This document shows positions 1 through 64,000 of a stretch of 64,000 nt of DNA, piece by piece. Origin of the DNA: Candidatus Omnitrophota bacterium. Its GTDB lineage: Bacteria; Omnitrophota; Gorgyraeia; Zapsychrales; Fredricksoniimonadaceae. The DNA is taken from NCBI GenBank assembly GCA_028865345.1, contig JAGWKL010000002.1, forward strand, positions 665-64,664, written 5' to 3'. Positions within the stretch are counted from its first letter, which is position 1; every line of letters begins with the position of its first letter. A model generated the notes under the pieces. It was given only the letters and a program-made list of their open reading frames with translations, had not been told where the DNA came from and did not search any database. Made by a program: the position numbers and the translations under genes.

Positions 1-1359
1 TTTTCTATCAAAATAAGTGAAAACAAAAACCCACTAATTAAAAATGTCTTGCTGATATCCTTCGCCTTAGATCTTCTTATTTTGCCATTCACTCCAACAA
101 AATTTTACATACCCAGCATGGCGCCTAAATTGGTATTTCAATTTTGGCCTGTGACTGGCCCCCTCTTATATTATTCAATGATCCAATTTGTCATTGCGGT
201 CCCCTTAGCTTTCTTTTTACTTCAGACTAAATTAAACAAATCCACAGGAACATCAAAAAGAAATTTTCAAATTCTTTTCTATTCTTTATTAATAGGGTTC
301 TTAGGAGGAACCACCGATTACTTTCCTTGTATTAATATACCAATAGCACCGTATGGAAATGCCTTAGTGCCGATTTTTATTTTTGGATTTTTGTATTTAA
401 TTTTCAAACATCAAATAATGGATATTCACATAAGCCTTTCAAGAAGTTTTGTTTACACCATTCTTATATTCTTAATCACTCTTCTATATTTTTTAGTAAC
501 ATATCTAATAAACACCTATCTGAATTTAATTGGTTATCAATCATTTATTTTCTCACTTTTAGCTGCTTCAATTACTGCATTGACTTTTATCCCGCTAAAA
601 GATATTCTTCAGATGTTTATAGATAAACATTTTCTTAAAAAATCTATTAAAGAAATAGAAGAAGAAAATGAATTACTTAAGCAAGAAGTGATGCAATCTG
701 ATCGTATGAAATCCATCGCGATCTTAGCCAGCGGAATGGCTCATGAAATAAAAAACCCTCTGACACCCATTAAAACCTTCAGCGAGCTTCTCCCCTCAAA
801 GCTCGAAGACAAAGAATTCTTGCTCAAATTTTCAAAAATTATAGGCAAAGAAGTTGACCGGATCGATGGATTAGTTCAAGAGCTGCTTAGCTTTGCCAAA
901 CCAAGCGTGCCCCAATTGAAATCAACTAATATCTGCCAACTCATCGAACAAACCCTGGAATTCCTGAATAATGAAATCATCCGCCACAAAATCGTCCTAA
1001 ATACTTTTTTTGAAAACAAAATCATACTTATTGATCTTGACCCTCACCTAATAAAACAAGCTCTTTTAAACATTTTCCTAAACGCCATTGATGCCATGCC
1101 AAATGGCGGCACTCTTAGCGTCATTGCGAGGAACGAAACTACAAAGCAATCTTTTATCATCGAAATCTCCGACACCGGTTGCGGGATTTCACCTAAGGAT
1201 CTGTCTCACATTTTTGATCCGTTCTTCACAAAGAAAGACCACGGCACAGGTTTAGGCCTGTCCATAACCGAGGGGATAATCAAGAATCACAATGGAAAAA
1301 TATTAGTGAAAAGCGAATTGAATAAGGGGACTTCTTTTAGGATTGAACTTCCGGTTTAA
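1..1359 (+). CDS. Membrane sensor histidine kinase, 5' partial. The multi-TM N-terminal domain probably continues upstream of the window.
   Basis: The reading frame is open all the way back to position 1; the ORF track starts it at a TTG (position 49). Hydrophobic helices are followed by a coiled coil, then a HisKA-type H-box (ASGMAHEIKNPLTPI) and HATPase_c G-boxes (DTGCGISP, GTGLGLSI). Confidence 0.8.
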   Translation, partial: FSIKISENKNPLIKNVLLISFALDLLILPFTPTKFYIPSMAPKLVFQFWPVTGPLLYYSMIQFVIAVPLAFFLLQTKLNKSTGTSKRNFQILFYSLLIGFLGGTTDYFPCINIPIAPYGNALVPIFIFGFLYLIFKHQIMDIHISLSRSFVYTILIFLITLLYFLVTYLINTYLNLIGYQSFIFSLLAASITALTFIPLKDILQMFIDKHFLKKSIKEIEEENELLKQEVMQSDRMKSIAILASGMAHEIKNPLTPIKTFSELLPSKLEDKEFLLKFSKIIGKEVDRIDGLVQELLSFAKPSVPQLKSTNICQLIEQTLEFLNNEIIRHKIVLNTFFENKIILIDLDPHLIKQALLNIFLNAIDAMPNGGTLSVIARNETTKQSFIIEISDTGCGISPKDLSHIFDPFFTKKDHGTGLGLSITEGIIKNHNGKILVKSELNKGTSFRIELPV

Positions 1360-2543
1360 ATCTCGCCTTTATTATAAAGCTCGACCAAGGCCTCCACGGG
1401 CTTGTGATGGAATTGCTTATTAACACACTGTTGTATTTCTATAATGGCCTCGTCCTTGCTTAATCCTTTACGGTAAGGCCTGTCCGTTGTCATGGCATCA
1501 AAGGTATCGGCCACGGCAATGATCGCTGCGATCATGGGGATATCTTCCCCTTTCAACCCATCCGGATAGCCTTGCCCGTCGTAGCGTTCATGATGGTATT
1601 GAACACCATTTATGACCTCTTCAAAACCGGTCAATGAAGAAAGGATCTCGGCCCCGCGGGTGGTATGGCTTTTCATGATCTCATATTCTTCGGCCGTTAA
1701 TTTGTCCTGCTTGGATAAAATGGCCTCAGGTACGCCGATCTTTCCGATATCATGCAAAAGCCCGGAAATATACAAGTTTTCGAAAAACTTATAAGGAAAA
1801 ACATAAGACTTGGCCGCCTCCATTCGGCGGCCTATGGCCAAAGCATATTTGGTGACACGTTCCGTATGACCGTGTGTGTAGATGTCCTTGGCTTCAATGG
1901 CTGACCCTAAGGCAATGGTTGTCTGGATAAACAAATTGCGGTTACGTTCCGCTTCTTTCTTAAGACCCTCAAATAATTGGGCATTGCGGATGGCAATGGC
2001 CACATCGGAGGCCAAAGCTGAAAAGAAATTCAATTCTTCCTGATCGAAACGGGCACCGTCCTGCTTTTCTCCGAGCAACAAAATAGCCATCAGCATATGC
2101 TGGTAATAAGCAGGCACGCAGGCCACGGCATTGAGCTTGGGTAATTGTTCACTGACATTGTGCAAAAGCTGCTTGGTGCCGTTGCCGTTGGAAATGACGC
2201 TTTCTTTCCAGAGAAGCTTATTAATGTCTTCAGCGACGATGGCATTGCGGTTTTCAAAGATATATTTATATTCTTTCTGGATAAAAAGTTTTATCAAAGG
2301 ATTGGTCTTGTTGAAGCGGATCAAGCCCTCGGGAATGCGTTCGCCTATACCTCCTCGGGAAATAGACAAAACATAGGAATCCCTGTCCGGATTATAAAGG
2401 ATCATGCCGGCATGCTGGATACGGACTTTTTGGACAAGGGAGCGGACAATGAGCTTGATCAATAAGCGGTGGTCATGGATCAAAACCATGCCTTTAGAGG
2501 CGGATTCCAATTCTCGCTTATAATCAATCTTGGTGGGAGGCAT
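1356..2543 (-). CDS. GAF domain plus HD-GYP domain protein; predicted c-di-GMP phosphodiesterase.
   Basis: An N-terminal GAF-like region precedes an HD-GYP domain with the motifs HDIGKIGVP, HTTRGAEIL and YHHERYDGQGYP. Its stop overlaps the stop of the convergent kinase by 4 nt. Confidence 0.85.
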   Translation of the reverse strand: MPPTKIDYKRELESASKGMVLIHDHRLLIKLIVRSLVQKVRIQHAGMILYNPDRDSYVLSISRGGIGERIPEGLIRFNKTNPLIKLFIQKEYKYIFENRNAIVAEDINKLLWKESVISNGNGTKQLLHNVSEQLPKLNAVACVPAYYQHMLMAILLLGEKQDGARFDQEELNFFSALASDVAIAIRNAQLFEGLKKEAERNRNLFIQTTIALGSAIEAKDIYTHGHTERVTKYALAIGRRMEAAKSYVFPYKFFENLYISGLLHDIGKIGVPEAILSKQDKLTAEEYEIMKSHTTRGAEILSSLTGFEEVINGVQYHHERYDGQGYPDGLKGEDIPMIAAIIAVADTFDAMTTDRPYRKGLSKDEAIIEIQQCVNKQFHHKPVEALVELYNKGEI

Positions 2544-2544
2544 C

Positions 2545-2904
2545 TTAACTGTTTAACTGTGCCAGGACTATCTTTTCAAGCTCTTCGAGAATGAAAGGCT
2601 TATGAATATACCCAAGAACGCCCAAAGCGTTGGCTTCTTTTATAGTTTCCTCATCCTCAACACCGGAAACCATGACGACTTTGACATTTAAATTGGCCTG
2701 GCGGAGCTGGCGCAAAACCTCAATACCTGTGATCTCTTCCATCCTGACATCAAGCAACACCAGATCGGGCTTCTCTTGTGAAATAATCTCCAAAGCCTGA
2801 CGGCCTCCGGATGCCACAAAAACATCGATTTTGCGTTTTTTAAAAAAATTCCGCGCAAATTCCCGGATGTCGGATTCATCATCAACGATCAATAATTTTG
2901 CCAT
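2545..2904 (-). CDS. Stand-alone response regulator receiver (CheY-like) domain protein.
   Basis: 119 aa protein starting LLIVDDE, with a phospho-acceptor Asp in LLDVRM and a conserved Lys near the C-terminus. It lies 2 nt upstream of the HD-GYP gene. Confidence 0.85.
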   Translation of the reverse strand: MAKLLIVDDESDIREFARNFFKKRKIDVFVASGGRQALEIISQEKPDLVLLDVRMEEITGIEVLRQLRQANLNVKVVMVSGVEDEETIKEANALGVLGYIHKPFILEELEKIVLAQLNS

Positions 2905-2926
2905 AATATAAGTTTATCCTAAAACC

Positions 2927-5086
2927 CTACCCTATAGCAATAGGCAAACGCAATTTCATCTGCGTGCCGTGCATATACTTGGAAACCATCTCCACCCTAC
3001 CGCCGTGATTTTCTTCGATTATTTTTCTGATCACATAAAGCCCCAAACCGGTGCCTTTTTTGCTGGAAAGCTTTGTTGTAAAGAACGGAGTAAACATTTT
3101 ACTCATGTCTTCATCTTTAACACCGACACCATTGTCTTCAAAAATGATCTCTACATACCCATCTTCTTTAAAAACCCGCACAATCAAGGTCGGCTGATAA
3201 TCCGGCTCACGTCTCTCGTCTTTTCTTTGCATCATCGCATCATAACCATTATCAATGAGATTAAAAAACACTTCCTGCACCTGCGTAAAATTAGCTTTTA
3301 TTTTTGGAATGGTCGCAACATCATATTCACGGATTATTTTCAACTGCTGCGTTTTGATCTTAAACTGTGTCATTTCCAAGGCGGCTTTAAATACCGCGTC
3401 TACATCAACAGCCGCAAAGCCGGTCTCTCCCTTGCGGGTATATTTCAAAAGCCCCTGAACGATTTCTCCGCCCTGCGTAACATTTTCCTGGACGCGTACA
3501 AGCGCACGCTCCAATTCCGCCATAACTTCTTTTGACTTTTCTGAGGACAACGCCTCTTTTTGATTCAAATGGATCGTATCCAAAGCATCACCGGCAATAA
3601 AACCCAACGCATGAAAACGGTTGTTGATCTGATGCGACAGCCCGTCAGCCATGGTGCCGATGGTGGCCATCTTTTCAGCCTTAAACAACTGCTCTTGGGT
3701 CAATTTCATGTCTTCATAAAACTTAGCATTCTCGATGGCAAGGGCGGTTTGATTGGCCAAAATTCCAAAAACAGAAATATCGTCCTGGGTATAAATTTTC
3801 CCGGATTCTTTTTTGCCCATTACTATGATGGCTATAATGCTACCTTCAATAAAAATGGGCGCAATCAATTCACCATCGAGAGAAGAAATGTCCTCTTCTA
3901 CTTGCCCTAATGTTAAACCCTTAAAGTCTTGGGACTTCTGCTTAAATTCTTCATAAATAACCAAATTCTTATCATCTAACAAATATCGTATTAAAGAAGA
4001 GTTTTCCGAAATTTTATCAAGAAACTGTTTATGACCAGACTTCCTTTTTATTGCACCCAGAAAATACTGTTTCTTTTCTTTATCATGAATATAAATCGAT
4101 GCGTGTTCAATTTGTATGGCATGTGTCAACACATATACAATCATATTTAACAACTTTTTTAAATCCTTTATTTTACCCATTCCAGCAGATGCTTGGCGTA
4201 AAGTAGCCTGATAACGACGCTGTTCTTGTAACAATTTGTCTTCGGCTTGTTTTTGTACATAAAGATAAATAAATGGGCCTAATGTTGCAAATAATGCCAT
4301 TAAGCCTATGGGCAACAACCAAGCCCCTTTCCCCAAAAACTTAAAACCTATCCATACAGGAATACCTAAAACAAAAGAATAAACAGCAATAAAAATAGCT
4401 GTATTGGATATAGCCACTCGTATATCCATAAGCCTATAACGAACAATGGCATAAGCAGAAATTGTTAAAGATATCAAAATCGCCACTACACCTAGTGGAT
4501 AAAAAGAGAAACCATAATTAACAAAAAAATCAGTAGACGCCAAACAATAAACAAAAAATGCGATTAACAAGAATGTAAGTTGACTTCCCAAAACTCCTTG
4601 CCATCTAATAAGAAAGCCTTTTTGTAAAAGCTGAAAAAAACACATTCCCATAAGCGTAAAAAGATATAATAAGAATAAAGGGTGTAAAATTCCAGCCTTT
4701 GGATAGTACCCCCAATAAAAATGATTTACTCCATTAATTAACAAATTGGTGGGAAGTAATATTATAAAAAAAAGACTCACAAAATAAGCCTTTTTAGTAA
4801 GACGCCAAAAATTTCGCGAATCAACAAAAGCTGTAAAATAATGTAAATAAGTAGCAGGTATCAACACTATTCCAATATGCCCAATCCTAGCAATATTCTT
4901 TGCTAATTCTAAATTGTTAGTATTGAATAAAAAGAACCAACTAAATTGCCACCAAAATGTAACAACTGAATTAAATAAAAAACCTAGGCGGATAGACCGA
5001 TTTCCCTTGCTTTTCAAATAAACAAAGGAACCAAGCAATAAGAAGAGAATAGCAGAAATTAAAGGAAGGAGAGAATATCTACTCAA
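2927..5086 (-). CDS. Sensor histidine kinase with a roughly 280 aa multi-TM (7TM-receptor-like) N-terminal domain, a GAF domain, HisKA and HATPase_c.
   Basis: About seven predicted TM helices are followed by a GAF-like segment, an H-box (MADGLSHQINN) and N, G1 and G2 boxes (IDNGYDAM, GTGLGLYVIRKIIEENHGG). Confidence 0.85.
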   Translation of the reverse strand: MSRYSLLPLISAILFLLLGSFVYLKSKGNRSIRLGFLFNSVVTFWWQFSWFFLFNTNNLELAKNIARIGHIGIVLIPATYLHYFTAFVDSRNFWRLTKKAYFVSLFFIILLPTNLLINGVNHFYWGYYPKAGILHPLFLLYLFTLMGMCFFQLLQKGFLIRWQGVLGSQLTFLLIAFFVYCLASTDFFVNYGFSFYPLGVVAILISLTISAYAIVRYRLMDIRVAISNTAIFIAVYSFVLGIPVWIGFKFLGKGAWLLPIGLMALFATLGPFIYLYVQKQAEDKLLQEQRRYQATLRQASAGMGKIKDLKKLLNMIVYVLTHAIQIEHASIYIHDKEKKQYFLGAIKRKSGHKQFLDKISENSSLIRYLLDDKNLVIYEEFKQKSQDFKGLTLGQVEEDISSLDGELIAPIFIEGSIIAIIVMGKKESGKIYTQDDISVFGILANQTALAIENAKFYEDMKLTQEQLFKAEKMATIGTMADGLSHQINNRFHALGFIAGDALDTIHLNQKEALSSEKSKEVMAELERALVRVQENVTQGGEIVQGLLKYTRKGETGFAAVDVDAVFKAALEMTQFKIKTQQLKIIREYDVATIPKIKANFTQVQEVFFNLIDNGYDAMMQRKDERREPDYQPTLIVRVFKEDGYVEIIFEDNGVGVKDEDMSKMFTPFFTTKLSSKKGTGLGLYVIRKIIEENHGGRVEMVSKYMHGTQMKLRLPIAIG

Positions 5087-5492
5087 AGTAAATATGATTA
5101 GTAATAACCTTTTTGATCCCTTCAGGGAGCCGAAGAATTGACCCCTTATTATTCACAAAAATAAGTGTTTCGCCTCCAATACTAACAACTTCACCTGATT
5201 GTTTATTAAGATAAATAAACATCATTTCGAAACTGGATTTCTTTATATTACGGTTTTGTACTCTTAGTAAAATACGATCAAACGCATGAATCTGTTTTTT
5301 ATATTCATTCCAGGCATGTTTTGTGACCAAAGTTATATTATTAAATATTTCTTGATAATTTTCTACAGTAGTAAAATAGAGCTCTCTGCATATCCCCTGC
5401 CACTCGAAATATCGAGAAAAATAGACAGTCCCGTACATATTAATATCTTTTAAAGTAACAATAAATTCATACTCAAATGCGTCCTGATTCAT
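5079..5492 (-). CDS. Hotdog-fold (4HBT-like) acyl thioesterase.
   Basis: 137 aa protein. The YGTVYFSRYFEWQ signature near the N-terminus is typical of 4HBT/YbgC/FcoT thioesterases. It is translationally coupled to the upstream ACP by a 4 nt overlap. Confidence 0.55.
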   Translation of the reverse strand: MNQDAFEYEFIVTLKDINMYGTVYFSRYFEWQGICRELYFTTVENYQEIFNNITLVTKHAWNEYKKQIHAFDRILLRVQNRNIKKSSFEMMFIYLNKQSGEVVSIGGETLIFVNNKGSILRLPEGIKKVITNHIYFE

Positions 5493-5719
5493 AGATTCTT
5501 TGAATTAAGATAATTAATTACATCTTTAACTGTTTTTAATCTTCCAATTTCTTCTTCGCCTATTTTTATATTAAATTTATCTTCAATATTTAATACTAAT
5601 TCAACAATATCCAATGAATCTGCTCCTAAATCTTCAAATTTTGAGCAGTCCTTTAAATCTTCCCTTTTAACTCCTAGAGTGTCAGCTATTATAGTCTTTA
5701 CTATATCTATATTAGTCAT
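5489..5719 (-). CDS. Acyl carrier protein.
   Basis: 76 aa acidic protein with the phosphopantetheine attachment motif DLGADSLDIVELV. Confidence 0.85.
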   Translation of the reverse strand: MTNIDIVKTIIADTLGVKREDLKDCSKFEDLGADSLDIVELVLNIEDKFNIKIGEEEIGRLKTVKDVINYLNSKNL

Positions 5720-5739
5720 ACCCCTCTAAAATAATATTT

Positions 5740-7014
5740 TCAGAACTTATACGTCAAACTCACCAACCCGATATTTATAAACTCACTATATTTCCCATCC
5801 ACCGTACCGGCGCTGCCGGCCGTCGACTTGGCAACTGAGTTGATAATGTTCCGTGTATCATAAAAAAGGATTGAATAGGCCACATCAAGTGTCAGGCGTT
5901 TAGTGATATCATAACCAAAACCTGTGGTATAACCGTTGGAATTGCTGTCCGGTATCCTCGGGTTAAAGGTGGCATCTGGGATAACCATTTCATGATGGTA
6001 ATAACCTAACCTTACACGAAAACGATCGTTGACATTATATTGGGTACCGATGGATTCAGACCATGCGGAATGCCAATCTGCGGGGGTGGGAGCAGCGAAA
6101 CCTAAAGTATTAAGGGTTGCACTGCCGTTGATGTTGATCGTCTGGTATTTCGTGCTGGACCAATCCACCCATGCCACATCAAGGTTAACCGTCCATTTCT
6201 TTGTAGGTTTGAAGCTATATCCTGCCACCACACTTTGAGGTAAAACCGACTTCTCGCTAACATTAGACACATAGGATGAAAAACCATAAGCAGTGGGATT
6301 AGCCCCGTTAATGCTCATTTTCCCCCGGTAATTGTGATTGATACGGCTGCGGTAGATCAAACCGATTTGATTTTTGTCATTGATTTTATACAGGGTCGCT
6401 ATACGGTATCCCCAAGCATCATCACCACCTTTAAGCTCGGCAATACCGATTGATCCGCCGTAACCATTAAGCGCAAAACTTTCATCCGCCTTTGATTCAT
6501 CGTTGTCCACGCTTGCGGCTATGGACCATTGCGGGGTCACTTGATACGAAAACGCCAGGGAATTATCAATGTCTGTAATGCTGGCCTGGGTTGTTGCATA
6601 CTCCAAAGGACTGTTAGGCCCCCAATTAGTGGCAGTGCCCCAATAAGAACCTGAACCAAAACCAATGCTTAATTTATTATTGACAGGCAAAACAGCGTAA
6701 AAATTGGGAATATTGAATTCATTGTTTTGCATGTGCACAGTATTTCCGTTTGGCTGTACCATATGGCCTCTGGGCGCAATAAGAGCATCTCCTACGGAAA
6801 TTTCCGGCCTGGTCATTTGATTCATACCGGCTGGGTTGTAGTACATGGCCGCAGGCGTATCCGCTTCACCGACAAAAGCCGAACCCATACCCATTGCACC
6901 AGCGTCGGGAACCTCTATATTATAGGCCCCGGAACCTGTAGCAAACGCACTCTGTCCCCAGGAAGTCATCAAAAACGCACAAAAAACGATGATGAATATA
7001 CGGAATAATGACAT
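5740..7014 (-). CDS. FadL/TodX-family outer-membrane beta-barrel protein, a channel for long-chain fatty acids or other hydrophobic compounds.
   Basis: It has a signal peptide and the N-terminal GAMGMGSAFVGEADTPAAMYYNPAG region typical of the FadL hatch domain. The amphipathic beta-strand pattern and the C-terminal YKF aromatic end are typical of OMP barrels. Confidence 0.65.
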   Translation of the reverse strand: MSLFRIFIIVFCAFLMTSWGQSAFATGSGAYNIEVPDAGAMGMGSAFVGEADTPAAMYYNPAGMNQMTRPEISVGDALIAPRGHMVQPNGNTVHMQNNEFNIPNFYAVLPVNNKLSIGFGSGSYWGTATNWGPNSPLEYATTQASITDIDNSLAFSYQVTPQWSIAASVDNDESKADESFALNGYGGSIGIAELKGGDDAWGYRIATLYKINDKNQIGLIYRSRINHNYRGKMSINGANPTAYGFSSYVSNVSEKSVLPQSVVAGYSFKPTKKWTVNLDVAWVDWSSTKYQTININGSATLNTLGFAAPTPADWHSAWSESIGTQYNVNDRFRVRLGYYHHEMVIPDATFNPRIPDSNSNGYTTGFGYDITKRLTLDVAYSILFYDTRNIINSVAKSTAGSAGTVDGKYSEFINIGLVSLTYKF

Positions 7015-7153
7015 TTTATCCCTCCATTATTAAAGGGTTTACAATACCCGCATTTTGCGGAAACAACATAATATGGATGAACACATTGAAATTATACTTC
7101 GTCGAAGGCTCGACGGGAAGGGAAAACAGAAATATTTTTGATTAAAGCTCAAA

Positions 7154-7522
7154 TTATAGAATGGCCTCAAAAGCATTCTTCAGATGTTGAATTTGAGCCA
7201 ATCCTGTTTTGTCGCGGATGATGGAAACCACATCAAATCGTGAAGGAATTTCCAAAGACCCGTATTTGTATTTCAGATAAAGCGCGGCCAATTGGGAAAG
7301 CTTGCGGATTTTCCAGGAAGTCACGGCCTCATAAGGCTGGCCTTGATCCAGGCTTTGGCGGGTCTTGACTTCGATAAAACAAATGGTTTTACCATCTTTG
7401 GCGATTAAATCGATTTCGCCCAATTTGCTGCGGAAGTTTTCCTCCAATATGCGGTAGCCTTGGTCTAGCAAATATTGCCGGGCCAGGGACTCACCATAGA
7501 CTCCCAAGGTTTTATTGGACAT
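7154..7522 (-). CDS. yraN: YraN-family (UPF0102) predicted endonuclease.
   Basis: GESLARQYLLDQGYRILEENFR...GEIDLIAKDG..IFIEVKTR matches the UPF0102 signature. Confidence 0.8.
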   Translation of the reverse strand: MSNKTLGVYGESLARQYLLDQGYRILEENFRSKLGEIDLIAKDGKTICFIEVKTRQSLDQGQPYEAVTSWKIRKLSQLAALYLKYKYGSLEIPSRFDVVSIIRDKTGLAQIQHLKNAFEAIL

Positions 7523-7552
7523 GAAGGAAGCTTAACAAATATATGATTATTA

Positions 7553-7587
7553 GTCAACTATAATATTGACTTATAGTCAATATTAAC
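7553..7587. promoter_or_regulatory. AT-rich dyad symmetry element (TAATATTGAC-N5-GTCAATATTA) in the yraN/hemH intergenic region.
   Basis: I read a perfect 10 bp inverted repeat with a 5 bp spacer at 7561-7585, with a partial extra repeat (AGTCAACTATAA) at its 5' side. Confidence 0.3.
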
Positions 7588-7701
7588 CGCGCAACTGCCG
7601 AAGAGCATGCTGAAAAACAAGCCAATAGTAGAACATTAGAAGAAGAAGGACAAGGACAACGATGACACCGGACCAGGAGAATTTATTTTTCATAAGACGC
7701 T

Positions 7702-8724
7702 TTAAGGAGACGGCGTAACCATCTGTTTCAGACACTCAACCCATAGAGGATGAGCATTCAGACTTTCGACCAGCTGCCAATGCTCTCCCCCGTGTTCTAA
7801 AAAAAGTTTTTTATATTCTACACCTATTTCAACGCTGGTCTCAAGACAATCCGCCACAAAGGCCGGAGAAAAAGTCAGCACCTTTTTAATGCCGCGCCCT
7901 GCCAGTTGCTTGATGACCTCATCCGTGTACGGCTTGATCCACGGCGTCTTGCCCAACCGCGACTGGAAACAAATCGTATATTCATCTTTTTTGATCCCAA
8001 GCTCCTGGACTAACAGCCGTGTCGTCTCAAAACACTGGGCCCGGTAGCAATATTGATTTTTGCCGTGATAAGTCGCGCAACAATCCCCCAATTTGCAATA
8101 ATCGCCGCAAGACGCTTTGAGGATCTGGCGCTCAGGCAAACCGTGATAACTAAACAGATAATGGTCGAAATTTCCCTGCGCCATATATTTTTTACCGGTC
8201 TGGGCAAAAGCTTTGATAAAAAGCGGGTGGTCAAAAAACCGGCTGATGCATTTGATCTCAGGAACCACCTCCCAATGCTTTACAACATTCATGACATCCT
8301 CTATCGTTGAACCCGTCGAGGAAGAAGCATATTGCGGATACAAAGGAATGATGATCAATTGCTTGAAGCCCTTATTCTCGAAATGCGGCAAAACCGATTG
8401 AATACTCGGGGACTGATATCGCATGGCCAATTTCACCAGGAAATCCCCGCCCAGGGCCTGTTGTAAAAGCCCTTGCAGTTGTTGGCCGTAAACCTTCAGC
8501 GGAGAACCTTCGTTAGTCCACAATTGGCGATACGCTTTGGAGGATTCAGGCGCTCGAAACGGAGCAATGACAAAATTGACAAGTAAAAACCTGCGCCAAA
8601 AAGGGATGTCCATGACGCGCCCATCCATCAGGAACTCACGCAGATATTTACGCACGTCCCCCGTCGAAGGGCTGTCAGGAGTGCCTAAATTAATGATCAA
8701 TACGCCGGTTTTGGGGTTGGACAT
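7702..8724 (-). CDS. hemH: Ferrochelatase.
   Basis: The N-terminus KTGVLIINLGTPDSP and the YSYHGLPE-like core (LFSYHGLPERQ) are ferrochelatase signatures. I moved the start to MSNPKTG. There is an internal Cys-rich insert (CGDYCKLGDCC...CYRAQC). Confidence 0.85.
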   Translation of the reverse strand: MSNPKTGVLIINLGTPDSPSTGDVRKYLREFLMDGRVMDIPFWRRFLLVNFVIAPFRAPESSKAYRQLWTNEGSPLKVYGQQLQGLLQQALGGDFLVKLAMRYQSPSIQSVLPHFENKGFKQLIIIPLYPQYASSSTGSTIEDVMNVVKHWEVVPEIKCISRFFDHPLFIKAFAQTGKKYMAQGNFDHYLFSYHGLPERQILKASCGDYCKLGDCCATYHGKNQYCYRAQCFETTRLLVQELGIKKDEYTICFQSRLGKTPWIKPYTDEVIKQLAGRGIKKVLTFSPAFVADCLETSVEIGVEYKKLFLEHGGEHWQLVESLNAHPLWVECLKQMVTPSP

Positions 8725-8796
8725 GGCAGGCATTATACTGGAAAAAAGAGAAAGAGGACACATTAATGTGTCCCCTTTTCCCTTTTACATAAATGC

Positions 8797-9078
8797 TTAC
8801 TTACGGATCATGTCCAACGGCGACGTGACCATATCCAAGGATCCGTCGACAATTTGCTTGGCCATATAAAACGTGCCCTTAAGGACACCGCCGACCAACG
8901 CAAAGGGAAGGAACTTGGCATCTTTTGTCTCCGTCTTGACGTTGCCGCTGATCTGCAAAGGTGCGGTGATCACATCTTTAACGCCACCCTGAAACTTTGA
9001 CACAGTATCAGCAAAAGACGGTACGCTTAAACCCCACACCACTGCCAAAGCAATAAGAAAAGAGACCATGCGTTTCAT
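8797..9078 (-). CDS. Small secreted or periplasmic protein of unknown function.
   Basis: The signal peptide MKRMVSFLIALAVVWGLSVPSFA is followed by a roughly 70 aa mature domain. No motif is recognised. Confidence 0.4.
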   Translation of the reverse strand: MKRMVSFLIALAVVWGLSVPSFADTVSKFQGGVKDVITAPLQISGNVKTETKDAKFLPFALVGGVLKGTFYMAKQIVDGSLDMVTSPLDMIRK

Positions 9079-9183
9079 AAGGCACCTCCTTCTTAAGGGG
9101 CCAGACCGCACTCTCCCAATTCAAGTATGTCACATAAAAATCGGATATGTAAGTGCGAAAAGGCCTATCCCGGAAAACGGTTC

Positions 9184-10263
9184 CTACCACTCCAGCGCGC
9201 CGCCGGTCTGGTATTCGGTAACGCGGGTCTCGAAGAAATTCTTTTCCTTCTTAAGGTCGATGATTTCGCTCATCCAGGGAAAAGGATTGCTGCTCTTATA
9301 TTGCACAGGCAGACGCAATTTTTCAAGACGGCGGTCCGCGATATACTGCACATACTCGCGCAGCATGGCCGTGTTGAGCCCCAAGACCCCGCGGGGCAGG
9401 CATTCCTGGGCATAGGAACACTCTAATTCAACCGCTTTTTTAATGCGTTCGACCAGATGCTCCTTGAACTCAGAGGTCCAGCAATAAGGGTTCTCATCGA
9501 TGATGGTGTTGATAAGCTCAATTCCGAAATTCATGTGGATGCTCTCATCGCGCAGAATGTATTGGATCTGCTCGCAGGTGCCGGGCATGCGGTTCTGACG
9601 GCCGAAAGACAACATGGTCACAAAACCGCTATAAAAGAAAATACCTTCCGTAACCACATAGAAAGCCACCAGGTTATCCAAAAATTTCTGCAAGCCGGCC
9701 GGGGTGGCCAAATCCACCGTGGTGTCTACAATCCCGTCGGTGCAGCTCATTGAAAATTCATCTTTTGCATAAATTTCCTGATTCTCGCGGTACATATTGA
9801 AAATTTCCGTCTCATCCAGGGAAAGAGATTCCACAATGTACTGAAAGGTGTGCGCATGCACAGCTTCCTCAAAAGCCTGGCGCAACAAATACTGGCGGCA
9901 TTCCGGATTGTCCACCATCTTGTATATGGACAGCACGATATTATTGCCCACCAGGGTCTCAGCCGTCGAGAAAAAGCCCAGGTTACGCTTGATCACGTGG
10001 CGCTCGTCCTCTGTAAAAGCATTGGGATTCTTCCATTGCTCGATGTCGCGCTGCATGGAAACCTCAGTCGGCATCCAGGTATTGGCGCAGCCGTCTAAGT
10101 AAAAATGCCAGGCCCATTTGTATTTGATGGGCACCAGCTGGTTGACGTCGACGGTACGGTTATTGAGGATAATGCGTTTGTTATCGGCGGAAACGCGATC
10201 GCGGGTCATGCGCAGGCCGCCGGAGCATTCAGCTTGAGGATTGGTTTGGGGGGTTTCTGGCAT
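9184..10263 (-). CDS. nrdB: Class Ia ribonucleotide reductase beta (R2) subunit.
   Basis: Di-iron/tyrosyl-radical motifs are present: [18 protein letters not shown] and DESIHMNFG. It lies 20 nt downstream of nrdA. Confidence 0.9.
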
Positions 10264-10283
10264 GTTAAAGACCTCCTAAAAAT

Positions 10284-13200
10284 TTACTGACAGGATTCGC
10301 AGTCCTGCACAGGTTCGGCGGCCGGTTTGGGGGCCGGCGAATCAACCACCCTGCCTTTTTCATCCCGCTGGCGCTGGCCTACCACATTGCCGTATTTATT
10401 GATATTCAAGGTGCTTTTTTCAATGCGGGTGGCACCCATGGAACGCAGATAATACGTCGTCTTCAAGCCCTTTTCCCAGGCAAACATGTACATATCGCTG
10501 ATCTTCTTACCGCTGGGCTTGGCCTGGTACAGATTCAAAGACTGCCCCATGTCGATCCATTTTTGACGGCGGGAGGCCGCCTCTATGATCCATTCATAAT
10601 CGATTTCAAAGGCCGTCGCATATTTGGCCTTCAGGGCTGCGGGAATGCGGGTGATCTCCTGCACACTGCCGTCGAAATATTTCAGGTCATCGATCATTTC
10701 CTGGTCCCAAATGCCCAATTTCTTGAGGTCTTCGACCAGGCATTCATTGATGACCGTAAATTCACCTGACAGGTTGCTTTTGACAAAAACATTCTTATAC
10801 ATAGGCTCGATGGACTGGGTGACGCCGGTGATGTTGCCGATCGTGGCCGTCGGCGCAATGGCCATGACCAGGCTGTTGCGCAGTCCATCCCGCTTGATGG
10901 CGGCACGCAGCGGTGACCAATCCATACGCGCTGAAGTGTCCATGGTCAAATAACCGCCGCGCTCTTTTTCCAAAAGCCCGATGGTATCAATGGGCAAAAG
11001 GCCCCTGTCCCATTTGGAACCTTTATAGCTGCAATAGCTCCCCCGCTCGCGAGCCAATTCCACTGACGCCTGCAAGGCATAGTAAGAAACCGCCTCCATA
11101 CTCTCATCGGCAAAATCGACCGCTTCCTGGGACGCATAACTGTAATTAAGCGCGTACAAAGCGTCCTGAAAACCCATGATCCCCATCCCCACAGGACGAT
11201 GGCTCTGGTTGGCGGCCTTGGATTCTATGGTGGGATAATAATTGATGTCAATGACGTTATCCAGCATGCGCACCGCAGTAGCAATGGTTTGCCGGAGTTT
11301 ATTGGCATCGAGCCCCTTGTCCGTGACGTGGACGGCAAGGTTGATGGACCCCAAATTGCATACCGCAGTCTCGTCCTTGGATGTATTCAACAAAATTTCC
11401 GTGCACAAATTGGAACTATGCACCACACCGGCGTGATCCTGGGGAGAGCGTATATTCGAAGGATCCTTCCAGGTCATCCACGGATGGCCGGTCTCAAAGA
11501 CCATGCTTAAAGCTTTACGCCACAGCTGCACGGCGGAAATGGTCCTGAAATTCTTGATCTTGCCCTCCCGGGCCATCTGTTCATACGCCTCATAGCGCGC
11601 CTCAAAGGCCTGGCCGTAAATATGGTGCAGATCCGGACATTCCGACGGTGTAAAGAGCGTCCAGTCCGCGTTGGCCTTGACCCTTTTCATAAAAAGATCC
11701 GGTACCCAGACGGCCGTATGCATGTCATGCGTGCGGCGGCGTTCATCGCCGGTGTTCTTGCGCAACTCCAGAAATTCTTCGATGTCCAAATGCCAGGCTT
11801 CCAGATAAGCGCACATGGCGCCCTGGCGCTTGCCGCCCTGGTTGACCGCCAAGGCGGTATCGTTGGCAACCTTCAAGAACGGGATGACGCCCTGGCTCTT
11901 GCCGTTGGTGCCTTTGATGCGGCTGCCCATGCCGCGCACATTGGTCCAGTCATTGCCCAATCCCCCACTCCACTTGGAAAGCATGGCATCGTCCTGGATG
12001 CATTTGAAAATGTGGAACAGGTCATCTTCGACCGTTGTCAAAAAGCAGGACGACAATTGGGGATGGCGGGTGCCTGCGTTAAACAGCGTCGGGGTGGATG
12101 ACATGAAACGGAAAGTGGAAAGGATGTTATAAAACTCGACGGCCTTCTGGTTCTTCTGCTCACCTTCGTTGACGGCCAAACCCATCGCCACCCGCATCCA
12201 GAAAATCTGGGGCAATTCGATGCGGCGGTCTTCCCAATGGATAAAATAACGGTCATACACCGTCTGCAGCCCCATATAGCGGAAAATAAAATCGCGTTCA
12301 GGGACAAGGGCCTTGCCCAAGGCCTTTAAATCAAAAAGTTTCAAGGCAGAGTCCAATAATTCATGCTTTACACCCAGATTGATATAGGTGTTTAAATATT
12401 CAGGATATTCCGCGCGCATCCGCTCAAAGGAAACATCCTGACCCAGCGCTTCCTGATAAGCCATCAAAAGCAGCAAACGCGCAGCCACAAACCCGTAATT
12501 AGGTTCTTTCTCGATAAAGCTGCGGGCAGCCAGGATATTGGCCTGGGACAACTGGCGCTCTGTCATGCCATTGAAATAATTTTTGACAGCTTCCTTAAAA
12601 AGCTTTTCCACTGAAACATCGGCCAGCCCTTTGCAACAGGTCTCAAACCTGAAACGCACCTCATCCAGATCAATGGGACGCTCAAGCCCGCCTTCGCCTT
12701 TAAGGACCAGGTTTTTGACCCATTCAATGGATTCTTCCACCTGAACACCGGAGCGATTACGCCGGACCTTGGCTCTTTCTTCTCTATATATAATATACCG
12801 CTTGGCCACTTCATGATAACCGGCGGCCATGATCACTTTTTCCGCAATGTCCTGCACTTCTTCAATATGGATGGATTTGCCCTCCGGCCAACGGGTGCGG
12901 ATCTCGGAGACAGCCTTCTCGCAAAGCTCCTGGGCTTTTTCGATCAGGATTTCATTATAAATACCTTTGTTTTGGGCGATCAGGGCCTTGGCAATGGCCA
13001 GGGCGATCTTTTCCTGCTTGAAAGAAACCACCTTGCCGTCGCGCTTGATCACTGAATATAATTCAAATAATTTGCGCCGTTCGGCATGATAGCGACGGTA
13101 ACTGGCATAACGTTCCGCTGCTTCCTTATAGCCGTTTTCGTACAACTGGCGGATCACCTCATCCTGGATCTCCTCGACTGTCAGGAAAGGCCGCTTGACC

Positions 13201-13412
13201 CCGCGTTCTTTCAAGACCGCCACCACGCAATCCGTCACTTCTTGCGCTTTTTTCATCTCTTCTTGCGTTAATTCAGACTCCCGGGGAAGACCGATTTGTT
13301 CCTTGAAGGAATTTGCGATGGCATGGGTGATGCGGTTGGGGATAAATTCAATGATTTGACCGTTGCGCTTTTGGACTCTGATGTCGAAATTGGCGGCAGT
13401 TTCCGGCGGCAT
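10284..13412 (-). CDS. nrdA: Class Ia ribonucleotide reductase alpha (R1) subunit with three tandem N-terminal ATP-cone domains.
   Basis: 1042 aa protein. Three ATP-cone repeats (VQKRNGQIIEF, VIKRDGKVVSFKQEKI and a third ending YIIYREER) precede the catalytic barrel (SNLCTEI) and a C-terminal CESCQ redox tail. Confidence 0.9.
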   Translation of the reverse strand: MPPETAANFDIRVQKRNGQIIEFIPNRITHAIANSFKEQIGLPRESELTQEEMKKAQEVTDCVVAVLKERGVKRPFLTVEEIQDEVIRQLYENGYKEAAERYASYRRYHAERRKLFELYSVIKRDGKVVSFKQEKIALAIAKALIAQNKGIYNEILIEKAQELCEKAVSEIRTRWPEGKSIHIEEVQDIAEKVIMAAGYHEVAKRYIIYREERAKVRRNRSGVQVEESIEWVKNLVLKGEGGLERPIDLDEVRFRFETCCKGLADVSVEKLFKEAVKNYFNGMTERQLSQANILAARSFIEKEPNYGFVAARLLLLMAYQEALGQDVSFERMRAEYPEYLNTYINLGVKHELLDSALKLFDLKALGKALVPERDFIFRYMGLQTVYDRYFIHWEDRRIELPQIFWMRVAMGLAVNEGEQKNQKAVEFYNILSTFRFMSSTPTLFNAGTRHPQLSSCFLTTVEDDLFHIFKCIQDDAMLSKWSGGLGNDWTNVRGMGSRIKGTNGKSQGVIPFLKVANDTALAVNQGGKRQGAMCAYLEAWHLDIEEFLELRKNTGDERRRTHDMHTAVWVPDLFMKRVKANADWTLFTPSECPDLHHIYGQAFEARYEAYEQMAREGKIKNFRTISAVQLWRKALSMVFETGHPWMTWKDPSNIRSPQDHAGVVHSSNLCTEILLNTSKDETAVCNLGSINLAVHVTDKGLDANKLRQTIATAVRMLDNVIDINYYPTIESKAANQSHRPVGMGIMGFQDALYALNYSYASQEAVDFADESMEAVSYYALQASVELARERGSYCSYKGSKWDRGLLPIDTIGLLEKERGGYLTMDTSARMDWSPLRAAIKRDGLRNSLVMAIAPTATIGNITGVTQSIEPMYKNVFVKSNLSGEFTVINECLVEDLKKLGIWDQEMIDDLKYFDGSVQEITRIPAALKAKYATAFEIDYEWIIEAASRRQKWIDMGQSLNLYQAKPSGKKISDMYMFAWEKGLKTTYYLRSMGATRIEKSTLNINKYGNVVGQRQRDEKGRVVDSPAPKPAAEPVQDCESCQ

Positions 13413-13447
13413 GCTATGTTTCCCTCCTAATGTGTTGAATCAAGAAT

Positions 13448-13495
13448 CATACTATAGGTATGGGGCACTAACTGACAGTAATACTACATATAGTA
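13448..13495 (-). promoter_or_regulatory. Two putative NrdR-box-like palindromes upstream of nrdA.
   Basis: Two near-palindromes sit upstream of the nrdAB start: CATACTATAGGTATG at 13448-13462 and TACTACATATAGTA at 13482-13495. Their centres are about 33 bp apart (roughly three helical turns). They resemble NrdR boxes but are not an exact consensus match. Confidence 0.3.
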
Positions 13496-13543
13496 TTTAA
13501 TAAAAAAGAGAAGTCAACGCTTTTTTTAGAATTTTTTCCAATT

Positions 13544-14158
13544 TTATCTCTTTGCGGCATTGAAACGCTTCTCGACTTCCTGCCAGTTGACCACGTTCCA
13601 AAAAGCCGCAATGTAATCAGGACGGCGGTTTTGGTATTGCAGGTAGTAGGCATGTTCCCAGACATCAATGCCCACGACGGGAGTTTTTCCTTCCATTAAC
13701 GGGCTGTCTTGATTGGCCGTCGAAGAAACTTCCAATTGACCGGGCTTGGAAACTGTCAGCCACGCCCAGCCGCTGCCGAAACGGGACGTTGCCGCCTGGG
13801 CGAATTTTTCTTTGAAAGCGTCGAAAGAACCGAAGGTCTGGTTGATCGCCGCGGCGATATTGCCCGACGGCACCCCGCCGGCCTTGGAGCCGATGATGGT
13901 CCAGAAAAACGTGTGGTTGGCATGGCCGCCGCCGTTGTTGCGCACCACTGTGCGGATGTCTTCCGGCACGGCATTCATATTGGAAATCAAATCCTCGACG
14001 GACTTGCTTTCCAAATCTGTTTTCCCCTTGATGGCATTGTTGACATTATTAATATACGCCTGGTGGTGCTTGGTGTGATGGATTTCCATGGTCGCGCGAT
14101 CGATATGCGGCTCCAGGGCATTATACGGGTAAGCTAACGGGGGTAATGTGTAAGCCAT
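13544..14158 (-). CDS. Fe/Mn-family superoxide dismutase.
   Basis: The N-terminus [31 protein letters not shown], plus metal ligands and the DVWEHAYY motif, are all present. Confidence 0.9.
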
Positions 14159-14173
14159 AATTGCCTCCTAAAA

Positions 14174-14704
14174 TTAATGATGTCCTCCGCAGCCGCAGGC
14201 CTCGCCTTTGACGGCTTTGAGCACTTCATCATAATTGGGTTCACTGGCGACTTCCTTGACCAGTTGGACATAGGTGACCCGGCCCTGTTCGTTGATGACA
14301 AAAATACACCGGGCCAGCAAATTCAAACCCTTGATCAAAACACCGTAGGTTTCACCGAAATTGCCGCGATAATCAGAGAGGGTCTTGACAGCCGTGGCGC
14401 CGTTGGCACCGCACCAGCGTTTTTGCGCGAAAGGCAGGTCCTTGCTTATCGTCAACACCGCGACATCCGAGAGCTTGGAGGCTTCTTGATTGAATCGCTT
14501 TGTTTCAAGATCGCAGACCGGCGTGTCCAAGGACGGGACTGAGGATAAAATGACTTTTTTGCCTTTAAATGAAGATAATTTGACTTCAGAGAGATCATTG
14601 GCTACCAGGGTGGCGTCCGGGGCCTGGTCTCCTGCCTTTATTTCATGGCCGGTCAAGGTCAAAGGATTGCCTTTCATCGTGATTGCGCCGACGCGTTCTG
14701 CCAT
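14174..14704 (-). CDS. tpx: Thiol peroxidase (Tpx-type atypical 2-Cys peroxiredoxin) with a Cys/His-rich C-terminal tail.
   Basis: The peroxidatic motif SSVPSLDTPVCDLET is present along with the Tpx fold. There is an unusual C-terminal extension KGEACGCGGHH. Confidence 0.85.
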   Translation of the reverse strand: MAERVGAITMKGNPLTLTGHEIKAGDQAPDATLVANDLSEVKLSSFKGKKVILSSVPSLDTPVCDLETKRFNQEASKLSDVAVLTISKDLPFAQKRWCGANGATAVKTLSDYRGNFGETYGVLIKGLNLLARCIFVINEQGRVTYVQLVKEVASEPNYDEVLKAVKGEACGCGGHH

Positions 14705-14812
14705 ACCAAACTCCTTTCAGTTCCATTAAAATAAAATCGCATCTCCACATGCCTAATACTCGAACAAAGGACATAATACAATCTTCTTTTTATTTGTCAA
14801 TGGTTTGGTATA

Positions 14813-15217
14813 ATGAGGCGCATGTTCACCTATAAGACCACCATCAAACTGCACGACACCGACGCCGCCGGGATCCTTTTCTTTGCCAACCAATTCAGGA
14901 TCATCCATGATGCTTACGAGCTTCTGCTTGAAAAATTCGGCTGGAGTTTCCCGAAAATGCTTCGACAAACGAATTACTTTCTGCCCATCGTGCATGCACA
15001 GTCCGATTACCTGGTCCCTCTCTTTGTAGGAGACAAGATAACCGTTTCCGTCAGGGTTGGGCATATCGGAAAAACATCATTTTCTTTTGAATACATACTC
15101 AAGCGGGGCAAGACCATGGTTGGGAGCGCCAAAACTGTGCACGTGACCATTGACCAAAAGACCCGCCGGAAAACCCCCCTGCCCGACACCCTGCGCCGGG
15201 CGCTTAACAAATGCTGA
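14813..15217 (+). CDS. Hotdog-fold (4HBT/YbgC-like) thioesterase; candidate 1,4-dihydroxy-2-naphthoyl-CoA thioesterase of the men cluster.
   Basis: The HDTDAAGILFFANQFR motif marks the 4HBT fold. It is adjacent to menE-menC-menA-menB. The start is uncertain between M1 and M4. Confidence 0.55.
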   Translation: MRRMFTYKTTIKLHDTDAAGILFFANQFRIIHDAYELLLEKFGWSFPKMLRQTNYFLPIVHAQSDYLVPLFVGDKITVSVRVGHIGKTSFSFEYILKRGKTMVGSAKTVHVTIDQKTRRKTPLPDTLRRALNKC

Positions 15218-16555
15218 TCATCTGTGGGGCAAGGCTTTCAGGAATTCCTGACGGAAAATTTTAATGCCCTGGTCCATCAAATTTTGCGGCCAGGGGAAAA
15301 ATGCAACGGGGATCTTAAAACGGGGCAAATCCGTCTCCAGACAGCGGATGATATGATCTTCGGGCAGTGGAGCCGCCGTAAATTTAATAAAAGCAATGGG
15401 CCGATGGCCGTATTCTTTATCTTCCTTAGGAACAACCACGGCCTCCGCAATCCCGTTAATGCTTAAAAGCGCCTTTTCGATTTCTTCCGGATGGATGTTT
15501 TCCCCCCCGGAAATAAACATGTTGTCCCGCCGGCCGGTCACGGTCAAACACCCGTTTTTGTCCAAATACCCCATATCGCCGGTGGAAAACCAGCCGTCGG
15601 CCAAAAGCGAATAAAGTTTGTCCCCGGCCGCATAGCCTTTAAACAAAACCTCTCCCTTGACCAGAACTTCTCCGCTCGACGAAATGCTCAATTGCCTGTA
15701 AGGCAAAACCCTGACACAGGCCTTGCCGCCATCGGCCACCTTGCCCGTCGCCACCTGGGAGGCCATTTCCGTTAACCCGTAACTTAAATAAATATTCAAT
15801 CCTGATTTAAAGGATTGCTCGACAAGGACAGGCGGTATGGCCGATCCGCCCAGGAGAATACACTTAAAAGAACGCAACACATCCAAATTTTTCGCTTCAA
15901 GCAACAGCTTCTGCAGCTGTGTTGCGACCAGGGACACATGGGTTGCCTGGGACCGCTTCGCCGCGACGATCAAATCCCCTTCATCGACAATCACCAGGCC
16001 CGCACCCGACAACAAACAACGCGACACAACGGCAAGGCCGGAGACATGGTATAACGGCAAAGACAGAAGCCACCGGTCTGCCGGCGCCAAAGGAATGATC
16101 TCATTGGAACCTTGGGCGCTGTAAAAATGGTTGCCCCACGTATGCACCACTGCCTTAGGCAAGCCGCTTGAACCTGACGTCGCTATGATGGATACTTCCT
16201 GATCAAGACCCAAATCCTTATAGTCCCCTGCTTCAAGGTTCTGGCGGGCATCATAACAAACAATACGTTTGATGTCCGCGCATCGCAATAAATGCCTGGC
16301 ATTGATCTTTGCCATGTACGCAGCAATGGTTTTATCCGGCCAACGGGGTGATATGGGCACGGCCACGGCCTTGATCTGCCATAGGGCCAGCAAAAGGACC
16401 ACATATTCCACGTTATTCTCGTCACAGATGGCAACGCGGTCCAGGGGCTTGATCCCCATCCCTTTAAGCTGCTTGACCGCACAAGCCAGATATAACGCCA
16501 CCTGCTGGCGCCTGATCCGGCGTGTGCCCCAAAAAATACCGAAATGCTCGTTCAT
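15218..16555 (-). CDS. menE: O-succinylbenzoate--CoA ligase (adenylate-forming enzyme).
   Basis: It carries the AMP-binding motif IATSGSSGLPKAVVHTW and the YGLTE motif, and is of MenE-like size (445 aa). It lies upstream of menC. Confidence 0.75.
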   Translation of the reverse strand: MNEHFGIFWGTRRIRRQQVALYLACAVKQLKGMGIKPLDRVAICDENNVEYVVLLLALWQIKAVAVPISPRWPDKTIAAYMAKINARHLLRCADIKRIVCYDARQNLEAGDYKDLGLDQEVSIIATSGSSGLPKAVVHTWGNHFYSAQGSNEIIPLAPADRWLLSLPLYHVSGLAVVSRCLLSGAGLVIVDEGDLIVAAKRSQATHVSLVATQLQKLLLEAKNLDVLRSFKCILLGGSAIPPVLVEQSFKSGLNIYLSYGLTEMASQVATGKVADGGKACVRVLPYRQLSISSSGEVLVKGEVLFKGYAAGDKLYSLLADGWFSTGDMGYLDKNGCLTVTGRRDNMFISGGENIHPEEIEKALLSINGIAEAVVVPKEDKEYGHRPIAFIKFTAAPLPEDHIIRCLETDLPRFKIPVAFFPWPQNLMDQGIKIFRQEFLKALPHR

Positions 16556-17634
16556 AAAATAAGAAATTCTTTTTTGATCACGCCGATTTCACCCATGATG
16601 GGATTTTTAAACCACCGCTCGGTCCCTAAGCCCGCAACCTGGCCGGCCAGGCAGGCCAAATGGGCCAATACCCTGAAACCAACCGGCGATTCAAATGCCG
16701 AACTGACAATGGCCTTGCGTCGCGAAAGCCCGGCTTCCTTTATCCAGTCCAAAACCGGGACAACCCCCAACAGCATGGGCTTGAGGACATAAGCAACAAT
16801 GCCTTCATGTTGTGCTAAAGGCAACGAACAGCACCCCGGCACGAGTGTTTCATCCAAAGCCATCCGCATATGCGTCTTTTCGTAGAAAGCTCCCAATTGG
16901 GCCGGATCATTGACAGGCTCTTCGATAAAATCGATTTTTTGATTGCCGGCGAGCTCGGCAAAAACACAGGCTTCCTTGAGGCTCCACACCCGGTTGGCGT
17001 CTAAGCGCAAATAAGATTCATTGTCCAGCAGGGCGCGTATATCCTGGACTTTCTTAACATCCAGGGCGATATTACGGTCGCCCACCTTTAATTTGAACAC
17101 TTGGGGAACTTGTTGGGAAAAACGTTTGACGTCGGCCATAACGTCCTGATATGTTCCCTGCAATAAAACCGCCGTACGTACGTCTTTTAACTGGGCGCCT
17201 AAAAATTCAGCCAGGCTTTTGCCCGCAGCTTGTGCCGCCAGCAACAGAATGGCCGATTCGACGGAAAAACGTACGGATGCGCATAAATTTAAAATATGCC
17301 CATCATGCCTTAAAACTTCCAGTAATTCATCTTTCTGACGAGGGACATTGAATTCCTTTAAATAGGAACAGGTTTCGGCCAAATCATGTTTGGCGCGGCG
17401 GATAGTTTCAGGGCTGAAGCCTTCTAAGGGGGCGGCTTCGCCCTGGGCATTCAGTCCGCCGGAGGTTTGGAGAGTCAGATAAAATCCGTTACGCTCCGTA
17501 ATCTCATGACCGGCAAATGTAAAAGGCTTAAGGAAAGGCGTCTTAAAAGACAAAAAACTGCATTGGCCGATCGTTAGCTGCTGCACAAGACCCATCCCAA
17601 TGAAAAAAGCACGCTGTAGACCAGCAACAAACAT
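16552..17634 (-). CDS. menC: o-Succinylbenzoate synthase (enolase superfamily).
   Basis: Enolase-superfamily barrel residues (KLKVGDRNIALDVKKV, RLDANRVW) are present. The ORF start overlaps the menA end, so the true start is probably an internal Met. Confidence 0.7.
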   Translation of the reverse strand: MFVAGLQRAFFIGMGLVQQLTIGQCSFLSFKTPFLKPFTFAGHEITERNGFYLTLQTSGGLNAQGEAAPLEGFSPETIRRAKHDLAETCSYLKEFNVPRQKDELLEVLRHDGHILNLCASVRFSVESAILLLAAQAAGKSLAEFLGAQLKDVRTAVLLQGTYQDVMADVKRFSQQVPQVFKLKVGDRNIALDVKKVQDIRALLDNESYLRLDANRVWSLKEACVFAELAGNQKIDFIEEPVNDPAQLGAFYEKTHMRMALDETLVPGCCSLPLAQHEGIVAYVLKPMLLGVVPVLDWIKEAGLSRRKAIVSSAFESPVGFRVLAHLACLAGQVAGLGTERWFKNPIMGEIGVIKKEFLIL

Positions 17635-18452
17635 CCGGTCTGTGCCAGGACCCGGTTAAGAGCAGGCCCATCCGCTTGCGTAAAAACGCCGATGATACTG
17701 GGGATGGCCAGAAAACCGGTCAGGGAAGCCACGGCGATGCCTTGGTAATCATCCGTAATAAGGACGACCGCGAAAGGTATTAATGCGGCCGCCAGGATGC
17801 AAAAAAGATATTCACCCATGGCAAAGCTCCTGCCGAAACGCACGGCCATGGTGAGTTTGCCCGCCCGGCGGTCGCCGTCAATGTCCCGCAGATTGTTCAC
17901 AGCTAAAATGGCTGCTGACAAAAAGCCCGGGGCCAGCCCCGCGACAATGACCGCCCAATTGATTTCCAGGCTTTGGACATAATAAGTCCCTGCGACGGCG
18001 ACAGGTCCGAAAAAGACCAGCACGAATAAATCTCCCAACCCCAAATATCCCAACGGCATCGGGCCTGCGGTATAAAAAATCCCTGAGACGATGGAGGCGA
18101 CCGCAATGACCAAAATGCAAAAACCGGCACGATGGATGAGGTAAACAGAAGACAAAGCTGCAAGTAGAAAGAAAATGATCGCTGCCGTCAGGACCACCCG
18201 GGGTTTGATCAAACCGGCCTGGGTGACGCGCACCGGCCCCTGGCGTTCAGAGGTGTCCGCACCCTTTTTAAAATCAAAATAATCATTGGCCAGATTGGTG
18301 CCGATCTGGATGCACAACGCCGCCGACAAGGCCATAAAAGCCGAAGGAGCGTGAAAAAGCCCGTCGCCAAAGGCCATGGCGGTACCGATAATCACAGGCG
18401 CAACCGCCGCAGGCAGGGTCTTGGGACGGATGGCAAGAAGCCAGGGATTCAT
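17574..18452 (-). CDS. menA: 1,4-dihydroxy-2-naphthoate octaprenyltransferase (UbiA superfamily).
   Basis: A polytopic membrane protein with the UbiA Asp-rich motifs NDYFDFKKGAD and NNLRDIDGD. Confidence 0.8.
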   Translation of the reverse strand: MNPWLLAIRPKTLPAAVAPVIIGTAMAFGDGLFHAPSAFMALSAALCIQIGTNLANDYFDFKKGADTSERQGPVRVTQAGLIKPRVVLTAAIIFFLLAALSSVYLIHRAGFCILVIAVASIVSGIFYTAGPMPLGYLGLGDLFVLVFFGPVAVAGTYYVQSLEINWAVIVAGLAPGFLSAAILAVNNLRDIDGDRRAGKLTMAVRFGRSFAMGEYLFCILAAALIPFAVVLITDDYQGIAVASLTGFLAIPSIIGVFTQADGPALNRVLAQTGCLLLVYSVLFSLGWVLCSS

Positions 18453-18455
18453 AGG

Positions 18456-19289
18456 TCAGGGCCTCTTGGGAAATTTAGAAAAATCCGGTTTGCGTTTCTG
18501 CACAAAGGCATTACGGCCTTCCTGGCCCTCTTCAGTCATATAAAATAAAAGCGTGGCATTGCCCGCCAGCTCCTGCAAACCGGCCTGCCCGTCGCAATCC
18601 GCGTTCATGGCGGACTTGATGCAGCGGATGGCCAAAGGCGAATGCTGCAAAATTTCTTTGGCCCAACGGACGGTCTCTTTTTCCAATTCTCTATATGGGA
18701 CGACCGTGTTGACCAATCCCATCTCCAGCGCCTGCTTGGCATTATACTGCCGGCACAAAAACCAGATCTCGCGCGCCTTTTTCTGGCCGACAATGCGCGC
18801 CATGTAGCTTGAGCCGAACCCTCCGTCGAAGGACCCCACCTTCGGGCCCGTCTGGCCGAAGACCGCGTTGTCCGCGGCAATGGAAAGGTCGCAGACCATA
18901 TGAAGGATCTGACCGCCGCCCACGGCATAACCCGCCACCATGGCAATGACGGGTTTCGGACAGGAGCGTATCTGACGTTGAAAATCCAGCACATTCAAAC
19001 GGTTGGTGCCGTCCTTGTCCTTATAACCGGCATCCCCTCGGATCTTCTGGTCCCCGCCGGAACAAAACGCTTCTCTGCCTTCACCGGTCAGGATGATGAC
19101 GCCCACCTTCTCGTCATCGCGGGCATCGTTTAAAGCGTCCATCATTTCTTTGACTGTAACCGGCGTAAAAGCATTGCGTCGCTGGGGACGGTTGATCGTG
19201 ATCTTGGCCATGCCTTCCATCTTTTGATATTTGATCTCTGTGTAGGACTTAGCCGTTTTCCAGGAGAATTTCGACATATTGACCCTCAA
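18456..19289 (-). CDS. menB: 1,4-dihydroxy-2-naphthoyl-CoA synthase (crotonase family).
   Basis: The sequence is MenB-like throughout, including [36 protein letters not shown] and the C-terminal KRKPDFSKF. Confidence 0.9.
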
Positions 19290-19291
19290 TG

Positions 19292-19630
19292 TTAATGGAC
19301 TAATGACCGCAGATTAAAAGACTCGCCTTTATAGCGGGGCAACAAATGGATATGCGCGTGCATGACGATCTGCCCGGCAGCCTCGCCGCAGTTGGCAGCG
19401 ATATTGAATCCATCCGGCTTATATTCCTTGGTCAGCAGTTCCTTGGCCTTTTGGATCAATGCAAAAACCGCTTTTATCTCTTCGGGTGTTGATTCAAAAA
19501 TAGTGGCATGGTGCCTCTTGGGTATGAAAAGCATATGCCCTTTGGTGATGGGGTGGATATCATAAACGCAATAGGCCAGTTCGTTTTCGAAGACTTTCGG
19601 CAGGTCCTTGCAAAATATGCACTCGTGCAT
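19292..19630 (-). CDS. HIT-family (histidine triad) nucleotide hydrolase.
   Basis: The HAHIHLLPR histidine triad is present along with a Cys-x2-Cys N-terminus. Confidence 0.8.
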
Positions 19631-19660
19631 AGACTTAGCTCCTGAGATTGAATATAAAAT

Positions 19661-21082
19661 TTACCACGAAAGGGTTGGACAATACAAGCCCTTTATTTCC
19701 CTTTGCCACCAGGCGCCGGTGGCTTTCCTGGCCTTAAAACCGGTAAAATGATACTCCCAAAAAGTGGCCTGAATGTAGCGTGGCGGATGACCGGCAAAAG
19801 GGTCCTTCGCAAACAAGCGCAGTACCGACGGATCGCCTTTTAAGAGACAGCGCATCAGATTGATCAACCAGGGGTTCTGGCGCCAATTGCTTAAAGAGGC
19901 AAACCACATTTGCCAATCCAGCCGGGGCTGATAAGGCACGGCCCAACCGGGAGCCCTGTAAATATTCCCCGGTTTATAAGGAAATTCGTACGGCTTCCAA
20001 TGGCTGCCGTCATTGCTTCCTTCCAGAATTATTTCATTACGCCGGGTCGTCATCACCGCAAAAAGACCGTAGTTATTGATGCTGCGCAAAGGGCTAAGCG
20101 CGTCCACGAGTTTCTCCACAGGCAGCGGCAAAGCCATACCCGCGAATGAATTCGCAATAAGCCCAAGGCTTACGGTCAAGATGAGCGCGGCCACAAGACA
20201 GGTGACAACCTTATGGATAGCCCCTCCCTCTATGACCTTGGCCCCAGCCAGGGGAATAAACTTAAGATGCCCGTCGTCCAAAAGGAGCAGGCAAAGGCCT
20301 ATGGCCAAAAGATTGAAAAAACAATAATTACCCGTCAGCATGATCAAGGATTGCAACACGACGATCCCCCAGAAGGCGATCAACCTTGCCCGTCGCCCGA
20401 AAAAAATAAAAAACGGCACAACGAGCTCAATGATAAAAACAAAAAGGCAGGACAATTTTTCAAACCACAACGGCAACTGGGCCATATACCAACTGATCAC
20501 GTTAGGCAAAGGCTGTGTCCAATAATGGTAGGTCAAGGCGGTGAGATCGGCCCAGTGGGGGTCTCCGCTGGCCAGCTTGACGACTCCGGACTCGAACATC
20601 AGGCGGAAAAGCAGCCAGCGCAAAAGCCAAATAACAATGATGGAAGGACGCACAGAGGGCTTTAATTGGATGCCCAATGGCCGCGGAAAAAGAAAGATCA
20701 AAAGAAAGCCGGCTTCCAGCAGCAAATTGTCCCACTGGAAACCTAAAAAGTCCTGGCCTGCGACCGTCAGGGACAAATAAAAAAGCCAGAGTAAAAAAGC
20801 TGACAACCCCGGCATGATCCCGAACAAAAGCAGGATGGAAAGCGCCGCCCCGCCCCAGCACAAAAACAACAAAAACCAGTCGCTATGATTCAGCCAGCAA
20901 AGGGTGGGGACAAGCCAAAAACGGCCGCCTCCTGCCTCTCCCTGCACAGAACGCAGAAAATCCCCGATGGGCAAAACGCCTTGGTGGCCGATAAGGCCCA
21001 ATACCTGCACTCCTAATGACCAAAAGGCCGCCAGATAAATCAAAGCCATCCATCGGCTGAAAACCCAGGCAGTAAGGACCAT
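19661..21082 (-). CDS. Polytopic membrane protein of the lipase-maturation-factor (LMF)/HTTM-like family.
   Basis: The N-terminus WVFSRWMALIYLAAFWSLGVQVLGLIGHQGVLP matches the LMF/HTTM-type signature (RWL..IYFIAF.SL..Q..GL.G..GILP). More than 10 TM helices are predicted. Confidence 0.55.
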   Translation of the reverse strand: MVLTAWVFSRWMALIYLAAFWSLGVQVLGLIGHQGVLPIGDFLRSVQGEAGGGRFWLVPTLCWLNHSDWFLLFLCWGGAALSILLLFGIMPGLSAFLLWLFYLSLTVAGQDFLGFQWDNLLLEAGFLLIFLFPRPLGIQLKPSVRPSIIVIWLLRWLLFRLMFESGVVKLASGDPHWADLTALTYHYWTQPLPNVISWYMAQLPLWFEKLSCLFVFIIELVVPFFIFFGRRARLIAFWGIVVLQSLIMLTGNYCFFNLLAIGLCLLLLDDGHLKFIPLAGAKVIEGGAIHKVVTCLVAALILTVSLGLIANSFAGMALPLPVEKLVDALSPLRSINNYGLFAVMTTRRNEIILEGSNDGSHWKPYEFPYKPGNIYRAPGWAVPYQPRLDWQMWFASLSNWRQNPWLINLMRCLLKGDPSVLRLFAKDPFAGHPPRYIQATFWEYHFTGFKARKATGAWWQREIKGLYCPTLSW

Positions 21083-21094
21083 GATTTTATCGAA

Positions 21095-21358
21095 TTAAAC
21101 TTTCAGGCTGCGTTCGAGTTCTTCGACGTCTTTTTTGGCTTTAAGGGGTGTGGTTTGAAAAATCTCGCAATAAAGCTGGATGGCCAGCTCTTTTTCACCT
21201 TCCATTAATAAATGACGGACATCGAACATGGTCCCACGGCCTTTGGCCGGCAGCTTACCACGGCGCCCTCCCGACAAAAGCCTGGCGCGCCAGGCGCTTA
21301 ACAGTACCAGGACACACGCTGAAATAATGAGAATTGTATATAAAACAGCCATAGGCAA
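21095..21358 (-). CDS. Small single-TM protein, hypothetical.
   Basis: 87 aa protein with an N-terminal TM helix and a basic linker. No motif is recognised. Confidence 0.3.
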   Translation of the reverse strand: MPMAVLYTILIISACVLVLLSAWRARLLSGGRRGKLPAKGRGTMFDVRHLLMEGEKELAIQLYCEIFQTTPLKAKKDVEELERSLKV

Positions 21359-21368
21359 CCTTTTTTAT

Positions 21369-21602
21369 CTATTCGTTAGCCAGGCTTTCTTTAGCTTCCT
21401 TGGCAAAATCATCGACGACCTGCTTGATCTCCATCTCGGCCTTGTCGATCTTGGCCTTGCACAGCTTAATAAGGCCCACAGCCTCCTTGACCCGCAGGGA
21501 CAATTCATCGACGTCTATCTCATCACTCTCTATTTGACCTATAATTTCATCCAGCCGTTGGACGGCCTTGCTGTATTTGGCTTCAGCCACTCTTGACCTC
21601 AC
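21369..21602 (-). CDS. xseB: Exodeoxyribonuclease VII small subunit.
   Basis: 77 aa helical protein with LDEIIGQIESDEIDVDELSLRVKEAVGLIKLC. It overlaps the xseA end. Confidence 0.8.
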   Translation of the reverse strand: MRSRVAEAKYSKAVQRLDEIIGQIESDEIDVDELSLRVKEAVGLIKLCKAKIDKAEMEIKQVVDDFAKEAKESLANE

Positions 21603-22896
21603 TATTAATTATACCATCAATCAATTCCGTTGCGATGCTTTTGACTTGGTGCGCATCCTCGACGCTCCTTATCAGACGGCCGTCTTGGGCCCTGGTGATG
21701 CTGAACCCGCGCTTGAGGATGTTCTTAGGCTCCGCCATTTGGGCCAGTTTCTGATAATGATTTATTTTAGTCCGTGAATTTTGAAGGTGCAAATAAATAA
21801 TTTTCTTTAGACGTGTTCCGGTATCTTTGAGGCGGTTTTTAGCTTCTTTCATCCTTGCGGAAGGTGTGCGTTGGATGGCAGAGGCCAGGCCAAAGAGGTG
21901 CTGGTGATGGCGCCTGACCAAGCCCAGTGTCTGGGTTTGCAGCACCACCGCGCTGTCTTTGAGGCGAAGCCGCCTGGTCTTGAAAACCTGGCGTAACGCC
22001 TCGAAAAAACGTCCCCGGCGATCTTCGACACCTTGGGCAAATGTATCCATCCGGTCCACCAGAAATTTGGCAACGGCCGTCGGCGTTTTGGCGAAAGTAT
22101 GGGCCGCCAGGTCCGTGACCGTGGTGTTGATTTCATGGCCGATACCGCTTAAGACCGGAATCCCTGTCTGGGCAATGGCCGTGGCGATCTTCTCATTGTC
22201 AAAACAGCTTAACTCGGCGATGGAGCCTCCGCCTCTCGTTATGACGACCGCATCCACGTCCTTGGGCATGCCTGCAAAAATTTTCAAGGCTTTAATGACG
22301 GAACTTTCCGTATTTTTCCCCTGCATGACGGAGTCGGCCAGAAATATCCTGAACGCATAGCCGCTCTTCTTTAATTCCGATATAAAATCATGATAGGCCG
22401 CGGAATCATAGGAGGTAACAAGGCCGACGTTCAAAATCAATTCAGGAAGCTCGAGTTGTTTGTTCTTGTCCAATATCCCCTTTTGTTTGAGAAGCGCGAT
22501 CAGGCGCTGGCGGTCCTGGGCGATCTTGCCCAAGGTATGGACAGGGTCAATGGCCTCCACGATCAGGCGCACCTGGCCATGGCCGGGATAAAAATCCACC
22601 TTGCACAGAAATTTAACCTCGATGTCGTCCTTGAGTTGGAAAGCATTCTCCGCTTTTTTAAGGATGGCCTCGATTTTAGGACGGCTCTGGGCAAAGATCA
22701 CAAGCCCAATGCGGGCCGTGATGTCATGAGTTACGGGATCTTTTTCGCACAATTCAAAAAAGACGTGCTTCTTGTCCTTGCCGCGGTCATAACCCTGGAT
22801 TTCTCCGCAAACCCATAAACTGCGGGGAAATCCGCTGCTCAGGACATCGCGGATAAAGCGGTTTAACTCGGATACCGTCAAAAATTCATCACTCAT
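21583..22896 (-). CDS. xseA: Exodeoxyribonuclease VII large subunit.
   Basis: An N-terminal OB-fold (LTVSELNRFIRDVL...LWVCGEIQGY) and the catalytic core are present. Confidence 0.85.
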   Translation of the reverse strand: MSDEFLTVSELNRFIRDVLSSGFPRSLWVCGEIQGYDRGKDKKHVFFELCEKDPVTHDITARIGLVIFAQSRPKIEAILKKAENAFQLKDDIEVKFLCKVDFYPGHGQVRLIVEAIDPVHTLGKIAQDRQRLIALLKQKGILDKNKQLELPELILNVGLVTSYDSAAYHDFISELKKSGYAFRIFLADSVMQGKNTESSVIKALKIFAGMPKDVDAVVITRGGGSIAELSCFDNEKIATAIAQTGIPVLSGIGHEINTTVTDLAAHTFAKTPTAVAKFLVDRMDTFAQGVEDRRGRFFEALRQVFKTRRLRLKDSAVVLQTQTLGLVRRHHQHLFGLASAIQRTPSARMKEAKNRLKDTGTRLKKIIYLHLQNSRTKINHYQKLAQMAEPKNILKRGFSITRAQDGRLIRSVEDAHQVKSIATELIDGIINSEVKSG

Positions 22897-23318
22897 GATT
22901 TCAGCAAACCCAATTTGAGCATTTCCCGCTCAAGGTCCTGTCCGGCCAAAATGATCACCGCTTCCATTGCTTTAAGCTTTTGATCCAATTCGGATTTAAG
23001 AGCATGGAGCTTGCGGGCATTTTGGGCATTTTTATTGTTCACATCCCCGGCATACCAGGTCTCAAAATCTTTATACGCTTTTAAGGAACCGTTAAAGTCT
23101 TCCATGGCCGAACCGTATTTAAGAATGGTCTCATGACGCCTGATGATTTCCATGTCTTTGACCAGGCCCCAGGCATCCGTCAGAAATCCATGGGTGATGA
23201 ACTGCCGCTGGTCCATGACATAGAAGAATTCCAGGTTCTTCTCCATCTCAGCCAAAAGATCATAGAGACTCTTACTTAACTGTTTTTCTGCTGCGTATTT
23301 CTTAAATATCGAAAACAT
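22893..23318 (-). CDS. Hypothetical cytoplasmic protein (141 aa).
   Basis: A clean ORF coupled to xseA by a 4 nt overlap. No motif is recognised. Confidence 0.4.
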   Translation of the reverse strand: MFSIFKKYAAEKQLSKSLYDLLAEMEKNLEFFYVMDQRQFITHGFLTDAWGLVKDMEIIRRHETILKYGSAMEDFNGSLKAYKDFETWYAGDVNNKNAQNARKLHALKSELDQKLKAMEAVIILAGQDLEREMLKLGLLKS

Positions 23319-23420
23319 GCTCCTCCAGACTTCTCGGCATTACAGGGCACATCTTAAACCAAGAATTTGGGGGACACAATACTTAATTCATGATAAAATC
23401 CTCAACAAATAAAACCTTAC

Positions 23421-23442
23421 GACCTGTCCCCAGACTCGGGGA
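23421..23442 (+). repeat. Left copy of a 22 bp perfect inverted repeat (GACCTGTCCCCAGACTCGGGGA) in the promoter region of the plus-strand lipid operon.
   Basis: An exact reverse-complement partner sits at 30011-30032. The motif contains an internal hairpin (TCCCC-agactc-GGGGA). Confidence 0.9.
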
Positions 23443-23462
23443 AAACCAAGAAATAGGGCCTT

Positions 23463-24623
23463 TTGAAGATCTCCCCCCATTTTAAAAGACACCGTTTCCG
23501 GACGCGAGTGATCAGGAAAATCGAAGAAATACCCGCCGAACAATGGGGCAAGGTCTTTCCTGACGTCCCGGAGAACTATTATTTTCTAAAAACCCTGGAT
23601 GAATCGAAATTCAACCAGTTCTCGTTCTATTATGTGCTGGTCTATCGCGGCCAACAACTCGTGGGCTGCGCCCCTTGTTTCCGGGTTGATTATTCCCTGG
23701 ACACCAGCATCAGCGGTCCCTTGCGCCGCCTCACCAACGCAATTACAAAAAAATTCCCCCGGCTTTTGAGCATCAGGGCCCTGGTTTGCGGCATTCCCAT
23801 GGGGCAGGGACAAATGGGGATCGCAGGATTCTCCTCGGCCGTATTCGAAGCCATTGAAAAGCGGATGGAATCCCTGGCCCGCAAACTCCACGCCCCCCTC
23901 ATTGCCTTTAAGGATTTCGACCGCTCTTATGATAAATTCTTCCATCCCCTGCTTCAGGATGACTTCATGAAGATCGACAGCCTGCCCATGACCTGCCTGA
24001 AACTTGATTTTTCCAGTTTTGAAGATTATCTAAAAACCTTGAGCAGCGCCACCCGTTATGACGTACGCCGGAAACTTAAAAAGGCCTCCGGCGCAGCCAT
24101 TGAACCGATGATCACCGATACCCTGGATGAAAACACCTTGAATGAAGTTTATGACCTGTACCTGGCGGCTGTTGAGACCCATGATATGGGCTTTGAAATT
24201 GTCCCTAAAGAGTTTTTCCGGCTGATCTCCAAAAACATGCCGCAGGAGACCAAATTCTTTCTGTGGCGGATCAACGGCAAGTTGACTGCCTTTGTCTTCT
24301 GCCTGGTCTCCAACGGGAAGCTCCTTGATTATTATCTGGGACTGGACCACACCCTCAGCCACGAATTCCATCTGTACTTTGTTAAATTCAAGGAAGTCTT
24401 TGAATGGTGTAAAAAGCACGGCGTCCAATCTTACGAAATGGGCGCCACGGGTTATGAACCCAAACGCCGTCTTAAATTTGAATTTATCCCGGTCTATCTC
24501 TACGTCAAAAGCCGATATAAAATATTCAGTCCCTTTTTAAAAATTTTGAGTTCTCTTCTTAAATTCGAAAATTTCGACCCGGAACTGCGACGATGGAAAA
24601 AATCACGAAAGTCAACCAACTGA
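23463..24623 (+). CDS. FemAB-like/GNAT-fold acyltransferase family protein (PF04339-like).
   Basis: The N-terminal IEEIPAEQWGKVFPD...YYFLKTLDES motif is typical of the FemAB-like (DUF482) family. The listed start is TTG; GTG at about 23508 is an alternative. Confidence 0.5.
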   Translation: MKISPHFKRHRFRTRVIRKIEEIPAEQWGKVFPDVPENYYFLKTLDESKFNQFSFYYVLVYRGQQLVGCAPCFRVDYSLDTSISGPLRRLTNAITKKFPRLLSIRALVCGIPMGQGQMGIAGFSSAVFEAIEKRMESLARKLHAPLIAFKDFDRSYDKFFHPLLQDDFMKIDSLPMTCLKLDFSSFEDYLKTLSSATRYDVRRKLKKASGAAIEPMITDTLDENTLNEVYDLYLAAVETHDMGFEIVPKEFFRLISKNMPQETKFFLWRINGKLTAFVFCLVSNGKLLDYYLGLDHTLSHEFHLYFVKFKEVFEWCKKHGVQSYEMGATGYEPKRRLKFEFIPVYLYVKSRYKIFSPFLKILSSLLKFENFDPELRRWKKSRKSTN

Positions 24624-24976
24624 CGCTTAGAATCCTTTTATTTCTGGTGGCCAATGACCTTTTGGATACCGCCGGCCAATTACTCATGAAAAAAGGGATA
24701 GTCCATCCTTTTAATTTTGCCTGTCCCGATGCTTTCCTTTTTTGGCTGGGGCTGGCCATTTATATCTCCAATTTCTTTTTATGGATGAACATCCTCTCCA
24801 AGGTCGATTTGAGCGTTGCCCTGCCTCTGGCCAGCAGCAGCTATATTTTGATACCTGTAGCTGCCGTGGTTTTCCTGCACGAATATGTGCCGCCGTTGCG
24901 CTGGCTGGGCCTGGCAGCCATTGTGGTTGGTATTTACTTTGTGGCCCAAAGCAAATCCTCTAAGGGGGCCCCATGA
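24593..24976 (+). CDS. Small 4-TM DMT/SMR-like membrane protein (ArnE/ArnF-like flippase half).
   Basis: 127 aa protein with four predicted TM helices. It overlaps the next 4-TM paralog by 4 nt (ATGA), an arrangement typical of heterodimeric ArnE/ArnF pairs. Confidence 0.5.
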   Translation: MEKITKVNQLTLRILLFLVANDLLDTAGQLLMKKGIVHPFNFACPDAFLFWLGLAIYISNFFLWMNILSKVDLSVALPLASSSYILIPVAAVVFLHEYVPPLRWLGLAAIVVGIYFVAQSKSSKGAP

Positions 24977-25341
24977 AAACCATTGTCCTTGTCTTTATCG
25001 CCGAATGCCTGATGACCACAGGGCAGATTTGCTTCAAAAAAAGCACCAACAGCTTCCATATACAAGAAACCACGCCGGCGGCATGGATCATCGGATTGCT
25101 GAAATGCGTCTTGAAACATCCTCTTCTTTGGATGGGGGCTGCTTTCATGCTTGTGGGGCTGGTCTTCTGGCTGGCTGCCTTGAGCAGCGGGCAATTGAAC
25201 TTTGTTTATTTGCTGGGGAGCGTCCAATACATCTTCGCGCTTTTTGCCGCGCACTTTTTTCTGCAGGAGAAAATCGATGCTCCCAAATTGGCAGGCACCC
25301 TGCTGATCACACTGGGAGTGATTTTAACGGCAATGAGTTAA
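24973..25341 (+). CDS. Small 4-TM DMT/SMR-like membrane protein, second subunit of the pair.
   Basis: 122 aa protein with four TM helices, a paralog of the preceding ORF. Confidence 0.5.
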   Translation: MKTIVLVFIAECLMTTGQICFKKSTNSFHIQETTPAAWIIGLLKCVLKHPLLWMGAAFMLVGLVFWLAALSSGQLNFVYLLGSVQYIFALFAAHFFLQEKIDAPKLAGTLLITLGVILTAMS

Positions 25342-26744
25342 TCAGCCAGGGCTTTTTGAAGAGCCTCTTCAAAAAGCATGAGACTTAAATCAATTTCTTC
25401 TTCGGTAATATAAAGAGATGGGGCGATCGTAAAGACGTTCTTATAATAGCCGCCCACATCGAGCACCAGCCCGCGCTTCTTACCGCCGGCCGTCAACTCA
25501 CCTTTTAAACCGATGTTGACTATTTTATCCGTCAATTCCTGATTGGGTGTAAATCCGTCCTTTTGACAGATCTCCATACGTAGGGCGAGACCTAATCCTC
25601 CCACCTCGCCGATATGAGGATATTTTTTCTGAAGGGCCTGCAGTTTTTTCAGGAAATAGGCCCCCTTTTGGGGGACTGTGACATCAAAATTCGATTCCTC
25701 GATAAGGTCCATCACCGCCAGGCCGGCGGCCGTCCCTAACGGGTTTGAAGAAAATGTCGAATGGGTCATGCCCGGCCCAAAAATTTCCGGATTGATTAGC
25801 TCTTCCTTGGCCCATATCCCTGAAAGCGGGTTAAGGCCGTTGGTCAGGGCTTTGCCAAAAATAATGATATCCGGCACCACATCAAAATGCTCGATGGACC
25901 ATAACTTGCCCGTGCGATAGAACCCCATTTGAATTTCATCAGCAACAAATAATATATTATGTTTGTCCAGGGTCTTTTTTAATTCTTTAAAATAATTCTG
26001 TGGAGGGGCGATATAGCCCCCTGTCCCCTGTACCGGCTCGACAAAAAAAGCCCCGTATTCACAGTTATTATTCTTAGTATTGATGACGGAATAGTATTCA
26101 GACTCAAACATTTTCTGGAATGGCTTTAAACAGGACAGATCGCAGCAGTCTTTCTTATCATGGACCGCCGTACAGCGGAAACGATAAGGATAAGGGACAA
26201 AATGGGCCCGGTCGCCAAAATGCCCGTAATGCTCACGGTAACGGTAGCTGGAGGTTATGGCCGTTGCCCCGAAGGTGCGCCCGTGATAACTGCCCATAAA
26301 AGCGAACACGGGTATTTTGCCCGTATAATTGCGAACGACCTTTAGGGCGTCCTCTACGGCCTGCGCCCCCCCGACGTTAAAATGCACGCGCCCCTTGACA
26401 CCGAACTTCTTTTCGATGTCCTGGGAAATCTTGGTGGCCAGCATGATCTTTTCCTCATGCAGATACTGGCAGGCCAACTGGGGCAAGGTATCGATCTGCT
26501 TCTTAAGAGCATCATTAAGGCGTTTGTTCTTATAGCCGAAATTAGCGGCGGAATACCACATTTGAAGGTCCATGTATTCCGTTCCCCGGGCATCATACAA
26601 ACGCATACCTTGGGCATCGCAAAAAATATTCGGATGTTGGGCGCGATGAACGGTATCTCCCCATGAGCAGTATTTGGACTCCAAGGCACGCAACTCTTCC
26701 TCACTCATCGGCCCTGCTTTTTGTTCAACGGTTCTTCCGGCCAC
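25338..26744 (-). CDS. Class III PLP-dependent aminotransferase.
   Basis: Class III aminotransferase signatures are present (FVADEIQMGFYRTGKLWSIEHFDVVPDIIIFGKALTNG, with the Schiff-base Lys in FGKAL). There is an unusual Cys-rich insert (KKDCCDLSC). Confidence 0.8.
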   Translation of the reverse strand: MAGRTVEQKAGPMSEEELRALESKYCSWGDTVHRAQHPNIFCDAQGMRLYDARGTEYMDLQMWYSAANFGYKNKRLNDALKKQIDTLPQLACQYLHEEKIMLATKISQDIEKKFGVKGRVHFNVGGAQAVEDALKVVRNYTGKIPVFAFMGSYHGRTFGATAITSSYRYREHYGHFGDRAHFVPYPYRFRCTAVHDKKDCCDLSCLKPFQKMFESEYYSVINTKNNNCEYGAFFVEPVQGTGGYIAPPQNYFKELKKTLDKHNILFVADEIQMGFYRTGKLWSIEHFDVVPDIIIFGKALTNGLNPLSGIWAKEELINPEIFGPGMTHSTFSSNPLGTAAGLAVMDLIEESNFDVTVPQKGAYFLKKLQALQKKYPHIGEVGGLGLALRMEICQKDGFTPNQELTDKIVNIGLKGELTAGGKKRGLVLDVGGYYKNVFTIAPSLYITEEEIDLSLMLFEEALQKALAD

Positions 26745-27453
26745 TGGTCAATACCTCCTTAAAATAATGATGGACATCACTTAAATCCTTATAAGCAATA
26801 ACAGGCAGCCCTTCTTTGTTCATGAAATCCAATAAGGTGCCCTTGGCAAACACCACGTCGGACACGCGCGCCGGGCAAAAATCCGACCGGCCGTCACCCA
26901 CGTAAACAATCAGCTTATTTTCCGTCTTGTCCTTGGTCAAATGGATCTTCTTGCAATGGGCGCAGTTCAGGCAAAAAGGATTGTCGTAAGGAAAGGACGG
27001 AATAATACGGTCGCGATAGAAACGCAAGGAATTGGCGTAGACCTTCAGGTCCTTGATCCCGTGATAAGCCAGGATCCATTCGACGATATAGGTAAAATTA
27101 TCGCTCAGAATGACAGGCTTGACGCCTTCCCGGACAAGCAGGGTCAGAAACTGATGGAAATGCGGGTCAAGTTCAACCTTCCTGAGGAACTTATGCAAGG
27201 CATTTTTGGAAAGCCGCACATTTTTTAACTGCCCTGTCAGGCATTCCTTGGTGCTTATTTTCTCGTCTTCCCACGACTTTTCCAGGGCAGCCCACCGGTC
27301 ATTGATCGAAAAGCGCTGGATGACATCATCCAACACGTCCGAGGTGGTCATAGTATTGTCGAAATCAAAAAAAACCCGGCAGTTCGACAAAACAATGTGC
27401 GACTTAAACTGCGACGCTGATTCCAATTGATTGAGACGGTTGACAAATGGCAT
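26725..27453 (-). CDS. HAD-superfamily phosphatase (MtnX/PSP-like subfamily).
   Basis: HAD motif I FDFDNTMT is present. I moved the start to an internal Met (MPFVNRL) so the gene does not overlap the hydrolase upstream. There is a Cys cluster CLNCAHC. Confidence 0.55.
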   Translation of the reverse strand: MPFVNRLNQLESASQFKSHIVLSNCRVFFDFDNTMTTSDVLDDVIQRFSINDRWAALEKSWEDEKISTKECLTGQLKNVRLSKNALHKFLRKVELDPHFHQFLTLLVREGVKPVILSDNFTYIVEWILAYHGIKDLKVYANSLRFYRDRIIPSFPYDNPFCLNCAHCKKIHLTKDKTENKLIVYVGDGRSDFCPARVSDVVFAKGTLLDFMNKEGLPVIAYKDLSDVHHYFKEVLTSGRKNR

Positions 27454-27457
27454 AGGT

Positions 27458-28345
27458 TTAGGCGGGGACCGGTTCTCCGGCAAAAAACCGTTGCATATGC
27501 AGGGCCACCGAATTGCGCTCCTGGTCAGCGGTGATAATATGATAGGAATTATATAAAAGCACAAGTTCTTTACGGTCGGATTTGACCCTGCTGTAAATAT
27601 ACTGGGAATTACGCACCGAGCTCATATCGTCATGCTTGGCCTGGATCAGTTGAACGGGCACGGATATCCCTTGAAGGCGGGCGCTTAAATGTTTAACCAG
27701 CTTTTCCAATTGGTACAATAAGGTCAATGGAAAGAAAGGATAGCCGTATTGATGCACTTGTTCCATATTATCAAGGTCAGCCTTAATATAAAATTCATGG
27801 ATACGGCGGCGCACGGCCTTATTCTTGATACCGTAAGGCGGCTCTTCCTTATAATAAAAGAAATATTTCAATGGGGTCTTATAGGCCAAAGGCAGCAGAA
27901 AGCTATACCAAGGCGTGTTCCACCCATCGTAGAAAAGGGTGGGCGAAAGACAACTGACGCCGGCGATTTCAGTTTTAAATTCATCCGCCAAAAGCAGGGC
28001 CAGCAAAGCGCCCATGGAAAGGCCTCCGGCATAGACATGCTTATATTGCCCCCGGATATTAAGATAAGATTGGCGCACCGTCTGATAAAAATCCTGCCAT
28101 TTGCTCATTTGCAGGATGTGGATCGGCGCTCCATGATTGGCCAGGCGCGGGCAATAAACGGCATAGCCCTGGCGGTTTAAAAAATTGGCCAGGAACCTCA
28201 TTTCATGGGGAGTGCCTGTCATGCCGTGGATCAGGATGATGGCATTACCGTTAGAACCGGGCAATTCAAAACCATTGTCGGGCAAATGCGGTTTTTCAGC
28301 AGGCTTGAAGAAACCTCTTAAATTGACAGAAAATCTAACGGCCAT
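27458..28345 (-). CDS. Alpha/beta-hydrolase fold esterase, lipase or thioesterase.
   Basis: It has an HG oxyanion motif (ILIHGMTG) and a nucleophile elbow GLSMG. Confidence 0.7.
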   Translation of the reverse strand: MAVRFSVNLRGFFKPAEKPHLPDNGFELPGSNGNAIILIHGMTGTPHEMRFLANFLNRQGYAVYCPRLANHGAPIHILQMSKWQDFYQTVRQSYLNIRGQYKHVYAGGLSMGALLALLLADEFKTEIAGVSCLSPTLFYDGWNTPWYSFLLPLAYKTPLKYFFYYKEEPPYGIKNKAVRRRIHEFYIKADLDNMEQVHQYGYPFFPLTLLYQLEKLVKHLSARLQGISVPVQLIQAKHDDMSSVRNSQYIYSRVKSDRKELVLLYNSYHIITADQERNSVALHMQRFFAGEPVPA

Positions 28346-28347
28346 TT

Positions 28348-28596
28348 CTATTTAATCCCTTTTTGAGAACTTATGTAATCCACGATATTCTTGACGGTCT
28401 TGGCTTCGTAAAGGGCCGCGTCCGGAATTTTCAATTCAAACTTCTCTTCCAATTCAAAAGCGATCTCCACCGACCCGAATGAGTCGATCCCCAGATCTTC
28501 CACCAGGCGCGAATCCAAATTGATTTTCGCCGCTTCCATGGTCAACTGCTTGGCCAAAATGTCCTTAACGGTCCCCTCAACTTCAGCGTACGTCAT
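28348..28596 (-). CDS. Dedicated acyl carrier protein.
   Basis: The true start is an internal ATG (MTYAEVEG) with a GGAG ribosome-binding site, 5 nt after the KAS stop. The phosphopantetheine motif DLGIDSFGSVE is present. The longer ORF on the track is an artefactual 5' extension. Confidence 0.75.
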   Translation of the reverse strand: MTYAEVEGTVKDILAKQLTMEAAKINLDSRLVEDLGIDSFGSVEIAFELEEKFELKIPDAALYEAKTVKNIVDYISSQKGIK

Positions 28597-28600
28597 GAGA

Positions 28601-29848
28601 TTAATCTCCGTTATAATCCGAAAAAACGACACAGGCATTGCAATTGCCGAACCCGAAAGAATTGGACAATACCGTCTTGAGATGCGCACAACGCCCTTCA
28701 TTAGGGACATAGTCGAGATCGCATTGCGGGTCCCTGTCCTTATAATTGATCGTCGGCGGAATGAACCTGTTTTTAATGGCCAATGCGCAAACCACCGCTT
28801 CAATGCCTCCTGCAGCCCCAAGGCTATGGCCGATCATGGATTTCGTCGAAGAAATCGGGACTTTATACGCTTTGGGACCGAACACATTCTTGATGGCCAT
28901 GGTTTCCGCACGGTCATTGGCCACGGTCGAGGTGGCATGGGCATTGATGTAATCAACCTGCCCGGCATCCCTCCCCGCATCTTTTAAGGCATCGGCCATG
29001 ACCCGCGCCGCATCTGCGCCGCTTAAATCCGGCATCACCATGTGACGGCCTCCGGAATTACTGGCATACCCGGCAACTTCCGCATATATAGGGGCATTTC
29101 TCCTGCGGGCATGTTCCAATTCCTCCATGATGACAAGCCCCCCGCCTTCGCTTAGCACAAAACCGTCGCGTTTCAAGTCAAAGGGGCGTGAGGCTTCCTC
29201 GGGAACGCTGTTTTTGGACATCACCCGCAAATAATAATACGCCTCAAAATTCAAAGGCGACAAGGTCGCTTCCACACCGCCGGTCACGCACAAGTCCATA
29301 TCGCCCCACTGGATCTTGCGAAAGGCCTCACCGATAGCATGATTGGCCGAAGCGCAAGCCGTGGAAATCACCATATTAGGGCCCAAGCATCCGTGCTGGA
29401 TGGCAATATGGCTGGACACCGCATTAGGTGAAATCCTTGGCACAGCCGTCGGATGACAGCGGGGGTTCGATTTTTCAAAGTGGGCGACCAATTGCTCTTC
29501 ATGGAACATCATGCCGCCCAAGCCGGAACCGATGACCACCCCGATGCGGTTTTTGTCCTCGGTCTCTAAGTCAAGACGACTGTCTTCGACGGCCATCTTG
29601 GTACAGGCCAGCCCAAAATGGACAAACCTGTCCACTTTTTTGACCACTTCCGAAGGCATATACCGGCAAGGGTCAAAACCCCTCACCTCTCCGGCTATTT
29701 TTGTATCGAAGTTGTCGGTATTAAAACCGCTGACTTTGACAACCCCTGACCGGCCCTGCATATTGGCCTGCCAAAAATCATCCTTGCCTATACCATTGCA
29801 GGCTACCACGCCCAAACCGGTGACAACCACACGCCGTTTCTTCGTCAT
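28601..29848 (-). CDS. 3-oxoacyl-ACP synthase II-like (KAS, FabF family).
   Basis: The thiolase-fold KAS signature is present: VVVTGLGVV, the active-site Cys in ISTACASANHAIGEA, the HATST and GHSLGAAG His motifs, and the C-terminal NSFGFGG-like end. Confidence 0.85.
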   Translation of the reverse strand: MTKKRRVVVTGLGVVACNGIGKDDFWQANMQGRSGVVKVSGFNTDNFDTKIAGEVRGFDPCRYMPSEVVKKVDRFVHFGLACTKMAVEDSRLDLETEDKNRIGVVIGSGLGGMMFHEEQLVAHFEKSNPRCHPTAVPRISPNAVSSHIAIQHGCLGPNMVISTACASANHAIGEAFRKIQWGDMDLCVTGGVEATLSPLNFEAYYYLRVMSKNSVPEEASRPFDLKRDGFVLSEGGGLVIMEELEHARRRNAPIYAEVAGYASNSGGRHMVMPDLSGADAARVMADALKDAGRDAGQVDYINAHATSTVANDRAETMAIKNVFGPKAYKVPISSTKSMIGHSLGAAGGIEAVVCALAIKNRFIPPTINYKDRDPQCDLDYVPNEGRCAHLKTVLSNSFGFGNCNACVVFSDYNGD

Positions 29849-30010
29849 TGTGAAAGAAAAACTAATTAAAAAATAATTTTAACTAAAACGTCATTAAGAA
29901 AACATTAATCTTTAATTATAAAATTTTAATGCCTCTTAAGCTCCTAACAACCCTAATTATAGGGGCATACTATACCATAATAATATCAAAAAAGAAAAAA
30001 ATATTTGTTA

Positions 30011-30032
30011 TCCCCGAGTCTGGGGACAGGTC
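30011..30032 (-). repeat. Right copy of the 22 bp perfect inverted repeat, about 160 bp upstream of the KAS operon start.
   Basis: TCCCCGAGTCTGGGGACAGGTC is the exact reverse complement of 23421-23442. Each copy has the same orientation relative to its inward-transcribed operon. Confidence 0.9.
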
Positions 30033-30055
30033 CTTTTTTCCAAGGCTTGGGACCA

Positions 30056-30487
30056 TTAGAACTTAAAACTGGCACCCTCTGGCGTGAAACTGGGACCGTC
30101 ATCGACATCGGAGTCTCCATTGCCGTCCGGGTTCAGGGAGGCAAGGATATTTTCTCTATTGATCCATTTCTTCATTTGCTCCCGGCTCAAAACCAGGCTT
30201 AATCTTTTATTTTCTTCTTCTTTCAACTTTTGTATGGCGCTTTTGACAGCCCCATGCTCCAGCAAACCGCCTCCCGCCACCTGCTGAAGGACCGCTTCGC
30301 GCTTGACCAGATAGTCTTGGACAATGGGGTACACGGCTTGAACCTGGGCCTTTGTCAATTGCAACACAGTCTTCATTTTGTTGACATTATAATCGACAGC
30401 AGACTGCATTTCTTTGGCTTGGGCCGATGCCCAGGGGCCCAATACCAAAAAAAAGGCCAAAACACCTGCCCCATATTTGCGGACCAT
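30056..30487 (-). CDS. Periplasmic CpxP/Spy-like protein (LTxxQ-type motif).
   Basis: A signal peptide precedes a helical mature domain with LQLTKAQVQAV. Confidence 0.4.
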   Translation of the reverse strand: MVRKYGAGVLAFFLVLGPWASAQAKEMQSAVDYNVNKMKTVLQLTKAQVQAVYPIVQDYLVKREAVLQQVAGGGLLEHGAVKSAIQKLKEEENKRLSLVLSREQMKKWINRENILASLNPDGNGDSDVDDGPSFTPEGASFKF

Positions 30488-30603
30488 AAATTCCCCTTCC
30501 CGTAAGCTTTAGCCTGCGGCATATTGACCGCGCCTGCTCATACCGGATGTAGTTTACAATAAAAAAGCGCTGAAAGGGGAAAATTTTGTGGCGAAATAAT
30601 ATT

Positions 30604-33600
30604 TTAGCGATCTCCCTGCGTCATAGAGCCCCCCAAAAATGCCCCTAAATCCTTCATCGGCTGAATGTCGATGATCACCGGCACGAAACCTGGGGCATTT
30701 TGCAGACGGGTGAGCATGGCAGGATCCATATGGAAATTAATGCCTTGGCCCGCATGTTGTGTCTGCAAATCCATGTGGGCGGCGGTCAGATCAATACCTC
30801 CGGTGGGAGTCATGGATTGATCGGCGTGCGCCATGGCAATTTTATCCATAAGTTGCCGGGCCATGAGTATCGCTCTGTGTTGATCAATAAAATTTGGGCT
30901 TGTCACGATAGAAACCGCTTTAGCCTTAACGGCCATTTGAGCTATTTTGTCCAGCATAGTTTCGACTTCAGCATTGGAATAGCCGTTAAATACGTCGAGA
31001 TCGACATCCACCAGATCATAAGGCTTTTCCTGCGGATCAATGGATGAGCCTGGTTGAGCGGCGTATCGCACCGGCCCTTCGTCGATCATTTGCACGGCAC
31101 GCAAAGTGTCCAGATTATAAAGCCAATGCCAATAAGGCAGGCCGCTTTTATCTGAAGCTATGAAACCTTCCTTAACAAAGGGAGCTATAAAACCTTCTAT
31201 ACCAAGGACATTTTGGGCATAACGATCAGCCTCGATGAGCTTGTCCGTGTTTTCCCCAAGAAACCCGCCGGAGCTATTATAACGGCGGGTAATCCGTGCA
31301 TCAGGGTGTGCATCAATATGCAATAAACTTAACCCCTTTTGAAGCATCCCTTGCCTCAACATCAACCACCAAAAGGTAAAGACATTGCTGTGATCGTCGG
31401 AAATAAAAACCATGGGGCCTTTTTTAAGATCGATCAAAACTTTTTTCGTTAGTCCGTAGATGGTCCCGTCCTTCGCCGTTGCGCCCTTGATCAGTTGTCC
31501 TCCCATCTTATCAGACCAGCCATCAACAATGTCCCAATCCGTGATGCCGGAGGCATTTATAGAAGAAAAACCCGCCTCTGCGAAACTCTTGAGAGACACC
31601 TTCATGGCACTGTCCTTTTTAATTTTAGGCTTTGGGGCCAATAAAACCAGGGCCTTTCCGTTGGAGAAATCACGGTTTGCGTTTTGGACGATGGTGTAAT
31701 TAAACCGGCCTGGGGCGGAATTTAATTCAGCAAGAGTGTCTACAACTTGAGCCGCTTTCCCCAAAGAAGTATATTGAACAAAGGAAGTGTCCATCATCAA
31801 TGCAGAAATAAACCCCCGGTTAAAATTTTCTAAATCAAAATGCTCAGCAGCCTCTTCTTTTGTCAAAAGGTCCCCCACATCAATCACAACCATCCTGTCG
31901 GTCCCCCCGGCCGATCCAACATCTACCAAAAAACCATTAGGCTTCATGACAAAACCCCGGGCCAACAATTTCTTATATAACTTAAAATAGCCGTTTAACA
32001 GAGTGTCTATTTTTTGGTGTAAAACATCAGGATCATCCTGATAAATTCTTCTTAAACTCCTTATCCGATCCAGCAACGGGACAACTTCTTGCTGTACGAC
32101 GGCATGGGGGACCCTGATGATGTGTCCGCCCACATTGACGTCCAGGTCCTTAAAAACGAGATACCCGGCCGCCAAGGGGCCCAAACGCTCCTGATATTCA
32201 TCATATTTTGACCAAACCTGAGGATCAGTGACACCCTTGACGACAATATCACGCCCTTCGACATTCCCTTTATAGACCACTGATTCCACTCCTCCGGCAA
32301 ATTTAATCAACGGGTGGTCTCTCAATTGGGAACGCAACACATTCTTTAACGCCTCCAGGCCGGTATCCTGCGCTTTTGAAGCCATGGCATTATCTTTGAT
32401 CTCCAGTTCGATGCCATGGCCCTTATCTTGGGGAACTAAATATTCATACTCCTCTGCAAAGCCGCCGAACCGCGTATCATCAGCGACTATCGCCGTGATC
32501 TTTCCGCCGCTCTTTTTGATGCCGAAAAAGAAATTGTGACTGCCGGCGAGGCCCACATTGACCTCATGGGTTTGTATATGGCGCGCTTGGAAGGCCTCCT
32601 TGACATTGGGCAATATTTGCGAGTAGCTGTCGATCAAATTCACCATTTCGGGCCTGGGCCCCAATCTTCCCAGGAAAAGCCCGACCTGGTTGTCCAGATC
32701 GTCGAGGTCTTCATTAAAGAAATGGGCGATAGACATTTTGCCCTCGCGGTCAATCACGACCGCCACCACGCAATCCCCCATTTCGACGGCATCTGTCCAA
32801 AACACGCCGTTAGTGGCGCCGATGACCGCCGTACGCTCGGATATTTCATGGCCGACAAATTCCTTACCCGTCGACAAATTCATCAAATTGATGTCCGGCT
32901 CAGGCGGGACATGAGATTTCAGATAGGAGTACTCGATCCCCAACGCGCCGGCAAAGGCCAGCGAAACGGCTATGACTTTAAGGGATTTGGGGACAGTCAT
33001 GGCCGCATTGGGCATTTGGTCCGTATACCGTATGACTTGATTTGCCTTCATGGCCAAATCAAACTTCACCCCTCCGGAAAAATATTTTCTCGGGACCATT
33101 TGCCGTGTCAGGGGGTCCCGTTTTTCCTCGATATAATTATAGACGCCTTTTTTAAACGCCTGCAGGTAACGCCGGTAAATTGCCTCCACCCGTAAGGGGC
33201 CGTTGAAGCCCACACCTGCCACTTTATTTTTACCGGCATAAGCTTGTGCCAGGATACTCTTTTTTATTTTCATCTTATACCAGGTAGCCAGGATCAAAGA
33301 ATTATAAACCTGACGCAAGACGGCAAAATTTTCATCTTCATTGACCTCCCTGGTCAATTCAGGGATGACGATTTCACGGATGACCTGACTCCCCAATTGA
33401 TTGGTGCCTCGGGCAACGGCCGCAGCACCCGACCCTTCATGCTTTTCAAGTGACAAATAATCCTGGTCCAGCATGACCTTTAGCCTGCTGCTTATCACAT
33501 AGGCCGTTTGTGCCCCGGTATTTTCATAGACCACGGCTTTTTGGGGAAGTATCCAGACTTTGTTAAACGTGTTCACTGCAATATCGGTCGTCCCGTATTT

Positions 33601-34101
33601 TTTCCGGGCCTCTTCATAAACACGTTTCCAAAACTTTTTTCCGGTTTGTCCCTCGGGATAAATCAGGCTGGCGGTGACCTGTTTAAGCAGGTAATCTTCA
33701 GCCAATAAATCACGGCCCATCCGTGTTGAACCAAAAGAAGGCGGGATGATCCTGTCTTTTTCATAAGGGCTTAAATTGACCCACAGGTCCTCTTCCGGGA
33801 CGGTCAATGATGCCAGGAAGTATTGGACCAGCCTGGCAGCTTCCCGTTTCAGCCCCTCCCTTCCTTCAGGATACTGGTCCCCCTGATCCAAAATAAAGTC
33901 GAATCTCAGAGGATCATCAGGATAAACTTTTATTCCTTTGAGGATGGGAGGCTCAAGAGGAGGACTTAAATGGACCATGACGCCGGGGGCAGGCAGACGC
34001 CATTCATCCGCCCGGGCCATGGGGATCGGCCCCATGACAAGCGTTACAAAAAAAGACAAAATGGTCAATACGCATATAGGGGACTTTGGGGTTTGGTTCA
34101 T
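30604..34101 (-). CDS. Large secreted multidomain protein (about 1165 aa) with a C-terminal ureohydrolase (arginase/deacetylase)-like domain.
   Basis: I set the start at MNQTPK, which carries a signal peptide. The C-terminal region has arginase-family metal-binding motifs in order: SDDHS, HIDAHPD and DVDLDVF. The first roughly 800 aa are unrecognised. Confidence 0.6.
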   Translation of the reverse strand: MNQTPKSPICVLTILSFFVTLVMGPIPMARADEWRLPAPGVMVHLSPPLEPPILKGIKVYPDDPLRFDFILDQGDQYPEGREGLKREAARLVQYFLASLTVPEEDLWVNLSPYEKDRIIPPSFGSTRMGRDLLAEDYLLKQVTASLIYPEGQTGKKFWKRVYEEARKKYGTTDIAVNTFNKVWILPQKAVVYENTGAQTAYVISSRLKVMLDQDYLSLEKHEGSGAAAVARGTNQLGSQVIREIVIPELTREVNEDENFAVLRQVYNSLILATWYKMKIKKSILAQAYAGKNKVAGVGFNGPLRVEAIYRRYLQAFKKGVYNYIEEKRDPLTRQMVPRKYFSGGVKFDLAMKANQVIRYTDQMPNAAMTVPKSLKVIAVSLAFAGALGIEYSYLKSHVPPEPDINLMNLSTGKEFVGHEISERTAVIGATNGVFWTDAVEMGDCVVAVVIDREGKMSIAHFFNEDLDDLDNQVGLFLGRLGPRPEMVNLIDSYSQILPNVKEAFQARHIQTHEVNVGLAGSHNFFFGIKKSGGKITAIVADDTRFGGFAEEYEYLVPQDKGHGIELEIKDNAMASKAQDTGLEALKNVLRSQLRDHPLIKFAGGVESVVYKGNVEGRDIVVKGVTDPQVWSKYDEYQERLGPLAAGYLVFKDLDVNVGGHIIRVPHAVVQQEVVPLLDRIRSLRRIYQDDPDVLHQKIDTLLNGYFKLYKKLLARGFVMKPNGFLVDVGSAGGTDRMVVIDVGDLLTKEEAAEHFDLENFNRGFISALMMDTSFVQYTSLGKAAQVVDTLAELNSAPGRFNYTIVQNANRDFSNGKALVLLAPKPKIKKDSAMKVSLKSFAEAGFSSINASGITDWDIVDGWSDKMGGQLIKGATAKDGTIYGLTKKVLIDLKKGPMVFISDDHSNVFTFWWLMLRQGMLQKGLSLLHIDAHPDARITRRYNSSGGFLGENTDKLIEADRYAQNVLGIEGFIAPFVKEGFIASDKSGLPYWHWLYNLDTLRAVQMIDEGPVRYAAQPGSSIDPQEKPYDLVDVDLDVFNGYSNAEVETMLDKIAQMAVKAKAVSIVTSPNFIDQHRAILMARQLMDKIAMAHADQSMTPTGGIDLTAAHMDLQTQHAGQGINFHMDPAMLTRLQNAPGFVPVIIDIQPMKDLGAFLGGSMTQGDR

Positions 34102-34175
34102 CTCTTTTAAAGTATGTAATATATTTAGATAAAAAACAAGGGTCAAAGAACAATAAAAATGGTAATATAACAGCC

Positions 34176-35276
34176 ATGCGTTTAAAAAAGGAAGAACTGT
34201 TTTTTGTAACTTCTTTTGAGCAAGCCTCCATCCTGCGTAAATACGCCATCCTCTTTCTGGTCTCCTCTGTTATTCCCATGGTCCTTTTATATTACGTCTA
34301 TTTTAAAAGCACCCGGATCGGGCACATCGCCATGCTGCTGATGGTAACGGGTGTTTTGGTGGGTTACTTTTCCATCCGAACCTTACTGACCAGGGCCATC
34401 AGTATCGCCGAGGAAAACCGCAAAGCGATCGAGCCTTTTTTAAAACCTGAAATCTTCAAAGAACTCAGCAAGGAAAAAAATGAACTGATGGCTTTAAACC
34501 ACTTGTTCTCCGCCATGACCAAACAGCTGGAAGCCAACATCAAAGAATTAAGATCCAAGAACGAGGAGCTTAAAACCCTGGACCGGCTCAAAGATGATTT
34601 TGTCAACAACGTTTCCCATGAATTGCGCCTGCCGTTGACCGTCATCCAGGAAAGCATACGCCAGATCGGCGAAGGGATGTTCGGCAAAGTCAATGACTTG
34701 CAGATGAAATACATCCATATGTCATTAAGAAATATCGACAGGCTCAGGGCGCTCATCGACAATATGCTGGACATTGCCAAGATTGAGAAAGGCAAGCTGG
34801 AACTCCTGAAAAAAAACGTTGATGTCAGCCAGATCATCAAAGAGGTCATCTCCGATTTTACGTTCAAAATTGAAAAAAAAGGTTTGGCCCTGAAAGCCGC
34901 CCTGCCTGACCAACCGCTTTGGGCAACGGTCGATAAAGATAAGATCACCCAGGTCTTGATCAACCTGGTCGGCAACGCCTGTAAATTCACCGAAAAAGGC
35001 CGCATCATCGTGTCCGCCTGCGACAGAGGGGATTTGATTGAATGCAGCGTCGAGGATTCCGGAATAGGCATTCCCCCGCAGGAGATGCCCCATCTATTCT
35101 CTAAATTCCATCAGATCGGCCGGCTGAAAAACCAGCCGGAGAAAGGGACAGGTTTGGGGCTGGTCATTTCCAAACATATCATCGAATTGCACAACGGGCA
35201 GATCCATGCGCAAAACCTGGAAGGAACGGGCACGAAATTCACCTTTACATTGCCTAAATCCCCCGGCGGACTTTAA
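34176..35276 (+). CDS. Sensor histidine kinase (two TM helices, HisKA, HATPase_c).
   Basis: I set the start at MRLKKEE to avoid overlap with the upstream gene. The H-box NVSHELRLPL and the G-boxes DSGIGIP and GTGLGLVISKHIIELHNG are present. Confidence 0.8.
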   Translation: MRLKKEELFFVTSFEQASILRKYAILFLVSSVIPMVLLYYVYFKSTRIGHIAMLLMVTGVLVGYFSIRTLLTRAISIAEENRKAIEPFLKPEIFKELSKEKNELMALNHLFSAMTKQLEANIKELRSKNEELKTLDRLKDDFVNNVSHELRLPLTVIQESIRQIGEGMFGKVNDLQMKYIHMSLRNIDRLRALIDNMLDIAKIEKGKLELLKKNVDVSQIIKEVISDFTFKIEKKGLALKAALPDQPLWATVDKDKITQVLINLVGNACKFTEKGRIIVSACDRGDLIECSVEDSGIGIPPQEMPHLFSKFHQIGRLKNQPEKGTGLGLVISKHIIELHNGQIHAQNLEGTGTKFTFTLPKSPGGL

Positions 35277-35293
35277 GGAAAGGAGTATTTTTC

Positions 35294-35674
35294 ATGAAGA
35301 AAATATTAATCATTGATGACGACGTGGACATCATTGATCTGGTCACCAACAGGCTGGAGAGAAACAACTATGAGGTCATATTTTCCAATGACGGCGATAA
35401 TGGGGTCAAAAAAGCCCTTGAGCAAAAACCTGACCTGATCATCATTGATGTCATGATGCCGCGCCTGCCGGGACCGGAAGCGGTCAAGCTCCTGAAATCA
35501 TATGAAGGGACCCAAAACATACCTATTCTTTTCTTTACCGCCATGAACTCATACCTGCCGCCTAATACCGAATTTGATGACATCAATGTGGGCGGCCAGT
35601 TTTTCCCCTCTATCCCCAAACCATTTGATCCCAACAGACTGTTGTCCTGTGTCCGGCTGCTTTTGGGAGAATGA
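35294..35674 (+). CDS. Stand-alone CheY-like response regulator receiver.
   Basis: Starts KILIIDDD and has a phospho-acceptor Asp in LIIIDVMMP. It lies 17 nt downstream of the kinase. Confidence 0.85.
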   Translation: MKKILIIDDDVDIIDLVTNRLERNNYEVIFSNDGDNGVKKALEQKPDLIIIDVMMPRLPGPEAVKLLKSYEGTQNIPILFFTAMNSYLPPNTEFDDINVGGQFFPSIPKPFDPNRLLSCVRLLLGE

Positions 35675-35844
35675 AAAATTTTCAAATCAGGTGGAGAAAG
35701 GTCAGAAAAAAGCGGCAAAAGCCAATGGTTGATCCGTATTAAATGAGTATGATGAAAAGCATGAAAATGATCCTGCCAAGCGACGGTTCCATTCTCTTTG
35801 TAGAAACGCCCCTTACATCCTCCTAAACTCTCCATCAGCAGCCT

Positions 35845-35884
35845 TAATTAAAAACCCCAAGAAGCTTGTCGCTATTCCTGGGGT
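35845..35884 (-). terminator. Rho-independent terminator downstream of the first hppA copy (possibly bidirectional).
   Basis: On the minus-strand RNA, a 9 bp stem (CCCCAGGAA/UUCUUGGGG, with one G-U pair) and an 11 nt loop are followed by UUUUUAAUU. Confidence 0.5.
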
Positions 35885-35915
35885 TTTGCTGCATTATAAG
35901 CAAACGCCGCGTTGA

Positions 35916-38321
35916 CTATATGCGCGCTTTGGCTGAAATACGCATTTCATAAAAGGAGCGGATCAAAAAGAACAGGGCAACGCCAAAAAAGACAACGGCA
36001 AGAAAAATGTCAAGCCCCCGGCCCAAACCAATGGCAATTTCAATGGCCAGCAACCCAAACAAGGTCGTAAATTTGATGATCGGATTGATGGCCACCGATG
36101 ATGTGTCTTTAAAAGGATCCCCCACCGTGTCCCCGACCACCGTTGCCGCATGTAATTCTGTGCCTTTTTCCTGATACGTCACTTCTACCAACTTTTTAGC
36201 ATTGTCCCACGCCCCGCCGGCGTTGGCCATGAAAATGGCTTGAAAAAGGCCGAAAACGGCAATGGAGATCAGATAGCCTATGAAGAAATACGGCTCCAGA
36301 CAGGCGAAAGCAAGGGTCATAAAAAGCACGGCCACGAAAATATTGATCATCCCCTTTTGGGCGAACATCGTACAAATTTCTACGACCCTTGTACTGTCCT
36401 GTTTGGAGGATCTGTCTGTTCCTTCCAACTTGATATGTTCCTTGATATACTGCACAGTATGATAAGCCCCTGTGGTCACCGCCTGAATGGAGGCGCCGGA
36501 AAACCAGAAGATCATGCCCCCGCCGCTTAAAAGCCCGAGCAACAAAGGCGGATAAAGCACCGACATGTTCTCCATATGCACTGTGAGGCCGCGGGTTAAT
36601 ATCATAATGATAGAAAAAATCATGGTGGTGGCGCCAACCACGGCTGTCCCGATCAACACCGGCTTTGAAGTGGCCTTAAAGGTGTTCCCCGCCCCGTCAT
36701 TGGCTTCCAGATGATGTTTGGCAAGCTCGAAATTCGGCGTAAAACCGCTGGTCTTTGCGATTTCTTCCTTAATATTCGGAATGGCCTCGACAAGAGAGAG
36801 TTCATAAATCGACTGCGCGTTGTCGGAAACAGGCCCATAAGAATCAACGGCAATGGTGACTGCCCCCATCCCTAAAAATCCGAACGCCACCAGGCCAAAG
36901 GCAAACACCGCGGGTGCTATCATGATGGCATCCAACCCCATTAAACTGACAAAATAGCCTAAAGCCATCAGGACCACGATCACCAGCCCCATCCAATACG
37001 CGCTGTAATTCCCCGCCACCAGCCCGGAAAGGATATTCAGCGAGGTGCCACCCTTTTTGGAGCATTCGTAAATGTTCTTCACAAAATCCGAATTCATGGA
37101 TGTAAAGACCTTGATCCCCTCCGGAATGACGGCACCGGCCAAGGTGCCGCAGGTGATGATGGTGGCCAGCTTCCACCAAAACGTACCGTCCCCCAAATTC
37201 GGGATAAGGACATAGGAGGCCACATAGGTCAGGATGATCGAAAAAATCGAGGTGATCCATACCAGGGAGGTCAAGGGATCTTCAAAGTTCATTTCTTTAG
37301 CATTGGCATAGCGCCTTTTGGCAAAAAAATGGTTGATTTCATAAGAAAAACCGCTGGCGATCAGCATGATCAAACGCATGGAAAAGATCCAAACCAGGAG
37401 CTCTGCCTGGACCTGCGGATTTTTGACGGCCAAGAGAATAAAAGCGATGAGCGCCACTCCGGTCACCCCGTAGGTCTCGAAACCGTCCGCCGTGGGCCCA
37501 ACCGAGTCCCCCGCATTGTCCCCCACGCAATCGGCGATGACCCCCGGATTGCGCGCGTCGTCCTCCTTGATATTAAAAACGATCTTCATGAGATCAGACC
37601 CGATGTCCGCAATTTTTGTAAAAATGCCGCCTGCGATCCTCAGAACGGAGGCGCCCAACGATTCACCGATGGCAAAACCGATAAAACATGGGCCGGCATA
37701 GTTGGGATTAATAAAAAGAAGAATGCATAACATGACAAAAAGTTCAATGCTGATAAGGAGCATGCCGATGCTCATGCCCGCCTGCAAAGGAATGGAATAG
37801 ACCGGAAATGGTTTGCCTTCCAGGCTCGCAAAGGCGCAACGCGAATTCGCCAGGGTGTTGATCCTCATGCCAAACCAGGCGACACTATAGCTTCCGGCGA
37901 TACCGATGAGACTGCAGACTAAAATAAGAGCGACCCTGCCGGCGTCAAAATGGCGCAGCCAGCCGAAATAGGCCACCATGACACCCCCGATCAGGACCTC
38001 CAAAACCAGCAGGAACTTCCCCTGGGCAATAAGATATGCTTTACAGGTCGAATAAATGAGCTCGGAGATCTCTTTCATGCTTTGATGCACCGGCATCTTT
38101 TTCAATTGCCCGAACTGATAGATACCAAAAAATGCCCCGAAAGCGCAGACAATAAGACCTAACATCAATGCGGTGTGGCCGTTTAAGTGAAAAATAAGAG
38201 GAACCGAGGATAAATCAGGCACTATCAGGTCTGATTCGCCCGCCCAAGCTCCCGGAAGACCCAGAAAAAATGCCATGAACGTTAAAAGTCCAAGTCTATA
38301 AAACTTCTGACGACGGCTCAT
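35916..38321 (-). CDS. hppA: Membrane-bound H+-translocating pyrophosphatase, copy 1.
   Basis: H+-PPase signatures are present (GVIADCVGDNAGDSVGPTADGFETYGVTGVALI, DGAGNTFKATSKPV, DNAGGAWDNAKK). The GNTFKA motif has Lys rather than Ala, which suggests the K+-independent subtype. Confidence 0.9.
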   Translation of the reverse strand: MSRRQKFYRLGLLTFMAFFLGLPGAWAGESDLIVPDLSSVPLIFHLNGHTALMLGLIVCAFGAFFGIYQFGQLKKMPVHQSMKEISELIYSTCKAYLIAQGKFLLVLEVLIGGVMVAYFGWLRHFDAGRVALILVCSLIGIAGSYSVAWFGMRINTLANSRCAFASLEGKPFPVYSIPLQAGMSIGMLLISIELFVMLCILLFINPNYAGPCFIGFAIGESLGASVLRIAGGIFTKIADIGSDLMKIVFNIKEDDARNPGVIADCVGDNAGDSVGPTADGFETYGVTGVALIAFILLAVKNPQVQAELLVWIFSMRLIMLIASGFSYEINHFFAKRRYANAKEMNFEDPLTSLVWITSIFSIILTYVASYVLIPNLGDGTFWWKLATIITCGTLAGAVIPEGIKVFTSMNSDFVKNIYECSKKGGTSLNILSGLVAGNYSAYWMGLVIVVLMALGYFVSLMGLDAIMIAPAVFAFGLVAFGFLGMGAVTIAVDSYGPVSDNAQSIYELSLVEAIPNIKEEIAKTSGFTPNFELAKHHLEANDGAGNTFKATSKPVLIGTAVVGATTMIFSIIMILTRGLTVHMENMSVLYPPLLLGLLSGGGMIFWFSGASIQAVTTGAYHTVQYIKEHIKLEGTDRSSKQDSTRVVEICTMFAQKGMINIFVAVLFMTLAFACLEPYFFIGYLISIAVFGLFQAIFMANAGGAWDNAKKLVEVTYQEKGTELHAATVVGDTVGDPFKDTSSVAINPIIKFTTLFGLLAIEIAIGLGRGLDIFLAVVFFGVALFFLIRSFYEMRISAKARI

Positions 38322-38435
38322 ATTTCACTCCTTTATAAAATGACTTTCATACCTTTTTTAGTATAAAAGCCTTCTGTCGGTACTGAAATGAGTAATTGCC
38401 TGGAGATTGCTACGTAGTATTACTTAAAGGAGGGC

Positions 38436-40193
38436 TTATTGTTGAATAACACGCAGGAATTCTTTGGCGGCTTCCGCAGGGCCGTTGCGCTCCCAGCCGG
38501 AAAGCCCCAGGCGGGTGCGGAGCAATCCCACAAAAACCCCGGCCTTAAAGAAAGCGTCAAAATATTTCTTCGCCAATTGCTCATGAAGTTCCTTGTACTG
38601 GACAGGACCGAAAACATTGGCGAAATAGGAGTGGACTATCCCGCTTGAAGTGGTGGTGCCTTTGCTCATCACTGTCCCATCCCGGAAGATCTTGATGGCA
38701 GATTCGGACGTTTTCAACTTCTCAATGATGGGATGATCATCATCAATATCTTCATAATTGTTGGCATACAGGATAAAATCAACCTGGTGGCCTTTGATCA
38801 GATTATTAAAGGTGGTGACCGGCAGAATGATGCGCGCGTTGACCTGGTTGGCGTTCATGATGATGGCGCGGTCGATCTGCCCAAGGGCATAACCGGGCTG
38901 CAGGTCGTCCAGGCGCAGGAAAGCGCCGATCTCCGTCCCTCGGCCCATGACTTTTCCCTGCGCTGACAAAGCCAAGGATCCCATGTCGTCCGCAATAACG
39001 ATAATATCCTGGATGTAAAGGTCCCCCAAGGTGCGGAATGCCTCCAACGTTTCCGATTTTCCGGCCCCTGTGTCCCCCATCAATAAAACGGTAACGTCTT
39101 TATCGCCCTTAAGGATGATGCGCACCATGGCCCCGTGAAAAGGCAGGTGCCCCATTTTCATGATCTTGATGTTATGGAGCGTCAGGATCATTTTCTTCAA
39201 ATAACCGAAATAACCGAATTCGTCGCGGCCGGGGACCGCGCCGACCAAAAGACCGTTTCTTTCATCATCGAAGAAAACCGTCGGCATCTTGCTAAGACCG
39301 TCCAATACCGCGCCCGGAACCCCAAAAGCAAAAACCGCATCAGGGACGCGTTCCAAATCCTTGTCATCTGCCATTTCGAAAAGATTGCACAGCGAAAGAC
39401 CGAGTTCGAAAAACATTTTATGGAAATAAACCAGGACAATGAGCGGCCCCACCTTGGCCGGATAACACAGCCATTCATCCTTGTCGAAATCAAACAAGTC
39501 CATGGGGTTCTGCGCCACGCGTTCGAATTTTCCCGTACGCTTGTTCATCGGCGTATCCAGTATCAAAGGCGGATACAGAAGCACCTGCCGGATGATGGGC
39601 ACCCCCCGCAATTTTTCATAAACACCGGAAGGCAAATTCAATTTCCGCTGGGAAGTGATCACCCCGACTTCGGCGCCGGCAATGACCTGCCGGTAAATAC
39701 GCGGGTGTTGTTTGGTCAAATTCTCGGCAATATCGCGGTAGGTCCCCCGGATGAGGTGGCTCAACGGTTCGACCACATTATTGAAGGTGCGGTAAGGCCT
39801 TTGATCCAGGTCACGGCCTGCCGAATCACAGACGACAAAACGCTCCAGGGAGCGCCAATAGTTGTAAAGATATTCAATAAAATCATTGAGCAGGAACTTG
39901 TCTTGCAAAAGCACCTCTGATCCTGGAACTGCGCCAGGCAGAAGGTCTGCGGAATTCTTGCTCAAAAACTTGAAACTCCTGATAATGAGATCGATCTCAT
40001 CCTTATCTGCAGGCTTGTCGGCGTGGAATATATTTAAAAGAATGGAATTCTTGTGCTTGAGCTCCGCCATGCAGTCGCCCAGCACCCTCTTGAACAATTC
40101 GCTGTTAAGGACATCCTCCGTGGTGAAACAGACCTTATCATTAAAATGGATGATGACCTTGTTGCCGTGAATATCGAAATGGGAATTATTCAT
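38436..40193 (-). CDS. HprK-like P-loop kinase domain protein with a large uncharacterised N-terminal domain.
   Basis: The C-terminal region HGAMVRIILKGDKDVTVLLMGDTGAGKSETLEAF...IVIADDMG matches the HPr kinase/phosphorylase C-domain core (HG..V.GxGVLxxGxSGxGKSE ... ADD). The roughly 370 aa N-terminal domain has no recognisable motif. Confidence 0.55.
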   Translation of the reverse strand: MNNSHFDIHGNKVIIHFNDKVCFTTEDVLNSELFKRVLGDCMAELKHKNSILLNIFHADKPADKDEIDLIIRSFKFLSKNSADLLPGAVPGSEVLLQDKFLLNDFIEYLYNYWRSLERFVVCDSAGRDLDQRPYRTFNNVVEPLSHLIRGTYRDIAENLTKQHPRIYRQVIAGAEVGVITSQRKLNLPSGVYEKLRGVPIIRQVLLYPPLILDTPMNKRTGKFERVAQNPMDLFDFDKDEWLCYPAKVGPLIVLVYFHKMFFELGLSLCNLFEMADDKDLERVPDAVFAFGVPGAVLDGLSKMPTVFFDDERNGLLVGAVPGRDEFGYFGYLKKMILTLHNIKIMKMGHLPFHGAMVRIILKGDKDVTVLLMGDTGAGKSETLEAFRTLGDLYIQDIIVIADDMGSLALSAQGKVMGRGTEIGAFLRLDDLQPGYALGQIDRAIIMNANQVNARIILPVTTFNNLIKGHQVDFILYANNYEDIDDDHPIIEKLKTSESAIKIFRDGTVMSKGTTTSSGIVHSYFANVFGPVQYKELHEQLAKKYFDAFFKAGVFVGLLRTRLGLSGWERNGPAEAAKEFLRVIQQ

Positions 40194-40275
40194 CAGTTCT
40201 TGCCATTGAAGGATCTACGGGTTTAAAAAATCTATATATAGTAAGACTTTTTATCCCATCTCACAACATTTTTCT

Positions 40276-41175
40276 TTATTTTAGGGAAACACCGAAACCT
40301 TTGAGGTGCCGTATCCAGCCGGCCATGAATTTGGCCCGGTCCATGACAATGCTGTCTTCTATTTGTCCCTGGACCGTTCCTTCTAACTTAAACGATTTCG
40401 CGCTTAAGTTCTTCAGTACATACCGGATGGCGGGTTGGGTTTGTTGATAAAAGGTGTTCAGGCGCTCGTCGATGACCTCCGGCCTGTCATCCTCCCGTAT
40501 TTCCGCGGGGCGGTTCTCCAAAGCAGCTTTGGAGATCTCTTGGGCTATCCGCATTTGAGCGCGTTGTTTGAAGACCGTATCCTGTTTGCGGGGGATGTGC
40601 GCATGGACATACAAATCAACGGCCAGCGGCTTGCCTTGCCACAGAATCTTGCCCGACTGCAGTATTTTTACCTGTTCTAAATTCCGGGGAAAACCGTCGA
40701 AGAATAACCCAAAGGCCTTATTGTAGGGTTCTGTTTTCAAAACAGCGGTGACCACATTAATGACGGTCTCATCGCTGATCATTTTGCCGGCTTTCATTTC
40801 GGCCAAATCCCGGTCGGTCACAAAAGAAAGGAAAGGGCCGTATTTTTCCAGGTCTTCCGCAGAGGCGCTGCCGGGGTCTTTCCTGATTTTTAATATCTTC
40901 CTGAAATAACCGCCCAGGACCAGGGTTTCATACCGTGAACCTTCAGGCAAGAATTTATTAAGTTCTTTAATCAACCAGGCGGACAAAGTGCCTTTGCCGC
41001 AACCGGCTTTGCCTAAGATCGTAAAAATACGCACCTTGCCGATAAACTGTTTTATCGCATCTTTGATAAGGTTTTGAACGGCCGTATCTTTATTCGATTC
41101 CGGGTGCCGCAAAACCATGAACATGCGGTTTCTGATCGCTGAGGACACACGGCAGACCACTTTTAGTTTACGCAT
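40276..41175 (-). CDS. Adenylate-kinase-family protein with an N-terminal extension.
   Basis: It has the P-loop GKAGCGKGT, the FDGFPRNLEQV motif and a LID-like R..DDRPEVIDERLNTFYQQTQP. Adk proteins are typically around 215 aa, so this 299 aa protein appears to be an extra paralog outside the usual secY-adk context. Confidence 0.6.
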   Translation of the reverse strand: MRKLKVVCRVSSAIRNRMFMVLRHPESNKDTAVQNLIKDAIKQFIGKVRIFTILGKAGCGKGTLSAWLIKELNKFLPEGSRYETLVLGGYFRKILKIRKDPGSASAEDLEKYGPFLSFVTDRDLAEMKAGKMISDETVINVVTAVLKTEPYNKAFGLFFDGFPRNLEQVKILQSGKILWQGKPLAVDLYVHAHIPRKQDTVFKQRAQMRIAQEISKAALENRPAEIREDDRPEVIDERLNTFYQQTQPAIRYVLKNLSAKSFKLEGTVQGQIEDSIVMDRAKFMAGWIRHLKGFGVSLK

Positions 41176-41245
41176 GTTTATAGCATATATTCTCTTATAA
41201 AATTATGGAATACATCAAAATACGTAAGGATGTCGGTACAAGTAC

Positions 41246-41509
41246 TTACTGACGGGAGCTCAGGCAGGTGCACTGGGGAGGTGAAAACATAGGCCACTTA
41301 AATTCGTAACCGGCATATCCTGCCTGCGTGCATTTGTTCTCGCAAGCCGTAGTTTGAACGCCTGATTGCTGGTACTTCTGATAGGCATTATAGAACAGCC
41401 AGGCGATAACAGGGATGCAGATGACCGATACGATCAGCGGGCGCCAGGAATGGTCTTGCGCTTTATGGGGTTGGGACAAATCGCTCATATTTTCAGTATA
41501 AAGGCTCAT
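41246..41509 (-). CDS. Small single-TM protein with a Cys-rich C-terminus, hypothetical.
   Basis: 87 aa. The TM helix IVSVICIPVIAWLFY is followed by C-x3-C and C-x-C (ACENKCTQ...QCTCLSS). Confidence 0.3.
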   Translation of the reverse strand: MSLYTENMSDLSQPHKAQDHSWRPLIVSVICIPVIAWLFYNAYQKYQQSGVQTTACENKCTQAGYAGYEFKWPMFSPPQCTCLSSRQ

Positions 41510-41576
41510 TACTATTTTTCAATTATTTTGTCCACTTTCTGACCTTACTTGAAAGACGGCCATGACCCGCCGCACT

Positions 41577-43973
41577 TTAAGCTGAAATACGCATCTCGTA
41601 AAAAGACCGGACCAAAAAGAACACGGCAACTGTAAAAAAAACAGCCGCCAAAAATATATCCAGCCCCCGGCTTAACCCGATGGCGATCTCAATGGCCAGT
41701 AAGCCGAACAATGTCGTGAATTTGATGATCGGATTGATGGCCACAGATGAAGTGTCTTTAAACGGGTCCCCCACCGTGTCTCCCACCACCGTCGCCGCAT
41801 GCAATTCAGTGCCTCTCTCTTGGTATGTGACTTCCACGAGCTTCTTGGCATTGTCCCATGCTCCGCCGGCATTGGCCATGAAAATGGCCTGAAAGAACCC
41901 GAAGGCGGCAATGGAGATCAAATACCCTATAAAAAAATACGGCTCCAGGCAGGCAAAGGCGAGAGTGGTAAAAAGGACGGTCACGAAAATATTGATCATG
42001 CCTTTTTGGGCGAATACCGTGCAAATTTCCACCACCTTTTTGCTGTCCTTGGTGGAAGCCCTGCCTTCCTGGTCCAGCTTTATGTTTTCTTTGATGTATT
42101 GCACGGTGTGGTAGGCGCCGGTGGTCACCGCCTGGATGGAAGCCCCGGAAAACCAATAGATCATGCCGCCCCCGCTCAAGAGCCCAAGCAGGAATGGAGG
42201 ATAAAGTACGGATAAATTTTCCATATGGACCGTAAGGCCGCGGGTCAATATCATGATGATGGAAAAGATCATGGTGGTGGCCCCCACCACGGCCGTTCCG
42301 ATCAAAACAGGCTTGGCTGTGGCTTTAAAAGTGTTGCCTGCGCCGTCATTGGATTCCAGATGGTGCTTGGCAAGCTCAAAGTCAGGCGTAAAGCCATGGT
42401 CCCTGATGATCTCCTCTTTGATATGAGGAAGGGTCTCGATGAGAGAAAGCTCATAAATGGATTGTGCATTGTCGGAAACCGGCCCATAGGAATCAACGGC
42501 AATGGTGACCGGCCCCATGCCCAAAAATCCAAACGCCACCAGGCCAAAAGCAAACACCGCCGGTGCGATCATAATGGCATTCAGGCCAAGAGTACTGATA
42601 AAAGAAGCAACGGCCATCAGGACCACAATGACCACCCCCATCCAGTGGGCGCTGTAATTCCCCGCCACCAAGCCTGATAGGATATTAAGAGAAGCCCCTC
42701 CTTTTTTGGAGCTTTGATAAATGTTCTTCACAAAATCTGAATTCAAGGAAGTAAACACCTTGGTCCCCTCCGGTATGACCGCTCCTGCCATGGTGCCGCA
42801 GCTGATGATGGCGGCGAGTTTCCACCAGTAGGTGCCATCACCCAAAGATCGTATGAGGGCAAAAGAAGCCAGGAAAACCAGGGCGATCGATACGATGGAG
42901 GTGATCCACACCAGGGATGTCAACGGCGCTTCGAAATCCATGGTGTGAGTTTTTAAATAGCGCCTTTTGGCAAAAAAATTATTGATCTCGTAGGAAAGGC
43001 CGCTGGCGATGATCATGATGGTGCCGATGAAAAATATCCACACCAACAGCCTGGCCTGAACCAGGGGATTTTTAACAGCCAAAAGAATAAAGGAAATAAG
43101 CGCCACCCCGGTCACGCCGTAGGTCTCAAAAGCATCCGCCGTAGGACCCACCGAGTCGCCGGCATTGTCTCCCACGCAATCGGCGACCACCCCGGGATTA
43201 CGCGCGTCGTCTTCCTTGATGTTAAAAGCGATCTTCATGAGATCGGCGCCGATGTCCGCAATTTTGGTAAAGATCCCTCCGGCGACCCTCAGCACAGACG
43301 CGCCCAACGATTCACCAATGGCAAAACCGATAAAGCAAGGGCCGGAATAATCGGGGTTGATAAAAAGGATGATGCTTAACATGACGAAAAGTTCCGTGCT
43401 TATCAACAACATGCCGATGCTCATACCCGCCTGCAGGGGAATGGAATAAACGGGAAAGGGTTTGCCTGCAAGGCTTGCGAAAGCGCACCGGGCATTGGCC
43501 TTGCCGTTGATCCTCATGCCGAACCATGCCACGGCATAGCTTCCGGCGATGCCGATCAGGCTGCAGACTAAAATAAGAACGACTTTGTCGGCGTCAAAAT
43601 GCCGCAGCCATCCGAAATAGGCCACCATGACAGCACCGATCAAAACTTCCAGGGCAAGCAAAAACTTTCCCTGGGCGATGAGATAGGTTTTGCAGGTCGT
43701 ATAAATGAGCCGGGAGATATCTTCCATGCTTTTATGCACGGGCATTTTCTTCAAACGTGCGTACTGGTACATTCCGAAAAAGATGCCGAAAATGCATACC
43801 AAAAGCCCCAAGATGAGGGTCCTGCGGCCGTCCAAACCAAAAATGCCGGGTACAGCGGACAAATCCGGAACCTTCAAATCCGCCTCACCGGCCCATGCCG
43901 GCGAAACACCTGAAAAGAATGCCGCAAAAATTACAAACCAGGATTTACAGACCCCCGTCCACCGATTCTTCAT
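41577..43973 (-). CDS. hppA: Membrane-bound H+-translocating pyrophosphatase, copy 2 (paralog of 35916-38321).
   Basis: It has the same motifs as copy 1 and is collinear along its full length. Sampled aligned nucleotide stretches are about 88% identical. There is a ribosome-binding site 23 nt downstream of tRNA-Ser. Confidence 0.9.
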   Translation of the reverse strand: MKNRWTGVCKSWFVIFAAFFSGVSPAWAGEADLKVPDLSAVPGIFGLDGRRTLILGLLVCIFGIFFGMYQYARLKKMPVHKSMEDISRLIYTTCKTYLIAQGKFLLALEVLIGAVMVAYFGWLRHFDADKVVLILVCSLIGIAGSYAVAWFGMRINGKANARCAFASLAGKPFPVYSIPLQAGMSIGMLLISTELFVMLSIILFINPDYSGPCFIGFAIGESLGASVLRVAGGIFTKIADIGADLMKIAFNIKEDDARNPGVVADCVGDNAGDSVGPTADAFETYGVTGVALISFILLAVKNPLVQARLLVWIFFIGTIMIIASGLSYEINNFFAKRRYLKTHTMDFEAPLTSLVWITSIVSIALVFLASFALIRSLGDGTYWWKLAAIISCGTMAGAVIPEGTKVFTSLNSDFVKNIYQSSKKGGASLNILSGLVAGNYSAHWMGVVIVVLMAVASFISTLGLNAIMIAPAVFAFGLVAFGFLGMGPVTIAVDSYGPVSDNAQSIYELSLIETLPHIKEEIIRDHGFTPDFELAKHHLESNDGAGNTFKATAKPVLIGTAVVGATTMIFSIIMILTRGLTVHMENLSVLYPPFLLGLLSGGGMIYWFSGASIQAVTTGAYHTVQYIKENIKLDQEGRASTKDSKKVVEICTVFAQKGMINIFVTVLFTTLAFACLEPYFFIGYLISIAAFGFFQAIFMANAGGAWDNAKKLVEVTYQERGTELHAATVVGDTVGDPFKDTSSVAINPIIKFTTLFGLLAIEIAIGLSRGLDIFLAAVFFTVAVFFLVRSFYEMRISA

Positions 43974-43996
43974 AACTCCCTTTCTTTATTTAAGAA

Positions 43997-44081
43997 CGGA
44001 GAGGGTGAGATTCGAACTCACGGCCCCTTGCGAGGCAACGGTTTTCAAGACCGCCGCATTCGACCACTCTGCCACCTCTCC
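43997..44081 (-). tRNA. tRNA-Ser (anticodon UGA), type II with a long variable arm.
   Basis: Folded by hand: acceptor GGAGAGG/CCTCTCC; anticodon stem GCGGT/ACCGT with loop CUUGAAA (anticodon UGA); long variable arm; T-arm GTGAG-TTCGAAT-CTCAC; discriminator G. No CCA end is encoded. Confidence 0.8.
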
Positions 44082-44157
44082 AAAATTTAAAGAAATAATT
44101 TGGGCGTATACATAAAAAAGGATATATTAACAAAAGGTCCAAATCTTAACAAGAAAT

Positions 44158-45480
44158 ATGAAAACGTTCAAACCTTTTCCCTTACCTCTCCATGTGTCGG
44201 GCGTTTTCCTTTTCTCATTGATCTACTGGATTTTTCTGTCTCTGAAAAGTATTTCTGCCGACCTCATTGGTTATAAAACCTTGGGGTCTATCATTTACCA
44301 CCAAGGGTTGGTCGGATACGCAGCCACCGGGCTGCAACGTGAACCTCTCTATCCCCTGTTATGTTCCTTGGCCATGTATGTAGAACACTTAAGCGGTGTT
44401 AATTTCACTCATATCATGGCAGCTTTAAGCATCATCATGTTGATGATCTCTCAAATTCTAATATATGCCATTTTAAGAAAACTGAACATCCGCCCTTTGA
44501 TCTGTTCTTTAGTGCTGCTTTATTGGGCCGTATCGCCATGCATCACAGAATCCGCCTTTCACATATTATTATTTTGCGAAATCGTTACCTATCCCCTCAT
44601 TCTTGCCGTAATTATTTTCTCTTACCTCGGATGGGAATCTGTAAAAGAAAACGACAAAGGGGAGGCCTGCGCCTATGGAGCCCTTACAGGCCTTTTATTT
44701 GCATTGCTGACCCTCGTGAAAGCCGCATTTGAATGTATTTGCCCTGCCTATCTTATATTCTTTTTCCTGGGAGCCTTGCATAAAAATAAATTTTCCGCTT
44801 CTCTGATCTGTTTTCTGGCTGCTGCAGGCTTATTATTTTATTCTCCTATCGTTGGCTACAAATCTTTAAATAAAATGTATAATGGGCATTTTGCCGTTAC
44901 TAACAGGGGCGACTGGGCCTTTTATGGAGTTGCGGCCCACCGTGTAAGACCTCTCAAGAACTACCTCATCAATCTTGATTTCGTAATAGGCAACTGCGAG
45001 GCCTTTTTTCAATCATCAGCATGCAACTCTGTAAGTTCCGGTATTTCGGATAGTTTAGGGACACAAAAGGCGGCAGAATTGGCCGCCAAGCACATCCCGC
45101 CGCAAGCCGTCTCAAATACCCTTCTGCAGTTGTCCATCCAGAAAATCCTGTCCCATCCGTTTCAATATATTTTGTTATCAGCAACCGAAGGACTCAAAGC
45201 ATTATTTTGGGAAAACAACGCCGGTATCATTCCACTGCGGTTCATTATGCCTATCATTACATTCTTTGCGATCATTTATTGCTGTTTCAACTTTGCCCAA
45301 GCCCCCATTTTGATAAAAAACATTATGGCTATGATTTTCTTATTTGTTTTCTTTTATTCATTTTTTGACACTTTGGGCCGCTATTTTCTTCCGATTTCTT
45401 CCCTATACCTTATCAGCATCGGTTACTGCATGAATTCATTATGCAACTTTCTATCCCCTTCTAAAAACACTATAGTTTAA
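44158..45480 (+). CDS. Polytopic GT-C-type glycosyltransferase-like membrane protein (ArnT/PMT_2-like).
   Basis: About 12 TM helices. The N-terminal loop carries an REPLYPLL motif resembling the EKPPL signature of ArnT/PMT-family lipid-linked sugar transferases. Confidence 0.45.
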   Translation: MKTFKPFPLPLHVSGVFLFSLIYWIFLSLKSISADLIGYKTLGSIIYHQGLVGYAATGLQREPLYPLLCSLAMYVEHLSGVNFTHIMAALSIIMLMISQILIYAILRKLNIRPLICSLVLLYWAVSPCITESAFHILLFCEIVTYPLILAVIIFSYLGWESVKENDKGEACAYGALTGLLFALLTLVKAAFECICPAYLIFFFLGALHKNKFSASLICFLAAAGLLFYSPIVGYKSLNKMYNGHFAVTNRGDWAFYGVAAHRVRPLKNYLINLDFVIGNCEAFFQSSACNSVSSGISDSLGTQKAAELAAKHIPPQAVSNTLLQLSIQKILSHPFQYILLSATEGLKALFWENNAGIIPLRFIMPIITFFAIIYCCFNFAQAPILIKNIMAMIFLFVFFYSFFDTLGRYFLPISSLYLISIGYCMNSLCNFLSPSKNTIV

Positions 45481-45508
45481 TATATTTATAGGATTCTGCA
45501 CTCTATAT

Positions 45509-46144
45509 TTAGAACCTGCTTAAGGGGATCAAATCCGCAAAGTAAATGCAACGGGCGATGTCCGTGAGTTTCAATAATTGGGCAAGCCGGGCCAGGCCCA
45601 CTCCCTGGGACAATAATCGCCGGGCTAACACATAACGGGGCGTTTCTTTCGGCGGACGCGACGGAGGCCAGGGCAATAAACGCAGATGCAAACAGGGATT
45701 GTCATTGATAAAACCCAATGTAATGCCGAATTCCAGGACATCTCTTATCAAAAGCAGTGTCAGATTAAGGACCCTTGGGCGTAGTGCTCCGGCCAAACAA
45801 CGCTTGTATGATTCCAAAATGCCGGGTGATATTTGGGCCAGCCGGACGACCTGAGGGAAATCTGATTTAAGAAAACCGCTGAAATGTTCGATGGCGGCGG
45901 CGAAACGTCCGACCGTTCTGGAACTCTGCTGTTTCTGTATCTCGTCGATAAAACGCCCGAAAAAATCCGCCAGGTCGATATGACGGTCGATCGTCAGGGC
46001 CTCGCCGTGGGCGATTTTCTCTTCAACCTGGAATAATAGCCTTTGGGCTTGCTCCAAATCACCGCCGGCCATTTGGGAATAAAGCAGGCCACGGGCATGG
46101 AACTCGATATAGTAAACACCGTTGACCTTACGGATTTGACCCAT
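45509..46144 (-). CDS. Truncated tyrosine integrase: N-terminal arm-binding and core-binding (SAM-like) domains only, no catalytic domain.
   Basis: MGQIRKVNGVYYIEF is an arm-type DNA-binding N-terminus. It is followed by a core-binding-like helical domain. The ORF ends about 60 aa later, before the R-K-H-R-H-Y catalytic residues would appear. Confidence 0.45.
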   Translation of the reverse strand: MGQIRKVNGVYYIEFHARGLLYSQMAGGDLEQAQRLLFQVEEKIAHGEALTIDRHIDLADFFGRFIDEIQKQQSSRTVGRFAAAIEHFSGFLKSDFPQVVRLAQISPGILESYKRCLAGALRPRVLNLTLLLIRDVLEFGITLGFINDNPCLHLRLLPWPPSRPPKETPRYVLARRLLSQGVGLARLAQLLKLTDIARCIYFADLIPLSRF

Positions 46145-46446
46145 TAAGAAGTGAAGAAGATGATGTATAGAAGAGCGCCTATAACGGCAAAAGACAATAA
46201 ATAAAAATCGTTGAAATAAAAAAAGTCGCGCACGCGTTCGCCGAAACTGTATTCCGGAAGAGTATTCTCGGAAACGACCTGCCCCGTCGAACGGATATTG
46301 AGGACTTCATTGCGTTTAAGGCGCAGAAATTGATCGGCGATCTTGTAGGCCTGCAAACTGCCGCTTTCGATCAAATCCATGACCTTTTTTTCCGATACGG
46401 CCAGGATCTGCGCCGTCTCACGGACAGTAATGTATTGGCTGCTCAT
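46144..46446 (-). CDS. HTH_17 (excisionase/MerR-like) DNA-binding protein with a C-terminal TM helix.
   Basis: ITVRETAQILAVSEKKVMDLIESGSLQAYKI is an HTH_17 signature. The C-terminal FYLLSFAVIGALLYIIFF is a TM segment. Confidence 0.5.
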   Translation of the reverse strand: MSSQYITVRETAQILAVSEKKVMDLIESGSLQAYKIADQFLRLKRNEVLNIRSTGQVVSENTLPEYSFGERVRDFFYFNDFYLLSFAVIGALLYIIFFTS

Positions 46447-46961
46447 GATTTAACCCTGCTGACCAAGGCCCATTGTTCGATTTGGGAGCGCTCGAATTTC
46501 CAGCCGTCCCCTTCTTTGATCGCAGGGATCTTGCCGGTGGTGGCCAGTTCCACAATGGCCGGAATCTCAATTTCCAGATATTGTGCCAGGTCATCGATGC
46601 TCAAAATATCCTCCAGCATGTGGCAATGTCCCTGGAAAATAGCCCCTTCGACGATGTTCAATTTAGGCGTTGAAATATCCCCGTGCACAACAGCCGAGGG
46701 CATAAGAACAAGCATCTTTTTGGCGACAATATTGCCCTTGATCTTTCCGGCAACGATGACATTTTCGCCGATGATGTTGGCTTCCACCTGAGAGGTCGGC
46801 CCGATGGTCAGGGTGCCGCGGGCATCCAGCTTGCCCGTGTAGCGGCCCTGGATCTTTAAATTCACGGGGTCGCTGAAAGTCAAGGTCCCTTCCATTTGGG
46901 CATTGATCTCAATGACTTTTTCTTCAGCGGCGTCTTTATGCTCTTTGCGGTTAAAGGCCAT
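46443..46961 (-). CDS. Bactofilin (DUF583) fused to a C-terminal HTH_17-like DNA-binding domain.
   Basis: The bactofilin beta-helical repeat region (GTLTIGPTSQVEANIIGENVIVAGKIKGNIVAKKMLVLMPSAVVHGDISTPKLNIVEGAIFQG) is followed by LSIDDLAQYLEIEIPAIVELATTGKIPAIKEGDGWKF, which is excisionase-type HTH-like. Its stop overlaps the next start by 4 nt. Confidence 0.65.
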   Translation of the reverse strand: MAFNRKEHKDAAEEKVIEINAQMEGTLTFSDPVNLKIQGRYTGKLDARGTLTIGPTSQVEANIIGENVIVAGKIKGNIVAKKMLVLMPSAVVHGDISTPKLNIVEGAIFQGHCHMLEDILSIDDLAQYLEIEIPAIVELATTGKIPAIKEGDGWKFERSQIEQWALVSRVKS

Positions 46962-47048
46962 AGAAGGCTCCTCCTTGTAAAATTAAAAATAGATACTATT
47001 GATTCACATTAATTATATCAAAACTTATCCTGGGGCAAAAAATAAAAC

Positions 47049-48071
47049 TTAATTGTTATTATGCCAGTGGTACGCCAATCCGGCGATCATAGCCGCGTTA
47101 TCCAGGCACAACACCATGGGCGGGAAAAACACATCCACCCCCTGGACACCGGCGCGGGCCTGCACAAGGCGCCTTAAGGCGGAATTGGCCGCCACCCCGC
47201 CGCCGACCAAAAGAGTATTGACCTTGAACTTACGGCAGGCCTGCAGGGATTTTTCCGCTAAAACAGCTACTACGCTTTCCTGAAAGGCATGTGCCACCTG
47301 GGCGGCGGAATAATCCGGCTTGAGACCATTTCTCTGGACATAATAAAGCACCGCCGTCTTGGTGCCGCTGAAAGAAAAATCCCAGCCTCCTTTCATGGGC
47401 GCTGGGGGAAACTTGATCCCTGAAGAGGCCGCCTCCCTTGAATTACAGGGAACCGCCCCCTTTACGCCGGCCGCCAAACGGTCGATCGCAGGGCCGCCGG
47501 GATAACCCAAACCCAGAATACGCGCCACCTTATCAAAGGCTTCCCCGGCCGCATCATCGCGGGTTGTGCCCAGCAACTTAAACTTCCTGAAATTCTCGAT
47601 ATAAAAAAGGCTGGTATGCCCGCCGGAAACAACCAGTCCCACGGCCGGCAGACGGTTTTGAGGGCAAGCCGCCTTTTCACCGGAAAGCTGCACATAATTC
47701 GCATATAGATGGGCCTTGATGTGGTCGATCTCCACAAGAGGTTTGTTTAAAGCATGGCTTAAACCCCTGGCGAAACAAAGACCAACCAAAAGAGAACCAA
47801 TGAGCCCCGGAGCGCGGGTGACGGCAATGGCATCAATATCTTCAAACGTCATCCGGGCGCTCTTCAAACTCTCAGCCACGACCCCGTCAATAAATTCGAT
47901 CTGGCGGCGGGAGGCGATTTCCGGGATGATGCCGCCGTAAGCTTCATGCTCCTTAAGGCTGGTGGCCACGACGTTGGAATGCACCCGTACACCGTCCTGC
48001 ACGACAGCCGCCGCCGTCTCATCACAGGAAGTTTCAATACCTAAAATAGTCAACGGGATAGACGTCTTCAT
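47049..48071 (-). CDS. tsaD: tRNA N6-adenosine threonylcarbamoyltransferase.
   Basis: The N-terminus ILGIETSCDETAAAVV and the Kae1/TsaD metal-binding His pair are present. Confidence 0.9.
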   Translation of the reverse strand: MKTSIPLTILGIETSCDETAAAVVQDGVRVHSNVVATSLKEHEAYGGIIPEIASRRQIEFIDGVVAESLKSARMTFEDIDAIAVTRAPGLIGSLLVGLCFARGLSHALNKPLVEIDHIKAHLYANYVQLSGEKAACPQNRLPAVGLVVSGGHTSLFYIENFRKFKLLGTTRDDAAGEAFDKVARILGLGYPGGPAIDRLAAGVKGAVPCNSREAASSGIKFPPAPMKGGWDFSFSGTKTAVLYYVQRNGLKPDYSAAQVAHAFQESVVAVLAEKSLQACRKFKVNTLLVGGGVAANSALRRLVQARAGVQGVDVFFPPMVLCLDNAAMIAGLAYHWHNNN

Positions 48072-48928
48072 CGGCCTTTAAGCAGATCTTTGATGCTGAC
48101 GATCGCAAACCCCTGCTTTTCAAGCCAGGGGATCTCATCTTTAAGGACCTGCATGGTCAAGCGCCGGTCATGGCCGATGGCCACGGCATACCCCCTGCGG
48201 CGCGCTATGTGGGCAAGGACGACAAGCTGCTTGTCGATGGCAGGCCTGGTATTGACATTGTCCAGAAACACGTCCCTTCTGGCGAACCTCAAACCCATTT
48301 CATCGGCCATGCGCCCGGCGACCGAATGGCGCGATGTCATGCTGTCGACAAAGAACAATTCTCTTTTCCTTAATATCCTCAGAATGATCCTCATGAGGGG
48401 CCCGTCGGCGGTGGCTTTGGATCCCATATGATTATTGACGCCTTCGACCGAAGGCAGCTGGGCCAGGTCATTGTTGACAATCGCGGTAACCAGGCCCGGC
48501 GACATGGTTGTCTTGATGATATAATTTTTCGGATAATAAAAATCATAATTTTGCATGGCTTCCATGGGCAAATGGAGCATGGTCAGTTTGCCGGCACGGC
48601 GGGCACAAGCGGCCGCATCCTGCGTATGCCGCAAACCAGGCAGAATGGACACGGCCAGCGGTTCGGGTATTTCAGCCAAATATTTGCAATCGATCGTTGA
48701 GTATCCCCAATCATCGAGGATAAAGGCGATCTTTGGTCTTAAAGACGCTTTTACAGCGGAGACGGGAATCTTAGGCGCCTTATTAAGATGCTGAGCACTC
48801 AGGCGATGCCCCTCATGCACCTTTGAAAAAATAAAAAGAAGTATAACAACGGCCACGAACAAGCCCGTCACAATAGCGGCAACCCTCGAATCATTGTCGG
48901 GCGGAAGGGTCAGTTTTCTTTTAATCAT
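48068..48928 (-). CDS. Divergent polysaccharide deacetylase family protein (YibQ-like).
   Basis: A signal/TM N-terminus precedes the IAFILDDWGYS motif characteristic of the YibQ family. Confidence 0.55.
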   Translation of the reverse strand: MIKRKLTLPPDNDSRVAAIVTGLFVAVVILLFIFSKVHEGHRLSAQHLNKAPKIPVSAVKASLRPKIAFILDDWGYSTIDCKYLAEIPEPLAVSILPGLRHTQDAAACARRAGKLTMLHLPMEAMQNYDFYYPKNYIIKTTMSPGLVTAIVNNDLAQLPSVEGVNNHMGSKATADGPLMRIILRILRKRELFFVDSMTSRHSVAGRMADEMGLRFARRDVFLDNVNTRPAIDKQLVVLAHIARRRGYAVAIGHDRRLTMQVLKDEIPWLEKQGFAIVSIKDLLKGR

Positions 48929-48943
48929 ATTGAATGGGAGAGA

Positions 48944-50269
48944 TTATTTTTGGAACTTACGGTAAATTTTGATGCCTTTAATGACATTGACCGCACTTTG
49001 CAACTGGACGTCTTCCAGGTCTTTTTTCCTTTGCTCGGCCTGGACCTTCTCTTCGGGCGTCAAAGTTTTATTTTCTTTCTCTCTATGTTCAAGATCGGCA
49101 AACATGGCATCGACATCCTCTGGGGTAATTTCTTTGGCGGCCGGGTTGTGCAGACCCTCTTCTTGGGGCAGCTTCTCGGCAATGACCACATCAGGGGTGA
49201 TCCCGATGCCGTCGATGCACACGCCGGAAGGGGTATAATATTTGGCCGTCGTCAAACGCAACGCCGAGCCGTCGGGCATGGGGATGACCGACTGCACCGA
49301 GCCCTTGCCGAAAGATTTTTCACCCACCAATACCGCCCTATTATTGTCCCGAAGGGCGCCGGCGACAATTTCACTGCCTGAAGCGGAGCCTTCGTTGATC
49401 AAAACCGCCATCGGCCAATCCAGAAAATCCCCGTGGGCATTTTCAGACTTGACGCTCATATCATCGGACGGATGCCGGCCTTTGGTGGTAACAATGGTCT
49501 CTCCCGCCGGCAGGAAATCCTGGGCGACCTTGACGGCCACGTTCAATAACCCGCCGGGATTGTTGCGTAAATCCAGGACCAAGCTGTCGGCCCCCTGGGC
49601 TTTTAATTTCTCCAGGGCCTGGTGCAGCTCATTATAAGAATTTTCCCGGAACTCCGTCAGGCGCACATAACCGATATGGTCCTCCAGCAGATGAGGGTCC
49701 TTGACATCGTCCACATGAATGATCCGCCGCGTAATTGTAAAATCCTTGATCTGATTCCCTTTTTCACGGAAGATCGTAAGGACCACCTTGGTGCCCGGAC
49801 GCCCCCGCAACTTTTTGACCGCGTCATCCAGTGTCATGTCCTGGGTGACCTTGTTGCCGATCTTAAGGATCCTGTCGCCGGCTTTGATTCCCGCTTTCCA
49901 GGCCGGCGTGTCTTCCACAGGGGCAATGACGGTCAATAAGCCGTCCTTGAGGGAGATCTCCACCCCCAAACCGCCGAACTTGCCCTCCGTTTCGGTTTTC
50001 AAATCTTTATACTCGTCAGGATCCATGAACTGGCTGTGCGGATCGAGCGATGAAAGCATGCCGCTAAGCGCCCCGTAGATCAATTCCTTCGGGGTCTTTG
50101 CGTCCACGTATTGGGATTCAACCACCGTGAACACATAACTGAAAAGCTCGACCTCGTCATACAGGCTTTTCCTGCTTTGGGCCTCGACGGGCGTCACTCC
50201 GGCGCCAAAGAAACCCAGCGAAGCAATAAAAACAACAATCCATAGAAACTTTCTTTTAGACACCGGCAA
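48944..50269 (-). CDS. ctpA: Carboxyl-terminal processing protease (S41 family) with a PDZ domain.
   Basis: There is a signal peptide, a PDZ domain (GIKAGDRILKIGNKV) and the S41 catalytic region (LINEGSASGSEIVAGAL). Confidence 0.85.
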   Translation of the reverse strand: MPVSKRKFLWIVVFIASLGFFGAGVTPVEAQSRKSLYDEVELFSYVFTVVESQYVDAKTPKELIYGALSGMLSSLDPHSQFMDPDEYKDLKTETEGKFGGLGVEISLKDGLLTVIAPVEDTPAWKAGIKAGDRILKIGNKVTQDMTLDDAVKKLRGRPGTKVVLTIFREKGNQIKDFTITRRIIHVDDVKDPHLLEDHIGYVRLTEFRENSYNELHQALEKLKAQGADSLVLDLRNNPGGLLNVAVKVAQDFLPAGETIVTTKGRHPSDDMSVKSENAHGDFLDWPMAVLINEGSASGSEIVAGALRDNNRAVLVGEKSFGKGSVQSVIPMPDGSALRLTTAKYYTPSGVCIDGIGITPDVVIAEKLPQEEGLHNPAAKEITPEDVDAMFADLEHREKENKTLTPEEKVQAEQRKKDLEDVQLQSAVNVIKGIKIYRKFQK

Positions 50270-51716
50270 TTCTCCGTGTTATCAGTTCATTCAATTTCTT
50301 GGGATTGGCGCGGCCGCCTGATTTTTTCATGGCCTGCCCCACCAGGAATCCGGCGGCATTGGACTTTCCGGACTTGATTTGTTCCACAACGGCGGGATTT
50401 TGCGCAATCACTTCATCGATAATGACAAGAAGGGCTGAATCATCCGAAACCTGGGACAGGCCCTTTTCCTTAATGACCTCATCTGCATTTTTACCTTCAT
50501 TCAACATAAAAGTCAATACTTCTTTACCGACCAGATTGCTGACAATGCCCTCCTCAACTTTCTTGATGAGTCCGATCAGGGAGGCGGGAGATATTTTCAA
50601 CTCATATATGGACATTTTCCGGTCATTAAGTTCCATCAACACAGGACCGGCCATCCAATTGGCGACCTTTTTGGGGGACGGGTACTCCTTGACCGCAGCC
50701 TCGAAAAAATCAGCCGTCCCCCTGTCGGCAACCAGAATATTGGCATCATACTCGGAAAGGCTGTATTGGCTTAAAAAGCGGATATGTTTTGCCTGCGGCA
50801 GTTCAGGCAATTCGGCGCGCACGCTGTCGATCAGTTTATGGTCAACCGTAAACGGCACCAGATCAGGGTCCGGGAAATAACGGTAATCGTGGGCCTCTTC
50901 TTTGGAACGCATGGTCTGGGTCTGCGCTTTGGCGTCGTCCCATAGCAAGGTCTCCTGCACAATCTTGCCCCCTGCAGTGATCACCTGTTCGTGGCGGCGG
51001 ATCTCATATTCCAGCGCCGCCTTCACCGCGCGGAAAGAGTTCATGTTTTTCAATTCAGTCTTGGTGCCCAGCAAGGTCTGCCCAACAGGGCGTATGGATA
51101 CGTTGGCATCGCAACGCAAGCTGCCTTTTTCCATGTCGCAATCCGAGACATCCAAATACTGGAGGGTCAATTTCAGGATGTTGAGATAATCATAGGCCTC
51201 CTGGGGCGAATGCAGGTCCGGTTCGGTCACGATCTCGATAAGCGGCGTGCCGGTGCGGTTGAAGTCGACAAGGGAGCAGGACCCGGAATTATCGTGGACC
51301 AATTTCCCGGCGTCCTCCTCGAGATGGGCCCGTTTAATACGTACGCGTTTTTCCTGATCGCCGATTTTAATATTTAAAAACCCATCTTTAGCAACGGGAA
51401 AATCATACTGGGAAATTTGGTAGCCTTTGGGCAGGTCGGGATAATAATAATTCTTACGGTCGAATTTGATGAAAGGATTAATTTGGGCATTCAGCCCCAA
51501 GCCCACCTTGATGGCAGACAAAAGCGCCTGCTGGTTCAATACCGGCAAAGATCCCGGAAGCCCGAGGCACACCGGACAGACATTGGTATTGGACGCACAG
51601 CCGTACTGGTTGGCGCAAGAACAGAATATCTTGGTCCTTGTGTTCAACTGCAAATGGACTTCCAGCCCTATGACGGGTTCAAATGAACTCATAAATTCGG
51701 TTTTCTGGTGTGCCAT
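50256..51716 (-). CDS. gatB: Asp/Glu-tRNA amidotransferase subunit B.
   Basis: The N-terminus [20 protein letters not shown] and the GatB/YqeY C-terminus are present. Confidence 0.9.
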
Positions 51717-53116
51717 TCGGTGTTTTGTTCATAGGTGTAGGAAACCCTTAGAAGCATCTCTTCATCAAAGGCTTTGCCCATCAATTGCATGCCGATGGGA
51801 AGACCGCCTTTGGAAAACCCGCAAGGGACTGAGATGGCCGGAATGCCGGCCAGATTGGCCGGGATCGTGTAGATGTCAGAGAGATACATACTCAAAGGAT
51901 CGCTCATTTTCTCGCCGACTTTAAAAGCGACCGTCGGAGAAGTCGGGGTCAGGACCACATCACATACCTTGAAGGCCTCATCCAGGTCATTTTTGATCAA
52001 GGTCCTTACTTTTTGGCCCCGCAAATAATAGGCATCATAATAGCCGGACGACAACGCGTAGGTGCCAAGCATGATGCGCCGCTTGGCTTCAGCGCCAAAA
52101 CCTTTGGAACGGGTCTCTTCGTACATATCAACCAGGGCGTTCTTGCGGGCACGGGCAGGCTGGACGCGCAAACCATAACGTACTCCGTCAAAACGTGCCA
52201 AATTGGAACTGGCCTCGGCCGTGGCCACGATATAATAGGTGGCAACGGCATAAGGCGTATGCGGCAAATGCACTTGCGTGACAACCGCGCCCAATTTTTT
52301 AAGAAGATCTATGGCCGCTTCCAGTGAAACCCGGACTTGAGCGTCGAGACCTTCGGCGAACGCTTCTTTGGGTACTCCTATCTTGAGGCCGCGCACATCA
52401 TTGACCAGGGCCTTGGTGTAATCAGGCACAGGTTCATTAACACAGGTGGAATCCCGCTCATCATACCCTGCGATAATATTCAAAAGCAAAGCGCAGTCCC
52501 GCACGTCCTTGGTCAAAGGCCCGATCTGATCCAGGCTCGAGGCAAAGGCGATCAAGCCGTAGCGTGACACGCGGCCATAGGTTGGTTTCAACCCCACGAT
52601 GCCGCAGAAAGATGCCGGCTGACGGATAGATCCGCCGGTATCCGAACCCAGGGCCCAGACCGCCTCATCCGCAGCCACGGCAGCCGCGGACCCGCCGCTA
52701 GAGCCGCCGGGCACGCATTGCAGATCCCACGGATTAAAGGTGGGGCCATAGCAGGACGTTTCACACGAGGAGCCGAAGGCGAACTCATCCTGGTTGGCAA
52801 ACCCCAAAACAGCCCCTCCGCTTTTCTTTACTTTTTCAACAACGCCGGCGTCATAGGGCGAAATGAATCCTTTTAAAATTCGTGAAGCACATGTGATCTC
52901 TTCCTGCTTGGTGCATAAATTGTCTTTGAGCGCGATGGGTATTTGAAACCCACCCTTGAAATCCGGCTGGTTTTTTGCAGGACGCACGTAGGCTTTCACC
53001 TTGGGGTCAACAGCTTTGATGCGGCGCAAGACATCTTCATAAGCTTCCTTAGGAGAAGCTTTGCCGGATTTAAATACATCCAATAAATCATGGGCAGTCA
53101 ATTGGGGAAGATTCAT
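51689..53116 (-). CDS. gatA: Asp/Glu-tRNA amidotransferase subunit A (amidase signature family).
   Basis: The amidase signature [13 protein letters not shown] and the Ser-cisSer-Lys triad context are present. Confidence 0.9.
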
Positions 53117-53400
53117 TCAATAACTAATGGCACTTTAAAGCAGCCGTCTTTGGCCTCAACGGCGATGGACAGGGCTTGCTGTTGAGTTAAAGATTTGAGA
53201 GTTTCGTCCGAACGAAGAACATTCCCCATAGGGACGGCATGGCTGGTCGGCTTGACATTGTCCAGGTCAAGCTTCTGCAATTGTTCAACATAATGGACGA
53301 TCTTGGCCAAGGTCTGGGTAAAGCCTTCCAATTCCCCATCGGACAGATCGATCCGCGCTAAAGCAGCGACATATTTGACGTCCTGTTTGGAAATAGACAT
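53113..53400 (-). CDS. gatC: Asp/Glu-tRNA amidotransferase subunit C.
   Basis: I trimmed the start to [24 protein letters not shown] is a GatC signature. Confidence 0.8.
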
Positions 53401-53450
53401 AGGCAAAATACTACCATTAAGGCCGGGTAAAAACAAGGGTTAGTTAGAAA

Positions 53451-53834
53451 TCAGGAGGCCAATTTTTCCCTTAAATCATCAGGGATGGCGGTGGGCTTGA
53501 ACTCTTTGTTCAGGCAAACCAAAGAGACTTCGGCCTCGACGATCAAGCGGCCGTCTTTTTTATCGTGGATGGTCTGGTCGAAAATCAGCTGGGAGGCGCC
53601 CAACTTCTTTAATTTGGCGTCACACATGACGGTATCGCCGTAACGTGCCGGTGAACGGTAGCTGACATTGCATTGCCTGACGACATAAACAAAACCGCGC
53701 TCGCGGAAAAGTTCGACGCTCAAATCCCTCTGTTCCAGAAATTCCGTGCGCGCCTCTTCAAGGTAGCACAAATACTGCCCGTAATAGACGATGCCGCCGG
53801 CATCGGTGTCGTGATAGAAAATGCGTTTTTCCAT
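53451..53834 (-). CDS. YbgC-like hotdog acyl-CoA thioesterase.
   Basis: The YHDTDAGGIVYYGQY motif of the 4HBT/YbgC family is present. Confidence 0.7.
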   Translation of the reverse strand: MEKRIFYHDTDAGGIVYYGQYLCYLEEARTEFLEQRDLSVELFRERGFVYVVRQCNVSYRSPARYGDTVMCDAKLKKLGASQLIFDQTIHDKKDGRLIVEAEVSLVCLNKEFKPTAIPDDLREKLAS

Positions 53835-53845
53835 AAGACGAGAAA

Positions 53846-54628
53846 TTATAACATAAGCCGCCGGGAAAGCCCGATGTAATTTGACAAAGTTAACCCTTCC
53901 GGCCGGGCGTCCGCCTTAATGCCCAAGTCCGCCAACGCCCGTTCCAATTTTTCTTTACCCAGCATGCTTTTAAGGGCATTGACGATGGTCTTGCGCCGTT
54001 GCTGAAAAGCTGTTTGGATCACTTTGAATAAAAATTGCTCAATATCACCCGTTTCTTCATCAGGGCCGCGCATGATCAATCGCACAAAGCCAGAATCGAC
54101 CTTGGGGACGGGCCGAAAGCAGGTGTTCTTGATCTTAAAAAGCATTTTGGGCCCGGTGTAATATTGGACAAAACAGCTTAAAGACCCGTAATCCTTGCCA
54201 CCGGCTGCCGCAACCAGGCGCCTGCCGAACTCAAGCTGCACGGTCAGGAAGGCTTCTGAAATCTTCTTCCTGTTCTCAATTAATTTCTCGATGATCGGCG
54301 TGGAAATATAATAAGGGATATTACCGATGACCTTAATCCCGTCGGGAAGATGCCCCATGTCCATTTTAAGAAAATCGGCATGGACGATCTCGACGGGCGC
54401 GGGGAAACCGGAACGCAAAGCCCCGATCAAATCACGGTCGGCCTCCACACAAATGAGCTTTTTGACTTGCGGACCTATTAAACGCGTCAAGGCCCCCTGC
54501 CCGGGACCTATTTCCACCACCACATCGTCATGTTTAAAATCACAAGCTTGGATGATTTTCTGCTGAATCCGTCCGTCGACAAGAAAATTCTGCCCTAAAT
54601 ATTTTTTGGGTCGGTGAGGGGGCTTCAT
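53846..54628 (-). CDS. rsmA: 16S rRNA (adenine1518/1519-N6)-dimethyltransferase.
   Basis: The N-terminus KKYLGQNFLVD and the SAM-binding motif VVEIGPGQGALT are present. Confidence 0.9.
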   Translation of the reverse strand: MKPPHRPKKYLGQNFLVDGRIQQKIIQACDFKHDDVVVEIGPGQGALTRLIGPQVKKLICVEADRDLIGALRSGFPAPVEIVHADFLKMDMGHLPDGIKVIGNIPYYISTPIIEKLIENRKKISEAFLTVQLEFGRRLVAAAGGKDYGSLSCFVQYYTGPKMLFKIKNTCFRPVPKVDSGFVRLIMRGPDEETGDIEQFLFKVIQTAFQQRRKTIVNALKSMLGKEKLERALADLGIKADARPEGLTLSNYIGLSRRLML

Positions 54629-55566
54629 GCTAATCGGCAGGCAAGCTTGAGGGCGGCCCTCATGGATGAAGGGTCGGCTTTATTTTGACCGGCGATATCA
54701 AAGGCCGTGCCATGCGCCGGAGAAGTCCGTACAAAAGGCAGGCCTGCGGTAAAATTCACCAATTCCTTCATATACAGCCCCTTGAAAGGCGCCAGGCCCT
54801 GGTCATGGTACATCGCAATCACCCCATCGTAGCCACCGTCGGAGCAATTGGGCCTTTTGATCCCGTCACAATGGCGGGGAAAAGCAAAAAAAGTATCGGC
54901 AGGCACAGGCCCCTGGACCTTGATGCCACAAGCGCGCGCCTGACGAACAGCCGGTAAAATATGCTTAACATCTTCCGAACCCAAAAGCCCGCCTTCACCG
55001 GCGTGAGGGTTAAGGCCCAGTACAGCGATCTTGGGTTTCCTGACCCTAAACCTTTCTTTTAACGTCCTGTCCATCAACGCAATGGAATCGAACACCTTCT
55101 TTTGCGTAATCAATCGGGGAACCTCTTTCAAAGGCACGTGGCGGGTGACGATCGACAGGCAGGCGCCGCCTGCCGTGAACATCATGTCAAAATCCCTGAT
55201 GCCGAAAGCGCCGGCCAAATATTCCGTATGGCCCACGAAATTGGGGACGTAACGGCTGACCTCTTCTTTGGATAAAGGCGCTGTGCTCATGGCATGAGCT
55301 TGCTTGGTCCTAATGAGCTCAATGGCCTTGTCCAGAAATTTAACCGCCCCTTCCCCGGCGGCCTTGTAAGGCACATCGATGACTTTCACCGATGACGGCA
55401 GGCGGCCCAACTTTTTGCCATCGCCGATCACAATAAAAGAGCCGCAGGCAAGCAACGCCTTGGATTGAAGGGCTTTACAGACAACCTCGGGGCCTATGCC
55501 GCGCGGATCGCCCATGGAGACCGCGATACAAGGACGCTTTGCAATTTTCCTATTTGATTTCGACAT
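54625..55566 (-). CDS. pdxA: 4-hydroxythreonine-4-phosphate dehydrogenase.
   Basis: I set the start at MSKSNRKIAKRPCIAVSMGDPRGIGPEV, which parallels E. coli PdxA (RVVITPGEPAGIGPDL). It overlaps the last 20 nt of the upstream surA-like gene. Confidence 0.85.
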   Translation of the reverse strand: MSKSNRKIAKRPCIAVSMGDPRGIGPEVVCKALQSKALLACGSFIVIGDGKKLGRLPSSVKVIDVPYKAAGEGAVKFLDKAIELIRTKQAHAMSTAPLSKEEVSRYVPNFVGHTEYLAGAFGIRDFDMMFTAGGACLSIVTRHVPLKEVPRLITQKKVFDSIALMDRTLKERFRVRKPKIAVLGLNPHAGEGGLLGSEDVKHILPAVRQARACGIKVQGPVPADTFFAFPRHCDGIKRPNCSDGGYDGVIAMYHDQGLAPFKGLYMKELVNFTAGLPFVRTSPAHGTAFDIAGQNKADPSSMRAALKLACRLA

Positions 55567-56497
55567 AGGCCTTTTGGCGAAGCTTATCGACATATTTCTT
55601 GTAATCGGCTTTAAATTGACCGTCCAACAATTTGTTATAAATCTGGTCTTTGACATCGGCCAGGGGCTGCTGTCTGGCCTTTGTCGCGCTGATGAGCTTA
55701 AAAATATAAATGCCGTTGGCCACTTCAACAGGATCTGAGACTTCGCCGGGTTTCAAATTAAAAACCACCTTTTCCACAGCATCCGCCATTTCTCCTTTTT
55801 CGACCTCTCCGATGGAAGAGCCGTCCGAATACTTCTGAAAAACCTTATTGAAATCTTCTCCCGCCATCAGGCGCGAACGGGCCTCGTCCGCGCGGCTGCG
55901 GGCCTCCTGCTTGCCGTACTTGCCGAAAGAAACAAAAATGGACTGCAGGTCCACCGCAGGCTTTTGATAAAAATCGCCCAGATGGTTGTTATAATAATCC
56001 GTGACATCCTGGGGGTTGACCATGATCTTATCACGCACTTGCATATCGATCTCATACTGGACCTTCATCTGGTCCAGCAACCTGCGCCGCAGATCAGTGA
56101 TGGTCATCCCCTGGGCATCAAGCGCCCTTATAAACACATCTTCACTGGGATAACGGTCTTCGATCTCCTGCAGGCGCTTATCAACAGCGTCATCATTGAC
56201 TTTAAGGCCCTGGGCATCTGCAGCGGCCAGGATCAACTTGTCTTCAATCAACCGGTCCAGTCCTCTCTGTTCATACTCTTGCAGGATCTTTTGGACTTCC
56301 TGGGGCGACCTGTTTTCCAGCCTCATTTGGCCGGCCACGCCCGCAATGTATTGACGCAGGTCCCTCATGGTGATGACATCATCGTTGACAACGGCAATAA
56401 TGGCATCCCCGCCGTCGGCATGCGCAGGAAGCAACGGACAAAAGAACAATGATAGGACCAAAACACCCTTAAATATGTTTCGCATGTAATTGTTCAT
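55550..56497 (-). CDS. Periplasmic SurA/PpiD-like chaperone with a parvulin-type PPIase domain.
   Basis: I set the start at an internal Met carrying a signal peptide (MNNYMRNIFKGVLVLSLFF). The SurA N-domain-like region is followed by a parvulin motif GEVSDPVEVANGIYIFKL. Confidence 0.65.
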   Translation of the reverse strand: MNNYMRNIFKGVLVLSLFFCPLLPAHADGGDAIIAVVNDDVITMRDLRQYIAGVAGQMRLENRSPQEVQKILQEYEQRGLDRLIEDKLILAAADAQGLKVNDDAVDKRLQEIEDRYPSEDVFIRALDAQGMTITDLRRRLLDQMKVQYEIDMQVRDKIMVNPQDVTDYYNNHLGDFYQKPAVDLQSIFVSFGKYGKQEARSRADEARSRLMAGEDFNKVFQKYSDGSSIGEVEKGEMADAVEKVVFNLKPGEVSDPVEVANGIYIFKLISATKARQQPLADVKDQIYNKLLDGQFKADYKKYVDKLRQKAYVEIK

Positions 56498-56505
56498 TGC
56501 TGATC

Positions 56506-58380
56506 TTAAACCTCTTTTCTTAGATGTTCGATGGATTCTTTCAACAAACGGCAATACAGGTCAAAACCGATGCTGGCGATAAAACCGTGCTGCTGGGAAC
56601 CCAACAGATTGCCCGCGCCGCGGATCTGCAGGTCTTCGAAAGCAATGTGAAATCCCGCCCCCAGATCGCTGTGCTTTTCAATGGCTTTAAGCCTCTGCCT
56701 GGCAATTTCCGACTGGGATTCACGCCTCGGCACAATAAAATACGCATAAGCCTGCACGTCCAGCCGGCCCACGCGGCCGCGCAATTGGTGCAAATCCGCC
56801 AAACCAAACTTGTCCGCGCGGTTGACGATAAGCGTATTGGCCAAAGGCACGTCGATACCGGATTCAATGATCGTCGTACACACCAGGACATCGATTTCTT
56901 TTTTGAGGAATTTTAACATGATTTCTTCCAGGAAGCGAGCGCTCATTTGTCCATGTGCTATACCTAAACGCGCATGGGGCACGAGTTTTCTTATGCCCTC
57001 CGCGATCGTCTCGATGTTCTCAACGCGGTTATGCAAAAAAAACACCTGGCCCCCGCGCGCCAGCTCCCTTTCAATGGCATCATGGATCAAGTCTTCATCA
57101 AAAGGAATCATCTGGGTTTTCACGGCCAGGCGGTTGGTCGGCGGGGAAGAAATTACGGACATGTCCCGTGCGCCTGCCAGGGCCATGTAAAGGGTCCGCG
57201 GGATCGGAGTGGCTGTCAGGGTCATCACATCGGCCAACAGGCGGAAATGTTTTAATTTCTCCTTGGACCGCACGCCGAAACGCTGTTCCTCATCAATAAT
57301 GACCAGCCCCAGGTCTTTGAACGCGACGTCCTTGGACAACAGCCGGTGGGTGCCGATCAATATGTCGACCTTGCCTTCGGCGGCTTCCTTGACGATCATC
57401 TGCTGCTCATGCTTGGTACGGAAACGCGACAACATCCCCACCTTGACGGGAAAACCTTCCAGCCGTTTGGTAAAATTATAATAATGTTGTTCCGCCAAAA
57501 TTGTTGTTGGAACCAAAAGGGCCACCTGTTTGTTGTCCATGACGGCTTTAAAGGCCGCGCGCATGGCCACCTCGGTCTTGCCATAACCTACATCCCCGCA
57601 GATAAGCCGGTCCATAGGCCTGGGAGATTCCATATCAACCTTGGTTTCCAACGTCGCTTTCAACTGGTCAGGCGTTTCTTTATAAGGAAACCTGCCCTCA
57701 AATTCCTTTTGCCATTCATTGTCTTTGGTAAACGCGAAGCCTGCCAGTTGCGCTCTTAAGGCCTGCGTACGCAGCATCTCGGCCGCCAAAGCCTTAAGCT
57801 TCTTTTCTACGGCCCGGCGGGTGGCCAGCCATTCCTTGCCGCCCAATTTGTGCAAACGGGCCGGGCGCTTGGTGAATGATACATATTTTTGCACTAAATG
57901 GACGTCATGCTTGGGCACGAATAATTTATCACCGTCCTTGTATTCGATGACAAGGTGTTCTTTCTTCTGGGCGGTGAGATCAAATTCTTTGATGCCGATG
58001 AAGCGGCCTATACCGTGATTGTTATGCACGACATAGTCGCCCTGCTCGATATCCACGAAATTATTTAAAGGGACTTCAGCGCTGAAAACGGACTGCGAAG
58101 ATGTTTTAAACGGCGCCACGATGACGATGGCGTGCTCGTCGATAGGGGCGGCCGTGGCAGGGTCAAAGCCATGGATGGCGCGGATGGTATCATCTTCCAA
58201 ATCCAGGCGCAAAGGAACTTCAAAATGGGCGGGATAAACGTCCAGCACGCCGCCGCGCAGGGCAAATTCACCTTCCTTAAAAACCTTTGTCGCCCGGGCG
58301 TACCCGAAGGCGACGAGAGTCCGAACGACGTCGTCCACGTTGACCTTTTGGCCAACCAAAAATTCAAGAGATTTGAACAT
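56506..58380 (-). CDS. mfd: Transcription-repair coupling factor Mfd, short form (624 aa). It lacks the N-terminal D1a/D2 (UvrA-interacting) module, probably lacks D3, and lacks most of D7.
   Basis: The RID motif GDYVVHNNHGIGRF and the SF2 translocase motifs (ICGDVGYGKTEVAMRAAF, DEEQRFGV, and the TRG-like arginine finger region HQLRGRVGR) are present. It ends shortly after GFDLYCRLL. SecDF ends 36 nt upstream, so no N-terminal domains can be encoded. Confidence 0.75.
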   Translation of the reverse strand: MFKSLEFLVGQKVNVDDVVRTLVAFGYARATKVFKEGEFALRGGVLDVYPAHFEVPLRLDLEDDTIRAIHGFDPATAAPIDEHAIVIVAPFKTSSQSVFSAEVPLNNFVDIEQGDYVVHNNHGIGRFIGIKEFDLTAQKKEHLVIEYKDGDKLFVPKHDVHLVQKYVSFTKRPARLHKLGGKEWLATRRAVEKKLKALAAEMLRTQALRAQLAGFAFTKDNEWQKEFEGRFPYKETPDQLKATLETKVDMESPRPMDRLICGDVGYGKTEVAMRAAFKAVMDNKQVALLVPTTILAEQHYYNFTKRLEGFPVKVGMLSRFRTKHEQQMIVKEAAEGKVDILIGTHRLLSKDVAFKDLGLVIIDEEQRFGVRSKEKLKHFRLLADVMTLTATPIPRTLYMALAGARDMSVISSPPTNRLAVKTQMIPFDEDLIHDAIERELARGGQVFFLHNRVENIETIAEGIRKLVPHARLGIAHGQMSARFLEEIMLKFLKKEIDVLVCTTIIESGIDVPLANTLIVNRADKFGLADLHQLRGRVGRLDVQAYAYFIVPRRESQSEIARQRLKAIEKHSDLGAGFHIAFEDLQIRGAGNLLGSQQHGFIASIGFDLYCRLLKESIEHLRKEV

Positions 58381-58416
58381 AGAAAAAACTTAAAGACAGG
58401 ACGGCGCTCTCGACCG

Positions 58417-60621
58417 CTACCACTTCTTCTTTCCCTGCAACCACAAGAAAAGCGGCGATACGATCCACACCGTTGAATAAGTCCCGAAGAGAAAACCTCG
58501 GATCAAGACAAAGGCAAAGGTGTTGAGCACTTCGCCCCCGAAGAAAAACAAAGCCAGAGCGGACAATGTCGTCATGAAGGTGGTCAGCACGGTGCGGCCC
58601 AAGGTCTGGTTGATGCTCTCATTGATCACATCCGCCAGTGGCTTGTTTCGCATCTTGGGCACGTTCTCCCGCACACGGTCGTAAATGATGATGGCGTCGT
58701 TGGTGGAGTAACCGGTGATCGTAAGGATGGCGGTGACCACCAACAGGTCTATCTGGCGGCCTGCGATCAGGATGAGCGACAACGTGATCAGCACGTCATG
58801 GAAAATAGCCACGACCGTCGCCAGCCCGAAGGTGTAATGCTTGAAACGAAAGCCGATATAGATCAGCATGCCCCCTAAGGCCAGGGCGATGGCCCAAATG
58901 GCCTTGATGCGAAGCGCTTGCCCCACGACAGGGCCCACCTTCTCGATGCGCAGGATTTGATAAGGATTGTCCGGCATTTTACTCTTGAAAAGCTTCGCAA
59001 CCGCCACATCGCTGTCCTGCGGAGTGCGGATGATCACGTCATCAGGGACATGGGGAAAAGTTTGGATGACGGCGTCCGCCACCCTGCCCTCTTTAAGCAA
59101 GGCGCGCAGTTTGTCAGCCGTGACCGGATGGGCAAATTTATACTCCTGGATCTGGCCCCCGGCGAAATCGATGCCGAAAGCCGCATCTTTTTTATGGGCA
59201 AAATCAACGGCGCCCCAAATGATGATGCCCGCGGAAAGGGCAAAACAAATATACTTCTTGTTTAAAAAGTTAAAATGGGGATTCCTGAAAAGGTGCATCA
59301 TCGGCAGGGACTTGATATGCCTCTGCGAGATGAGCCAGTTAAAGAAGGTCCGAGTGACATAGATTGAAGAAAACAAACTGGCGACCAGACCCGTCGATAA
59401 AGTAATGGCAAAACCCTTGATGGGCCCGGAACCGAATTGGAACAGGAAAAATGCGGCAATAAGCGACGTCACATGCGAGTCAAGGATCGCAGACCAGGCA
59501 CGGGCATAACCCGTATTGACCGACGCGGTCAAAGGCCTGCCGTTGTCCAGCTCTTCACGGATGCGCTCGTTGATAAGCACGTTGGCATCCACCGCCATGC
59601 CGAGGGTCAGGATGATCCCCGCGATGCCGGGCAATGTCAGTGTTACCTGGGACTGCGGCAAAAGGATGTTCAAAAGCCCCATGCTTCCCAAAATCATCAG
59701 CAGGTTGATGGCCAATGCCGCCGACGCGATGAACCCCCCTATAAAATAATAAAGGCACATAAAGAACACGATCGCGACCCCGCCCAAAATTGTGGCTTTG
59801 ACGCCGGCTTCAATGGAATCCTTCCCTAATAAGGGGCCGATGGTGCGCTCTTCCTCGATGGTCATGGGCACAGGCAGAGCGCCGGTGCGCAGGGCCAGGG
59901 CCAAAAGCGAGGCCTCTTCAAACTTGAAATCCCCTGTGATTTCCGCGTCACCGGTCAGTATGGGCTCCCGGATCACCGGGGCAGATAGGACCTGATTGTC
60001 CAAAACAATAGCCAGGCGGTCGCCTACGTGCGCGGTCGTCAGATCACCGAACTCCTTGGCGCCCTTTTCATTGAAGCTCATAGTGATCTTGGGCTGCATG
60101 CCGTTCTGGCTGATGTCCACGCGGGCGTCCTTGATATTTTGCCCGCCCATGGCCACGGTTTTGTAAATCAAAATCGGCGTACCGCCTTCTTTCTTTATGG
60201 TCATCAATTCCTCACCGGCAGGCACCTTGCCGTTCAAAGCGGCCTTTAAATGCCCCTCATCAGGGTCCACCATATGGAATTCCAGGCGCGCCACGCGGCC
60301 GATCATGGCCAGGGCCTTTTGACGGTCGGTAACGCCGGGCAGTTGCAATAAAATCTGGTTGTTGCCCTGGCGCTGGATCAGGGTCTCGCCCACACCCAAC
60401 CCGTCGATGCGGTTACGCAAAACCTCCATGGACCTCAGCACCGCGTCTTCCTTCTCCTGGGCGGTGGGCAAATTCTGGTTATCGACCCTCAGGACAAGAT
60501 GCATCCCGCCTTTGAGGTCAAGTCCCAAATTGATGCGTTTATTGATAGGAATTAAGGAAACCACACAGCCGGCGATAACGGCAATGATAATGATGGACCT
60601 TTTACGAAGTTCTTTCGACAT
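58417..60621 (-). CDS. secDF: Fused protein-export membrane protein SecD/SecF.
   Basis: 734 aa protein with two RND-like 6-TM bundles and periplasmic P1 domains. The SecD motif LGLDLKGG is present. Confidence 0.9.
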   Translation of the reverse strand: MSKELRKRSIIIIAVIAGCVVSLIPINKRINLGLDLKGGMHLVLRVDNQNLPTAQEKEDAVLRSMEVLRNRIDGLGVGETLIQRQGNNQILLQLPGVTDRQKALAMIGRVARLEFHMVDPDEGHLKAALNGKVPAGEELMTIKKEGGTPILIYKTVAMGGQNIKDARVDISQNGMQPKITMSFNEKGAKEFGDLTTAHVGDRLAIVLDNQVLSAPVIREPILTGDAEITGDFKFEEASLLALALRTGALPVPMTIEEERTIGPLLGKDSIEAGVKATILGGVAIVFFMCLYYFIGGFIASAALAINLLMILGSMGLLNILLPQSQVTLTLPGIAGIILTLGMAVDANVLINERIREELDNGRPLTASVNTGYARAWSAILDSHVTSLIAAFFLFQFGSGPIKGFAITLSTGLVASLFSSIYVTRTFFNWLISQRHIKSLPMMHLFRNPHFNFLNKKYICFALSAGIIIWGAVDFAHKKDAAFGIDFAGGQIQEYKFAHPVTADKLRALLKEGRVADAVIQTFPHVPDDVIIRTPQDSDVAVAKLFKSKMPDNPYQILRIEKVGPVVGQALRIKAIWAIALALGGMLIYIGFRFKHYTFGLATVVAIFHDVLITLSLILIAGRQIDLLVVTAILTITGYSTNDAIIIYDRVRENVPKMRNKPLADVINESINQTLGRTVLTTFMTTLSALALFFFGGEVLNTFAFVLIRGFLFGTYSTVWIVSPLFLWLQGKKKW

Positions 60622-60692
60622 TCAAAAACCCTCTCTAGCTCACGCTTTTAAGAAGACATACGAAATCGAAGCAATTGGGCCTTTTTCTTTGT

Positions 60693-60989
60693 TCATTTAA
60701 CGACCTCGACTTTTGCTTCGCTCACTTTTACTGAGGCAATGGATTCACGGTCAAACTCAATGCGGCAGCCTTCATCCACGCGCACCACAATGGTCTTCTC
60801 TTTGATAATAGCCACCGTACCGTGAATGCCGGAAGTGGTGACCACCTCGTCATTCTTCTTAAGATTGGCCATCATTTCTTTGAATTTTTTCTGCTGTTGC
60901 CGTTGGGGGCGGATCAGGAGAAAATAACCCCAAACAGCGATCAGAGCCAGAAAAAGCAAATTCTGACTCAAAGCTGATTGTTGGAACAT
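60693..60989 (-). CDS. yajC: Preprotein translocase subunit YajC.
   Basis: 98 aa with a single TM helix, then VVTTSGIHGTVAIIKEKTIVV. Confidence 0.8.
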   Translation of the reverse strand: MFQQSALSQNLLFLALIAVWGYFLLIRPQRQQQKKFKEMMANLKKNDEVVTTSGIHGTVAIIKEKTIVVRVDEGCRIEFDRESIASVKVSEAKVEVVK

Positions 60990-60999
60990 AGAACCACCT

Positions 61000-61239
61000 T
61001 TATTTGACTTTCTTCATTAAACTTCGGACGGTATCGCTCAATTGGGCGCCCTTGGACACCCATGCCGCGATCTTTTCTTTTTTGAGCGAAAAATAGGACT
61101 TCTTGGCAGGGTCATAATATCCCAAAATGTCCAGGGTACGACCGTCGCGGCCTTCTTTACGGCTCATTGCCACCACACGCCAGTTGTAAGCCTTGTTGGC
61201 GGCCTTGCCTGCTTTTTGTAGACGGATTCTAACTTCCAT
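61000..61239 (-). CDS. rpsP: 30S ribosomal protein S16.
   Basis: MEVRIRLQKAGKAANKAYNWRVVAM...ILGYYDP is a canonical S16 sequence. Confidence 0.9.
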   Translation of the reverse strand: MEVRIRLQKAGKAANKAYNWRVVAMSRKEGRDGRTLDILGYYDPAKKSYFSLKKEKIAAWVSKGAQLSDTVRSLMKKVK

Positions 61240-61268
61240 GTGATTTCATTTCCTTTCCTAGATTAAAC

Positions 61269-62762
61269 TTAAGCATGGGCCAATTCAATGGCTTTGATCT
61301 GGGCCCTGGCTTTGTTCATTGTTTCCATGTATTCCGTGGCAGGGTCGGAATCAGCCACAACACCGCCCCCTGCCTGGACGTAGGCCTTTTTCTTATGAAC
61401 CACTATTGTACGTATAGTTATGCAAGTATCAAGGTTTTTTGAGAAACTCAAAATCCCAACGCACCCGCCATACGGCCCTCTTTTTTGGGGCTCCATATCT
61501 TCGATGATCTCCATGGCCCTGATCTTCGGCGCTCCGGAAAGCGTTCCGGCGGGGAATACTGCCTCCAAGGCATCCAGGGCGTCCTTATCTTTGCGCAACA
61601 TGCCCCTCACGTTGCTGACAATGTGCATCACGTGAGAATATTTCTCGACTTCCATAAATTCCGAAAGACGCACAGTTCCCTTTTCGCATACGCGGCCCAG
61701 ATCATTGCGGCCCAAATCCACCAGCATGATATGTTCGGCTTTTTCCTTGGGGTCGGCCAAAAGGCTTTTCTTCAAAGCCTCGTCTTGGGCCTCATCGCCG
61801 CCCCTGGGGCGGGTACCCGCGATAGGTCTGGTCTCGACCACGCCGTTTTCGCAACGCACCAAAAGCTCAGGGGACGCCCCTACCAGCTGCAACCCGTCAA
61901 AATCCAAATAAAACATATACGGCGAAGGATTGAGCACACGCAAAGAACGATAAATTTCGAAAGCGCCGACGTTGATGTCCATTTGAAAACGTTGAGAAGG
62001 AACAATCTGAAAAATATCGCCGGCTTTGATATGGACCTTCGCCCTGGAAACCACCCGTTCGTACTGGGCCTTGGTAAAGTTCGAGACCGCGGATATTTTC
62101 TTAGGCCTTCTTTTAGGCGCAGCGGCTACATAAGGTTTACGCAAATCCGCGATCAACGCGTCGATGGTCCTGCAGGCGGCGTTATATTTCTTGATTTTGG
62201 CCCTGCGGCCGTCTTTTTTGTCCAGATGCACGCAACTGATCACCTTGATCGCATGGTGACGATGGTCGAAGGCCACCAAATCGCGGGCCAGCCCCAGGCA
62301 AACATCAGGGAGCTTCAAATCATCAACGGTCTTGTCCGGCAGGCGTTCAAAAAAACGCACGCAATCATAACTTAAATATCCCACCATGCCGCCATAGAAA
62401 CGTGGTAGGCCATCGACCTGGACGGCACGGTAATCTTTCATCAACCGCCGAACCACAGACAAAGGAGAGCCTTCAAAAGAAATTTTCTCCGGCTGATGCC
62501 TCCCCCCGACAAAGCGCAGGACACGGGCCTCATGGCCTTTGGAGGTAAAAACCAGTTCGGGATCCCGGGCGATAAAGGAATACCGCGCGACCTTCTCCTC
62601 GCCCTCTACGGATTCCAATAAGAAAGAATAAGCCGAACGCCCGGCCAACTTGTAATACGCGGACACCGGCGTTTCCAGGTCCCCGGGGATTTCCTTGTAA
62701 ACGGGGATCAAATTGCCCTTGGAAGTCAATTTTAAAAACTCTTGCTGAGACAAATAATTCAT
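61269..62762 (-). CDS. trpE: Anthranilate synthase component I family (TrpE/PabB-type chorismate-utilising enzyme).
   Basis: The LESVEGEEKVARYSF N-domain and the C-terminal chorismate-binding core with a PKxRAMEIIE-like motif are present. Sequence alone cannot separate TrpE from PabB. Confidence 0.7.
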   Translation of the reverse strand: MNYLSQQEFLKLTSKGNLIPVYKEIPGDLETPVSAYYKLAGRSAYSFLLESVEGEEKVARYSFIARDPELVFTSKGHEARVLRFVGGRHQPEKISFEGSPLSVVRRLMKDYRAVQVDGLPRFYGGMVGYLSYDCVRFFERLPDKTVDDLKLPDVCLGLARDLVAFDHRHHAIKVISCVHLDKKDGRRAKIKKYNAACRTIDALIADLRKPYVAAAPKRRPKKISAVSNFTKAQYERVVSRAKVHIKAGDIFQIVPSQRFQMDINVGAFEIYRSLRVLNPSPYMFYLDFDGLQLVGASPELLVRCENGVVETRPIAGTRPRGGDEAQDEALKKSLLADPKEKAEHIMLVDLGRNDLGRVCEKGTVRLSEFMEVEKYSHVMHIVSNVRGMLRKDKDALDALEAVFPAGTLSGAPKIRAMEIIEDMEPQKRGPYGGCVGILSFSKNLDTCITIRTIVVHKKKAYVQAGGGVVADSDPATEYMETMNKARAQIKAIELAHA

Positions 62763-62763
62763 T

Positions 62764-63126
62764 TTAATGTTCTATCTTGCGATAAAAGCAGCTTCTCTTC
62801 ATGGTGTGGCACGCGCAGCCCACCTGATCGACCTTCATCAAAAGCACATCGCAATCGCAGTCATAATAAATCTCTTTCACGTACTGAAAATGGCCAGAGG
62901 TCTCACCCTTGACCCAGTATGTTTTGCGCGAACGTGACCAATAAGAAGCTTTGCCGCTTTTTAAGGTATCCCGCAGGGAATCGATGTTCATCCATGCCAT
63001 CATGAGGACCTCGCCGTTCTTGCAGTCCTGGGCAATGGCCGGAATGAGCCCTTCGCTGTTGAATTTCAATTTCTCCAAATTGTCTTTGGTGATCTGGATG
63101 GTTTCACTTTCAGGATTGTCGCTCAT
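62764..63126 (-). CDS. hisI: Phosphoribosyl-AMP cyclohydrolase.
   Basis: The [17 protein letters not shown] and DCDCD metal-binding motifs are present. Confidence 0.85.
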
Positions 63127-63875
63127 CTCACGTTCACTTTCTTTTCTTTTAAGAATTTTTTGACTTCGGGTATCGGTATTTCACCATAATGAAAGACCGA
63201 TGCCGCCAGGGCGGCATCCGCCCCGCTTTCCACAAAAACACGGTAAAAATGCTCCAGAGCCCCCGCCCCTCCGGAGGCGATCACCGGTATGCCGACCGCC
63301 TCGGTGACGGCACGGGTTAGGCCCAAATCAAAACCGTTCTTGGTGCCGTCCGCATCCATGCTGGTCAATAAAATCTCCCCGGCGCCGAGGGCCTGGACCT
63401 CCCTGGCCCACGCCACCGCGTCCTTGCCCGTGGCCTCGCGTCCGCCGTGGGTAAAAACGTTCCAGCTCTCGCCGCTACGTTTGGCGTCAATGGCCACCAC
63501 AATGCACTGGGACCCGAACATATTGGCCGCCTGGCGTATCAGACCGGGTTCGTTGACGGCAGAGGTGTTGATCGAAACCTTGTCCGCGCCGGCATTCAAC
63601 AAAGCACGGATGTCAACCACATTGCTGATCCCTCCTCCAACGGTCAACGGCATAAACACGCATTCCGCGGTCTTGCGCACGACGTCGGCAAAAATCTTGC
63701 GCTTCTCGTGGCTGGCGGTGATGTCCAGAAAAACCAGTTCATCCGCGCCAGCCTGGTCATAGGCGCGGGCGCAATCCACCGGATCGCCGGCGTCCTTCAG
63801 GGAAACGAAATTGACCCCCTTGACGACCCTGCCGTCCTTGACATCCAAACACGGAATGATACGCTTATTAAGCAA
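63123..63875 (-). CDS. hisF: Imidazole glycerol phosphate synthase cyclase subunit.
   Basis: [20 protein letters not shown] aligns residue-for-residue with the E. coli HisF N-terminus. The start codon read from the DNA is TTG. Confidence 0.9.
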
Positions 63876-64000
63876 TGGTATCCAGCGCCTTTTTGAAATC
63901 CAGTTTTCCTTCGTAAATGGCCTTGCCTGTAATGGCCCCCCAAAGCTCCCTGCCTTCAGACGATTTTAAATTTTTTAATTTAACCACGTCTTCCAATGAA
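63869..64000 (-). CDS. hisA: ProFAR isomerase (HisA), C-terminal fragment. The gene continues beyond the window end.
   Basis: A hand translation of the minus strand gives ...[17 protein letters not shown]-stop. This resembles HisA C-termini (A.YEGKF..KEAL). The stop overlaps the hisF start by 7 nt. Confidence 0.45.

Follow-up and report, generated by a model that had tools for sequence, protein, structure and literature searches.

Here, we address the question of what kind of enzyme is encoded at positions 38436..40193 of a 64,000-nucleotide stretch of DNA from a Candidatus Omnitrophota bacterium (the whole of which we refer to as the window). The preliminary description, made from the sequence alone, read the product as an HPr kinase (HprK) catalytic core fused to a large uncharacterised N-terminal domain, an architecture that it considered unlike phosphoenolpyruvate (PEP) carboxykinase (PEPCK), and tentatively linked it to a small Cys-rich peptide encoded nearby. 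The gene and its neighbours are the following:

35916..38321, minus strand: membrane H+-pyrophosphatase (H+-PPase) copy A, 801 aa (Pfam H_PPase, E 1.7e-179)
38436..40193, minus strand: gene of the PEPCK-fold protein, 585 aa, an ATG-to-stop ORF (100% identical database protein, MDE1920482.1)
40276..41175, minus strand: divergent adenylate-kinase-like (Adk-like) NMP kinase, 299 aa (Pfam ADK, E 5.8e-15)
41246..41509, minus strand: ORF of 87 aa (80 aa in the public record), with four Cys and a single transmembrane helix
41577..43973, minus strand: membrane H+-PPase copy B, 798 aa, 84% identical to copy A

The ORF at 38436-40193 is a genuine gene, as attested by the identical GenBank protein MDE1920482.1, automatically named 'phosphoenolpyruvate carboxykinase', and by more than 5,900 full-length homologs in the databases. 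Nearly all of these are ~550-600 aa long and align to the protein end to end, with 59-82% identity over 98-100% of its length. They come from Omnitrophota, Planctomycetota, Bacteroidales, Sporomusaceae, Atribacterota and other groups, form 744 clusters at 50% identity, full length with few exceptions, and occupy at least 571 loci in species-representative genomes; the N-terminal and C-terminal halves are found together throughout the family. Identity of ~60% across phyla indicates constraint such as is typically seen in enzymes of central metabolism. The NCBI and UniProt pipelines name the family 'phosphoenolpyruvate carboxykinase', and no curated family model in Pfam or NCBIfam reaches its cutoff for the protein. 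No solved structure of any member was found, and our literature search recovered no biochemical study of the family; a heliobacterium genome paper carries a 'PEP carboxykinase-like' mention that is an annotation remark only (PMC13209566). This is a large, strongly conserved family, distinct both from HPr kinase/phosphorylase (HprK/P) and from the PEPCKs of the ATP, GTP and PPi types.

An AlphaFold model of the protein built from a deep alignment reached a pLDDT of 92.4 and a pTM of 0.91, replacing a first run on 21 close homologs (pLDDT 68.7). When this model was compared with the PDB using Foldseek, all 50 matches listed were PEPCKs, the best being the ATP-PEPCK of T. thermophilus (1j3b; E 6e-16, 463 aligned columns), with TM-scores of 0.47/0.52, the latter normalised to the length of the query; across the solved PEPCKs, identity was 11-18% and TM-scores were ~0.4-0.5. 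It is therefore the whole chain, and not the C-terminal P-loop part alone, that resembles PEPCK, and we hold the assignment to the PEPCK fold and superfamily to be highly probable. As modelled, the protein is a single conserved PEPCK-fold enzyme and not a fusion, so that both the domain fusion and the dissimilarity to PEPCK claimed in the preliminary description have to be given up. The product would be a soluble two-domain enzyme of ~66 kDa.

At the sequence level, PEPCK and HprK models score about equally on the protein: 12.2 bits against a cutoff of 26.5 for Pfam PF01293 (PEPCK_ATP) and 18.5 bits against 369 for the NCBIfam PEPCK subfamily model NF006821, compared with 14.7 bits against 33.3 for Hpr_kinase_C (PF07475; E 0.022, profile positions 9-68 of 171) and 15.1 bits against 240 for TIGR00679. 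The NCBIfam scan at E<=1 reported just the PEPCK subfamily model and TIGR00679, and the HprK_C, PEPCK_ATP and DUF4914 matches are all confined to the level of the P-loop. What had been taken for an HprK catalytic core is thus a similarity of the P-loop region, far below the HprK_C cutoff and shared with PEPCK models. Searching the PDB by sequence, whether with the protein alone or with a profile of 79 sequences, returned P-loop noise only (PEPCK 1j3b, E 0.58; HprK 1jb1, E 0.81). Profile alignment with hhalign reached further, pairing residues 262-530 with residues 148-431 of E. coli PckA at E 6.7e-5, or 1.8e-4 against a PckA profile, with modest probabilities of 48-64%. Residues 352-407 read FHGAMVRIILKGDKDVTVLLMGDTGAGKSETLEAFRTLGDLYIQDIIVIADDMGSL, so that the HG, GDTGAGKSE and IADD motifs quoted in the preliminary description are indeed present, and its placement of an uncharacterised protein within the HprK/PEPCK P-loop superfamily stands. 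The candidate active-site segments are the following:

39192..39212, minus strand: YFGYLKK, residues 328-334, aligned by hhalign with E. coli PckA Y207-G-G-E-M-K212-K213
39132..39137, minus strand: H353-G354, aligned by hhalign (profile-profile) with PckA H232 (Mn2+ ligand), also the histidine of the HprK 'HG'
39051..39077, minus strand: P-loop GDTGAGKSE, residues 373-381, with K379/S380 as the equivalents of PckA K254/T255
38985..38990, minus strand: D402-D403, at the end of the hydrophobic strand IIVIADD (IADD, residues 400-403), assigned to PckA D268/D269
38913..38933, minus strand: EIGAFLR, residues 421-427, proposed to correspond to PckA E282-G-G-C-Y-A-K288 (phosphate-binding lysine)
38832..38840, minus strand: N452-A-R454, aligned by hhalign with PckA N331-T-R333 (arginine contacting the substrate and the gamma-phosphate)
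38652..38663, minus strand: KGTT, residues 511-514, placed by hhalign opposite the PckA lid segment A-G-T-E-R-G (392-397)

Conservation of these residues was counted among 79 family members. PckA residues Y207, G209, K212, K213, H232, K254, T255, N331 and R333 are all placed by hhalign on positions conserved in 72-78 of the 79. Within YFGYLKK, the tyrosine, the glycine and the two lysines are kept in 77, 77, 78 and 72 members, respectively, and the Y-x-G-x-x-K-K spacing is that of ATP-type PEPCK. H353 is conserved in 73 members, K379 in 78 and S380 in 75, with GDSGAGKSE as the P-loop consensus of the family, and the spelling of the P-loop in the Omnitrophota protein is nearer to that of HprK (GxSGxGKSE) than to that of ATP-PEPCK (GLSGTGKTT). 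D402 and D403 are nearly as constant (75/79 and 76/79); their equivalence to D268/D269 is tentative because it follows the logic of the hhhhDD motif, hhalign placing the gap differently. The proposed counterpart of the K288 segment comes from a manual motif match off the hhalign path, although E421, G423, F425 and R427 are conserved in 77, 79, 76 and 75 of the 79 members. N452 (75/79), R454 (74/79), T513 (73/79) and T514 (72/79) complete the pattern. In PckA itself, Y207 is the CO2/enolate tyrosine and the same motif supplies the Mn2+-ligand lysine, and D268/D269 are metal-ligand and catalytic residues. Judged from these alignments, the family keeps the PEPCK catalytic set, namely, K379/S380, the predicted Mn2+ ligands K334, H353 and D403, Y328 and R454.

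The N-terminal two thirds of the protein indeed match no curated model, as had been noted, but this supposedly unknown region carries the PEPCK-specific Y-x-G-x-x-K-K segment. Its outermost part is a separate matter:

39846..40193, minus strand: residues 1-116, a beta-hairpin and helical bundle according to the secondary structure of the AlphaFold model

By length comparison, the N-terminal domain is ~120 aa longer than that of E. coli PckA, and residues 1-116 probably represent an extension of the PEPCK N-terminal domain that is specific to this family. The N-terminal 260 residues could not be reliably aligned to PckA by hhalign, low-stringency and global runs included, and therefore an equivalent of PckA Arg65, which binds the substrate carboxylate within G-R-S-P-x-D-K, was not located. 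A low-stringency hhalign match of 'QRPYRTF' to 'GRSPKDKY', the Arg65 loop of PckA, was dropped because only close homologs conserve this loop, which varies in the wider family.

Comparison with the known families places the protein closest to the ATP-PEPCKs (PckA, EC 4.1.1.49, PF01293; E. coli 1AQ2, T. thermophilus 1J3B), which share its two-domain fold, provide the best structural matches and have in common with it Y-x-G-x-x-K-K, the metal-binding His and Asp-Asp, the Lys and Ser/Thr of the P-loop, the arginine of N-x-R and a lid-like G-T-(T/E)-x-x-G segment, the last two mapped and conserved in the family. Nevertheless, identity to the ATP-PEPCKs is only 15-18%, the C-terminal domain is ~75 aa shorter, and the P-loop reads GDSGAGKSE in the family as opposed to GLSGTGKTT. 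HprK/P (PF07475, TIGR00679) belongs to the same P-loop superfamily and is near-identical in H-G ... G-D-S/T-G-x-G-K-S-E-t-l-E ... A-D-D, but is only ~310 aa long, has a different N-terminal domain and lacks counterparts of the PEPCK N-terminal domain and of the YxGxxKK Mn2+-site segment; in the 585-aa protein, the PEPCK-fold match includes the N-terminal part. The GTP-PEPCKs (PF00821/PF17297; rat cPEPCK, M. tuberculosis 4R43) have the same overall fold (Foldseek E ~2e-14) but lower TM-scores (0.40-0.44), and their Pfam models give no sequence-level match; they also differ from the family in the spacing of the Tyr...Lys-Lys segment and in the P-loop. DUF4914 (PF16260), for which no literature was found, has a similar model length (612) and matches weakly in the P-loop region (10.8-12.3 bits against a cutoff of 25.7, with 10.8 bits over 44 residues for the protein itself), and distant family members fare no better. 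PPi-PEPCKs (EC 4.1.1.38), at ~1,100-1,200 aa, are unrelated in size, and none appears among the 50 structural matches listed by Foldseek for the PDB.

Thus, what is the enzyme likely to do? Most likely, it is a metal-dependent small-molecule (carboxy)kinase acting at or near the PEP/oxaloacetate step, and we put the probability that its chemistry is that of this step at roughly 0.55. The P-loop would bind the phosphoryl donor, a small anionic acid would occupy the metal site between the two domains, and an enolate oxygen would accept or give up the phosphoryl group. The reaction would most likely be oxaloacetate + NTP <-> PEP + CO2 + NDP, or a close variant. In some genomes, this would be a second enzyme at the PEP/oxaloacetate step beside a canonical ATP-PEPCK. 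Indeed, a canonical pckA lies two genes upstream of the homolog, on the same strand, in two genomes (L034 and L074) and ~7 kb away in a third (L002), and this proximity in three Omnitrophota genomes implies that the protein is an additional and distinct enzyme that does not take the place of PckA. Alpha-glucan genes (GlgP, GlgB, GlgE, GH57) adjoin the homolog at four loci (L026, L039, L052 and L072), and at another (L017) it is separated by a few genes from a GlgB-like gene; the nearby pckA and alpha-glucan genes are compatible with carbon metabolism around gluconeogenesis. Among 80 named genomes and five further contexts surveyed, the neighbours are variable and no conserved gene partner was found outside Bacteroidales, where the homolog is a lone unit between opposite-strand genes. 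Around the cluster in the window, no riboswitch or other cis-regulatory RNA was detected, the sole real match being a tRNA, and promoter and terminator scans yielded nothing informative.

Several other readings have to be weighed against carboxykinase chemistry at the PEP/oxaloacetate step. A PEPCK-fold kinase that retained the metal and P-loop machinery while acting on a different small anionic molecule, such as some other 2-oxo or hydroxy acid or an alpha-glucan-linked sugar phosphate, which would be phosphorylated or decarboxylated and phosphorylated, is possible, although we consider it the less likely case. It would account for the N-terminal, substrate-binding domain being the most divergent and extended part of the protein, with arginines R118, R153, R168 and R219 conserved (73-76 of 79 sequences) where no Arg65 equivalent can be identified, and it accords with the glycogen and GlgE-pathway genes at the four loci mentioned above. 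The co-occurrence with canonical PckA likewise makes simple redundancy less likely and would allow for a different substrate or donor. However, the residue most closely tied to carboxykinase chemistry, the equivalent of Y207, is kept along with the full predicted Mn2+ site, and a conserved operon partner from another pathway was not found. At the opposite end of the scale is the HprK-type serine kinase of the preliminary description, equipped with a novel N-terminal domain and phosphorylating either a protein or a RiPP precursor (the 87-aa product, for instance), which we regard as very improbable. The Walker A motif, the helix that follows it and the DD motif are spelled as in HprK, Hpr_kinase_C matches weakly, and two genes away there is a small Cys-containing ORF. 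Against this stand the PEPCK fold over ~460 columns, the conserved YxGxxKK and predicted Mn2+ site, and the low scores of the HprK models; neither the HprK N-terminal regulatory domain (PF02603) nor the NCBIfam HprK-related kinase A/B models, which cover RiPP-cluster kinases, gave a match at E<=1. The 87-aa ORF matches no family in Pfam or NCBIfam and was rejected as a partner or substrate, given that it has no homolog at the 80 homolog loci or in the closest syntenic relative, a second MAG (L090) in which the rest of the cluster is kept; nor were RiPP maturation genes found near the gene, which in the family usually stands alone among variable neighbours. A protein- or peptide-kinase role is, accordingly, not supported. 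With no HprK regulatory domain and no characterised ortholog found, some of the novelty originally claimed for the gene remains, but it is of a different kind.

The flanking H+-PPases invite yet another interpretation, in which a PPi/Pi-using PEPCK-like enzyme would carboxylate PEP with Pi to oxaloacetate and PPi, or catalyse the reverse, with the membrane PPases turning PPi into proton-motive force and the NMP kinase balancing adenylates. In its favour, the gene lies between two paralogous H+-PPase genes and beside the Adk-like gene, in a cluster conserved in the second MAG at 73-89% protein identity; a PPase also adjoins the homolog in L002, and at a further locus (L089) a PPase adjoins Adk-like and Cytidylate_kin2 genes. 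Furthermore, the spelling of the P-loop resembles that in HprK/P, which uses PPi and also makes it by phosphorolysis, and the family occurs in anaerobes, PPi-dependent glycolysis being known in many of them. However, a PPase adjoins the gene only in the window, L002 and L090, and none was seen at the remaining 79 of the 80 homolog loci scanned, nor beside an 82% identical homolog (L001); in L002 it is on the opposite strand. The H+-PPase flanking thus recurs only in very close relatives, in one narrow Omnitrophota clade. The Adk-like gene, with only ~18 close homologs, adjoins a relative of the protein again in L090 and is missing from the 80 homolog loci; it is lineage-specific and not a conserved partner of the PEPCK-fold family. 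The sequence shows no feature separating PPi from NTP, and the known PPi-PEPCKs are of an entirely different size. We therefore consider the use of PPi improbable. Still less probable is the more far-reaching proposal that the family is a fourth, unrecognised class of PEPCK, with a core intermediate between PEPCK and HprK/P, a PPi/Pi or other non-ATP donor and a coupling to H+-PPases in anaerobes.

The public label 'phosphoenolpyruvate carboxykinase' has been assigned to the family without evidence of that activity. Because some genomes encode a member of the family next to a genuine PckA, metabolic reconstructions of anaerobes, among them Omnitrophota, Bacteroidales, Atribacterota and Sporomusaceae, may include PEPCK in duplicate or overlook a different reaction. 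Knowledge of the substrate and the donor would help to clarify the relationship between PEPCK and HprK/P. Should the enzyme be simply a second ATP-PEPCK, the result would be an ordinary one; should it represent a fourth class, it would point to PPi-based energy conservation operating beside an ordinary ATP-PEPCK in anaerobes such as this Omnitrophota lineage. Identifying the enzyme's substrate and donor would close a gap in anaerobic carbon metabolism at the PEP/oxaloacetate step.

The 585-aa protein is encoded by an ATG-to-stop ORF on the minus strand, at exactly the coordinates (38436-40193) assigned to it in the preliminary description, and the motifs quoted there are present (residues 352-407, FHGAMVRIILKGDKDVTVLLMGDTGAGKSETLEAFRTLGDLYIQDIIVIADDMGSL). 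Its portrayal as C-terminal HprK-like motifs preceded by an 'unknown' N-terminal part was fair at the sequence level: no curated model reached its cutoff, and PDB sequence searches yielded nothing significant. Hpr_kinase_C scored 14.7 bits (cutoff 33.3), PEPCK_ATP 12.2 (26.5), DUF4914 10.8 (25.7), the NCBIfam PEPCK model NF006821 18.5 (369) and TIGR00679, for HprK, 15.1 (240), all these matches being confined to the surroundings of the P-loop. Public pipelines already name the protein 'phosphoenolpyruvate carboxykinase' (PEPCK), as in the identical, automatically named entry MDE1920482.1, so that the assignment at the fold level is not new. A 261-aa antisense ORF within the gene (39135-39920, plus strand) was rejected as an artefact; comparable ORFs recur in 62 related loci as a mere consequence of the strong conservation of the sense strand.

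What had been taken for a fusion of two domains is, judging from sequence comparison, one conserved protein: homologs of ~550-600 aa align with it end to end, and both halves are conserved across the family. A search of ~5.8 billion proteins yielded >5,900 homologs, the best 120 of which are 539-615 aa long and share 59-100% identity with the query across 92-100% of its length, including proteins of Lucifera butyrica (Negativicutes) and Atrimonas thermophila (Atribacterota) with 60% identity. Such identity across phyla is at the level seen for central metabolic enzymes; the Omnitrophota PckA (canonical ATP-dependent PEPCK) used for comparison is 59% identical to E. coli PckA. Among 1.84 billion cluster representatives, a profile search matched 744 clusters, the intact ones ~550-600 aa long and matched end to end, and a scan of species-representative genomes revealed at least 571 places encoding the family. 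The carriers include Omnitrophota, Planctomycetota, Bacteroidales, Sporomusaceae (Pelosinus, Propionispora), Atribacterota, Spirochaetota, Syntrophorhabdus, Desulfobacteraceae, Anaerolineae and others, all of which we take to be anaerobes.

In superfamily and fold, the protein very probably belongs with PEPCK, although it falls outside the curated families of ATP-, GTP- and PPi-PEPCK, outside HPr kinase/phosphorylase (HprK/P) and outside DUF4914. PDB sequence searches, family models and the literature yielded no structure, curated family or paper for these proteins, which form, within the PEPCK/HprK superfamily, a large clade of uncharacterised proteins. Their P-loop, GDSGAGKSE, the next helix and the 'ADD' are spelled closer to HprK/P than to ATP-PEPCK (GLSGTGKTT...GDD), so that this region looks intermediate between the two. 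In profile alignments, residues 262-530 fall opposite residues 148-431 of PckA, whether the latter is represented by the E. coli protein (hhalign E 6.7e-5) or by a 31-sequence profile (E 1.8e-4), and the following residues correspond.

Residues of PckA, their equivalents in the 585-aa protein, and conservation of the latter among 79 aligned family members
Y207: Y328, 77/79
G209: G330, 77/79
K212: K333, 78/79
K213: K334, 72/79
H232: H353, 73/79
S250: T375, S in 51/79 and T in 23/79
K254: K379, 78/79
T255: S380, 75/79
N331: N452, 75/79
R333: R454, 74/79

The same alignments place 'CNLF' (residues 269-272) opposite 'KNMF' of PckA and 'KGTT(T/E)xxG' opposite its lid segment 'AGTERG'. Two further pairings are motif readings at which the hhalign gaps differ: D402/D403 (75/79 and 76/79), at the end of a hydrophobic strand like D268/D269 of PckA, and E421-x-G-x-F-x-R427, which resembles E282-x-G-x-Y-x-K288. 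In PEPCK, the catalytic Mn2+ is coordinated by K213, H232 and D269, and Y207 is placed over the enolate/CO2 site. Given that the segment with Y207 and K213 belongs to the part missing from HprK/P, its conservation is the strongest argument that the family would work like PEPCK rather than HprK; as far as sequence and model can be read, the protein does so. For the first 260 residues, no reliable alignment with PckA was obtained; at low stringency, 'TGRSPKDKY' of PckA (with Arg65) falls opposite 'LDQRPYRTF' (129-137), a loop conserved only among homologs with >59% identity and variable in the wider family. Other positions from which an anionic substrate could be bound are R118, R153, R168 and R219, each conserved in 73-76 of the 79 sequences. 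The sequence gives no indication of the phosphoryl donor.

In the window, the gene belongs to a co-directional row of six features with intergenic gaps of 67-114 bp.

43996-44082, minus strand: tRNA-Ser(TGA), first in the row, with PPase B next downstream
41577-43973, minus strand: H+-pyrophosphatase (H+-PPase) B, 798 aa
41246-41509, minus strand: 87-aa ORF, annotated publicly with 80 aa
40276-41175, minus strand: Adk-like kinase, 299 aa
38436-40193, minus strand: the PEPCK-like protein, 585 aa
35916-38321, minus strand: H+-PPase A, 801 aa

The PPases are paralogs (84% identical) bracketing a three-gene insert. By eye, both carry GNTFKATSK in place of the GNTTAAIGK of K+-dependent H+-PPases, which suggests the K+-independent type. 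The divergent Adk-like protein is extended at its N-terminus and carries an insertion behind the P-loop; among ~5.8 billion proteins, its close homologs (69-100% identity) number only ~18, the next matches being ordinary adenylate kinases at 29%. The 87-aa ORF, whose product would have a single transmembrane helix and, at the C-terminus, a segment with four Cys, has no family match and no homolog at any related locus; it is perhaps a small orphan membrane protein, perhaps no gene at all. A 211-aa ORF of unknown function (45509-46144, minus strand) lies after the tRNA gene.

Neither the peptide gene nor the Adk-like gene occurs in any of 80 loci surveyed around homologs of the PEPCK-like gene, and a PPase is found near the homolog in only one of these (L002; 81% identical homolog), on the opposite strand. 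Among loci found from the Adk-like gene, a second Omnitrophota MAG (L090, GCA_028870995.1) has PPase B, Adk-like gene, PEPCK-like gene and PPase A, and beyond them a response regulator and a histidine kinase, the cluster proteins being 73-89% identical to their window counterparts; the place of the peptide is taken by two unrelated small genes, DUF5985 and DUF4423, on the other strand. L089 has the Adk-like gene, a Cytidylate_kin2 gene and a PPase without the PEPCK-like gene, and L088 the Adk-like gene alone. Thus, the PPase/NMP-kinase/PEPCK-like cluster, to which the peptide does not belong, is a trait of a single narrow clade within the Omnitrophota.

Outside this clade, the homolog usually stands by itself among variable neighbours (80 loci and further contexts), sitting between opposite-strand genes in 32 Bacteroidales loci. 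In two Omnitrophota loci (L034, 5681-9740; L074, 5718-9737), a canonical ATP-PEPCK gene (product 59% identical to E. coli PckA), a CxxCxxCC gene (PF03692) and the PEPCK-like gene follow one another in this order, from upstream to downstream, head to tail on one strand, overlapping or with very short gaps, much as in an operon. The CxxCxxCC gene also immediately precedes the homolog in L012, L015 and L019, and another canonical ATP-PEPCK lies ~7 kb away in L002. Alpha-glucan genes (GlgP, GlgB, GlgE, GH57) adjoin the homolog in L026, L039, L052 and L072; L055 shares the GH57 neighbourhood of L052, and L017 has a GlgB-like gene a few genes away. Both the pckA and the alpha-glucan neighbours point to carbon metabolism around gluconeogenesis as the setting of the protein, and the former also show that it is not simply the one PEPCK that the organism has. 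The pckA of L002 (130-1472) and the H+-PPase gene of L089 (9521-11576) are each split into several short ORFs, probably through assembly frameshift errors rather than as pseudogenes. The N-terminal ~360 aa of a secreted-looking 1,180-aa window protein with a UPF0489/FlmR_OhkR_N domain (30604-34146, minus strand) recur at ~50% identity in large proteins near homologs in other Omnitrophota loci (L015, 10101-11180; L016, 13034-14059; L034, 963-1940 and 10551-11675), probably reflecting synteny within the phylum.

The best supported reading is that of a phosphotransferase for small molecules that depends on metal, has the fold and catalytic set of PEPCK, and most probably serves as a second enzyme beside PckA, at the PEP/oxaloacetate step or close to it; we put PEPCK-type chemistry at that step at about 0.55. 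A different anionic substrate is a serious, if clearly less probable, alternative, given that the divergence of the protein lies in its substrate domain and that a true PckA coexists with it. The most interesting option, a PPi-linked variant working with the flanking H+-PPases, appears improbable: it draws on the HprK-like P-loop and on an H+-PPase neighbourhood restricted to one lineage. The protein or RiPP kinase envisaged in the preliminary description, with the 87-aa peptide as a tentative partner, is very unlikely and found no support, given that HprK models scored far under threshold, no HprK-related kinase model matched even at E<=1, the predicted fold is that of PEPCK, no RiPP enzymes lie nearby, and the peptide does not accompany the gene, being absent from all 80 homolog loci and replaced in the syntenic L090. 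The PEPCK-like protein could still prove to be no more than a second PEPCK of the ordinary kind. Being widespread, well conserved and found alongside PckA, it merits enzymology.

Follow-up and report, generated by a model that had tools for sequence, protein, structure and literature searches.

Bactofilins are widespread, and few of their client systems are understood. The locus studied here raises the question of what a bactofilin does when a domain of a DNA-binding family is covalently joined to it, and whether that domain binds DNA or another protein. The locus lies in a 64,000-nucleotide stretch (the window, in whose numbering all positions are given) of a genome of the Omnitrophota, an uncultured phylum of mostly ultra-small bacteria in the PVC group. 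A first-pass annotation had described a bactofilin with a C-terminal helix-turn-helix (HTH) domain, followed by a second HTH protein with a transmembrane segment, had suggested that the fusion tethers DNA in a single polypeptide, and had known of no characterised example. On the last point our literature searches agree: no description of a bactofilin fused to a winged HTH (wHTH), or of its pairing with a membrane wHTH protein, was found in the literature searched. Nor did we find anything published there on the Omnitrophota cytoskeleton, and the Omnitrophota compendium paper mentions neither FtsZ nor MreB nor a cytoskeleton.

Results

Architecture of the bactofilin-wHTH fusion

Gene 1 (46443..46961, minus strand) has an ATG start and encodes a protein of 172 aa, as judged from the open reading frame, Pfam, homologues and an AlphaFold2 (AF2) model. 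Residues 16-113 (46623..46916, minus strand) match Bactofilin PF04519 with an E value of 1.9e-24 (86.2 bits against a cut-off of 27.9), and residues 120-165 match HTH_17 PF12728 with an E value of 1.7e-7 (31.8 bits against a cut-off of 27). The protein also exceeds the cut-off of the NCBIfam model TIGR01764 'excise' (29.8 against 28.8). Both Pfam families were matched in all 31 family members scanned, and the predicted folds agree with this assignment, confirming the two-domain architecture of the first-pass annotation. The AF2 model has a pLDDT of 84 overall and above 90 across the beta-helix core, and places a beta-alpha-alpha-beta-beta-alpha wHTH of the HTH_17/excisionase/MerR-like type (residues 119-166; 46464..46607, minus strand) after the beta-helix. 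The elements of the wHTH are a strand at 119-121, helices at 122-129 and 133-142, strands at 148-150 and 153-157, and a helix at 158-171. The linker is very short, with 3 residues from the end of the beta-helix's final strand to the wHTH.

In Foldseek comparisons the beta-helix resembled the known bactofilin structures BacA 2n3d (TM-score 0.83) and 6rib (0.76; both target-normalised). The wHTH matched RdfS, BldC, Pukovnik Xis, Tn916 Xis and the GIsul2 excisionase with target TM-scores of 0.6-0.75, and the protein-binding MerR/Xis-like folds CbpM-CbpA (3ucs) and Rpp (6hn7) were also among the matches of the fusion. The nearest solved sequence relatives of the fused wHTH in a PDB profile search were RacA (the best, E 3.5e-4), BldC and Pukovnik Xis.

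Phe109, which belongs to the beta-helix, aligns with F130 of BacA and F105 of the Thermus bactofilin (PDB profile alignment, 2n3d and 6ria), and this column is Phe across the family, with Leu, Ile or Val in a few representatives. BacA F130 is critical for polymerisation, and the effect of an F130R substitution has been described (PMC12448750). The N-terminal tail (residues 1-15, MAFNRKEHK...; 46917..46961, minus strand) was delimited by AF2 disorder and alignment; it is short, has a basic start and is modelled with a pLDDT below 50 over residues 1-13. The start reads MAFNR[KR] in close relatives and only a basic M-x-x-[KR] in distant ones. The tail bears a partial likeness to MFSKKKK, the consensus membrane-targeting sequence of bactofilins (PMC12448750), with Met1, Arg5/Lys6 and a Phe that stands one place later, at position 3 instead of 2. 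In its PF04519 core, polymerisation Phe and short basic tail the protein resembles canonical bactofilins (Caulobacter BacA, the Thermus protein, CcmA), but it carries a wHTH where these have short disordered C-terminal tails. We would expect the fusion to polymerise as canonical bactofilins do, independently of nucleotide.

A tail-anchored partner

Gene 2 (46144..46446, minus strand; open reading frame, Pfam, homologues) encodes a protein of 100 aa, with 564 homologues of about that length. Its ATG (46446-46444) overlaps the TGA of gene 1 (46445-46443) in a 4-nt 'ATGA', through which gene 2 is translationally coupled to gene 1. This second HTH gene, too, is as the first-pass annotation described it. 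Residues 5-49 match HTH_17 (30.3 bits against a cut-off of 27) and the protein scores 33.8 bits against TIGR01764 (cut-off 28.8), which together delimit a wHTH at residues 5-51 (46294..46434, minus strand). Residues 81-99 (46150..46206, minus strand) form a hydrophobic segment with a Kyte-Doolittle 19-residue mean of 2.27. Only one residue follows this transmembrane helix, and we therefore regard it as a tail anchor; a hydrophobic C-terminus was present in all partners. The juxtamembrane motif DFFYFNDFY (residues 74-82; 46201..46227, minus strand) is kept from homologues with 85% identity to the 43%-identical locus L021, and is absent only in L024.

BLASTP found no significant similarity between the fused and the partner wHTH, and recent paralogy of the two domains was rejected. 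A magnetosome reading of the partner was also discarded, its weak MamR match (23 bits against a cut-off of 100) being generic HTH similarity.

Conservation of the gene pair

A total of 679 homologues of the fusion were found. Among the best 120, identity ranges over 67-100% and both the length and the pair of domains are shared; gene 1 is therefore real. The distribution, read from labelled Omnitrophota MAGs, includes hundreds of Omnitrophota homologues with the bactofilin-wHTH architecture, and about 18 full-length fusion clusters, plus fragments, were among the best 150 of 11,640 bactofilin-related 50%-identity clusters.

The locus survey covered 29 loci plus the window, representing 27 distinct locus types, and the partner lies directly downstream of the fusion in 25 of the 27. 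The pair is adjacent in the window, L001-L021, L024/25, L028 and L029 despite differing flanks; L022/L023, an acidic-wHTH lineage, are without the tail-anchored partner. The flanking genes are tsaD and gatB in most loci, with an MgtC-like gene in L017/L019, SPOR/PDZ genes in L024 and GreA in L029. The neighbours also include a ctpA protease gene and a divergent polysaccharide deacetylase gene. A gatB-ctpA-deacetylase-tsaD block holds the pair in 17 MAGs, in which the identity of the fusion ranges from 85% down to 50% and the open reading frames of the pair are intact and of constant length, bar a frameshift in the L001 partner. The envelope neighbours are not kept in L017, L021, L028 and L029, and their linkage to the pair is therefore weak. 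No parAB genes adjoin the module among the neighbour genes of the window and related loci. Together the results identify the pair as a conserved module of the Omnitrophota chromosome, neither the product of a chance fusion nor the relic of a mobile element.

Upstream DNA

The region between tsaD and gene 1 (46962..47048, minus strand; sequence and pattern match) contains an extended -10 element, TGATATAAT (47012-47020), and an AAGGAGG ribosome-binding site. Of 20 related loci, 7 have a strict TTGAC/G-N14-20-TGTTA(T)A(A/C) promoter-like element ahead of the homologous gene, and others have looser versions. A promoter and terminator scan at the locus gave nothing above shuffled expectation. Judged from pattern matches, the upstream regions show only a candidate sigma-70-type promoter with an extended -10. 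The search for a conserved DNA motif nearby, which the first-pass annotation had advised, came out negative: the upstream regions of 20 loci contain no operator-like repeat, and the repeats in 45400-47100 are only short two-copy matches at chance level within coding sequence.

A clade-specific third gene

Gene 3 (45509..46144, minus strand), which runs in the same direction as gene 2 and shares 1 nt of that gene's stop codon at its start, encodes a basic protein of 211 aa that resembles the N-terminal half of lambda integrase. The assignment draws on a match to Phage_int_SAM_5 slightly under the Pfam cut-off (20.9 bits), an AF2 model with a pLDDT of 88, and Foldseek, whose top matches were full-length lambda integrase structures (1z1b, 1z1g, 5j0n). 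The protein (pI 9.6) consists of an arm-binding beta-sheet, a core-binding (SAM-like) domain and a C-terminal helical region of three short helices. The tyrosine recombinase catalytic domain PF00589 was not found by Pfam, and the model is without it. Nearly all of the 120 homologues listed, out of 168, are 211-228 aa long. By tblastn, gene 3 is present in 10 relatives with 79-85% identical fusions (L001, where it is a 17-aa fragment only, L003, L004, L007-L011 and L014), and is missing from the equally close L002 and L005 and from every locus at 73% fusion identity or below. Occurring only in some close relatives, gene 3 is therefore not essential to the module.

A reading of the locus as encoding the MADS defence protein MAD1 was rejected, with 42.9 bits against an NCBIfam equivalog cut-off of 80, a PADLOC mad1 match of only 17 bits (E 0.001), and housekeeping genes as neighbours.

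Charge and DNA-contact residues of the two wHTH domains

The fused wHTH of the window protein has a net charge of -5 and a pI of 4.3. Its pI is 4.2-5.3 in 29 of the 31 family representatives and 4.1-5.2 in every locus copy but L026/L027; an outlying lineage, P0258/P0400, has a basic fused wHTH with a pI of 9.9. The partner wHTH has a net charge of +1 and a pI of 8.3 in the window, with eight conserved basic columns across its family; among its basic residues are R9, K20, K21, K35, R42, K44 and R45. Over 18 aligned pairs the fused wHTH ranges from -3 to -5 and the partner from 0 to +5; when the bounds are set by HMM and every locus is included, they span -2 to -6 and -2 to +4, respectively. The two domains are thus charge-complementary. 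This complementarity, the conservation of the module across the phylum and the clade-specific gene for a lambda-integrase N-terminal half go beyond what the first-pass annotation had noticed.

Nine conserved columns of the fused wHTH are acidic against four that are basic. Conserved Asp/Glu sites lie at the N-terminus of helix 1 (123, 124), in the HTH turn (130), at the N-terminus of helix 2 (132), in the middle of helix 2 (138) and in the wing (150), the residues of the window being D123, D124, E130, E132, E138 and E150; the conserved basic residues are K144, K149, K155 and R158 of the wing and strands. RacA contacts phosphates where helix 1 and helix 2 begin and in its wing (PMC4914108), and several of the conserved acidic columns fall in these regions. 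In the alignment RacA K15, R19 and R30 correspond to P134, E138 and K149 of the window fusion. In RacA, only weak DNA binding survives K15A (Kd estimated at about 50 uM), none survives R19A, and R30 is required (PMC4914108); RicO R18A, like RacA R19A, abolishes DNA binding (bioRxiv 10.64898/2026.03.06.710092). The position equivalent to R19 is acidic in 77% of the fusion family members. Furthermore, exposed positions of the recognition helix differ across the family, and therefore no conserved DNA target is evident. The aligned segment of RacA itself has a net charge of only about -1; charge alone is therefore not decisive on DNA binding. Overall, these residue comparisons show that the fused wHTH is without the DNA-reading Lys/Arg of the RacA type and argue against a canonical DNA-binding mode; that the domain itself binds DNA is not supported by its sequence. 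The partner wHTH retains basic residues at the K15- and R30-equivalent positions, and has Asp24 at the R19 position in the window (Asp/Glu in 89% of members), and its own DNA binding is therefore uncertain.

Discussion

The reading that we tentatively favour, though we rate it as less likely than not, is that the two proteins build a bactofilin scaffold anchored in the membrane, with the acidic fused wHTH docked on the basic wHTH of the partner. The product of gene 1 would form the polymer, in keeping with its canonical beta-helix, retained Phe and short basic tail, and gene 2 would supply an integral membrane anchor through the tail-anchored helix that follows its interfacial DFFYFNDFY motif. 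The membrane tether may thus come from the tail of the fusion, from the partner's helix, or from both. The acidic fused wHTH would most likely serve as a docking module for the neutral-to-basic wHTH of the partner, and, in the window's clade, perhaps also for the basic product of gene 3 with its likeness to the N-terminal half of lambda Int. DNA contact, if any, would be made through the partner and gene 3 and not through the fusion. A nucleoprotein complex or a chromosome region would in this way be kept at the membrane along the bactofilin polymer.

Precedents in its favour are the MerR/Xis-like folds of CbpM-CbpA and Rpp, which bind proteins and not DNA, and the HTH regulator of B. subtilis that bactofilins bind and keep at the membrane (PMC13649987). 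The basic integrase half encoded by gene 3 also speaks for this model. Against it stand the acidic-wHTH lineage L022/L023 that has no tail-anchored partner, the absence of gene 3 from more distant loci, the two wHTH domains that are not detectably paralogous, the acidic residue at the partner's R19 position, and the closest solved sequence relatives of the fused wHTH, all of which bind DNA.

The logic of such a scaffold would be that of RacA, RocS and RicO of the Bacillota, split over two polypeptides. Those proteins likewise combine a small MerR-type wHTH, a self-associating module and a membrane tether, the last being DivIVA or an amphipathic helix that is replaceable by a transmembrane domain (bioRxiv 10.64898/2026.03.06.710092). 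They self-associate by a coiled coil, which is absent from the fusion model, the bactofilin beta-helix standing in its place, and the fusion also has no C-terminal amphipathic helix. Additionally, the order is reversed here, with the polymer first and the wHTH last, the functions are spread over two genes with one wHTH each, and the phylum is a different one. Where RacA and RicO have the Arg on which DNA binding depends (R19 and R18), the fusion has Glu and the partner has Asp/Glu; the acidic character of the fused domain is a further difference. By this comparison the module resembles the RacA/RocS/RicO family in logic and is not a member of it.

A bolder form of this idea, which we regard as possible though doubtful, is a kinetochore-like apparatus of the Omnitrophota that pins a chromosomal region to the membrane. 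The bactofilin polymer and the tail-anchored winged-helix protein would form the apparatus, to which some clades would add a domesticated DNA-architectural set of the lambda-Int/Xis type that has no catalytic domain. The acidic winged helix of the polymer would mimic DNA, and so dock or switch a basic DNA-binding partner. Xis proteins and recombination directionality factors (lambda, Tn916, Pukovnik Xis, RdfS) have the wHTH fold and family in common with the module, and lambda Xis contacts the N-terminal domain of Int. The operon of the window's clade likewise encodes the arm-binding plus core-binding half of Int, to which that N-terminal domain belongs. Unlike Xis/Int systems, the module stays at one place in the chromosome, with neither a catalytic recombinase domain nor a mobile element, and its excisionase-type domains are fused to a cytoskeletal polymer or a transmembrane anchor.

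Direct DNA binding by the fused wHTH, specific or non-specific, so that one polypeptide tethers the chromosome to a membrane-associated filament, is in our estimate unlikely. Such a protein would be RacA-like, with the bactofilin replacing both coiled coil and DivIVA, and many weak sites arrayed on the polymer would give avidity. The HTH_17 and TIGR01764 matches above cut-off in all members are consistent with this, as are the best solved relatives, RacA, BldC and Pukovnik Xis, which coat DNA cooperatively. The conserved K144, K149, K155 and R158, K149 being aligned with RacA R30, the small negative charge of RacA's own segment and the basic P0258/P0400 lineage likewise lend it weight. Acting against it are the acidic domain in 29 of the 31 representatives and nearly all locus copies, the conserved Asp/Glu in RacA's phosphate-contact regions, Pro and Glu at the K15 and R19 positions, a variable recognition helix, and a locus with no repeated or conserved operator-like motif. 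Thus, of the single-polypeptide tether proposed by the first-pass annotation, the two domains and the transmembrane partner stand, while DNA binding by the fused domain does not find support. The accompanying analogy with bactofilin-ParABS anchoring is reasonable, given that among solved structures the C-terminal domain comes closest in sequence to RacA, a chromosome anchor. In Myxococcus xanthus the BacNOP scaffold positions a DNA-segregation complex, PadC-ParABS (PMC5703909). There, separate adaptors, PadC and ParB with ParB-type domains, make the link to DNA, and the system has neither a wHTH fusion nor a tail-anchored partner.

It is also conceivable, though distinctly unlikely, that no DNA is involved and that both wHTH domains are protein-interaction modules of a morphogenetic scaffold which, like MreB-RodZ, positions envelope enzymes or other clients. 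HTH folds are used in protein binding by RodZ-MreB and TorI-TorR, and RodZ, which crosses the membrane once and has an XRE-type HTH at its cytoplasmic N-terminus and a further domain in the periplasm, binds the actin-like MreB. The present module similarly pairs a membrane protein with an N-terminal cytoplasmic HTH and a cytoskeletal polymer, but its partner has an HTH_17 wHTH, no extracytoplasmic domain and a bactofilin as the polymer. The protein-binding folds of CbpM and Rpp, the acidic residue at the R19 position of both wHTHs, and the envelope neighbours (ctpA and the deacetylase, with SPOR and PDZ in L024) agree with a protein-only role. Furthermore, what characterised bactofilins recruit is for the most part an enzyme of the cell wall or a membrane protein (PMC12448750; PMC13393453). 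However, the partner wHTH has the charge typical of a DNA binder and basic residues at the K15 and R30 positions, gene 3 encodes a DNA-binding-type protein, and four of the loci (L017, L021, L028, L029) do not keep the envelope neighbours.

We consider it very unlikely that one or both wHTH proteins are transcription factors whose access to DNA is controlled by sequestration at the membrane or polymer, possibly autoregulating the operon, so that gene expression would follow the condition of the scaffold or the envelope. The precedent is BacR (YhbD, DUF4004) of Bacillus subtilis, encoded in one operon with the bactofilins BacE and BacF, which bind it physically, hold it at the membrane and, when bound to it, abolish its DNA binding (PMC13649987). 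The candidate promoter of the operon's own would suit such a switch. In contrast to BacR, a separate soluble protein able to relocate to the nucleoid, the HTH here is covalently fused and the second HTH belongs to an integral membrane protein, so neither could be released to the nucleoid without proteolysis. DUF4004 was not matched at E values up to 1 in any of the three proteins (Pfam), and the upstream regions hold no conserved operator-like repeat. Finally, decayed mobile-element cargo, an Xis/Int remnant beside tRNA-Ser fused by chance to a bactofilin, would account for the excisionase-type domains, the integrase N-terminal half and the tRNA-Ser 1.4 kb beyond gene 3, but is effectively refuted by the housekeeping synteny shared by 17 MAGs, open reading frames of constant length that are intact bar the L001 partner, hundreds of full-length homologues and a PADLOC search without significant match.

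The connection between bactofilins and the chromosome is so far known only indirectly, from PadC and ParB in Myxococcus, and here a domain of a DNA-binding family is covalently joined to the polymer protein. If the kinetochore-like apparatus were real, it would be the first bactofilin wired directly to DNA-binding-type domains, and the RacA/RocS/RicO principle would have been invented independently. Purifying selection on the module is strong, with 70-85% identity kept in many species, and its setting is among housekeeping genes. As a compact pair of genes it can be tested heterologously for coupling of polymer to membrane and to DNA, and it offers a test of whether excisionase-type winged helices have been repurposed as protein-protein couplers. 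For the Omnitrophota, the module provides a first handle on their cell biology.

Results

The predicted product of the 172-aa open reading frame at 46443-46961 on the minus strand combines a bactofilin core with a C-terminal helix-turn-helix domain, as the first-pass annotation had described. Pfam placed the bactofilin domain at residues 16-113 (E 1.9e-24; 86 bits, gathering score 27.9) and HTH_17 at residues 120-165 (31.8 bits against a cut-off of 27), and the NCBIfam excisionase-family domain model TIGR01764 also scored above its cut-off (29.8 against 28.8). The AlphaFold2 model, for which an alignment of 31 family members was the input, has a mean pLDDT of 84 and exceeds 90 in the beta-helix, which runs from residue 16 to 115. 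Three residues then lead to a beta-alpha-alpha-beta-beta-alpha winged helix-turn-helix (wHTH) with strands at 119-121, 148-150 and 153-157 and helices at 122-129, 133-142 and 158-171. In Foldseek searches of the PDB the first half matched Caulobacter BacA (2n3d, TM 0.83 on the target) and the Thermus bactofilin, while the second half matched the excisionase/MerR-like winged helices RdfS, BldC, Pukovnik Xis, RacA, Tn916 Xis and CbpM. Database records name the protein automatically as either a 'polymer-forming cytoskeletal protein' or an 'excisionase family DNA binding protein'.

Judged by its sequence, the bactofilin part appears to be functional. In a profile alignment Phe109 corresponds to F130 of BacA and F105 of the Thermus protein, where substitution by Arg abolishes polymerisation (PMC12448750); PDB entry 6ria is the F105R crystal form of the latter. 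The fusion family has Phe in this column, apart from a few representatives with a different hydrophobic residue. The N-terminal tail is disordered and starts with MAFNRKEHK, a sequence reminiscent of, without being identical to, the membrane-targeting consensus of bactofilins, MFSKKKK (PMC12448750). Distant members keep a short, basic tail and nothing more, and this element may serve in membrane targeting.

The isolated wHTH found its best solved relative in RacA, the Bacillus chromosome-anchoring protein (profile search, E 3.5e-4), followed by BldC and mycobacteriophage Pukovnik Xis. All three are DNA binders, and RacA and BldC coat DNA cooperatively. The domain is a true, if atypical, member of the HTH_17/excisionase family. 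RacA contacts bases through Lys15 and Arg19 of its recognition helix and a phosphate through wing residue Arg30, and most of its phosphate contacts come from the wing and the N-termini of helices 1 and 2 (PMC4914108). The K15A and R30A proteins retain only weak DNA binding (Kd about 50 uM; PMC4914108), while R19A, like the equivalent R18A in Staphylococcus RicO, abolishes it (bioRxiv 10.64898/2026.03.06.710092). In a HMMER alignment K15, R19 and R30 are replaced in the fusion by Pro134, Glu138 and Lys149, respectively. Among the 31 members, an acidic residue occupies column 138 in 77%, and column 134 shows no conservation. Nine wHTH columns are at least 60% acidic (118, 123, 124, 130, 132, 138, 150, 157 and 162), several of them within the phosphate-contact regions of RacA, and only four conserved columns are basic (144, 149, 155 and 158). 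The domain carries a net charge of -1 to -6 (pI 4.2-5.3) in 29 of 31 representatives, and of -2 to -6 (pI 4.1-5.2) in every locus copy except L026 and L027 (L numbers denote homologous loci fetched from other genomes or contigs). The aligned segments of BldC, Pukovnik Xis and RacA carry about +6, +4 and -1, and the only unrelated HTH_17 protein among the fetched loci, in L021, carries +8.

These data bear on the proposal of the first-pass annotation that the fusion, as a single polypeptide, tethers DNA directly through its wHTH. Such a tether is favoured by the family to which the domain belongs and by its conserved basic residues in the wing; the acidic charge and the substituted RacA contact residues speak against it, and we regard it as doubtful. 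Canonical docking on DNA is unlikely on these grounds, while DNA binding as such is still compatible with the charge and residue data. A separate 231-aa cluster representative, P0284, lacks a bactofilin domain and consists of three HTH_17 domains in tandem, whose recognition helices are canonical and basic; the wHTH part of the query accounts for its match.

The neighboring gene (46144-46446, minus strand, 100 aa) bears out the remainder of the first-pass description: its ATG overlaps the TGA of the fusion gene as ATGA, Pfam finds HTH_17 at residues 5-49, and a hydrophobic segment spans residues 81-99 (19 residues, Kyte-Doolittle mean 2.27). Since a single residue follows this segment, the partner is a tail-anchored protein. 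A variable linker connects its wHTH to the juxtamembrane motif DFFYFNDFY (residues 74-82; 46201-46227, minus strand), which lies at the membrane interface directly before the transmembrane helix. The motif, for which Pfam has no matching family, is almost invariant among the partners, including those of L002-L021, and persists even in the GTDB locus most distant from the window. In 18 aligned fusion-partner pairs the partner wHTH has a net charge of 0 to +5 (pI 6.9-10), or -2 to +4 (pI 5.5-9.8) with narrower HMM-defined bounds. Eight basic columns are conserved (R9, K20, K21, K35, R42, K44, R45 and R52); Lys occupies the positions of RacA K15 and R30, and Asp or Glu that of R19 in 89% of members. 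Except in the lineages without a partner (below), the acidic wHTH of the bactofilin thus always has beside it, in a translationally coupled gene, a basic wHTH on a membrane anchor, and the two domains are complementary in charge. In L001 (MAG contig CAVYLG010000003.1, 6516-6769) the partner matches in two frames, with a frameshift near codon 43, and the homologue of the following gene is reduced to a 17-aa match, which points to a faulty assembly or to decay of these genes in this MAG.

Among 5.8 billion proteins searched, we found 679 relatives of the fusion. Identity is 67-100% for the best 120, which with few exceptions are 169-176 aa long; all but two of them contain both Pfam domains, and their named sources are Candidatus Omnitrophica/Omnitrophota MAGs. 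HMMER, run exhaustively over 1.84 billion representatives of clusters at 50% identity, gave 11,640 bactofilin-like proteins, and among the best 150 only about 18 full-length clusters and some fragments cover the wHTH. Within the bactofilin family the fusion thus forms a small and specific branch.

From GTDB genomes we recovered 21 fusion loci (85% down to 43% identity), all from Omnitrophota MAGs, several of which carry the record label 'uncultured Planctomycetales'. A gene for a roughly 100-aa HTH_17 and transmembrane protein directly follows the fusion gene in all 21. A block of gatB, ctpA, a divergent polysaccharide deacetylase and tsaD precedes it in 17; no deacetylase was detected in L016, the block is truncated in L004 and L006, and none of it was found in L014, L017 or L021. 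Flanks in more distant loci include an MgtC-like gene upstream (L017, L019), SPOR and PDZ proteins (L024), SIS/cytidylyltransferase genes (L028) and GreA downstream (L029). The two genes are still adjacent in these loci, and this persistence while flanks change argues that the pair is the unit under selection. In L003, L007, L008 and L011 a GC-rich hairpin (e.g. ccccgcctgg...ccaagcagcgggg) precedes the start codon of the bactofilin gene by about 20-60 nt and lies between a conserved promoter and the ribosome-binding site; it is absent from the window and could be a 5'-UTR regulatory or stabilising element.

Two outlying fusion lineages lack the partner. In that of cluster representatives P0358/P0411 (L022/L023; L023 is 290-5567 of a JGI 3300009777 contig) the fusion is 28% identical, and retains an acidic wHTH. 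Upstream of it are genes for an actin homologue of the Volactin family, a ParA/MinD-like ATPase that carries an AMPK1_CBM domain, and two proteins of about 217 aa that lack annotation; together they may represent a cytoskeletal gene cluster of another kind. In that of P0258/P0400 (L026, 5001-5558; L027) the wHTH is exceptionally basic (net +4, pI 9.9), and a complete tyrosine integrase and a DUF1016 protein lie a few kb away; this fusion may be a DNA-binding version on a mobile element.

A third gene (45509-46144, minus strand, 211 aa) overlaps the stop codon of the partner gene by 1 nt and is translationally coupled to that gene. Its 168 homologues, nearly all 211-228 aa, come only from close relatives. 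The model (pLDDT 88) comprises a three-stranded sheet with a helix, then a SAM-like domain of four helices and, at the C-terminus, three short helices, and its best PDB matches are full-length lambda integrases (1z1b, 1z1g, 5j0n) over the arm-binding and core-binding domains. The protein is basic (pI 9.6) and has no catalytic domain. Lambda Xis acts together with the N-terminal domain of Int, and so the operon in this clade can be read as two domains of Xis type and the DNA-binding half of an Int, all catalytically inert. This hints that the assembly has a DNA-architectural role, and gene 3 may be a domesticated DNA-architectural protein. It was not found in L002, L005 or any more distant genome that keeps the pair, and therefore cannot be core to the mechanism.

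Discussion

Our tentative preference is for a membrane-anchored, two-protein bactofilin scaffold. The bactofilin half of the fusion would polymerise, its acidic wHTH would dock onto the basic wHTH of the tail-anchored partner, and any DNA would be touched by the partner, together with gene 3 where present. The domains and folds, the conservation, adjacency and coupling of the genes, the complementary charges, the substituted residues and the retained polymerisation residue are shown by the data; polymerisation, docking, a link to DNA and the role in the cell are inferred. The Foldseek matches of the fusion include two MerR/Xis-type folds that bind protein rather than DNA: CbpM, solved with the J-domain of CbpA (3ucs), and Rpp, a PICI protein (6hn7). 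In B. subtilis the bactofilins BacE and BacF hold the HTH protein BacR at the membrane and suppress its DNA binding (PMC13649987), which is a biological precedent. In logic the module resembles RacA, RocS and RicO, which also combine a winged helix, self-association and a membrane tether; it has neither their coiled coil nor their essential Arg, which places it outside that family. It is probably not a bactofilin-based chromosome anchor.

A morphogenetic scaffold of protein alone, comparable to RodZ-MreB, is unlikely. That the present module is a regulatory switch of the BacR type seems quite improbable. A mobile-element relic is ruled out for practical purposes by the conserved pair and the ordinary housekeeping DNA around it (gatA, gatB, ksgA, pdxA, surA-like, mfd-like, secDF, trpE and two H+-pyrophosphatases).

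Other features of this neighborhood include two large minus-strand ORFs about 3 kb apart, at 35916-38321 (801 aa), an H+-translocating pyrophosphatase by Pfam, and 41577-43973 (798 aa), which resembles one by sequence and served as a synteny probe. The only tRNA in the window, tRNA-Ser(TGA) at 43996-44082 (minus strand), lies beside a 440-aa polytopic membrane protein (44158-45480, plus strand) that has no Pfam match; in L003 a homologue of this protein is found within a few kb of the module.

Full-text literature searches found no paper on a bactofilin of this architecture, and the cytoskeleton is not treated in the compendium paper on Omnitrophota. What is new here is a structured C-terminal domain without precedent among bactofilins, together with a membrane partner dedicated to the protein, rather than a new category of protein. 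The module is worth testing by specialists in the cytoskeleton and chromosome segregation, and is small enough to be tested.
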